In this document: positions 1 through 28,040 of the stretch, piece after piece
How positions within the stretch are numbered: the first letter of the stretch is position 1
How the letters are laid out: each line of letters starts with the position of its first letter
Source of the DNA: Rickettsiaceae bacterium
Lineage (GTDB): Bacteria; Pseudomonadota; Alphaproteobacteria; Rickettsiales; Rickettsiaceae
Length of the DNA stretch: 28,040 bases
Direction: 5' to 3'
Assembly (NCBI GenBank): GCA_033762035.1
Contig: JANRMA010000116.1
Span: 1 to 28,040 of the forward strand
Made by a program: the position numbers and the translations under genes
Notes under the pieces: generated by a model
The model's input: the letters and a program-made list of their open reading frames with translations, nothing else
Databases searched by the model: none
Told to the model about the DNA's origin: nothing

Positions 1-80
1 AGATTCCCTCTTTCGAGGGAATGACACATTATGTCACCCCCTTGAAAAAGTGGGCGAAGGAAATATTTATTCTAGATCCG
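1..80 (-). repeat. Palindromic REP-like repeat array 0 (A copy truncated by the window start, plus a B copy), inverted relative to arrays 1 and 2
   Basis: The minus strand of 1-26 reads TGTCA-TTCCC-TC-GAAA-GA-GGGAA-TCT (type A). The plus strand of 32-59 reads TGTCA-CCCCC-TT-GAAA-AA-GTGGG-CGAAG (type B). A 12-bp spacer (60-71) matches 6927-6938 in reverse complement. The array lies just 3' of addA. Confidence 0.9.
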
Positions 81-91
81 CACAGCAAATA

Positions 92-3000
92 TCACACCTT
101 CAGCTCTTCAAATTGATTATCCCTAAGCCAATATATATAAATTCTAACATTTGAGTCTGGATATATTATCTCTAAAGCTTGTTTATATTCATTCATCTGC
201 ACTTCATAATCTGCTTTTTTCTCTCTATCACCATCGGATTTATAATCTACTATATTTATCTCATTTGCATCCTTATTAAATGACACAAAATCAAGCCTTT
301 TGATTTGAAATCCATCTCCTGTATCATCTGATATCGCAATTTCTAACTCTGCTTCATTATTAAACCTGCCCAGATAATTTAAGAACTCGTTTTGCTCGCA
401 TTGAAATAATATGTTTCTAACCGATATTCTATCCTCCGCAGAAAGATTTTTAAGAAATTTATCAGTAAGTATTTGGGTAAAATTTTGCCCAGTTTGCATA
501 TAAATTTCTAATGCCTTGTGCAGTATTTCTCCTATAATAGTACTTTTATTGTTAAAATCGTAAAAAACCTTTTCTGCGCAATTGTCATATTTTGCGTTTA
601 GAGAATTAGGATTTATACTCACTATTTCATTCCCGTCATCTTTAAGGGGAGTTATTACATCTTCGGTATTTTGCGTCTCAATATTTTCACCCATTTTATG
701 GCTTTCTTTAAAATACTTAAGTAAAGAAAAACTACCATCTTCTTGATGCTCCAAATCTGAGAGGTTATTTTCTAAACAAAGCTCATACCAACTTTTATAC
801 TTATTCTCTTTTTTAGACTCTATTCCAGCAATAATTAAATGATCCTGAGTTCTTGTAAGAGCAACATAAAGAAGCCGTAAATATTCCTGATAATTTTCTT
901 GAATCACATTCTCTTTGATTGCGTCAATTTTTTCGTGGCGTACTTTAGAGCTAAGCACTGGCACTAAACCTGCGCCAAGATTCATATGAATTATATTACA
1001 CTTAGAATAAATATTTAAGTCGTTACTATCTATTAAAATTACAATTGGAGCCTCAAGCCCTTTTGCGCCATGAATAGTGGTGATTTTTATACTATCTAGA
1101 TGGGAAAAATCTCTTTTAACAGATATATCAGCTATTTCTAACAATAGAATAATATCGTTTATCCCAAGGGAAGGGTCTTCTGTAAATATCATTCTTATTT
1201 CATGTAAAAAGGCTTTTAGAGCATCAAGCTGCTCTTCATCTTCGCGAAGCCTATTTAATATATGAAAACTTTGTATAATATTTAAAAAAAACTCACTTTT
1301 ATCAGAATTTTCATAAATTAATTCTATAGATTTAAGTTTTTTTGATATAATACTATCTGACGCAATAATTGACTTATACCAATTTTTTTGACTTTTAAGA
1401 TAATATATATCTTCATCGCCCATATCAAATAAATGCGACTTTAAAAGACATGCGAGGTTCAAATTATCAGCAGGATCTATAATAAATTTTGCAACAGAAA
1501 TTAAGTCTCTTACAACTAAAGATTTACTTAAATATAACCTATCTAGCCCTGATATATTAATATTTTGCTTTAAAATTTCTTTATATAGCTCAAAATTCAA
1601 TGAAGATCTTTTTTGAACCAAAATCATAATATCTTCTGGTCTGACGCATCTTTTTTTACTGTCTAGATATATTTTATCATCAAGTAATTTCTTTATATAA
1701 ATAGCTGTTTTTTTAGCTAAAATTTGCTTAGGATTTTCTTGAGTAAAATACTCGCTAGATTCATTATTTTCAGCCGCCCGAATTGATTGTAACTCTTTAA
1801 GTTTTGAAGGATTTGGCCAAAATAAATCCTCTTTTTCTGTAGATTTAACTAACGGCCATATAGTAACAGAAGCATTTACATCTTGATTGCTACATTCTAA
1901 CATTCTAACTTGCTCTATTAAATCCACTTTACTAAAAATATTATACACGAAGTTAAATATTAACTTTGGCAATCTGTAGGTTTTTTCTAGATTACATTCT
2001 ACAAAATTAGCTTTGCTTTCTAATGCCTTGTTTTTTATGTAATTTTTTGCTTCTAGAAATAAGTCCGGCCTCGCTCCCTGAAAACTATAAATAGACTGTT
2101 TTACGTCCCCTACTACAAATATTGTCTTTTGTAGATTGCTATTAGCATTTACTTCATTGGCAAAAAAATCCTCTAGTAATGAGATTATAATATTCCATTG
2201 TTCTTGGCTTGTATCCTGGGATTCATCTACTAATATATGGTTAATCCCGCCATCTAATTTATATTTAATCCATTCTTTAATATCCGAATTACATAATAAA
2301 TTATATGCATAGTGAATTAAATCTTGATAATCAAGTAAGTTATTAATTTCTTTATAGTTTTTATATTCAGAAAATATAAAATTCGCAAGCCTCAATACTG
2401 ATACGTTAATCGCAAGTGCATTATTAAGATCTTGCGCGCTTGAAATTTCATATATATATTCTTGAATTTTGTATAAAACCTCTTCTGTGCGGGTAAGAAG
2501 ATTTTGTAAATCCTTTTTTGGTATTATTTTTTTTCTCTTTTGGCTGGTTTTTGTTAGAAAAAAAGATCTTACGTCTAGGTTAATAAATATTAAATCAAAA
2601 TTACTTGGTAAATTTTCAGAATAAAGCAAATTTAATTCCCTAAATTGCCGCAAAATACCTTGATTTTCTTGTATAATTTGATATAATTTTTGCCTCAACA
2701 TCTCTATTTCTTGCGTGCTTCTAGCGCCCAGCTCGCTCTTAAGTAATATATCAACAGCCTCTATAGAATTTTCGCTCAAATCAAGGCCAGAATAATAATG
2801 AGCTAATTCTTCTGTTATTTCTTTTAAACTATATAAAGATAAATTATTTTGCAGAACTTCATCGATATATATAGTAGTTTTTTGCGATAATAAAGTTTTT
2901 GCGATAAACCTGGATGCGCTAGTTTCGTCTATTACTCTAAAATATGGCTTCAAACCAGCCTCTAGAGGAAATTTTTGTAGTAAACTTTGGCAAAAAGCAT

Positions 3001-3352
3001 GTATTGTATATATTGCTACCTCCCTTCCTTCTGAAATATATTTTTGATAGAAATTACGTATGCGCTCTAAGTCCTTGTTATTTATGGTTTTTTCAAAATT
3101 TTCTAAAAAAAATGCTCTTATTTCTTCGTCAGTCTGGCTCTTAAAACTCCTAAGTACATTATTGATTCTCGATAACATCTCCCCTTTTGCAGCCTTTGTA
3201 AAAGTAAGACATAAAATTGACTGAGGATCTACTCTCGATAAAAGAAGATTAATGATCCTGTTGGTAAGAAGGCGAGTTTTGCCTGTGCCCGCGGAGGCCG
3301 CAATCCACGCAGAATAGTCGCATGAGGTTGCGTATTTAAGCTCGTGTGTCAT
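92..3352 (-). CDS. addA: Double-strand break repair helicase/nuclease AddA (UvrD-type SF1 helicase plus C-terminal PD-(D/E)xK nuclease)
   Basis: 1086 aa. Walker A ASAGTGKT, CLTFTKAA, LVDESQDTS, VGDVKQSIYSFQGA, TIHGAKGLE and LLYVALTR are present. The C-terminal RLD...IVDYKS nuclease motif is present. Confidence 0.9.
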   Translation of the reverse strand: MTHELKYATSCDYSAWIAASAGTGKTRLLTNRIINLLLSRVDPQSILCLTFTKAAKGEMLSRINNVLRSFKSQTDEEIRAFFLENFEKTINNKDLERIRNFYQKYISEGREVAIYTIHAFCQSLLQKFPLEAGLKPYFRVIDETSASRFIAKTLLSQKTTIYIDEVLQNNLSLYSLKEITEELAHYYSGLDLSENSIEAVDILLKSELGARSTQEIEMLRQKLYQIIQENQGILRQFRELNLLYSENLPSNFDLIFINLDVRSFFLTKTSQKRKKIIPKKDLQNLLTRTEEVLYKIQEYIYEISSAQDLNNALAINVSVLRLANFIFSEYKNYKEINNLLDYQDLIHYAYNLLCNSDIKEWIKYKLDGGINHILVDESQDTSQEQWNIIISLLEDFFANEVNANSNLQKTIFVVGDVKQSIYSFQGARPDLFLEAKNYIKNKALESKANFVECNLEKTYRLPKLIFNFVYNIFSKVDLIEQVRMLECSNQDVNASVTIWPLVKSTEKEDLFWPNPSKLKELQSIRAAENNESSEYFTQENPKQILAKKTAIYIKKLLDDKIYLDSKKRCVRPEDIMILVQKRSSLNFELYKEILKQNINISGLDRLYLSKSLVVRDLISVAKFIIDPADNLNLACLLKSHLFDMGDEDIYYLKSQKNWYKSIIASDSIISKKLKSIELIYENSDKSEFFLNIIQSFHILNRLREDEEQLDALKAFLHEIRMIFTEDPSLGINDIILLLEIADISVKRDFSHLDSIKITTIHGAKGLEAPIVILIDSNDLNIYSKCNIIHMNLGAGLVPVLSSKVRHEKIDAIKENVIQENYQEYLRLLYVALTRTQDHLIIAGIESKKENKYKSWYELCLENNLSDLEHQEDGSFSLLKYFKESHKMGENIETQNTEDVITPLKDDGNEIVSINPNSLNAKYDNCAEKVFYDFNNKSTIIGEILHKALEIYMQTGQNFTQILTDKFLKNLSAEDRISVRNILFQCEQNEFLNYLGRFNNEAELEIAISDDTGDGFQIKRLDFVSFNKDANEINIVDYKSDGDREKKADYEVQMNEYKQALEIIYPDSNVRIYIYWLRDNQFEELKV

Positions 3353-3473
3353 GGATGCTATAATAGCTTTGTTGCATTGTTTTGTTAATAATTTCTGCCG
3401 AGTATTTTCTTGGCGCGTTTCTTTTTATTATAGCACAAACATTTAACCGGCGAAGAGTTTTTACAACCAAAAA

Positions 3474-3902
3474 TTATATATCATGTTTTGTCACAACATA
3501 TTCTGCGGGCTTTAGTGTAGACACATATTCTCCGTTACTTAAATCTCTTGCCACGCTTGAAATAGAAGGATTATGCCCGACGATGCAAATAGTAGCAAAG
3601 TCATCTTCAATTGACCATATAAATCTCTTAATTATCTCACTTGATTCGGTGTATAGTAATTCTTCCTGACGGAAAAAAGTATCTGGGAATTGCTCTAAAA
3701 GATATTTTGCAGTTCTAAATGCCCTGGGCGCATTAGATGAGATAATAAGATCTATCTCGAACTCAGACTTTAAAGCCAGCGCTGTTTCTCGTGCCTGCTC
3801 TTCTCCTGTTTTACTCAAAGCGCGATCAAAATCGCTAATAATGTTTCCATTGTCATCAAAATTAGGAGCATCCGCATGGCGCATTAATATTATGTTTCGC
3901 AC
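3474..3902 (-). CDS. sixA: SixA-like phosphohistidine phosphatase (histidine phosphatase superfamily)
   Basis: 142 aa with a GTG start. LMRHA...DFDRALSKTG, SSNAPRAFRTA and IVGHNP are SixA-type motifs. Confidence 0.8.
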   Translation of the reverse strand: MRNIILMRHADAPNFDDNGNIISDFDRALSKTGEEQARETALALKSEFEIDLIISSNAPRAFRTAKYLLEQFPDTFFRQEELLYTESSEIIKRFIWSIEDDFATICIVGHNPSISSVARDLSNGEYVSTLKPAEYVVTKHDI

Positions 3903-3973
3903 GTTTAGTTGATTTATAGTTGCTTATTACTTAATATTATAATAATATTTCATCCAAAACAAGAGATTTATGA

Positions 3974-4951
3974 ATGAAAAGTAAAAAAATAATCGCAAGA
4001 ATAGAGGCCGGATCTATGAGGCTTGATAAATATATCCGAATTTTATATCCAAATTTGACCCAAGGGATAATAGAAAAAATGCTACGTAAAAAAGATTTAA
4101 AAGTGAATAATAAATCACAAAAATCAAACTTTAGATTAAATAATGGGGATGAGATTGAAATTTACTTACCTTATATTCAAAATATAGCCCAGCCAAAAGA
4201 AGAGGAATTTGACTACAAATCCAAAATCTTAGCTCATAAACTATTAAATGATTACTGTATATTAAATGATGATAATATACTTGCAATTAACAAACCATCC
4301 GAACTTGCCTCTCAAGGAGGGACAAATCAGTTTATTTCTGTAGATAGTGCAATAAATTATCTAAATTCTTCTACTCAAGATACTATAAATTTTGGTTATC
4401 GTATTTGCCATAGATTAGACAAATCTACTTCTGGAGTGTTTTTAATTGCTAAAAGCCGCCTTGCTGCACAAAATCTTACGGAAGCCTTTAGAATGCACCA
4501 TATAAGTAAAACTTATGTAGCAATTTGTGACGGTATACCTAAAGAAAATTCTGGAATAATAGTGAATAAACTTAGTAAAAACGTTGCAAAAAAACTACAG
4601 TTTGTTACCAGCAGAGATGATTTACAAGGAGAAATAGCGGAAACTAAGTATCAACTAATTACCGCCTCAAAAGACAGATCTCTTATAAAATTTATGCCTA
4701 AAACAGGTAGGATGCATCAAATTAGAGTTCATGCACAATATTTAGGTTGCCCTATTTATGGAGATTTGAAATATAATATCAAAAAATCCAAGCAGGGGGA
4801 TACTCTAAGACTGATGCTTCATGCTTTAAATGTACAAATTCCCGAAGAAATAGTTGGCAAAAAATATAATATTAACGCAACATTACCAGATTACTTTGCA
4901 AAGGCAATTAATAAAGAATTTAAGTATTATGATATTAACGAATTATATTAA
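3974..4951 (+). CDS. rluC: RluA-family 23S rRNA pseudouridine synthase with N-terminal S4 domain (RluC-like)
   Basis: 325 aa. S4 motif MRLDKYI, INKPSELASQGG, catalytic HRLDKSTSG, TGRMHQIRVH and PIYGDLKY are present. RluC versus RluD is a judgement call. Confidence 0.8.
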   Translation: MKSKKIIARIEAGSMRLDKYIRILYPNLTQGIIEKMLRKKDLKVNNKSQKSNFRLNNGDEIEIYLPYIQNIAQPKEEEFDYKSKILAHKLLNDYCILNDDNILAINKPSELASQGGTNQFISVDSAINYLNSSTQDTINFGYRICHRLDKSTSGVFLIAKSRLAAQNLTEAFRMHHISKTYVAICDGIPKENSGIIVNKLSKNVAKKLQFVTSRDDLQGEIAETKYQLITASKDRSLIKFMPKTGRMHQIRVHAQYLGCPIYGDLKYNIKKSKQGDTLRLMLHALNVQIPEEIVGKKYNINATLPDYFAKAINKEFKYYDINELY

Positions 4952-5097
4952 TTAATTTACTTTCACAAAAAATATTAATGAAATTATTTTATATATTAGA
5001 AAGCTTTATTGAACATTACATATTTAATTTTATTATTAATGAACTTATAATAATATTTAATTAATATAGTGGACTTCATTCACCTCGATCTTCTTAT

Positions 5098-5294
5098 CGT
5101 CATTCCCACTCTCCCTCTGATTGTCATTCCTAAGCTGCGGCGGGAATCCAGAATAAATATCTCATGGACCCCCTTTTTCAAGGGGGTGACAAGTATGGAG
5201 TAGTCATTCTGGGGTGTCTTTATTTGTCATTCCCGCGAATGCGGGAATCCAGTCTTACTATTTCCTTCGCCACAATTTTGATTGGGGCGAAGGA
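5098..5294 (+). repeat. Palindromic REP-like repeat array 1 (linker, A, 12 bp, B, linker, A, 12 bp, fold-back hairpin)
   Basis: A copies at 5122-5151 and 5225-5252 (TGTCATTCCCGCGAATGCGGGAATCCAG). B copy at 5164-5191 (ATGGACCCCCTTTTTCAAGGGGGTGACA). 12-bp spacers at 5152-5163 and 5253-5264. Hairpin at 5263-5294. Confidence 0.92.
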
Positions 5295-5339
5295 TAAACA
5301 TTTTCATCCACCTCAAAGGAGGCTCTATGCGGATGGGTA

Positions 5340-6641
5340 TTATTTCATTATTGGGCACACTTCTTGCGTTGTATTCTCAATGAGTGCCATGCGAGCTTGC
5401 CTCGCTTTTTCACCCGCTGGTTCTGCGCCTAGTCCAATATCTGCGCCTGCGCCTATTAAAGCAGCTACTATAGATTCAGTCGACTCGCGCTCTTGAACCC
5501 ACGCTGCTCCAGGTACATAACCATTTATTATAAGATCCAACAATTCTTCTAGAGAGTTTGTTAGAGCAATAGAAAGGGCGGTGCGGCCACGAGAATCTTG
5601 AGCATTCACATCGGCACGCACTTCTATCAGAGCCTCTACTACTCTTGCATTTGTGTAATTTACTGCACGATGTAGAAGTGTATCTCCATACCTATCTTTA
5701 GCATTCACATCCGCACCCGCTTTTATCAGAGCCTCTGCTATACAACTATCATCTGAGCATGATACTGTAACATCTAGAAGTGTATTTCCAGGCCAATCTT
5801 TAGCATTCACATCCGCACCCGCTTTTATCAGAGCCTCTAATACTGTTTGATAATGCCTATCTTTTGCACTATGTAAAGGTATATTGCCAAGCCTATCTTT
5901 AGCATTAACATCTGCGTCCGCTTTTATCATAGCATCTACTACTTCTGCATTATTGAGAATTACTGCACGATGTAGAGGCGTCATTCCATCACTATCCTTA
6001 GCATTCACATCAGCGCCTAGATCTATAAGAGTCTTTACTTTAGTTGTATCAGTATTATATTTTAATGATTTTAATGCATGATCTAGAGGCGTATTGCTAC
6101 AATAATTTTTAGCATTCACATCAGCGCCTAGATCTATAAGAGTCTGTACTAGTATTGCTTCACTGCGCTCTGCTGCACGATGTAGAGGCGTATTGCCACG
6201 AGCATCTTTAGCATTCACATCGGCACCCGCTTTTATCAGAGTCTGCGATACTATTGCATGATCTAGAACTGCTGCATGATGTAGAGGCGTCATTCCATCA
6301 CTATCTTTAGCATTTACATCAGCGCCTAGATCTATAAGAACCAGTGCCATATCTATACGATCATACTCTAATGCAAAATGTAGAGGAGTACTGCCAGACT
6401 CATTTTTAGCATTTAAGTCAGAGCCCGCTATTAGCAATTGTTGTACGTCGTCAATATGCCCCTCTCTTGAGGCTTCAAATAATTGATTGTTTAGGTTTTG
6501 CTGAAAAGGATTAATTTGCTCTTCTGCAACTTCTTCTTGAGGAGTGTGGGCTCTATTTATTCCAGTATCGCCATTATTAATACCATTTTCTTCTAATGTA
6601 TTTAATGGCAAAAGAGCTTCATTATTATTATCATTTTCCAT
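5340..6641 (-). CDS. Ankyrin-repeat protein (about 10 repeats), candidate secreted effector (ank1)
   Basis: 433 aa. Repeated TPLHxA...LIxxGADVNAKD units follow an acidic, Asn-rich, low-complexity N-terminal leader. Confidence 0.92.
   Translation of the reverse strand: MENDNNNEALLPLNTLEENGINNGDTGINRAHTPQEEVAEEQINPFQQNLNNQLFEASREGHIDDVQQLLIAGSDLNAKNESGSTPLHFALEYDRIDMALVLIDLGADVNAKDSDGMTPLHHAAVLDHAIVSQTLIKAGADVNAKDARGNTPLHRAAERSEAILVQTLIDLGADVNAKNYCSNTPLDHALKSLKYNTDTTKVKTLIDLGADVNAKDSDGMTPLHRAVILNNAEVVDAMIKADADVNAKDRLGNIPLHSAKDRHYQTVLEALIKAGADVNAKDWPGNTLLDVTVSCSDDSCIAEALIKAGADVNAKDRYGDTLLHRAVNYTNARVVEALIEVRADVNAQDSRGRTALSIALTNSLEELLDLIINGYVPGAAWVQERESTESIVAALIGAGADIGLGAEPAGEKARQARMALIENTTQEVCPIMK
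5595..6420 (-). repeat. Intragenic approximately 99-bp tandem ankyrin DNA repeats
   Basis: GCATT(C/T/A)A junctions fall at 5602, 5701, 5803, 5902, 6001, 6112, 6211, 6310 and 6409 (periods 99, 102 and 111). 5694-5736 is identical to 5796-5838. 5964-6030 and 6273-6339 match at 64 of 67 positions. Confidence 0.9.
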
Positions 6642-6676
6642 AATTATCTACCTAAATTTAATATTTATTGATATAT

Positions 6677-6705
6677 CTTATAGCAATTATAATAAATGTT
6701 GTCAA
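6677..6705 (-). promoter_or_regulatory. Putative sigma70 promoter of ank1
   Basis: The minus strand reads TTGACA-N17-TATAAG with a TG extended -10 element, 36 bp upstream of the ATG. Confidence 0.5.
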
Positions 6706-6715
6706 GGAAATTTAT

Positions 6716-6999
6716 AGGGATCTAGAGTAAATATCTCTTTCGCCCTCTATTTTCAAGGGGGTGACAAGGCTTAGAGAGTCATTCCCACTCCTCATTGTCA
6801 TTCCCACGAAGGTGGGAATCCAGTCTTACTATTTAATGGACCCCCTTTTTCAAGGGGGTGACAAAAGGCAAATCTCTTATTCTCTGGCTCCCTCTCATTG
6901 TCATTCCCTCGAAAGAGGGAATCCAGAATAAATATTTCCTTCGCCCCCTTTTACAAGGGGGTGACACAATGCATCATACCCTCTAAAGTAGGAATCTAG
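6716..6999 (+). repeat. Palindromic REP-like repeat array 2 (three A/B doublets plus a terminal degenerate A)
   Basis: B copies at 6738-6766, 6836-6863 and 6939-6966. A copies at 6796-6823 and 6899-6926, with a degenerate copy at 6972-6999 and a remnant near 6716-6725. 12-bp spacers at 6726-6737, 6824-6835 and 6927-6938. Confidence 0.93.
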
Positions 7000-7042
7000 A
7001 AAAATGTTGAGGCGTTTTGATAAGAATTGATAATATAAAAAA

Positions 7043-7243
7043 TTAGTTATCCATTAATTTTTTTCTAACTAACTTTCTTCTTCTCCTTTCAGATTCTTGT
7101 TTTTTTCTTACTTTTTTTACTGAATCAGGTTCATAGAATCTAGACATTTTCATGTATCTAAAGACTAATTCTCTTTGCATTTTTCTTTTTAGGTTCCGAA
7201 TAGCTTGCTCTCCGTTGCCCGCATGTACTGATACTTGAATCAC
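7043..7243 (-). CDS. rpsU: 30S ribosomal protein S21
   Basis: 66 aa (MIQVSVHAGNGEQAIRNLKRKMQRE...RFYEPDSVKK). GTG start with an AGGAGGT Shine-Dalgarno at 7254-7260. Confidence 0.93.
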   Translation of the reverse strand: MIQVSVHAGNGEQAIRNLKRKMQRELVFRYMKMSRFYEPDSVKKVRKKQESERRRRKLVRKKLMDN

Positions 7244-7288
7244 TACTGAATTTACCTCCTTTAGGTGTTTTTCGAAGTTGAACTTAAA

Positions 7289-7317
7289 TTATTACAGATA
7301 AATTATTATTCTGTCAA
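7289..7317 (-). promoter_or_regulatory. Putative sigma70 promoter of rpsU
   Basis: The minus strand reads TTGACA-N17-TAATAA. Confidence 0.5.
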
Positions 7318-7375
7318 GCAATAATGTACGTAGCTATAGGGCAACATCCAAAATCCTAGGCAAAAAATTTCTAAT

Positions 7376-7404
7376 TTGCGCAAAAAGAGATAATAGTATA
7401 AAAT
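7376..7404 (+). promoter_or_regulatory. Putative sigma70 promoter of comEC (divergent from rpsU)
   Basis: TTGCGC-N17-TAAAAT, 32 bp upstream of the TTG start. Confidence 0.4.
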
Positions 7405-7436
7405 CCCGCATTATTTAATTTTATTCTGTTAAATCT

Positions 7437-9416
7437 TTGAGTCAAAATAGTAATTTCTCTGATAGTAATTTCTTAGATCAAGAGGTAAATAATTTAAGTT
7501 TTTGGTACATTATATCTTTCTTATTCGGAATATTGTATTTTTTCTACTTTTTACAGGATTTAAATTATAATTTTGCTAAGGATAGATTATTTTATTTTGC
7601 CATTATAGTATCTATAGTCTTGCTATATATAATATGGCGCATCGGCTTTAATACATTCAATTTGTTTTCATTTATTTTAAGACTAGCTCTATTTTTTTTA
7701 ATAGGATATCTATGTATATCTCTTAGATGCAATGCAAATTTTGAATCTCTTGATCATGACTTAAAAAACTGCTTGATAGAGGGCAAAATAATCAAAATCA
7801 AACCCACACCTTTTGGCGCCCAAGTTACATTACAAAACGTTAAATTACATAGTAGCTTTGATATGAGCAATATTAAATGCACATATAAAATACTTCCATT
7901 TAATGTTAGGGTAAATTTGAACAGAAAATATAGCAAAAATCTTCTTCACGGGGATGTAATTGCTTTAAAAGTAGATTTACTATGCCTGCCGGAAGAAATA
8001 GTCCCCGGCGGTTATAATTTCCGCAAAATTGCGTTTTTTTCTAATATAGGCGCTATTGCTAAGGCTAAATCTTATCCAAAAGTTATTACAAAGCAAGTGA
8101 GTTTTTATAGCATTCAGACTATAAGAAAAAAAATATTTAACTATCTTTTGGAAAACCTTGGGTATAAAAATGGCAATTTTGCTGCGGCGCTTTTTTTAGG
8201 GGAGGCGGGCGGTATAGACAAAACCATTTTAAATAATATGAGATATGCAGGAATATCTCATATATTATGCGTTTCTGGACTGCACCTTTCTTTGGTCGCT
8301 TCATTAGTATTTTTTAGCTCTAGAATATTCTTAAATTGTTTTGATTATATAAATTTTAATTTTGATATAAAAAAAATTTCTGCTTTTATATCTATTTTTG
8401 TTAGTTTTTTGTATCTTATATTAACCGGCGTCCAGATAGCAGCTTCAAGAGCATTTATTATGGTATTTTTTGTAATGATGACAATCATTTTAGATAGGCA
8501 TTCGCATCCATTAAGATCAATTTCTCTTGCTTGTTTTGCTATGTTATTAATAAATCCGGAATATGCTATATTGCCTAGTTTTCAGCTCTCATTTATAGCA
8601 GTACTCTCCTTGCTTGCAGGATATGAATATTACTCAAAATTTATCACTTCTCGCAAGGGCAGCATTTTTTATAATATTAAAATCTATTTATACTCGAATA
8701 TTTATTCATCGTTAATTGCAAGTAGTGCAACAAGCCCATTAGTTATGTATCATTTTTACATATATTCTAATTATTCACTTGCGGCTAACCTTGTAGCCGT
8801 ACCTCTAACTTCTTTTGTTATAATGCCATGTGCGGTGCTTGCTATTTTATTATACCCTATATATTTAGATTTTATTCCTACATATTTTATAAGCTTGTCT
8901 ATAGATATTATAAATTATGCAGCATCTGTTACTACAAATCTTCCCTTTTCCGTAATTTATACTGGATATGTTAGTAATATAGCTATTTTGAGCTTTATAT
9001 TAGGATTTTTTTGGCTATGTCTTTTTCGGAGTAATATAAGATTTTACGGTATTATTGGACCAATAATTTTTATTATTATTTTTTATACAGGACAGGGGCC
9101 TGATATACTTATTAATAAACGAGCTAATTTCGTAGCAGAAAAAAGAAGTGGCAAAGTTATTATTTACTCAGAGTATCTTTCGCCTTTTGCAAAAAATTTT
9201 ATTGCTAATTGGTTTGGGTGTAGAGAGTCTATTTTTGTAAAAAAAAATATGAAGCAGCCATTAAATTTATTTTACGAAACTACAGATCAAAATATTGAAA
9301 TTAATTTAGATAAATCTTTAGTAAAAATACATAATAGTCCTTATGAGCCTATCGCAGACATGTCCGTAATTTATTTTGCTAACCAAAATAAACCAATAAT
9401 AGAAAAAATAAAGTAA
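7437..9416 (+). CDS. comEC: ComEC/Rec2 competence membrane channel protein (no recognisable C-terminal metallo-beta-lactamase domain)
   Basis: 659 aa with a TTG start (exact start uncertain). GISHILCVSGLHL, SRAFIM, SFQLSFIAV and ANLVAVPL are Competence-domain motifs, and there are multiple TM segments. Confidence 0.85.
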   Translation: MSQNSNFSDSNFLDQEVNNLSFWYIISFLFGILYFFYFLQDLNYNFAKDRLFYFAIIVSIVLLYIIWRIGFNTFNLFSFILRLALFFLIGYLCISLRCNANFESLDHDLKNCLIEGKIIKIKPTPFGAQVTLQNVKLHSSFDMSNIKCTYKILPFNVRVNLNRKYSKNLLHGDVIALKVDLLCLPEEIVPGGYNFRKIAFFSNIGAIAKAKSYPKVITKQVSFYSIQTIRKKIFNYLLENLGYKNGNFAAALFLGEAGGIDKTILNNMRYAGISHILCVSGLHLSLVASLVFFSSRIFLNCFDYINFNFDIKKISAFISIFVSFLYLILTGVQIAASRAFIMVFFVMMTIILDRHSHPLRSISLACFAMLLINPEYAILPSFQLSFIAVLSLLAGYEYYSKFITSRKGSIFYNIKIYLYSNIYSSLIASSATSPLVMYHFYIYSNYSLAANLVAVPLTSFVIMPCAVLAILLYPIYLDFIPTYFISLSIDIINYAASVTTNLPFSVIYTGYVSNIAILSFILGFFWLCLFRSNIRFYGIIGPIIFIIIFYTGQGPDILINKRANFVAEKRSGKVIIYSEYLSPFAKNFIANWFGCRESIFVKKNMKQPLNLFYETTDQNIEINLDKSLVKIHNSPYEPIADMSVIYFANQNKPIIEKIK

Positions 9417-9483
9417 ATTTAATGATCTAATCTATTTAATGATAATTATTATATAATTTATTATTTAGCTAACTTATATCTTA

Positions 9484-9512
9484 TTGACACGAAGGCTCAG
9501 ATGCTTTATAAC
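9484..9512 (+). promoter_or_regulatory. Putative sigma70 promoter of the tlc-hyp-ispB-ppdK operon
   Basis: TTGACA-N17-TATAAC, 22 bp upstream of the ATG. Confidence 0.55.
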
Positions 9513-9534
9513 TATTTAAGCTGTTTGTTTATTT

Positions 9535-11034
9535 ATGACTATTAGCTTGCATCCTAAATTTTTACATAGAATTCGTGAGTTTATCTGGCCTATCAAGCGC
9601 CAGGAGTGCCACTTCTTTATCCCTATGGCATTAATAATGACTTGTGCTTTATATAATTTTGCATGTCTGAGAGCGGTAAAAGATAGTTTAATTGTATCTA
9701 ACGTAGGGGCAGAAAGCATTAGTTTCCTTAAATTATGGTTTGTTCTTCCAGCTGCTATAATCTTTACTTTATTTTACTTAAATTTAAGTAATAAATATAC
9801 AATTGACAAAGTATTTTACATTATTACAACCGGCTTTTTACTTTTTTTCCTAGTTTTTACATTATACATATTACCTAATAAAAACTTACTTCATCCGCCT
9901 ACGGAAAATATAGAAAAATTAGTGGCATATTATCCTAACTTTAAATGGTTTTTGAAAATAGCGGGACATTGGACTTTTGCTATTATGTATATATTGTCTG
10001 AACTTTGGAGCGTAGTTGTAATTAACCTAATGTTTTGGCAATTTGCAAATAATGTAGTAGATGCATCTAAAGCAAAAAGATTTTATCCAATATTTGGCGT
10101 TGTAGGCAATTTTGGGCTCATTATAGCTGGCAATAATTTGATATATTTTGCAAAAGTTGAAGAGGCGCCAACTTTTCTTAGTGGACTAGGTTTATATGCT
10201 TTGCAATTCAATGAGGATATAGGAATCAAATTAGCTATTTTATCAGTGATATTTTCTGGGGTATTAATGCTGCTTTTAATGCTATATCTAAATATAACGG
10301 TATTAAAAGATACAAATATTGACAATAAAATCACCAAAATTAAAACAAAATTATCGCTTGCTGATAGTTTAAAATTAGTGCTGAGTTCATCTTATGTAGG
10401 ATATATTACTGCATTAATTATATGTTATGGGCTTGCGATAAATATTTTAGAAGGCCCATGGAAAGCAAGTATAAAAGAATATTATAAAACCCAGGAGGAT
10501 TATATGGCTTTTATGGGTGTATTTAACGTTTTTATGGGGATTTCTTGCGTATTATTTATGATTATAGGCAGTAACATACTAAGAATTTTCAGCTGGACAA
10601 CTTCTGCTCTTTTTACTCCGGTTGTAATAGGGATTACAGGAGTTGCTTTTTTTATTTTTGTAATAATATCCAGATTAGGTAGTGATTTTTTATGGTTCCA
10701 TCCTCTTTTCGGAGCTATTTTAGCAGGAGCAATCCAAAATATTCTTAGCAAATCCAGTAAATATTCTTTATTTGACTCTACTAAAGAAATGGCATATATA
10801 CCGCTTCCGCCCGAGCTAAAAACTAAAGGCAAAGCTGCTGCAGAGGTTATAGGAGCAAAATTTGGCAAGTCCGTTGGCGCGGTTATACAATCTTTTATGT
10901 TTACTTTTTTGCCTAATTGCAATTTTTATGATCTTACCCCTGTACTTTTATCAATTTTTTTGTTAGTGATTATGTTTTGGTATTATAATGTAATGAAGCT
11001 CGCAAAAGATTATGAAGAAATCGCGTCAAAGTAA
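9535..11034 (+). CDS. tlc3: TLC/NTT-family nucleotide translocase, resembling the Rickettsia Tlc3 paralogue
   Basis: 499 aa with about 12 TM segments. LRAVKDSL, ELWSVVVINLMFWQFAN, AKRFYPIFG and KSSKYSLFDSTKEMAYIPL are present. The paralogue call rests on recalled similarity and tlc-hyp-ispB synteny; the family call is firmer. Confidence 0.85.
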   Translation: MTISLHPKFLHRIREFIWPIKRQECHFFIPMALIMTCALYNFACLRAVKDSLIVSNVGAESISFLKLWFVLPAAIIFTLFYLNLSNKYTIDKVFYIITTGFLLFFLVFTLYILPNKNLLHPPTENIEKLVAYYPNFKWFLKIAGHWTFAIMYILSELWSVVVINLMFWQFANNVVDASKAKRFYPIFGVVGNFGLIIAGNNLIYFAKVEEAPTFLSGLGLYALQFNEDIGIKLAILSVIFSGVLMLLLMLYLNITVLKDTNIDNKITKIKTKLSLADSLKLVLSSSYVGYITALIICYGLAINILEGPWKASIKEYYKTQEDYMAFMGVFNVFMGISCVLFMIIGSNILRIFSWTTSALFTPVVIGITGVAFFIFVIISRLGSDFLWFHPLFGAILAGAIQNILSKSSKYSLFDSTKEMAYIPLPPELKTKGKAAAEVIGAKFGKSVGAVIQSFMFTFLPNCNFYDLTPVLLSIFLLVIMFWYYNVMKLAKDYEEIASK

Positions 11035-12649
11035 AAAATCTCTGTTCCAAATTTTATTGAAGCTCGGAATTTCCGTCACTTTTCTTTGTGTAGTATTTTA
11101 CCTAATATCAATGTTTTTGATTCACCTTTTTTGGCTTTCTGTTAAAGATAGACTTCTAGAAAGTCATGAAAATAAAATTAAAATTTCAGACCGTAGCTTT
11201 TTAACATTCGAAAATGTAAATTACGAAGTTTCTGTTAGTAAAATAGGCATTAGAATTCTAGGACTCAAGCAACATAACAAGAAAAATGCAATTGTTGAAT
11301 TTAAGGACCCATTATTCATAGGATTTAATCCATGGAATTTTTCAATATTTTCGGCATATAAAGGTTCTGGCGATATTACACAAGATAATAAAAATTATAA
11401 TTTTGACGCAAACGTAGAGTATGAAGTTTTAACAAAGCTTGATTTTGTGATAATGAAGAAAATTCTTGCAAATCCTATAAATATTATTCACTATTTCAAG
11501 GCTATAAATTTGATATTTAATAAAGTCTCTGTCAAAGAGGGTGCTAAGAATATATTAGATGTATATAATACAAAATATACTTTTATTCCTAAAAGAATGC
11601 CCGAATATAAGTCTTTAACTGAAATTATAGATAATTTGCCCCCAGCCTTTATTTTAGACGCTAAATTAGATATTAAGAAGCTTAACAAAGCATTTTCTCC
11701 TCCTATAAGCTTTATCCATCTATTTCAATATCCTGAATCTTTAAGCGGACACGTTATTCTTGATATAGATTCAGATTATAAATCCTTGTCTATAAAAGAT
11801 ATTTTATCAAAAGCTAAAATAAGCATTAAAATGAATGATATTAAATCTGATTTAGTAGATTTTAACTCGGAAATTAAGATTGATAATACTCAAGATACTA
11901 TTAAATCTTATGTATCATTTATGTTTGTTCCCCATGTTGGATTTGAGGATAGAATTATATCTCTTATACTCTCTTCAAAGAAATTAGAATATTTCAAGAA
12001 TTTAATAGTATATAAAGAGGTATTGGACACAGTAAAAAAACAATCCCCGCCTATAGAGTTGATGAAAAAATATAGATTCAAGTTTAATACTTCATATGTA
12101 AATAAGGGCAATAAAATTACAGTCGACATACATGAATTAAATGCTTTTACAGAAAATAATGTTGGATTTGGCCTTAAAGGAAGCTGCATAATGAAGGATT
12201 TAAATATAAAATTTACTGCCGATGCGCTGATTTTTCGAGCAAAAGACGTTGTTTCGTATTGGGTGCATTATTTGATTCCGCCTAATAAAAAAATCGATAT
12301 CGGAATTGTCCCTAAAATTAATAGTTTTAATGAAGAATTATATTTCAAATTTTTGAAGAATATTTCAGATTTTCCCGAGTCTAATTCTAAGGATTTATCT
12401 TTAAAAATTAATTTTAAAAATGGCAATCTTAATTTATCTGGTAACGATTATGCTAGCATGATACAAAAATTTATCACTTTAAAAACCAGTATGGTAAGTA
12501 AAGCAGTTTTAGAGCAAGAAAAGCCGGTAGAATTTATTTTAGAAGTAGCGCCAGAATTAGAATATCTAACTAAGGAACTATTTAAAAAAGATTCTGGCAA
12601 AAATCAAAAGACAATAGGTAAGAGTTTGTGGCAGAGATTGATACATTAG
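11012..12649 (+). CDS. Hypothetical protein with N-terminal membrane anchor
   Basis: 545-aa ORF that overlaps both neighbours (by 23 and 22 bp). A single hydrophobic segment near the N-terminus is followed by a hydrophilic, probably beta-rich region. Confidence 0.8.
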   Translation: MKKSRQSKKSLFQILLKLGISVTFLCVVFYLISMFLIHLFWLSVKDRLLESHENKIKISDRSFLTFENVNYEVSVSKIGIRILGLKQHNKKNAIVEFKDPLFIGFNPWNFSIFSAYKGSGDITQDNKNYNFDANVEYEVLTKLDFVIMKKILANPINIIHYFKAINLIFNKVSVKEGAKNILDVYNTKYTFIPKRMPEYKSLTEIIDNLPPAFILDAKLDIKKLNKAFSPPISFIHLFQYPESLSGHVILDIDSDYKSLSIKDILSKAKISIKMNDIKSDLVDFNSEIKIDNTQDTIKSYVSFMFVPHVGFEDRIISLILSSKKLEYFKNLIVYKEVLDTVKKQSPPIELMKKYRFKFNTSYVNKGNKITVDIHELNAFTENNVGFGLKGSCIMKDLNIKFTADALIFRAKDVVSYWVHYLIPPNKKIDIGIVPKINSFNEELYFKFLKNISDFPESNSKDLSLKINFKNGNLNLSGNDYASMIQKFITLKTSMVSKAVLEQEKPVEFILEVAPELEYLTKELFKKDSGKNQKTIGKSLWQRLIH

Positions 12650-13674
12650 AAAAAGAAGAGAAAGTAGTAAACAGAATACCCGATTTAATAAAGAACCTAC
12701 ATTTTAAATATGTAGATGAAATTAGCGAAATAAATAATCTAATAGCCTCCCTTATTGAGTCTGATGAGCAAATTATAACAGAAGCATCTTTGCATATAAT
12801 AAATTCTGGAGGTAAGCGCATAAGGCCTATACTTACTCTTTTATGTGCAGAGCTGTTTAATATAGATACAGCCTCACAAAAACATGTGCTCTTAGCAGCT
12901 GCGACGGAATTTATACATACTGCTACCTTACTTCATGATGATGTTGTAGATGCTAGTTTGTTGCGTAGATTTAATCCGACAGTAAATTCTATATGGGGAA
13001 ACCAGGAGGCAATACTAGTTGGCGATTTTTTGTTTAGCGCATCGTTTAAATTAATGGTACGTGCTCAATCTTTTGAAGCTCTTGAAACTCTTGCTGAATC
13101 TTCTCGTGTTATTGCAAAAGGTGAGGTTGCTCAGCTAAGCACAAAGAAGCAAAAAATATTTATTGATGAAAAAATATATTTCGATATTATCACTTCCAAA
13201 ACGGCTGAGCTTTTCGGAGCTGCGTGCAAAGTTGGTGGTATTATAGCCGGCGCAAATCCTTATCAGCAGGAATTACTTTATAAATTTGGCTTATCTATAG
13301 GAATTATTTACCAAATAAAAGATGATATGATGGATTATTATTCAAATACAGCTGAGATTGGCAAGAATATAGGAGATGATTTTTACGAATCCAAAATTAC
13401 CTTACCGCTAATTTATTTGAGGAATATAGTATCGGAGTTAGATAGAAAATATATTGAATCGGTGATGATTAATAATGATTCGAAATCCGAAGTAGAACTT
13501 AATAAAATTATTGGCTTAATGGAGAAATATAATATTAAAAAATTGCTTGAAGAAACAATAGAAAAAATGCACCAAGAATCTTTAGTCTATTTAGATAAAT
13601 TAGAAAGTATAAACCTTGATGCTAAATCCTACCTAAGAGATTTGGCTAGTTTTGTAAGTATAAGATTATATTAA
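12628..13674 (+). CDS. ispB: Polyprenyl (octaprenyl-type) diphosphate synthase
   Basis: 348 aa. GGKRIRP, FARM LLHDDVVD, KTAELF and SARM IKDDMMD are present. Confidence 0.9.
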   Translation: MAEIDTLEKEEKVVNRIPDLIKNLHFKYVDEISEINNLIASLIESDEQIITEASLHIINSGGKRIRPILTLLCAELFNIDTASQKHVLLAAATEFIHTATLLHDDVVDASLLRRFNPTVNSIWGNQEAILVGDFLFSASFKLMVRAQSFEALETLAESSRVIAKGEVAQLSTKKQKIFIDEKIYFDIITSKTAELFGAACKVGGIIAGANPYQQELLYKFGLSIGIIYQIKDDMMDYYSNTAEIGKNIGDDFYESKITLPLIYLRNIVSELDRKYIESVMINNDSKSEVELNKIIGLMEKYNIKKLLEETIEKMHQESLVYLDKLESINLDAKSYLRDLASFVSIRLY

Positions 13675-13675
13675 A

Positions 13676-16327
13676 ATGAATAAATATATATATAATTTTG
13701 AAGATCCATTAGAACTACCTCCGCTAGAAGGCAAGTTTTTGCTTGGAACTAAGGGCTATAACCTTGCTACTATGACAAAATTAGGATTTCCAGTGCCAGG
13801 TGGTTTTACTATTACAAAAGAAGTTGGCAATAGATATTTTAAAGAAAATTTTGATGTATATGGTTTTTTAGAAAAAGATCTATTATCTCAGATTGCAAAG
13901 CTTGAGATGCAATATTCCAAGAAATTCGGCGATCCGACCTCTCCTTTGTTGCTTTCTGTTAGATCTGGTGCTGCTGTTTCTATGCCAGGTATGATGGATA
14001 CTATACTGAATCTCGGATTAAATGATGAAATAGTAAAAGGTTTTGCTGCAAAAACTAACCCAGCATTTGCATATGACTGCTACATTAAATTTATAGAGAT
14101 TTTTACAAATGTTGTCCTAGGTCTTAATTCAAGTATACTGCAGATTGCAAAAAAAGAACTTTGCTGCTCTTTGCGAGATGCTGAAAAAATTGAAGATATA
14201 GAGCTAGCGCTTAGCATAATAGAAAAATATAAAAAGTTAATCAAAGCACATTCTTTAGAATTTCCAGAATGTCCGCACAAACAACTTGATCTTGCGATAA
14301 AAGCCGTAATTAATTCTTGGGATAGCCAAAGAGCTAAGATTTATAGAAAACTTAATAACGTAGATCATAATATAGGAACCGGAGTTACTATTCAGGTAAT
14401 GGTTTTTGGTAATTTTGATGAAAATTCAGGAACAGGGGTACTTTTTACTAGGAATCCTGTTAATGGGGAAAATGAAATTTATGGTGAATATTTAGATAAT
14501 GCTCAAGGCGAAGATATAGTTTCAGGCAAAAGAACTCCTTACCCTATTTGTAATAATGAAAATTCTCTAGAGCAGAGAATGCCAGAGCAGTTTGAAGAAT
14601 TACAAGTTTTGTGCAAAAAATTGGAAGAATATTATGGAGATATGCAAGATGTGGAATTTACCATCGAATCTAGAAAATTATATATTCTTCAGACAAGGTC
14701 CGGCAAGAGAACTATAGCTTCTGCCGTAAAGATTGCCTTTGATATGGCATCCTCCCTCATTATATCAAAAGAAGAAGCTTTACTAAGGCTTGATGCTACA
14801 AAGATTGACCCGTTGCTACACCCGTGCCTACCTAAAAATATACCAGAAGAGCCTATAGCATCTGGCCTTCCGGCTTCTCCCGGGGCCGCTACTGGCAAAA
14901 TTGTATTTACCTCCGAGGCTGCAGAAATTTTTTCTAAACATCATGATGTAATATTATTCAGACAAGAAACTTGTCCCAAAGATATACAAGGTATGGCTAT
15001 TGCAAAAGCCATAGTAACTGCTAGGGGAGGACTTACATCTCATGCTGCTGTTGTGGCAAGAGGCATGGCAAAGCCATGTATATCTGGTGTAAGTAATTTG
15101 CATATAGATTTTGCAAATAATAAAGCCCAAGTAGGGGATGTAGTTTTAAATGAATTTGATGAAATAACCGTTGATGGATCTACTGGCAAAATATATAAGG
15201 GCTTGTTACAAGTAGAGCAAACTCAGATATCAAAAGAATTTGGCTCCATATTAGACTGGGCCGATGAAATTAAGACAATGAATATTAGAGCTAATGCTGA
15301 AACAATTCAAGATACAGAGATGGCGTTATTCTTTAAAGCAGAAGGGATTGGCTTATGTAGAACCGAGCATATGTTTTTTGAGCCAGAAAAATTAAGCCTA
15401 TTTAGGCAAATTATTATATCAGAGGAAGGTGAGGCGCAAGAGCAAGCTCTAGGTCTAATAGAGCAGCTTCATATGCAAGATTTCTTGTCCTTGTTTAGAA
15501 AGCTAAATGGAAAGCCTATTAATATAAGATTATTAGATCCCCCTTTACATGAATTTTTACCCAAAGACGAAAATGAGATAAATACACTCGCTGGCCAAAT
15601 GGGTATGAATTATTTAGACATAAATCGTAAATTAGATGAAATGAGCGAAATTAACCCCATGCTTGGCCATAGGGGTAGTAGACTTGGAATAACGCATCCT
15701 GCAATCTACGAAATGCAAGTAAGGGCAATATTTTTTGCAGCTATCGCGGCAAAGTCCGAAACTATACCTGTAAATATAGAAATAATGCTGCCATTGATCT
15801 CAAATATTAAAGAGTTATTAATACTCAAAGATTTGATACAAAAAGTTGCCCAGGAAATTATGATATCGAAAAATGACGTTATAGAGTATAAAATAGGTAC
15901 AATGATAGAAATACCTAGGGCGGCATTAATCGCAGATGTAATAGCAAAAGAAGTAGATTATTTTAGTTTTGGAACTAACGATTTAACCCAGACAATATAT
16001 GGAATTTCGAGAGATGATCTTGCAAATTTTATGCCTTCTTACATAAATGCTGGTATTTTTGAACAAGATCCATTTAAAACAATTGATAAAGAAGGTGTTG
16101 GGCAGGTTATTATTAATACTATGGAACTTGGGCGCAGTGCAAATAAATACTTAAAATACGGCGTGTGCGGCGAACACGGCGGAGATCCTGAATCGATAAA
16201 ATTTTTTAATGATCTAGATATGGATTACGTATCATGCTCTCCTTTTAGGATACCTGCTGCAAAAATAGCAGCAGCGCAGGCAGCAATAGAGGCAAAAGGT
16301 GATAATAAAAGTAATACTAGTATTTGA
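13676..16327 (+). CDS. ppdK: Pyruvate, phosphate dikinase
   Basis: 883 aa. LLSVRSGAAVSMPGMMDTILNLG, phospho-His motif GGLTSHAAVVARG, GIGLCRTEHMF, FSFGTNDLTQ and GVCGEHGGDP are present. Confidence 0.96.
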   Translation: MNKYIYNFEDPLELPPLEGKFLLGTKGYNLATMTKLGFPVPGGFTITKEVGNRYFKENFDVYGFLEKDLLSQIAKLEMQYSKKFGDPTSPLLLSVRSGAAVSMPGMMDTILNLGLNDEIVKGFAAKTNPAFAYDCYIKFIEIFTNVVLGLNSSILQIAKKELCCSLRDAEKIEDIELALSIIEKYKKLIKAHSLEFPECPHKQLDLAIKAVINSWDSQRAKIYRKLNNVDHNIGTGVTIQVMVFGNFDENSGTGVLFTRNPVNGENEIYGEYLDNAQGEDIVSGKRTPYPICNNENSLEQRMPEQFEELQVLCKKLEEYYGDMQDVEFTIESRKLYILQTRSGKRTIASAVKIAFDMASSLIISKEEALLRLDATKIDPLLHPCLPKNIPEEPIASGLPASPGAATGKIVFTSEAAEIFSKHHDVILFRQETCPKDIQGMAIAKAIVTARGGLTSHAAVVARGMAKPCISGVSNLHIDFANNKAQVGDVVLNEFDEITVDGSTGKIYKGLLQVEQTQISKEFGSILDWADEIKTMNIRANAETIQDTEMALFFKAEGIGLCRTEHMFFEPEKLSLFRQIIISEEGEAQEQALGLIEQLHMQDFLSLFRKLNGKPINIRLLDPPLHEFLPKDENEINTLAGQMGMNYLDINRKLDEMSEINPMLGHRGSRLGITHPAIYEMQVRAIFFAAIAAKSETIPVNIEIMLPLISNIKELLILKDLIQKVAQEIMISKNDVIEYKIGTMIEIPRAALIADVIAKEVDYFSFGTNDLTQTIYGISRDDLANFMPSYINAGIFEQDPFKTIDKEGVGQVIINTMELGRSANKYLKYGVCGEHGGDPESIKFFNDLDMDYVSCSPFRIPAAKIAAAQAAIEAKGDNKSNTSI

Positions 16328-16338
16328 TTAAGAATTTA

Positions 16339-16698
16339 TTACTCTCCTATACCACCTACAGTTGTTTCGTATCTACATACGCCGTCTCCACCTATGATGA
16401 CCTTTATAATCTTATTATTTTCGTAGTATTTTGATATTGTTTCTTTGTTTACATCTATTCCGTTTTCAATTAATACCCTTGCAATTTTTTCTATTAATTC
16501 TGGTTTAGATGAATGTGCTTTTATAGGCGCTAATATCTCTAATAACTTTTGCTCTAGTGGTTTATTCGAAATAGCTTGATCTTGATCTTGAGCTTCGTTT
16601 TCATGAGAATGACTTATAATATTTGGCTCATTATCTGGTTCCGGATTAATCTCTAGAGTTCCATTGGTGTTCTCGTGTTCTACTGTTGATTCAAACAT
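16339..16698 (-). CDS. Small orphan protein with an acidic leader and one half-ankyrin-like motif
   Basis: 119-aa ORF with an AGGAGG SD at 16707-16712 (8 nt spacing) and an upstream promoter. It contains IARVLIENGIDVN. Confidence 0.75.
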   Translation of the reverse strand: MFESTVEHENTNGTLEINPEPDNEPNIISHSHENEAQDQDQAISNKPLEQKLLEILAPIKAHSSKPELIEKIARVLIENGIDVNKETISKYYENNKIIKVIIGGDGVCRYETTVGGIGE

Positions 16699-16723
16699 AA
16701 ATTTAACCTCCTAAATTTTATGC

Positions 16724-16752
16724 ATTGTAACATAAATCTTTAGAATATGCAA
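16724..16752 (-). promoter_or_regulatory. Putative strong sigma70 promoter of the 119-aa orphan
   Basis: The minus strand reads TTGCAT-N17-TACAAT with a TG extended -10 element. Confidence 0.55.
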
Positions 16753-17065
16753 TATAATAAATATCTTTTAATAATTATCTTTTTAAATAATAAATAGATA
16801 ATTATAATAATTATTAAAATTATTAATTTATATGTTATTATAAAATAAAAGAATTAACTCTAGCAAAATAGAGATAATATTAAAGAAAAATTAAGTAGAT
16901 ATAACAAAAAAAACTAAATAATCACATAGTAAGTTTTACAGAGAAATTAATAAAGCAGACAACAAAGCGCTATGACCGCATTACCGAATTTAAATAGATT
17001 ATTTCGTTGGTTTGCGCACGCGTTAAGCTCAGCCTCATTTGAGGCCAACTCTTTCTGTAGGTTAC

Positions 17066-17626
17066 CTAAATTGTATCATGGTTAAAATTTTGAATATTGC
17101 CCATAATTTCCGATCTCAGGTTAGCATAAGCATAACTGCCAGCAATATCTGATGCAATATTTGTAACAATATCTGGATTTGCGTCATTAATCTTAGTTTC
17201 TTCGTATCCTTCTATATTTTCATTAAGTTTTCTAATAACTTTAGATTTAACATTATCTACCTCTGTATTAGCTATGGATGACACGGAATTAATAATAATT
17301 GATTTCTCTGAAGGCGAAAGGTGAGGAAAACATTTGTTTAATATTAATGTTAATAATACCACATTTCCAGCTTTGACGCTTTCGGCAATTGCTTCTGCTA
17401 TAGGCTCTGCATCTTTATTAATCTGCTCTAGTAGGGGATATATTTCTTTCTTTATCATTTCAATTTCTGGCTTTAATTTTTGCTCCGCTCTTACAAAGTA
17501 AGCTCTCATATTTGTAGCGGCTCTTACTAAAGCTTCCCAGCAACTACTTGAGTGCTCAGGTGTATTAACGACGTTATTTGGCTCCGATTCTTGTGCGTTT
17601 TGCGCGGAAGTTGTTTCGTTTGGCAT
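17066..17626 (-). CDS. Orphan hypothetical protein (polar N-terminal leader, helical body)
   Basis: 186-aa ORF with a GGAG SD upstream and coding-like composition. No recognised family motif. Confidence 0.75.
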   Translation of the reverse strand: MPNETTSAQNAQESEPNNVVNTPEHSSSCWEALVRAATNMRAYFVRAEQKLKPEIEMIKKEIYPLLEQINKDAEPIAEAIAESVKAGNVVLLTLILNKCFPHLSPSEKSIIINSVSSIANTEVDNVKSKVIRKLNENIEGYEETKINDANPDIVTNIASDIAGSYAYANLRSEIMGNIQNFNHDTI

Positions 17627-17781
17627 GATATTTTCTCCATGAATTGATTATAGTTATTATTATATTATTTTTTTTATGTTACCAAAGTAATAATTTAAAT
17701 AACTTTAATTATAATAAACGCAAGATACAAAAATACCACAATTAGAAAGATGAATAATAAATTACAAAAAATTTTTTGTAA

Positions 17782-19875
17782 TTATTTTAAGAGTATTTCA
17801 GAAATTTTCTTAATTGTTTCTGGCTTACTTATAAGTGCGCAAAAAATCTGGCGCTCTAGTTTTAATAGATTTTGCTCGTCAGATAGGCTATCTGATGGAA
17901 TATCAGTTATTAGATTAACTATTTCTTCTTGGGTAGTATCTAATTCGCCAAACATATTTCGTAAGATTTGAGGCTGAAAATTACTCACACTAGTAACTTT
18001 TTTGGTAAATTGATTATTTATGGCAAACTCTAACATAGCGTCTCTATTTGCCATTATAGTATAATTTTCTAAATCCATGTTTATTTTGAAATCTAGCGCA
18101 GAGCTAGATTTATATGCTTTTATTATGAGGTTTAGTCTCTTATCTAGGACAGCTTGATTTTTTGCAGATAATATCGCTTCCTTTATCCCTCCAAATGATG
18201 GAATTAATCCAAGGCTTGTTTCTACTAAACCTGCATTTAATTCTTGATGAGCAATTATATAGTCTGAGTGCAGAAGTAACTCGCATCCTCCGCCTAGGGC
18301 AACTCCTGGTGCGCAGGATATTACTGTTTTTCTTGAATATTTTAGTTTATTTAATGAATTCTGACCAAGTTCTATGTATTTATTGATAGCATCTATATTA
18401 CTATCCTTGGCTGCTTGATATAGAAACGATAAATCGGCTCCAGCAGAGAAATGCTTATTATCTGAGTATATTATCAGATCTAAATCCGATTCTTCTGAAA
18501 TTTTAGTAGCATTAATAATATCCTCAAAAAGCTGCGAGGTTAAAATATGCATTTTAGTGTTAATTTCAAGGCAGAGTTTTTTGTTGTTAATATTCCATAT
18601 ACTCGAAGCATCTGAAGAATAAAGTGGAGATATCAATGTATCTTTTATAAGATTTAGTGCGTTTGGCTCGGTGGATATTTTATTTTTGTCTATTTTTGGA
18701 GGAAATTTGCTTGCATATTCTTTTGGTATCAAATTAATATTTTGCATAAGCTCGTAGGGGCCTTGCTTCCATGCGAATCCTAATTTCATAGCTTTATCTA
18801 TTCCATCATAGCTTTCGCATATTGTTGCTTGATTAGATAAAACGTAAATGAAGAAATCTTGCAGAAGATCTTTGATAAAAATAGAAATTGCGCTATTAGA
18901 GGCGAGGAATTCTGTGGTATTATTATAGGCAAAATCTACCTTTTGCGATATCTCATATTCAAAATTTTCTAGATTTAATCGATATTTTGTTTTAACTCCT
19001 TCCGGATTTTGTTCTATTTTGTAAAAGCCGCCTTTACCTTTTCTGCCAGTAAAGCCATTTTTTACCAACTCTTCCAATTTAGGATTAGTTTGCGAATTTT
19101 GTAAGAATGGATCATCCGTCGGTAGATGTGTTTTCAGGGAGGCGCATATCATATTCATTACATCTAGGCCTATTAAGTCGTAGAGAGCGAAAATCCCCGT
19201 TGAAGGAAAGCCAAAAAAATCAATAAGAGCTTTATCTATTTGCTCTATAGATAAGCCGGATTTTATGGCTCTTGTAAGAGTAGTTTCCATTAAATAACAA
19301 CCTAATCTATTTGCTATAAATCCTGGACTATCGTAACATTCAATTACTTCCTTTCCCATTATAGATTTCATAAATTCGGCTAATTTATTTTTGGTTTCCT
19401 TGTTTAAATTACCTGGTACAAATTCTAATAGCCTCATATGTCTTGGAGGATTAAAGAAATGGCATATACCGATTCTGCCTGCTATATTTGCTGGTAGGCC
19501 TTCTATTAAATTTGCAAGTTTAAAAGTTGAAGTATTAGAAACAATAGAAGCTCCTTCTTTTAGAAAGCCAAAAGCATCATTGTATAATCTCTGCTTTACT
19601 TCGATTTTTTCAATTACTGCTTCTATTACAAGGTCGCAATCATATATTTGATTTAAATCGCTTGTAAGGGATAGGGGGGTAATATTTGCAGCTCTACTAG
19701 GATGGACTAATCCAGACTGTTTGCTGTTTAACTGTCTTTCAATCGCGCTAGCTGCAATTAATTCTCGTGAGTTTTGTAGATCGAATAATTTAACTTTAAT
19801 ACCGTTATTTGCTAGCTGGCATGCAATACCAGATCCCATAACTCCTGCGCCAAAAACTGCGACTTGTTCTATCAT
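17782..19875 (-). CDS. fadB: 3-hydroxyacyl-CoA dehydrogenase / enoyl-CoA hydratase fusion (HAD first, Rickettsia FadB/FadN-like)
   Basis: 697 aa. GAGVMGSGIA Rossmann motif, IEAVIE, SNTST, HFFNPPRHM and PGFIANR are present. The C-terminal crotonase region has FSAGADL and ALGGGCELLL. Confidence 0.88.
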   Translation of the reverse strand: MIEQVAVFGAGVMGSGIACQLANNGIKVKLFDLQNSRELIAASAIERQLNSKQSGLVHPSRAANITPLSLTSDLNQIYDCDLVIEAVIEKIEVKQRLYNDAFGFLKEGASIVSNTSTFKLANLIEGLPANIAGRIGICHFFNPPRHMRLLEFVPGNLNKETKNKLAEFMKSIMGKEVIECYDSPGFIANRLGCYLMETTLTRAIKSGLSIEQIDKALIDFFGFPSTGIFALYDLIGLDVMNMICASLKTHLPTDDPFLQNSQTNPKLEELVKNGFTGRKGKGGFYKIEQNPEGVKTKYRLNLENFEYEISQKVDFAYNNTTEFLASNSAISIFIKDLLQDFFIYVLSNQATICESYDGIDKAMKLGFAWKQGPYELMQNINLIPKEYASKFPPKIDKNKISTEPNALNLIKDTLISPLYSSDASSIWNINNKKLCLEINTKMHILTSQLFEDIINATKISEESDLDLIIYSDNKHFSAGADLSFLYQAAKDSNIDAINKYIELGQNSLNKLKYSRKTVISCAPGVALGGGCELLLHSDYIIAHQELNAGLVETSLGLIPSFGGIKEAILSAKNQAVLDKRLNLIIKAYKSSSALDFKINMDLENYTIMANRDAMLEFAINNQFTKKVTSVSNFQPQILRNMFGELDTTQEEIVNLITDIPSDSLSDEQNLLKLERQIFCALISKPETIKKISEILLK

Positions 19876-19892
19876 TTTGTACCTATTAATTT

Positions 19893-20420
19893 CTAACTAT
19901 TAGTCAAAAAATCTTTGAATGCTTTAAAAGTATGCTGTGAATTAAATGTTGCAATCTTATTTTCCGTAATACCTTCTAGCTCCATAGTTACAGTGTCTGC
20001 CTGTGATATTCTTGCAAGATCATTTCTTGAAATTTCATATATACATTCTTCTTCAATAGCAGGAGGATCTATATGATAAGAAGAAATTCTAGCCGGACGT
20101 AATGGCGTTAGGTTAATAATATGTTCTTTATTTAGCAAGAAGCGTAATAGACTTCCTTCCTTTTTAAACTGATGAGATTTATTTTTGCTCATCCATCTAA
20201 CCTTGATATATAATTTATCTAGGTTCATATTGCGCTCTAATAATAAATATAGAGTATTTTTACGTGTATTTCTTATAGATAAATATATTGGCTTAGACAC
20301 AGAATATCCTATTCTAAAATCTTGAGAATATTCATTTGTTGTTTTATAAGGCCAGCAGCCTATATTGAGTGCAAGTAAAGCACTTAAAAGGCTGATTTTA
20401 GAAATAGTTTTTACAATCAT
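19893..20420 (-). CDS. Putative lipoprotein, hypothetical
   Basis: 175 aa. A basic N-terminus and hydrophobic core precede the lipobox-like LNIG-C. The gene ends 17 bp upstream of fadB. Confidence 0.7.
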   Translation of the reverse strand: MIVKTISKISLLSALLALNIGCWPYKTTNEYSQDFRIGYSVSKPIYLSIRNTRKNTLYLLLERNMNLDKLYIKVRWMSKNKSHQFKKEGSLLRFLLNKEHIINLTPLRPARISSYHIDPPAIEEECIYEISRNDLARISQADTVTMELEGITENKIATFNSQHTFKAFKDFLTNS

Positions 20421-20587
20421 ATTACCAGAAATTTTTAACTATATATTTATATATTATGTAGGTCGGAATTTTAGTACGCCTAGTTTTTAAAAGCAAAAGA
20501 AATATATCTGCATAATTTAAATTCCCTTTTACTGCGTCTATTATGAAACTATAGCCCCTTATATTCAAACTGTTATTAAAGTAAATC

Positions 20588-21808
20588 CTATAGTTTTTGT
20601 AGTTTATTAAAGGAATAAATGGCCCCTAATGCAACTATTAGTGATGGTAAAATAATAAATTGAGGCCCTAGTAAAATAGCTGCTTTAGTAGATATATAAT
20701 TTGTAGGGGCAGAAATTAATACACTACCTAATGAGTGAGATAGGCTAAATACTCTGTATCTTATGGCTATATTAATGTAATTTTTGAGATATACGTATGA
20801 TGCCACGCTAACTCCAGATTGAATAAAGCAAATAACGCTAACTAAAGTACTGATATTATTGTAATTTTCAGTTTTAATATCATAATAAATCATATAAATA
20901 ATAATTAATATCAAAAATCTAAAAAAATTAATATAAGGAGCAAATTTGAGATAATCAAATAAATATCCGAATAATACTCCTCCAAAGGCATAGAATAATA
21001 AATAAACAGGAGTTTGGAGGTTGGCCTGGTCCTGTGAAATGATTTTTATATATAAAGGAAGGCATATAATGAAAAAATGGTAAAAAGAGCCAAGGCTACC
21101 AAAAATTATTATTTGATAAATTATAATACGTGAATGTGAATGAAATATTTGCGCAAAACTTACAGGAAATATATGATGCTTGTTATTTTGATATTCCAAA
21201 AATACAGATGTTTCATTTAAAAATAACATATTTACTGAAAATAATAGAGTAAGTAATCCCCCAAAAAAGAAGCATAATCTCCATGTAGGAATAATATATG
21301 AAAAAATCTCATATTCTTTCAGAAGATAAAATATACATAAACTTGCAGCTAAAACACCTAATTGTGTTGCAACAGATATAATGCCATTAGCAAGATACTC
21401 TTGGGATTTTGGCACTATCTCTGAAATATAAACTCTTATTCCGTCTATATCTCCAGTAAGGCCAGATAAAAACATAATACGCGCTAAAGCTAGTAAGATA
21501 GTCGCAAAAATCCCAAACATATTGTAGCTGGGTATAAAAGCTACTAATATAGCCCCTATTCCAGAAATAATAGAAGAGAAAATTATAGCCCTTTTTCTGC
21601 CAAATTTATCTCCTATTGTACCAAAAATAAAAGAGGCCAATGGTCTTGTAATATTACTAAGAATAACAAGAAAGAAAAAATTAGATATTTTATCTATATC
21701 CGTTTGCCCTGGCAAAAACGCACTAGAGAGCTGGCCAGCCGCAAGACCAAAAATACCATAATTGAAAAACTGAATGGTAGTGCCGCAGTATAAAAATAAT
21801 ATTCTCAC
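20588..21808 (-). CDS. MFS transporter, ProP/MHS-like (divergent)
   Basis: 406 aa with a GTG start and about 12 TM segments. RPLASFIFGTIGDKFGRKRA (MFS motif A) and WRLCFFFGG are present. Confidence 0.85.
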   Translation of the reverse strand: MRILFLYCGTTIQFFNYGIFGLAAGQLSSAFLPGQTDIDKISNFFFLVILSNITRPLASFIFGTIGDKFGRKRAIIFSSIISGIGAILVAFIPSYNMFGIFATILLALARIMFLSGLTGDIDGIRVYISEIVPKSQEYLANGIISVATQLGVLAASLCIFYLLKEYEIFSYIIPTWRLCFFFGGLLTLLFSVNMLFLNETSVFLEYQNNKHHIFPVSFAQIFHSHSRIIIYQIIIFGSLGSFYHFFIICLPLYIKIISQDQANLQTPVYLLFYAFGGVLFGYLFDYLKFAPYINFFRFLILIIIYMIYYDIKTENYNNISTLVSVICFIQSGVSVASYVYLKNYINIAIRYRVFSLSHSLGSVLISAPTNYISTKAAILLGPQFIILPSLIVALGAIYSFNKLQKL

Positions 21809-22026
21809 GAGATCTTAATTGTTATATACTCAGTTTTTTGACCCATGAAGAATAAATTTTGGTGATAATATGCCATTTTTATAATGATGGTTTGGGAGTT
21901 TTCAAAAAATAGCCGAAGAAGCTCCGGTATTTTATATGTAATATTTGCTTTATAGCCCAATAAATCAGTTTTAGCAAAGCATTTTCTGAAGTAAATGGGC
22001 CTTTTATTACTATTGTTTTCTGGTAA

Positions 22027-23610
22027 TTAGATCGATTCTTCTGAGTCCGAGCAGTAGCCAGTTAGTTCATAATTCTCTGGTGGATTTATATCTAAATCCA
22101 TCATTTTCATTGTAATACTAGTAACATTTTCTGGCATTTTCATTGTAATACTAGTAACATTTTCTGGGTACATAGAATCATCATTTTCATTTCTTGGTCT
22201 CTTATTCTGAATAGAATCATTATTAGATTGCTCGCAATCTTTACTCTCATCTTCACCTTCATTTCTTGGTCTCTTAATCTCAGAGCTAGAAGATTCTGTA
22301 TCTTTCGTCTCATCTTCCCCTTCCTGATTGTAACAGTTTAATAAAATCTCATCTGGTAACTCTTTTAGTAAATTTGCTTTAGCTTCAAGCACTAGGGGGT
22401 GCTCGCGTAAATCATCTGGTATTGTTTCTCCAAGTTTCATAAGAGTAAGAAAACCATCAATCTTATGATAATCTTCATCTAAGTAATCACCTCCATCTTG
22501 TATTATATGATAAGCTCCGCTTCTAGAAGCGCCATTTTGCTTTAAGATATGTGCATGTTTAAAATTCCCATTAACGCATGCTGCAATAAAGGCTGTGTAT
22601 CCATCTTTATTTTTAGCGTTTATATCAACACCTTTTTCTATTAATTTAATTATTACCTCGCTCATGTCATCTTCTGACCTTGCGGAATCGATAAGTGCAT
22701 TTATACCACAGAGGCCTCTCACACATGCCCCCAATTCTATAAGATACAAAGCCGGTTCTTTGTCTTCCTTGTAACATGCATATTCTAATAAAGAGAACCC
22801 GTTAATTATACCATTTATATTAGCTCCTGCATCTATTAACATTTCTATTAATTGAGGATTTTTAGTATTTATGGCTTCATAAAGTGGCATAGAATTATCT
22901 TTAGGCGAACTATAAAGCCCATTAACATTTACGCCTTTATCTATTAACACTTTCACTAAATTTTCCATATTATTCTTACAAGCTTTCGATAATATATAAG
23001 GATTCTCTATTTTTGCTCCTTTTTCTACTAACATGATTGCTAATTCTTCCATGCTATTGCTAATCGCCCAAATTAATGGGGTCCAGCCGTCTTCATCTTG
23101 TTGATTAATATCAGCTCCTTTATTTATTAAAGCCATCGCTACTTCTGTATGACCATTTCTAATCGCCCAAATTAATGGGGTCCGGCCGTTTCCATCCTGC
23201 CGATTAACATCAGCTTCTTTATTTATTAAAGCTATGGCTACTTCTGTATTACCCTTGATAATCGCCAAAGTTAAGGGGGTCCAGCCGTTTCCATTCTGCT
23301 GATTAACATCTGCTCCTCTATCTATTAAAACCATGGCTACTTCTGTATTACCCTTGCTAATCGCCAAAAATAAGGGGGTACAGCCGTCTCGATCCTGCTG
23401 ATTAATATCTGCTCCTGCATCTATCAAATCCGAGACTGCTTGTGTATTACCCTCTGCAGCGGCAAAATGGAGCATAAAATAAAATTTTAGCATTTTTTGT
23501 GCTAAATTTAGAACATCTCGTGTTAGAGCTCCATGGTTCCCACCATAAAATATGATGCGAGTATATTTCTTAAGTTCCTCAGGCGACATGGATGGAGTGT
23601 CTGGTTCCAT
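22027..23610 (-). CDS. Ankyrin-repeat protein (about 10 repeats) with an F-box-like motif and acidic C-terminal tail, candidate effector (ank2)
   Basis: 527 aa. Repeated TPLxxAIxxGxTE...GADINxxD units. Adjacent DNA repeats at 23060-23090 and 23159-23189 match at 30 of 31 positions (offset 99). The tail contains LKELPDEILL and two KRPRNE copies. Confidence 0.92.
   Translation of the reverse strand: MEPDTPSMSPEELKKYTRIIFYGGNHGALTRDVLNLAQKMLKFYFMLHFAAAEGNTQAVSDLIDAGADINQQDRDGCTPLFLAISKGNTEVAMVLIDRGADVNQQNGNGWTPLTLAIIKGNTEVAIALINKEADVNRQDGNGRTPLIWAIRNGHTEVAMALINKGADINQQDEDGWTPLIWAISNSMEELAIMLVEKGAKIENPYILSKACKNNMENLVKVLIDKGVNVNGLYSSPKDNSMPLYEAINTKNPQLIEMLIDAGANINGIINGFSLLEYACYKEDKEPALYLIELGACVRGLCGINALIDSARSEDDMSEVIIKLIEKGVDINAKNKDGYTAFIAACVNGNFKHAHILKQNGASRSGAYHIIQDGGDYLDEDYHKIDGFLTLMKLGETIPDDLREHPLVLEAKANLLKELPDEILLNCYNQEGEDETKDTESSSSEIKRPRNEGEDESKDCEQSNNDSIQNKRPRNENDDSMYPENVTSITMKMPENVTSITMKMMDLDINPPENYELTGYCSDSEESI
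22102..22167. repeat. Perfect 33-bp in-frame tandem duplication in ank2 (PENVTSITMKM x2)
   Basis: CATTTTCATTGTAATACTAGTAACATTTTCTGG occurs at 22102-22134 and 22135-22167. Confidence 0.95.
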
Positions 23611-23641
23611 TATAATACCGTTTGGGTTTATTCAGGAATAC

Positions 23642-23669
23642 ATTATAAACAAATATTCTTATTTATCAA
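23642..23669 (-). promoter_or_regulatory. Putative sigma70 promoter of ank2
   Basis: The minus strand reads TTGATA-N16-TATAAT, 31 bp upstream of the ATG. Confidence 0.45.
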
Positions 23670-23726
23670 CTAAAAATATTTGTTTATATATGTTTGTTAT
23701 AAATCTTTAGTTTAGCTAGAGAGTGT

Positions 23727-24647
23727 CTAGTTTAAATCAAAAAATTTCGCTTTGTATTTAGCGTCTAAATCTTTAATATAAGTAGTAACAGCATCTTTTG
23801 CTAATTTAGATTTTATCTGCGGGCTTATTTCTGTGAGGGAAGGAGGCTGCACTGGCCTTGTGTCTAATAATTTTATAATATGCCAGCCTAATTGAGATTT
23901 GACTGGGTCTGAAATTTGCCCTTTTTTCAGCGTCCTAGTTTTTGCTTCATATTCTGGATCAAACTGTCCTTTCGTAGAAAATCCCAAATCTCCCCCGTTG
24001 TTTTTTGTACTTGGATCGGTAGAATATTCAGCTACTAAATCTTCAAATTTGGCTCCTTTAGATAACTTAGCATTCGCCTCCTTAGCTTTAGCTTCGTCTG
24101 GAAGGAATATATGAGCAGTCCTATATTCTAATTCATCCTTAGATCTCTCTGCTAATTCTTTTTTAAACTTTTCATATTCTGCTCTAACATCAGAATCTGT
24201 TACTTTTTCTTTTATCATGTTTTCTATTATCATCTGCTGAGCTAATTGCGATTTCACTTCTGCCAGTTTTTTTGCATATTCAGCTGATTCCATAATTTTT
24301 TGACTTTCCACTTCAAGTAAAATTAATTTAGAATTCACATAACCTTTAATAAGACTTTCTTGAATATTTTCATCAAAATCAGTAAATTTTTTGCCCTTAA
24401 ATTCTGGCTGCTGGTCAAAAATTGCAGAAAAGTGCCTCATGACTTCATCTACTGTTACTTTTGTGCCATTATTATATTCGGCAACAACTGTAGCACCTGT
24501 AATCTTGCTAATTTTTTCAGTAGGTTTCTGATCTTGCGCTTCTTTTGGTGCTTCAACTTTGGTACTAGAAGTTTCTGCGCCGTAAGCAGGAAAGACATTA
24601 AGATATATAGCTGTGGAAGCTACAAAGATTTTGAGTATTTTATTCAT
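23727..24647 (-). CDS. prsA: Parvulin-type peptidyl-prolyl isomerase / foldase (PrsA-like)
   Basis: 306 aa with a signal peptide. PPIC motifs TAHIFL, FEDLVAEYSTDPSTKNNGGDLG and PVKSQLGWHIIKL are present. Confidence 0.85.
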   Translation of the reverse strand: MNKILKIFVASTAIYLNVFPAYGAETSSTKVEAPKEAQDQKPTEKISKITGATVVAEYNNGTKVTVDEVMRHFSAIFDQQPEFKGKKFTDFDENIQESLIKGYVNSKLILLEVESQKIMESAEYAKKLAEVKSQLAQQMIIENMIKEKVTDSDVRAEYEKFKKELAERSKDELEYRTAHIFLPDEAKAKEANAKLSKGAKFEDLVAEYSTDPSTKNNGGDLGFSTKGQFDPEYEAKTRTLKKGQISDPVKSQLGWHIIKLLDTRPVQPPSLTEISPQIKSKLAKDAVTTYIKDLDAKYKAKFFDLN

Positions 24648-24886
24648 ATATTCTCCGAAAAATTTAAGTTAAGCCTTATTAGTAGAGTTATTAGAAAAAA
24701 AGGTCAAGTATTTTAATATATAATCAGCTATTCTCATTTTATATTGAGGCATGTGCTTTACATGATGCAATTAAACTTCGGATCGCCCCTTTTTACCTAG
24801 GATTACTAAAGGACCCGCCAAAGCGCGTTAAAATCTACAATTAGAATTGTTGTGATTTATCCTAGCTATATTTACACCTTTTTTGC

Positions 24887-24915
24887 TTGTGTATATTAGG
24901 AGAGAGGTCTATAAT
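24887..24915 (+). promoter_or_regulatory. Putative sigma70 promoter of gyrB
   Basis: TTGTGT-N17-TATAAT, 30 bp upstream of the ATG. Confidence 0.5.
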
Positions 24916-24927
24916 GAGCACCACTAA

Positions 24928-27366
<2,439 letters not shown>

Positions 27367-27411
27367 TAGACTGACGCTCTTGATTAACATATATTATAGA
27401 TCGTTAAACTT

Positions 27412-28040
27412 ATGCAGCATGTAGTTACAAAATCTGCGCATATTAGTATTGTAGGTATGCCTAATGCAGGTAAGTCTACTTTGCTGAATCAAGTTTTGGG
27501 GCAAAAAATTTCCATAGTTACTCATAAGGTTCAAACAACTCGGTCTGCTATTAAAGGCATTTTAACAGAAAATAATACTCAATTAGTTTTTATTGATACT
27601 CCTGGTATATTTACGCCAAAAAAGAATCTAGAAAAATCTATGGTTAGATGCGCTTGGTCTTCTATCAGTGGGTCGGATTTTGTGTGTGTCATTATTTCTC
27701 TGGAGAGTCTAAAATACTTTAATGAAGAATTCAAAAAACTTTTAGAGCATCTTGCAAAAATCAATAATAAAAAAATTATTCTGATTAATAAAATAGACAA
27801 ACTTTGTATAGATCAGAAAAGTACGAATATCCAAGAAGAAAATATTCATGCATTTTTTAAAGATAAAAAAGAGGCGGAGGTATTGGATAATTTAGCTTAT
27901 ATAAATTCGCTATTTCCTGACTCTCGGACATTTTATATCTCTGCACTTAAAAATCATAATATTAAGATATTTCTAAAATATTTAGAAGAAAATGCAGAGG
28001 AAAGCCCTTATTTTTATAATGAAGACGAGGTAACGGATGC
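27412..28040 (+). CDS. era: GTPase Era (partial, runs off the window end; absent from the supplied ORF track)
   Basis: Translated by hand from the ATG at 27412: MQHVVTKSAHISIVGMPNAGKSTLLNQVLGQKISIVTHKVQTTR...FIDTPG...NKID...ISAL. G1-G5 and the Era-type ISIVTHKVQTTR motif are present. Confidence 0.93.
   Translation, partial: MQHVVTKSAHISIVGMPNAGKSTLLNQVLGQKISIVTHKVQTTRSAIKGILTENNTQLVFIDTPGIFTPKKNLEKSMVRCAWSSISGSDFVCVIISLESLKYFNEEFKKLLEHLAKINNKKIILINKIDKLCIDQKSTNIQEENIHAFFKDKKEAEVLDNLAYINSLFPDSRTFYISALKNHNIKIFLKYLEENAEESPYFYNEDEVTD

Follow-up and report, generated by a model that had tools for sequence, protein, structure and literature searches.

An ankyrin-repeat (ANK) gene, here called ank1, lies between two tandem repeat arrays in the genome of a Rickettsiaceae MAG (G000; 1.23 Mb, 186 contigs, 86% complete), and the locus raises the question of whether the arrays delimit an exchangeable gene cassette or flank a resident gene by happenstance. 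The stretch of DNA analysed, referred to below as the window, is 28 kb long (28,040 nt). It is a whole contig (C116), ending in the repeat, and a third repeat copy stands at the very start of that contig, so the assembly breaks inside an array; these facts had been missed by the initial annotation, which proposed that the arrays serve as landing pads for effector genes, with integron-like behaviour. The features of the locus are as follows.

2 to 83, minus strand: third repeat copy, inverted with respect to both other arrays (hairpin A at 2-25, hairpin B at 32-54)
3974 to 4951, plus strand: rluC-like gene for an RluA-family pseudouridine synthase (Pfam PseudoU_synth_2, 2.3e-32, and an S4 domain; NCBIfam rluA_subfam)
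5098 to 5294, plus strand: array 1, a leader of GTCATTCC half-sites followed by two units
5340 to 6641, minus strand: ank1, ankyrin-repeat protein of 433 aa (Pfam Ank, 8.7e-57)
6677 to 6705, minus strand: putative sigma-70 promoter of ank1 (TTGACA, 17-nt spacer, TATAAG), read from the sequence and from the alignment with a paralogue on contig C7
6716 to 6999, plus strand: array 2, in four parts, units and partial units
7043 to 7243, minus strand: rpsU (ribosomal protein S21), the right housekeeping neighbour of array 2
7437 to 9416, plus strand: ComEC/Rec2-family protein, divergent from rpsU

The left neighbour of array 1 is the rluC-like gene. The housekeeping character assigned earlier to both neighbours was confirmed, as was the presence of an ankyrin gene between the arrays.

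Arrays 1 and 2

Both arrays were recovered at the coordinates given above. Unit-profile scoring returned '++' for array 1 and '+++' for array 2, which agrees with the same polarity previously ascribed to them. Within array 1, hairpin A is degenerate and hairpin B intact in the unit at 5123-5191; in the unit at 5226-5294, hairpin A is intact and NTS-like, and hairpin B is a long-stem variant. Array 2 opens with a unit truncated within hairpin A (6716-6770), continues with two canonical 66-nt units (6797-6862 and 6900-6965) and closes with a degenerate terminal hairpin A (6973-6996). Pattern searches of the window found five A-type and five B-type hairpins, compared with shuffle expectations of 0.05 and 0.00, respectively. 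When folded as single-stranded DNA, the units of array 1 gave -12.8 and -23.4 kcal/mol (z of -2.5 and -8.5) and those of array 2 gave -17.4 and -16.3 kcal/mol (z about -4.5); apart from the weakest unit, in array 1, z lay between -4.5 and -8.5.

The 28-mer at 5164-5191 is an exact copy of 6836-6863, as had been noted before, and this exact variant was present nowhere else in the 1.23-Mb assembly. A rare GGGGGTGACA variant is also common to all copies on C116, including the one at 2-83. The private variants in both arrays therefore point to a common origin or to sequence exchange. Arrays 1 and 2 might be the halves of a single split array; their inner ends, however, cannot be fitted together as one unit, since the last unit of array 1 is complete and array 2 starts inside hairpin A.

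The repeat unit and its relatives

The genome-wide spread of the repeat, which was also missed by the initial annotation, amounted to about 150 units in 39 arrays with up to 14 units per array, and unit length was exactly 66 nt in 124 of 153. Each unit consists of hairpin A (GTCATTCCC-N8-GGGAATCYAG), an 11-nt linker of two types and hairpin B, an inverted and diverged copy of A, with GTCAT and ATGAC closing the unit. Units were uniformly head-to-tail within every array, with a start-to-start spacing of 79-103 nt, and nearest-neighbour units belonged to the same array in 54 cases versus 15 expected. Only one type of unit is present, its linker being of two subtypes and its joints short and variable, in place of many RS families. 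All 39 arrays were intergenic, between ORFs judged real by length or Pfam match; overlaps involved short spurious ORFs only.

Judged by its sequence, hairpin A belongs with the Neisseria NTS/dRS3 motif as one of its variants. The initial annotation was right to connect the repeats with Neisseria dRS3, and the connection proved stronger than claimed, hairpin A being a near-copy of the dRS3-containing 28-nt NTS. When copies were compared with the published 28-nt NTS consensus, CGTCATTCCCGCGMAVGCGGGAATCYRG (PMC11893778), the genome held 6 at no more than 1 mismatch, 13 at no more than 2, 70 at no more than 3 and 79 at no more than 4. The window copy at 5225-5252 fits the published degenerate SRM pattern, which caught only 10 copies genome-wide, as it requires G/C at a stem position that forms an A:T pair in the majority variant. 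Of 76 copies of hairpin A, 53 had A-T at the variable stem pair, 11 had T-A, 9 had G-C and 3 were unpaired there; the occurrence of three pair types at this position is best read as compensatory change, with the palindrome kept in 73 of the 76 copies.

Ssn, a small GIY-YIG nuclease of single-stranded DNA, has the NTS/dRS3-type motif as its substrate (Chenal 2025, PMC11893778), and Rickettsia and Wolbachia are named among the symbiont lineages rich in such motifs (PMC11893778). Among relatives of G000, an Ssn-like match was found in 10 of 11 genomes with at least two hairpins versus 4 of 29 others. Hairpin-rich relatives carried small stand-alone GIY-YIG genes of 95-146 aa, and in congener G001 a 95-aa GIY-YIG gene has hairpin A on both sides. 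No Ssn gene was detected in G000 by tblastn with the Ssn proteins of six relatives or by whole-genome search, in an assembly that is 86% complete and breaks at repeats; the sole GIY-YIG match was a 312-aa ORF resembling UvrC. The arrays may be orphaned, or the Ssn gene may lie in unassembled repeat-flanked DNA. By analogy with the Neisseria system, hairpin A in these arrays would be bound and cleaved strand-specifically by Ssn as single-stranded DNA.

Likeness to the NTS/SRM and SsnA system (PMC11893778) extends to an oriented 28-nt hairpin with the flanks GTCAT ... ATCYAG and the ATTCCC-N8-GGGAAT core, to an intergenic position clustered around genes in an 'NTS-gene-NTS' layout, and to the small GIY-YIG genes flanked by the hairpin in relatives of G000. 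The arrays differ from it in that the majority variant has a compensated A:T stem pair, the hairpin is joined to a diverged, inverted partner in a fixed doublet of 66 nt that is repeated in tandem with a period of about 80-100 nt, the assembly holds no Ssn gene that was found, and the host is of the obligate intracellular type, where natural transformation is not established. NIME arrays, which are dRS3 repeats flanking RS elements (Parkhill 2000, Bentley 2007, PMC1797815), resemble those described here as arrays of 20-bp dRS3-type inverted repeats with 50-150-bp repeat segments between them, intergenic beside surface or variable genes, and with array positions partly conserved among relatives while copy number differs. 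NIME arrays have more than 100 RS families, whereas the arrays of G000 have one spacer family with two linker subtypes. Bentley et al. 2007 held NIME arrays to be specific to Neisseria, none having been reported in other organisms (PMC1797815), whereas those reported here are in an alphaproteobacterial symbiont; the dRS3/NTS-type repeat is thereby extended to a member of the Rickettsiaceae, in the form of regular NIME-like arrays. A new type of mobile element is not established.

From these data, arrays 1 and 2 are probably two of about 39 intergenic tandem arrays of a single dispersed repeat of the NTS/SRM class.

ank1 and the genes beside arrays

The product of ank1 has about 9-10 ankyrin repeats. 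The site at 6677-6705 is putatively the gene's own promoter; in alignment, the promoter-like site was conserved upstream of the C7 paralogue, and it was unlisted in a consensus promoter scan because the last base of its -10 box is G. The GC3 of ank1 (0.23) is close to the genome mean (0.243). Its overall GC content of 40.6% falls at the 98th percentile, and with an average GC3 this reflects the amino-acid composition of ankyrin repeats. A foreign-DNA signature in ank1 was rejected on the genome-typical GC3. No specific orthologue of ank1 was found in public protein collections, in which only generic ANK-repeat matches of 30-46% appeared. The closest paralogue, on C7 (44% identity), has the promoter, the 3' UTR and the 3' array in common with ank1; its array is solely on the 3' side, and there is no 5' array.

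Genome-wide, ANK genes made up 5 of 55 ORFs beside arrays versus 30 of 1059 others (3.4-fold, Fisher p = 0.025), counts that are not independent, as ANK-array adjacency is partly inherited through duplication. The enrichment of ANK genes beside arrays is modest; about 50 of the 55 array-flanking ORFs are not ANK genes, and the majority of those scanned are housekeeping genes (L25, MnmE, MutS, AlaRS, PrmC, photolyase, SHMT, RpiB and Lpd). A second single ANK gene, unrelated to ank1, is bracketed by direct arrays on contig C70 (776-1564), between Trm112 and an orphan gene. Both array-bracketed single genes are thus ANK genes, a class that makes up only 3% of ORFs. All three small outer-membrane beta-barrel genes found abut arrays. 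Among sodium:solute-symporter-family paralogues, an array lies directly upstream in 7 of 9, and in at least one pair 85% homology over 2 kb spans both the array and the gene. The placement of arrays beside genes is non-random, which leaves room for a functional link between arrays and host-interaction genes. Their position beside ANK, outer-membrane and paralogous sensor genes parallels that beside surface-protein genes in meningococcus, and adds to meningococcus a very distant second lineage for asking whether arrays promote or restrict the exchange of host-interaction genes.

At the protein level, identity between G000 and the nearest genomes is only about 50%, and the best public RluC proteins were 53-58% identical. 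No related locus was confirmed through RluC among genome contigs, and an exact search of metagenome contigs for the ank1 promoter found none. In congeners G001-G003 the sixA-rluC and rpsU-comEC pairs are kept, the latter as the divergent rpsU and ComEC/Rec2 pair, and in each genome the DNA outside these pairs, including the rluC-rpsU interval, is rearranged; the surroundings of Trm112, the neighbour of the bracketed C70 gene, are likewise rearranged, and the comparison yielded no informative empty site. The initial annotation had expected relatives to differ in the rluC-rpsU interval if cargo was exchanged there, and had named relatives with ank1 at this locus but without arrays as contrary to its proposal. 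The region after rpsU does differ in all four congeners, with one A+B unit of the same orientation 3' of rpsU in G002, but in G003 an ANK gene directly follows rpsU without repeats, which is near to that contrary case.

Taking the gene and the repeat together, we consider it likely that ank1 is resident and forms a transcription unit of its own, and that an array is present in each of its flanking spacers by happenstance. In this explanation, the identity, structure and distribution of the repeat and the Ssn link in relatives are given by the data above, while the mode of array growth and the effect on recombination are what we infer. Arrays would grow by local tandem duplication and gene conversion, and would be inherited along with neighbouring genes when segments duplicate. 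Permissive intergenic DNA would allow them to persist, and lineage-specific genes (ANK, outer-membrane proteins and symporter-family paralogues) would accumulate there too. Around ank1 they may alter recombination or the fate of single-stranded DNA, as in the NTS-gene-NTS arrangement in meningococcus.

Other explanations for the bracketing of ank1

Excision and insertion of ank1 as a cassette, by homologous or hairpin-enzyme recombination at direct arrays acting as landing pads, integron-like and without an integrase, is unlikely. It accords with the direct orientation of arrays 1 and 2 and the variants they share (the private 28-mer and the rare GGGGGTGACA variant), the bracketed C70 gene, the ANK enrichment, the broken unit with which array 2 opens, the differing regions after rpsU and the presence of recA, dprA, comEC and addA; Bentley et al. 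proposed the same idea of array-promoted gene exchange for NIME arrays. Several results weigh against it. Apart from the predominance of housekeeping flankers and the non-independence of the ANK counts, same-contig pairs of arrays with more than one unit were direct in two cases and inverted in three (n = 5). Inverted pairs occur on C54, on C186 and in the window (2-83 versus 5098-5294). Relative to the bracketed gene, arrays run in the opposite orientation on C116 (ank1) and in the same orientation on C70. A putative promoter of its own and native GC3 mark ank1, its C7 paralogue lacks a 5' array, and the G003 ANK gene has no repeats. The longest exact match between arrays 1 and 2 is about 29 nt, a length near the lower limit for RecA recombination.

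Enzymes for such a process were also sought in G000. No integrase-type enzyme was found beyond two tyrosine recombinases of Xer size (315 and 313 aa), on C43 and C172, contigs without arrays, and neither a transposase nor Ssn was found. Piv-type IS110 recombinases target dRS3 in Neisseria phages; a search of G000 for IS110 (PF01548) gave no match. The arrays are like integron cassettes in that a gene stands beside an imperfect-palindrome, recombination-type site that folds in single-stranded DNA, and unlike them in the lack of intI and of a cassette series, in the gene's own putative promoter, in the variable gene-to-repeat orientation and in the spread of repeats genome-wide beside core genes. 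The integron-like proposal was consequently not upheld: the data speak only weakly for ank1 as a cassette, and it is not a demonstrated mobile cassette.

Quite unlikely is a broader version, in which host-interaction genes (ANK, outer-membrane proteins and sensor-symporter paralogues) are exchanged or duplicated at boundaries marked by NTS-type arrays. Cleavage of hairpins in single strands, or recombination of one array with another, would then lead to the gain, loss or replacement of segments between direct arrays, ank1 and the C70 ANK gene among them. If true, it would mean NIME-like gene shuffling outside Neisseria, possibly working without a resident Ssn.

That the units are REPIN-like doublets spread by a RAYT of the IS200/IS605 Y1 type, as argued for Neisseria dRS3, we regard as very unlikely. 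The unit is an inverted doublet of two related hairpins, as in a REPIN, and genome G023 has symmetrical A/A' pairs about 82 nt apart; in the work of Bertels and Rainey, the dRS3 21-mer is classed as a REPIN and paired with a Group 2 RAYT. The arrays share with REP/BIME and REPIN-RAYT systems the palindromic extragenic units, inverted doublets, mosaic clustering and long vertical persistence, but they differ from these in having units head-to-tail and not alternating, and no RAYT was found in G000 or in four hairpin-rich relatives (Y1_Tnp, PF01797; no match in G000, G001, G004, G023 or G028). Hairpin presence instead follows the small GIY-YIG genes. In G018, at least 150 IS200/IS605-type (Y1 transposase) copies were present, representing a general insertion-sequence expansion.

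Equally improbable is a role in RNA or transcription, whereby the arrays isolate the ank1 unit as terminators, insulators or mRNA-stabilising 3' structures and have no part in DNA exchange. REP and BIME elements of enterobacteria do have terminator- or stabiliser-like effects, and the hairpins at ank1 are stable, lie at gene ends and are present on either side of a gene with a putative promoter of its own. They are not followed by a T-run, however, and no Rfam family matched in the window. Genome-wide, arrays were opposite to flanking genes in 33 cases and in the same orientation in 24, without orientation bias and upstream as often as downstream, and up to 14 tandem units is far beyond the need for termination. 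A terminator reading of the hairpins was rejected, as a terminator scan found no terminator-like site inside the arrays.

That the bracketing is an artefact of a fragmented metagenome assembly, in which repeats led to a chimeric contig, is hardly credible in spite of the 186 contigs, the 21 arrays that abut contig ends and the repeat at the end of the window, given the short length of array 1 (about 200 nt) and array 2 (about 280 nt), the locus-private variants on both sides of ank1 and the presence of the same A+B unit 3' of rpsU in the independent assembly of G002. The repeat arrays do explain the poor assembly of this genome.

The ank1 locus and its repeat unit

The window is the complete contig C116 (28,040 bp) of an assembly of 1.23 Mb in 186 contigs, with 33% GC and a completeness of ~86%. 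From sequence matches, the host is assigned to the Rickettsiaceae: it has an alphaproteobacterial AddA and an ATP/ADP translocase, and its best protein matches are sourced "MAG: Rickettsiaceae bacterium". The order of features around ank1 is as follows.

Features of the window around ank1
92-3352, minus strand: addA
3474-3902, minus strand: SixA-like phosphatase gene
3974-4951, plus strand: rluC
5098-5294: array 1
5340-6641, minus strand: ank1 (433 aa)
6716-6999: array 2
7043-7243, minus strand: rpsU
7437-9416, plus strand: comEC

Four close-packed genes lie at 9535-16327 (a Tlc-type nucleotide transporter, a 545-aa ORF without a family match, a polyprenyl diphosphate synthase and pyruvate phosphate dikinase), and a second ankyrin-repeat gene of 527 aa, without an adjoining hairpin array, lies at 22027-23610 on the minus strand.

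The window contains five hairpins A and five hairpins B, while shuffled sequence gives essentially none. A third copy of the repeat, at 2-83 at the start of the contig, is inverted. Across the assembly the unit measures 66 nt in 124 of 153 copies and comprises hairpin A (GTCATTCCC-N8-GGGAATCYAG), an 11-nt linker of two types, and hairpin B, typically CTGGATCCCC-loop-GGGGATGAC. Since hairpin B on the opposite strand is a diverged copy of hairpin A, each unit forms an inverted doublet, with GTCAT/ATGAC closing it. Folded as single-stranded DNA, canonical units formed either a closing stem with two hairpins or the two hairpins alone (z -4.5 to -5). At the variable position of stem A, 53 copies have an A-T pair, 11 a T-A pair and 9 a G-C pair, with only 3 of 76 unpaired, so the palindrome is preserved by compensatory change. 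Units are separated by variable joints of ~12-35 nt, resulting in a period of 79-103 nt.

Relation to Neisseria elements and the Ssn nuclease

A full-text search with the hairpin sequence led to the Neisseria Transformation Sequence (NTS), a 28-nt motif, CGTCATTCCCGCGMAVGCGGGAATCYRG, that includes dRS3 (Chenal et al. 2025, PMC11893778). The small GIY-YIG protein SsnA binds and cuts the NTS only as single-stranded DNA, in the presence of SsnA NTS-gene-NTS DNA is less efficient in transformation, and symbionts, Rickettsia and Wolbachia among them, are rich in Ssn-related motifs (SRM) (Chenal et al. 2025, PMC11893778). The present assembly has 70 copies that differ from the 28-nt NTS consensus at no more than 3 positions. 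The likeness to Neisseria dRS3 noted in the initial annotation was correct and is now based on a defined family. The main difference of the majority variant is a compensated change of a G:C to an A:T pair, because of which the published degenerate SRM pattern matches only 10 copies.

In Neisseria, NIME arrays were proposed to promote exchange of adjacent genes, and none had been seen outside that genus (Bentley et al. 2007, PMC1797815). The arrays studied here likewise consist of dRS3-type repeats with repeat segments between them, as Bentley et al. describe. A pattern search of genome contigs placed the composite of A, 11 nt and the left arm of B in MAGs from numerous phyla. In its exact form (GGGAATCYAG, 11 nt, CCTGGATCCCC) it occurred in MAGs labelled Babeliales, Patescibacteria, Omnitrophota, Nitrospirota and Planctomycetes, as well as in several Beta- and Gammaproteobacteria and one Woesearchaeota (loci L092-L154); thus the doublet architecture, beyond the single hairpin, is cross-phylum. 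The arrays represent a known kind of element in a new lineage, in a tidy form of tandem doublets.

Small stand-alone GIY-YIG genes are present in three hairpin-rich relatives (the congener G001, and G023 and G028), and none was found in the hairpin-free congener G003. The 95-aa gene of G001 has a hairpin A ~200 nt upstream and another directly downstream. Among 40 relatives, an Ssn-like match occurred in 10 of the 11 with at least two hairpins versus 4 of the 29 others, counts that kinship makes non-independent. Ssn was not detectable in the present assembly, which at ~86% completeness could easily have lost an array-flanked 300-bp gene; the gene may be absent from the assembly only, or the arrays may be orphaned. 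In hairpin-rich G018, the GIY-YIG matches are all short and interrupted by stop codons, and its arrays appear to be orphaned. This closed 1.9-Mb genome of the same family carries 29 hairpin A copies and at least 150 IS200/IS605-type Y1 transposase copies. Y1/RAYT transposases were not found in the present assembly or in G001, G004, G023 and G028, nor was IS110 in the present assembly. The sole GIY-YIG match of the assembly falls within an ORF of 312 aa, with one of 260 aa after it (contig C35, 5893-7712, L064), where relatives have one UvrC-sized frame (620-650 aa); from this arrangement, uvrC may be split or frameshifted.

Genomic distribution of the arrays

A profile search of the assembly gave ~150 non-overlapping units at 39 loci on 33 contigs. 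All 39 arrays are intergenic and uniform in internal orientation. No ORF separates 21 of them from a contig end, showing that the repeat broke the assembly. The nearest neighbour of a unit was in the same array 54 times versus 15 expected by permutation, an excess that indicates local duplication or homogenisation. Orientation relative to flanking genes is unbiased (33 opposite, 24 same), and arrays are about as frequent upstream as downstream. The flanking genes scanned are mostly housekeeping.

Genes flanking arrays
Housekeeping and other genes: L25, TerC, YfiH-like, exonuclease III, MnmE, photolyase, MutS, ABC ATPase, Trm112, PrmC, AlaRS, KdsB-like, UbiA, RpiB, SHMT, dihydrolipoamide dehydrogenase
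Outer-membrane beta-barrel genes: C152 3308-3928 (L056); C177 11249-11980 (L058); C128 2341-3138 (L051)
Symporter paralogues: C51 6607-8457 (L039); C152 1-2515 (L056); C44 365-2072 (L038); C149 1-601 (L054); C52 7264-7648 (L040); C186 1-1219 (L059); C79 5513-8305 (L060)

Arrays also adjoin the gene for a 1009-aa TPR protein. All three small OmpA/Opacity-like beta-barrel genes found likewise lie next to arrays, which recalls how NTS/dRS3 repeats cluster near genes for surface proteins in Neisseria. The sodium:solute-symporter-domain family has at least nine paralogues (46-84% identical, some 838-930 aa), and in 7 of 9 an array lies directly upstream of the start codon. The C44 and C51 copies share 85% homology over 2.08 kb that takes in array and gene, and the order ank-array-symporter recurs at two paralogues. 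Judged by these alignments, gene-array adjacency is passed on through duplication.

Origin of the paired arrays around ank1

Arrays 1 and 2 are head-to-tail in the same orientation, and the 28-mer at 5164-5191 is identical to that at 6836-6863; both initial observations held. This exact 28-mer is absent elsewhere in the assembly, and 5 of 5 B hairpins of C116 are the rare variant GGGGGTGACA, accounting for 5 of its 11 genome copies. The two arrays are therefore of common descent or mutually converted. We consider it probable that these NTS/SRM-type, NIME-like hairpin-doublet arrays build up and become homogenised in place, within intergenic DNA that tolerates them, and that ank1 is a resident gene lying between two such arrays.

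The initial annotation had instead proposed that direct arrays may act as landing pads exchanging ank1 as integron-like cargo. The 28-mer confined to arrays 1 and 2 and the rare B variant of C116 would suit such exchange, as would the beta-barrel and TPR genes beside arrays. Ankyrin (ANK) genes are enriched beside arrays, with 5 of the 55 flanking ORFs against 30 of the remaining 1059 (odds ratio 3.4; Fisher test, one-sided, p = 0.025). The predominance of housekeeping genes among flanking genes scanned counts against the proposal. Only two single genes have arrays in both flanking spacers, and both encode ANK proteins between direct arrays: ank1 and a 262-aa gene on contig C70 (776-1564, minus strand; Pfam Ank_5, 8e-16; arrays within 499-1930, L044). 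The neighbours of the latter are Trm112 and a 491-aa ORF without a homologue in four relatives. However, the arrays are oriented opposite to ank1 but in the same direction as the C70 gene, and array pairs sharing a contig are inverted on C54, on C186 and between 2-83 and array 1. The GC3 of ank1 (0.23) is close to the genome mean (0.243), and its high overall GC is attributable to ankyrin amino-acid composition. A true paralogue on contig C7 (44% identity) matches ank1 in its non-repeat N and C termini, in the TTGACA promoter region and over the first ~20 nt after the stop, yet has an array on the 3' side only. Duplication, as in the symporters, also accounts for inherited adjacency, and the only tyrosine recombinases found in the assembly were two Xer-sized genes, both on contigs other than C116. 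The integron-like interpretation is thus unsupported, and cassette exchange seems improbable. Arrays 1 and 2 are identical over ~29 nt at most. A length of this order is close to the minimum for RecA-dependent recombination, and ank1 is thus expected to be excised only rarely by simple homologous recombination.

The assembly encodes machinery for processing single-stranded DNA, namely comEC, dprA, recA and addA. The A motifs of arrays 1 and 2 are on the same strand, so an Ssn-type enzyme would cleave a single strand to the left and right of ank1; as a result, incoming DNA might be restricted, as happens in meningococcus, or exchange might be promoted.

No genome closer than ~50% protein identity was present in the collections searched, and synteny within the genus is scrambled. 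The congener G002 has one A+B unit at the rpsU 3' flank, oriented as array 2, so either the repeat has long been present here or this is a favoured target site. Hairpin A is absent from the entire G003 assembly, where rpsU is followed by 400 nt of plain AT-rich DNA and a co-directional 100-aa ANK gene. That gene is no specific orthologue of ank1 (35% identity, generic). The arrangement may reflect a resident ANK gene that evolves rapidly, or else independent cargo at a single site. Within ank1, DNA repeats at 5586-6438 are spaced by multiples of 99 nt (33-aa ankyrin units), are 64-75% identical, and are themselves substrates on which repeat number can grow or shrink.

Follow-up and report, generated by a model that had tools for sequence, protein, structure and literature searches.

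What are the short tagged hairpins that stand in tandem on both sides of an ankyrin-repeat gene in this Rickettsiaceae genome, and what has spread them? The window analysed here is a 28,040-nt stretch of contig JANRMA010000116.1, which belongs to a draft assembly (G000) of 1.23 Mb in 186 contigs that is 86% complete and from which contigs shorter than 1.5 kb were dropped. Its TLC transporter and ankyrin genes, and the pattern of kinship among the genomes compared, point to the Rickettsiaceae. The comparison within the genus covers four genomes, namely the present assembly and the congeners G001, G002 and G003. G001 is a sister species, with an assembly that is 95% complete and holds 297 repeat copies. 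A family-level comparison of REPs with the nuclease gene ssn covers 130 genomes.

A preliminary description of the window distinguished two types of 28-bp hairpin, A and B, joined as doublets. All the repeat copies that it named are present (Table 1). As it also noted, no enzyme for them is encoded in the window, whose copies are hairpin-forming, tagged and non-autonomous. A scan of the whole window against Rfam gave a single match, to SurC, which at 26.5 bits against a cut-off of 80 bits we judge to be due to chance.

Table 1. Hairpin copies, spacers and gene context in the window
Positions	Strand	Feature	Remark
1..26	-	type A, inner pair T-A, loop GAAA	tail lost at contig start; perfect reverse complement of 6899-6923
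32..59	+	type B variant, CGAAG tail, one stem mismatch	
60..71	.	12-bp spacer GAAATATTTATT	reverse complement of AAT-type spacer
72..97	-	degenerate remnant of long A variant	compared with 5122-5151
5098..5121	+	half-A motif: tag and left arm only (CGTCATTCCCAC + ~12 nt)	5' of full A
5122..5151	+	long 30-nt A variant, disrupted stem (TCATTCCTAAGCTGCGGCGGGAAT)	~13 copies genome-wide
5152..5163	.	12-bp spacer, AAT type	
5164..5191	-	type B, ACCCCCTT stem, GAAA loop, CCAT tail	
5225..5252	+	type A, inner pair G-C, loop GAAT	sole window copy fitting the published SRM pattern
5253..5264	.	12-bp spacer, TCTT type	
5265..5293	-	degenerate B variant	rebuilt into CCTTCGCC/GGCGAAGG palindrome
5340..6641	-	ankyrin-repeat gene between both arrays	context only
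6700..6725	+	degenerate A copy	
6726..6737	.	12-bp spacer	
6738..6766	-	B variant, CGAAA tail	
6796..6823	+	type A, inner pair A-T, loop GAAG	identical to the genome's master copy
6824..6835	.	12-bp spacer, TCTT type	
6836..6863	-	type B, ACCCCC stem	
6899..6926	+	type A, inner pair T-A, loop GAAA	
6927..6938	.	12-bp spacer, AAT type	
6939..6966	-	B variant, CGAAG tail	
6972..6999	+	degenerate A copy	array end

Architecture and family of the hairpins

Allowing no more than one mismatch in the stem, we count about 180 hairpins with the TGTC tag in the genome, about 82 of type A and about 98 of type B. The pattern GTCATNCC-N10-GGNATCYAG has 155 exact matches in the genome, and its reversed control has none; in a large sister genus, the same 27-nt pattern occurs 0–605 times per genome. 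Each 28-mer follows one plan: a 4-nt TGTC tag, an 8-bp stem that opens with A-T and then T-A, a 4-nt GNAN loop, and a CCAG tail. A wider scan returned 274 GTC-tagged hairpins, with the tags TGTC (191), AGTC (44), GGTC (21) and CGTC (18), about 90 of these hairpins being AT-rich background. In the same scan, the tail is CCAG in 157 copies and CTAG in 21, and the loop is 4 nt long in 203. The preliminary description had drawn the stem as five plus two pairs with an unpaired A and T, but the predicted fold is a continuous stem of 8 bp, ATTCCCNC or ATCCCCTY. The form that it gave for type B, ACCCCC...CCAT, does occur in the window but is a minority variant; the genome-wide B consensus ends in TCCAG, like that of A, and has C-G in place of T-A at stem position 3.

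The compensatory covariation first claimed from a few copies proves to be strong in the stems across the genome. At position 7 of the type A stem, 53 copies have A-T, 11 have T-A and 9 have G-C; this position is Watson-Crick in 73 of 76 copies, a count equalled in 0 of 2000 shuffles. Type B varies at stem position 8, with T-A in 83 copies and C-G in 14. When 69 doublets of the two species are taken together, pairing holds in 97.5% of cells (at most 53% in slid controls), and the covariation score is 0.134, compared with 0.063 when shuffled and with 0 of 500 shuffles as high. The loops, which had been likened to those of stable mini-hairpins, do fit the GNAN/GNRA type. In particular, the C-GAAG-G of type A fits a stable class of ssDNA loop, GNAB with a C-G closing pair.

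Judged by sequence, types A and B are two stem variants of one already described repeat class, family CGTC-1 of the CGTC-tagged REPs, which has been equated with Neisseria dRS3 and R. conorii RPE-6 (Di Nocera, De Gregorio & Rocco 2013, PMC3733652). They have in common with CGTC-1 the CGTC or TGTC tag, the 8-bp stem opening with A-T/T-A, the 4-nt loop, the CCA-type tail, and the arrangement in dimers with outward tags. The likeness of type A to dRS3, RPE and CGTC/TGTC-tagged REPs, already recognized in the preliminary description, holds. Type A fits the dRS3 core, ATTCCC-N8-GGGAAT, whereas type B (ATCCCC...GGGGAT) does not; the link to RPE-6 comes from the equation made in PMC3733652, not from a named RPE-6 sequence. 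The B partner and its geometry with A had been thought undescribed. However, B-like stem variants are frequent as partners across bacteria (20 of 81 partners), and CGTC-1 elements are mostly dimers with outward tags, heterodimers in some species, with most spacers of 20–100 bp and with clusters known in Neisseria and Wolbachia (PMC3733652). B copies and doublets thus belong, in essence, to a catalogued REP/RPE family, and the claim of novelty is not supported. Certain differences from CGTC-1 are clear. The present repeats have inner stem pairs A-T/T-A rather than G-C, pair strictly A with B, have a discrete spacer of 12 bp where most CGTC-1 dimers have 20–100 bp, and form regular tandem arrays of 79 or ~100 bp. 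What is still particular to this lineage is the compact spacing of 12 bp, together with the tandem arrays. In a Rickettsia-like genus, doublets with short spacers are rare, at 1–4 per genome.

Doublets, arrays and their genomic sites

Tail-to-tail junctions, of which there are 56–58 genome-wide, always join A with B, with the tails facing and the tags outward. Every such junction in the window has a spacer of 12 bp, as first reported (at 5152, 5253, 6726, 6824, 6927 and 60), and genome-wide 52 of 56 junctions have precisely this length. This constancy had been taken as a sign of selection on spacing rather than on sequence. However, each spacer belongs to one of two inherited families of sequence, AATAAATATCTC-like and TCTTACCATCTC-like, both of which are also found in the sister species G001, where the spacer length differs (12, 14 or 15 bp). 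Spacers in other phyla measure 6–24 bp. The exact doublet type of G000 was not found in metagenome contigs.

The tandem arrays have periods of 78–81 or 97–104 bp, and all the doublets of one array have the same orientation, which shows no relation to local GC skew (Fisher p = 1). Higher-order periods of 143–256 bp, with 86–96% identity, are also seen, and the half-A motif recurs across the genome in longer units of ~100 bp. The intergenic mosaic elements of Neisseria have the same hairpin core, and they too form arrays with few intervening modules and adjoin variable or surface/effector-type genes; the present modules are much shorter (12-nt spacer, ~11-nt linker), and the arrays far more regular.

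Could the arrays be structures that the host selects, with no dedicated enzyme? According to the classical view of REP/BIME function, such hairpins would act as 3′-end stabilizers or terminators, or as sites for gyrase or nucleoid proteins, and would be amplified by recombination and subject to concerted evolution. In line with this, the arrays are intergenic, lie 5–300 bp from gene ends, and clearly enlarge by tandem duplication, and the hairpins are stable in RNA and DNA form alike (z-scores of -4 to -5). Several observations nevertheless make this explanation unlikely. GNAN loops appear when each hairpin is read on its own tag strand, and hence on opposite strands within one doublet, a pattern that no single transcript explains. 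No T run follows the hairpins, and there is no excess of G-U-type pairs, A-C mismatches being at least as common in the stems as G-T wobble pairs. Moreover, the sites differ among congeners, two of which have 0–4 copies, and the repeats co-occur strongly with, and are physically linked to, ssn (see below).

Most arrays of G000 and G001 lie at sites that are not orthologous: about 3 of 40 neighbour genes are likely orthologous, where chance predicts about 6. For this reason, we do not favour a reading in which ancestral arrays were homogenized by concerted evolution. The rpsU flank of the window is free of repeats in both G001 and G003. The gene order rpsU-then-ank is kept in G003, a congener without any repeat, and delivery of the ankyrin gene as a cassette by the repeats was rejected on this ground. 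In an empty-site comparison, the rpsU-ank intergenic regions of G000 and G003 do not align, and no target site is readable from them. As a separate observation, ankyrin effector genes are modestly enriched beside the arrays, recalling the way in which NTS copies cluster near variable genes in Neisseria.

The nuclease gene ssn and other candidate enzymes

SsnA is a GIY-YIG nuclease that cuts the Neisseria NTS only as single-stranded DNA (Chenal 2025, PMC11893778). Ssn proteins have a single GIY-YIG domain of the cd10448 type and are ~100 aa long; in vitro work on enzymes from Neisseria and Wolbachia has shown that Ssn binds the hairpin on the tag strand only, as ssDNA, and cuts a few bases 5′ of the tag. 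The type A consensus has 3 mismatches to the published 28-nt NTS, and the type B consensus has 7. The published degenerate SRM pattern finds 10 sites in the genome (0–2 in controls) and leaves consensus A and B unmatched. It is an imperfect criterion, since the A copy lying next to ssn in G001 escapes it as well.

A GIY-YIG gene flanked by A and B copies, a prospect raised in the preliminary description, is present in the congener G001 but is not found in the G000 assembly. The gene in G001 is an intact 95-aa ORF (Pfam E = 3.5e-16). A B copy ends 22 nt upstream of its ATG, and an inverted A copy begins directly after its stop codon; the polarity, B then A, matches that of the gene-less doublets. 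On inspection by eye, the 12–14-nt spacers are too short for us to claim any homology to the inner ends of this cassette. Tyr and Glu residues of this protein lie one position off the catalytic Y6, Y17 and E64 named in PMC11893778.

A similar layout is seen at 12 ssn loci from several genera: in 9–10 of the 12, a forward REP starts 44–49 nt before the matched ssn stretch, and in 9–10 an inverted REP has its tag 31–34 nt after it. Among the 130 family genomes, ssn is matched in 49 of 61 that bear REPs and in 8 of 69 that lack them (odds ratio 31). When the largest genus is left out, the odds ratio is 6.7 (p = 3e-4), with the caveat that the Fisher p-values make the association look stronger than it is, as related genomes are not independent. 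In 80 metagenome loci (0.5 Mb), chosen solely by an exact B 27-mer, there are 8 ssn-like ORFs, 5 of which have a REP of the same class within 150 bp. Within the genus, 297 copies accompany ssn in G001, whereas G002 has 4 copies and an ssn remnant of 26 aa, and G003 has neither ssn nor copies. In G000, searches by tblastn, phmmer and a family HMM returned no homologue or remnant of ssn, but absence from an assembly that is 86% complete and stripped of contigs below 1.5 kb does not amount to absence from the genome. G000 is one of 7 repeat-rich exceptions, as an ssn match is also absent from six further repeat-rich genomes of the family.

Taken against the NTS/SRM system of PMC11893778, the present repeats have in common with it the 28-nt directional hairpin, the motif-gene-motif layout (in the sister species and across the family), a motif count that tracks the presence of ssn, and the clustering of copies around particular genes. 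They differ in that no ssn is found in the G000 assembly, and in that consensus A and B lie outside the published SRM pattern. In addition, the host here is obligately intracellular, so that no part in natural transformation is apparent. The text of that paper available to us does not describe gene-less doublets, or tandem arrays of them, as such.

The preliminary description had looked to a different enzyme. It regarded the tagged hairpins as HUH/RAYT substrates, that is, as REPINs moved by an IS200/IS605-type HUH Y1 transposase that recognizes tag and hairpin in ssDNA. The doublets do fall under the definition of a REPIN (two inverted REPs within 130 bp); the 21-mer ATTCCCGCGCAGGCGGGAATC, whose core is that of type A, is used for Neisseria as the seed of the REPINs of a Group 2 RAYT; and a small REP-flanked gene could have been lost with the filtered contigs (<1.5 kb). 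However, searches of the genus's four genomes with PF01797 (Y1_Tnp) and with a local HMM gave no match, even in the 95% complete G001 with its 297 copies. Members of the family that are rich in IS200 have few or no REPs. Y1_Tnp is missing from three of five distant genomes with 3–223 copies, and the single gene in each of the other two is not flanked by REPs; the survey of Di Nocera 2013 (PMC3733652) likewise detected no RAYT between CGTC units. We therefore consider a RAYT a highly improbable source of the doublets. An IS200-like gene that adjoins a REP dimer in another genome (G018) has end hairpins of its own and looks like a chance neighbour. In form, REPIN/RAYT systems and E. coli BIMEs do resemble the present repeats, with paired inverted hairpins, two alternating subtypes and few conserved linkers. 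Further points of likeness are the tandem arrays, known from BIME-2, and the non-autonomous copies that rely on one enzyme gene bracketed by the same repeats. Nonetheless, REPINs and BIMEs have a GTAG tag and a Y1 HUH transposase, whereas here the tag is TGTC, there is no Y1, and relatives have a GIY-YIG nuclease; the present repeats are thus not members of that group. The sequences of the E. coli BIME (GTAG Y/Z REPs, S/L/r/l linkers) are unrelated to them, and the layout is analogous only.

Since dRS3 is a known target of a phage recombinase in Neisseria (PMC11893778), one might also view the repeats as attachment or target sites for recombinases of the IS110 family or of filamentous phages. 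We give this view very little credence. We find no IS110 DEDD transposase in G000, G001 or G003, and only a broken copy in G002; besides, being a target leaves the amplification into arrays unexplained. As enzymes, Rpn/Transposase_31 (a single gene, confined to G000 and away from the repeats) and DUF559 (a marginal match inside a giant ORF) were likewise rejected. None of these three, IS110 included, is common to both repeat-rich species.

Proposed origin of the doublets

The layout of the doublets is the layout that brackets ssn in relatives, and for this reason we read a doublet as the two ends of an SRM-ssn-SRM cassette that lacks the gene, and liken it to a MITE, the short form of a transposon that has no gene of its own. 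In our judgement, A and B are probably known Ssn-related repeats, and the doublets gene-less cassettes spread by an Ssn-dependent process on ssDNA. Each strand of a doublet would offer one putatively cleavable hairpin, and the process may carry doublets to new intergenic sites. There, slippage, unequal recombination and gene conversion would enlarge and homogenize the arrays, in units of one to three doublets. The copies in the window would be non-autonomous, their cognate ssn either lying in an unassembled part of the genome or having been lost very recently.

A simple model of cutting at both ends does not follow, because only one hairpin of a doublet is in the cleavable orientation on each strand. 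Ssn is demonstrated as a nuclease and not as a transposase. We know of no strand-joining activity or excision product for it. More tentatively, SRM-ssn-SRM could itself be a ssDNA transposon driven by its GIY-YIG enzyme, with the A/B doublets as spreading gene-less miniatures and the 12-bp spacer as what remains after loss of the gene; we regard this as possible but rather doubtful. If true, it would represent a class of mobile element without an HUH, DDE or serine/tyrosine enzyme.

Taken alone, the locus is an ordinary case of a repeat class that was described in 2013 and tied in 2025 to the Ssn ssDNA nuclease. One consequence concerns motif censuses: as the published SRM pattern misses the master copies of G000, censuses that use it undercount such lineages. 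Finally, the genus offers a natural experiment, in which two species, with 155 and 297 copies, each have their own master sequences and different loci, a third has 4 copies and an ssn remnant, and the fourth has neither. The conserved position of ssn, with a B-type hairpin on one side and an A-type on the other, and the existence of gene-less doublets provide a concrete model of doublet origin, and the sharp contrast among the four species in repeat load and ssn status makes for a clean comparison by which to ask whether Ssn spreads its motifs.

Copies, arrays and covariation of the hairpins

All of the copies and 12-bp junctions that the preliminary description listed in the window are present. 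Across the draft genome (G000; 1.23 Mb in 186 contigs, 33% G+C, 85.7% complete), 155 exact matches to GTCATNCC-N10-GGNATCYAG are found, against none for the reversed control pattern. With up to one stem mismatch allowed, the count is about 180 hairpins, 82 of type A and 98 of type B. The master copies, TGTC-ATTCCCAC-GAAG-GTGGGAAT-CCAG (type A) and TGTC-ATCCCCTT-GAAA-AAGGGGAT-CCAG (type B), are built to the same plan, in which a 4-nt tag is followed by a continuous 8-bp stem enclosing a 4-nt loop, and then by a CCAG tail. The ACCCCC...CCAT and CGAAG-tailed forms, by which type B had been characterized, do occur in the window but are minority variants genome-wide.

Tail-facing junctions join A with B in every case, and the spacer is exactly 12 bp in 52/56 of them. 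Head-facing linkers are variable, with 10–17 nt between TCA heads, or 29–40 nt where an extra half-A motif (tag plus left arm) sits between. Within each array the doublets run head-to-tail in uniform orientation, with periods of 78–81 or 97–104 bp and higher-order periods of 143–256 bp (86–96% identity). The true repeat load is probably above the assembled count, because at least 14 of the 34 array loci touch a contig end. Half-sites, consisting of the tag and left arm of A followed by ~9 nt, adjoin complete A copies on their tag side in runs of one to four with a ~21-nt period, both here and in the congener G001 (see table). Slippage at the hairpin and abortive events are possible origins.

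The claim of compensatory covariation is borne out. Among copies detected in G000 by their outer arms only, position 7 of the type A stem is A-T in 53 copies, T-A in 11 and G-C in 9; hence, 73/76 are Watson-Crick, and 0/2000 shuffles did as well. Position 8 of type B is T-A in 83 copies and C-G in 14. In 69 distinct doublets from G000 and G001, 97.5% of cells are paired, six pairs have both partners changed, and covariation scores 0.134 versus 0.063 in shuffles (0/500 as high). None of these figures is a probability, since the copies are related by amplification. Sliding the partner columns lowers pairing in the doublet set to 53% or less. That a single position has three pair types and no wobble intermediates nevertheless shows that hairpin palindromy is maintained. 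The doublet folds as two independent 8-bp hairpins, around which TGTC:GACA and CCAG:CTGG are able to close. This tail pairing is a by-product of inverted symmetry, as the tail pairs do not covary (36 copies have C-G and 31 have U-G).

Known relatives of the repeat and its spacer

CGTC-tagged REPs were described by Di Nocera et al. 2013 (PMC3733652). Their family CGTC-1 has 8-bp stems beginning AT, 4-nt loops and CCA tails; dimers with outward tags predominate, and heterodimers occur in some species. The family forms clusters in Neisseria and Wolbachia and has been equated with dRS3 and with RPE-6 of R. conorii (PMC3733652). Because these features match, type B and the doublets essentially belong to an already catalogued REP family, and the view that the B partner and the A/B geometry were undescribed does not hold.

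In a cross-phylum pattern scan using one genome per species, the A-type hairpin with its inverted partner was found nearly unchanged in Desulfobacterota, Nitrospirota, Planctomycetota, Chloroflexota, Patescibacteria, Gemmatimonadota, Omnitrophota and several proteobacterial classes (loci L007–L126), extending its range to many phyla beyond the five given in 2013. The partners in these doublets have GNAN loops and use all four Watson-Crick pairs at stem position 3 (78/81 paired versus 33.5 in shuffles), with C-G, the type B state, in 20/81. Closer to home, the pattern is present in 61/131 genomes of the family of G000, with copy numbers between 0 and 605. Only this genus and one other have the compact A/B doublet in quantity; in four genomes sampled from the two large sister genera it numbers 1–4 per genome.

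The spacer was described as fixed in length and free in sequence. The 12-bp length stands, but the sequences are not arbitrary: they form two inherited families, AATAAATATCTC-like and TCTTACCATCTC-like. G001 carries both, as AATATATAATTC-like and TCTTTATATTTC-like, together with additional classes of 14 and 15 bp. Spacers are 11–13 bp in G048, a member of another genus. Where this repeat forms doublets in other phyla they range from 6 to 24 bp, 15–16 bp being most frequent. The constant length in G000 is therefore owed largely to descent from a small number of master copies.

The partner enzyme

The tagged hairpins had been likened to substrates of an HUH/RAYT transposase. None of the four genomes of the genus, however, has a PF01797 gene, not even G001 (95% complete, 297 copies); relatives rich in IS200 carry few REPs or none; and among five distant REP-bearing genomes the Y1 gene is absent in three and present in two as a single copy without REP flanks. 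We therefore reject this enzyme as the partner.

Chenal et al. 2025 (PMC11893778) report that the Neisseria counterpart, the 28-nt NTS (CGTCATTCCCGCGMAVGCGGGAATCYRG), contains dRS3 and is bound and cut by SsnA, a GIY-YIG protein of ~100 aa, as ssDNA only, on that strand only and slightly upstream. They also report that ssn is typically bracketed by the motif, and that motif-rich taxa include Rickettsia and Wolbachia. The preliminary description had proposed searching for a nuclease gene flanked by A and B copies. No such gene was found in G000, but G001 has one, an intact 95-aa GIY-YIG ORF (Pfam E 3.5e-16): it is bracketed by a B copy, whose end lies 22 nt upstream of the start codon, and by an inverted A copy that follows the stop codon immediately, in the B-then-A polarity of the gene-less doublets. 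At 9–10 of 12 ssn loci from several genera, the forward REP starts 44–49 nt before the matched ssn stretch and the inverted REP tag lies 31–34 nt after it. Across 130 genomes, an ssn match is found in 49/61 with REPs versus 8/69 without (odds ratio 6.7, p = 3e-4, when the largest genus is excluded), statistics that are inflated by kinship among the genomes. Eighty metagenome loci (0.5 Mb), chosen only for the exact B 27-mer, contain eight ssn-like ORFs, five of them with a same-class REP within 150 bp. The genus itself shows a gradation, from G001 with ssn and 297 copies, through G002 with a 26-aa remnant and four copies, to G003 with neither.

G000 departs from this pattern, in that tblastn, phmmer and the family HMM detected no ssn gene or fragment in its contigs, the smallest of which is 1512 bp. 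This does not establish absence, because shorter contigs are missing from the assembly, and an ssn cassette of ~370 bp between arrays would assemble into just such a contig and be dropped. Judging from the sequences, the 41 A and 37 B copies that are identical argue for recent activity, so we expect ssn in the unassembled part. The sole GIY-YIG match in G000 lies in a 317-aa open frame, provisionally a putative uvrC by analogy with congener frames of 619–626 aa; it may be truncated or frameshifted.

Genomic setting and proposed spread of the arrays

Coordinates of features in the window, in other G000 contigs and in G001
Feature	Location	Strand	Remark
Half-sites	window 5098-5121, 5202-5224, 6777-6795		
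Half-sites	G001 L206:1780-1880		
Copy fitting the SRM pattern	window 5225-5252		only one in window
Ankyrin gene	window 5340-6641		arrays on both sides
Array	window 6700-6999		directly downstream of rpsU
rpsU	window 7043-7243		
comEC	window 7437-9416		near array
Second ankyrin-repeat gene	window 22027-23610	minus	
33-bp duplication	window 22102-22167		perfect, tandem, within second ankyrin-repeat gene
Ankyrin gene	C70:776-1564		arrays on both sides
Ankyrin genes	C7, C52, C186		adjoin arrays
GIY-YIG match	C35:5944-6171		
Rpn-type (Transposase_31) gene	C161:442-1050		intact, single; not near repeats
DUF559 match	C26:6719-6934		marginal; not near repeats
Paralogous array loci	C28:9400-10144, C152:2480-3330		

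The window is contig C116 in full. Its genes include those for a TLC ATP/ADP transporter, two ankyrin-repeat proteins, ComEC, S21, a UvrD-type helicase, PpdK, IspB and GyrB, but none for a transposase or nuclease. Judging by gene content and the pattern of kinship, the bacterium is probably obligately intracellular and Rickettsiaceae-like. Elsewhere in G000, the Rpn-type gene was not seen in the three congeners, and the open frame that holds the DUF559 match is at least 2361 aa long. ComEC is the ssDNA uptake channel in transformable bacteria. Since Ssn acts on incoming ssDNA in Neisseria, the closeness of array and comEC deserves mention, though it may be coincidence. Ankyrin genes are modestly enriched beside arrays (5/40 neighbour ORFs versus 25/879 others; one-sided Fisher p = 0.008), a pattern reminiscent of Neisseria, where NTS copies cluster around variable genes. 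The arrays did not bring in the ankyrin gene that lies between them in the window, because G003, which lacks the repeats, also has rpsU followed by ank.

Ssn is reported to recognise the tag-strand hairpin in ssDNA and to cut 5′ of it (PMC11893778). The GNAN loop of each hairpin here lies on the tag strand of that hairpin, the halves of a doublet being read on opposite strands; C-GAAG-G of type A falls within the class of GNAB loops closed by a C-G pair, which are especially stable in ssDNA, and wobble pairs are not favoured in the stems. These features are consistent with recognition as DNA and speak against a role as RNA. A doublet would present only one cleavable hairpin per strand. We infer that doublets are the two ends of an ssn cassette without the gene, and that they may have reached new sites by a process that depends on Ssn. 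G000 and G001 have their arrays mostly at different loci (~3 likely orthologous neighbours of 40; ~6 by chance), and the rpsU flank is repeat-free in both G001 and G003. Once in place, arrays would grow as blocks of one to three units are duplicated in tandem, and may also exchange modules. The paralogous loci on C28 and C152 are ~86% identical, including unique flanks, and share a 256-bp higher-order layout, yet the spacer types at matching positions differ. A segmental duplication combined with gene conversion could account for this, or the bin may be a mixture of two strains.

The hairpin doublets are thus genuine, and the preliminary description portrays them well, but both the repeat class to which they belong and the enzyme family that partners it are already known; the strict A/B pairing, compact spacer and regular arrays are lineage-specific. 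The degenerate SRM (Ssn-related motif) pattern as published (PMC11893778) finds only 10 sites in G000 and misses consensus A and B; the A copy lying next to ssn in G001 escapes it too. Censuses of the motif that rely on this pattern will undercount lineages such as this one.
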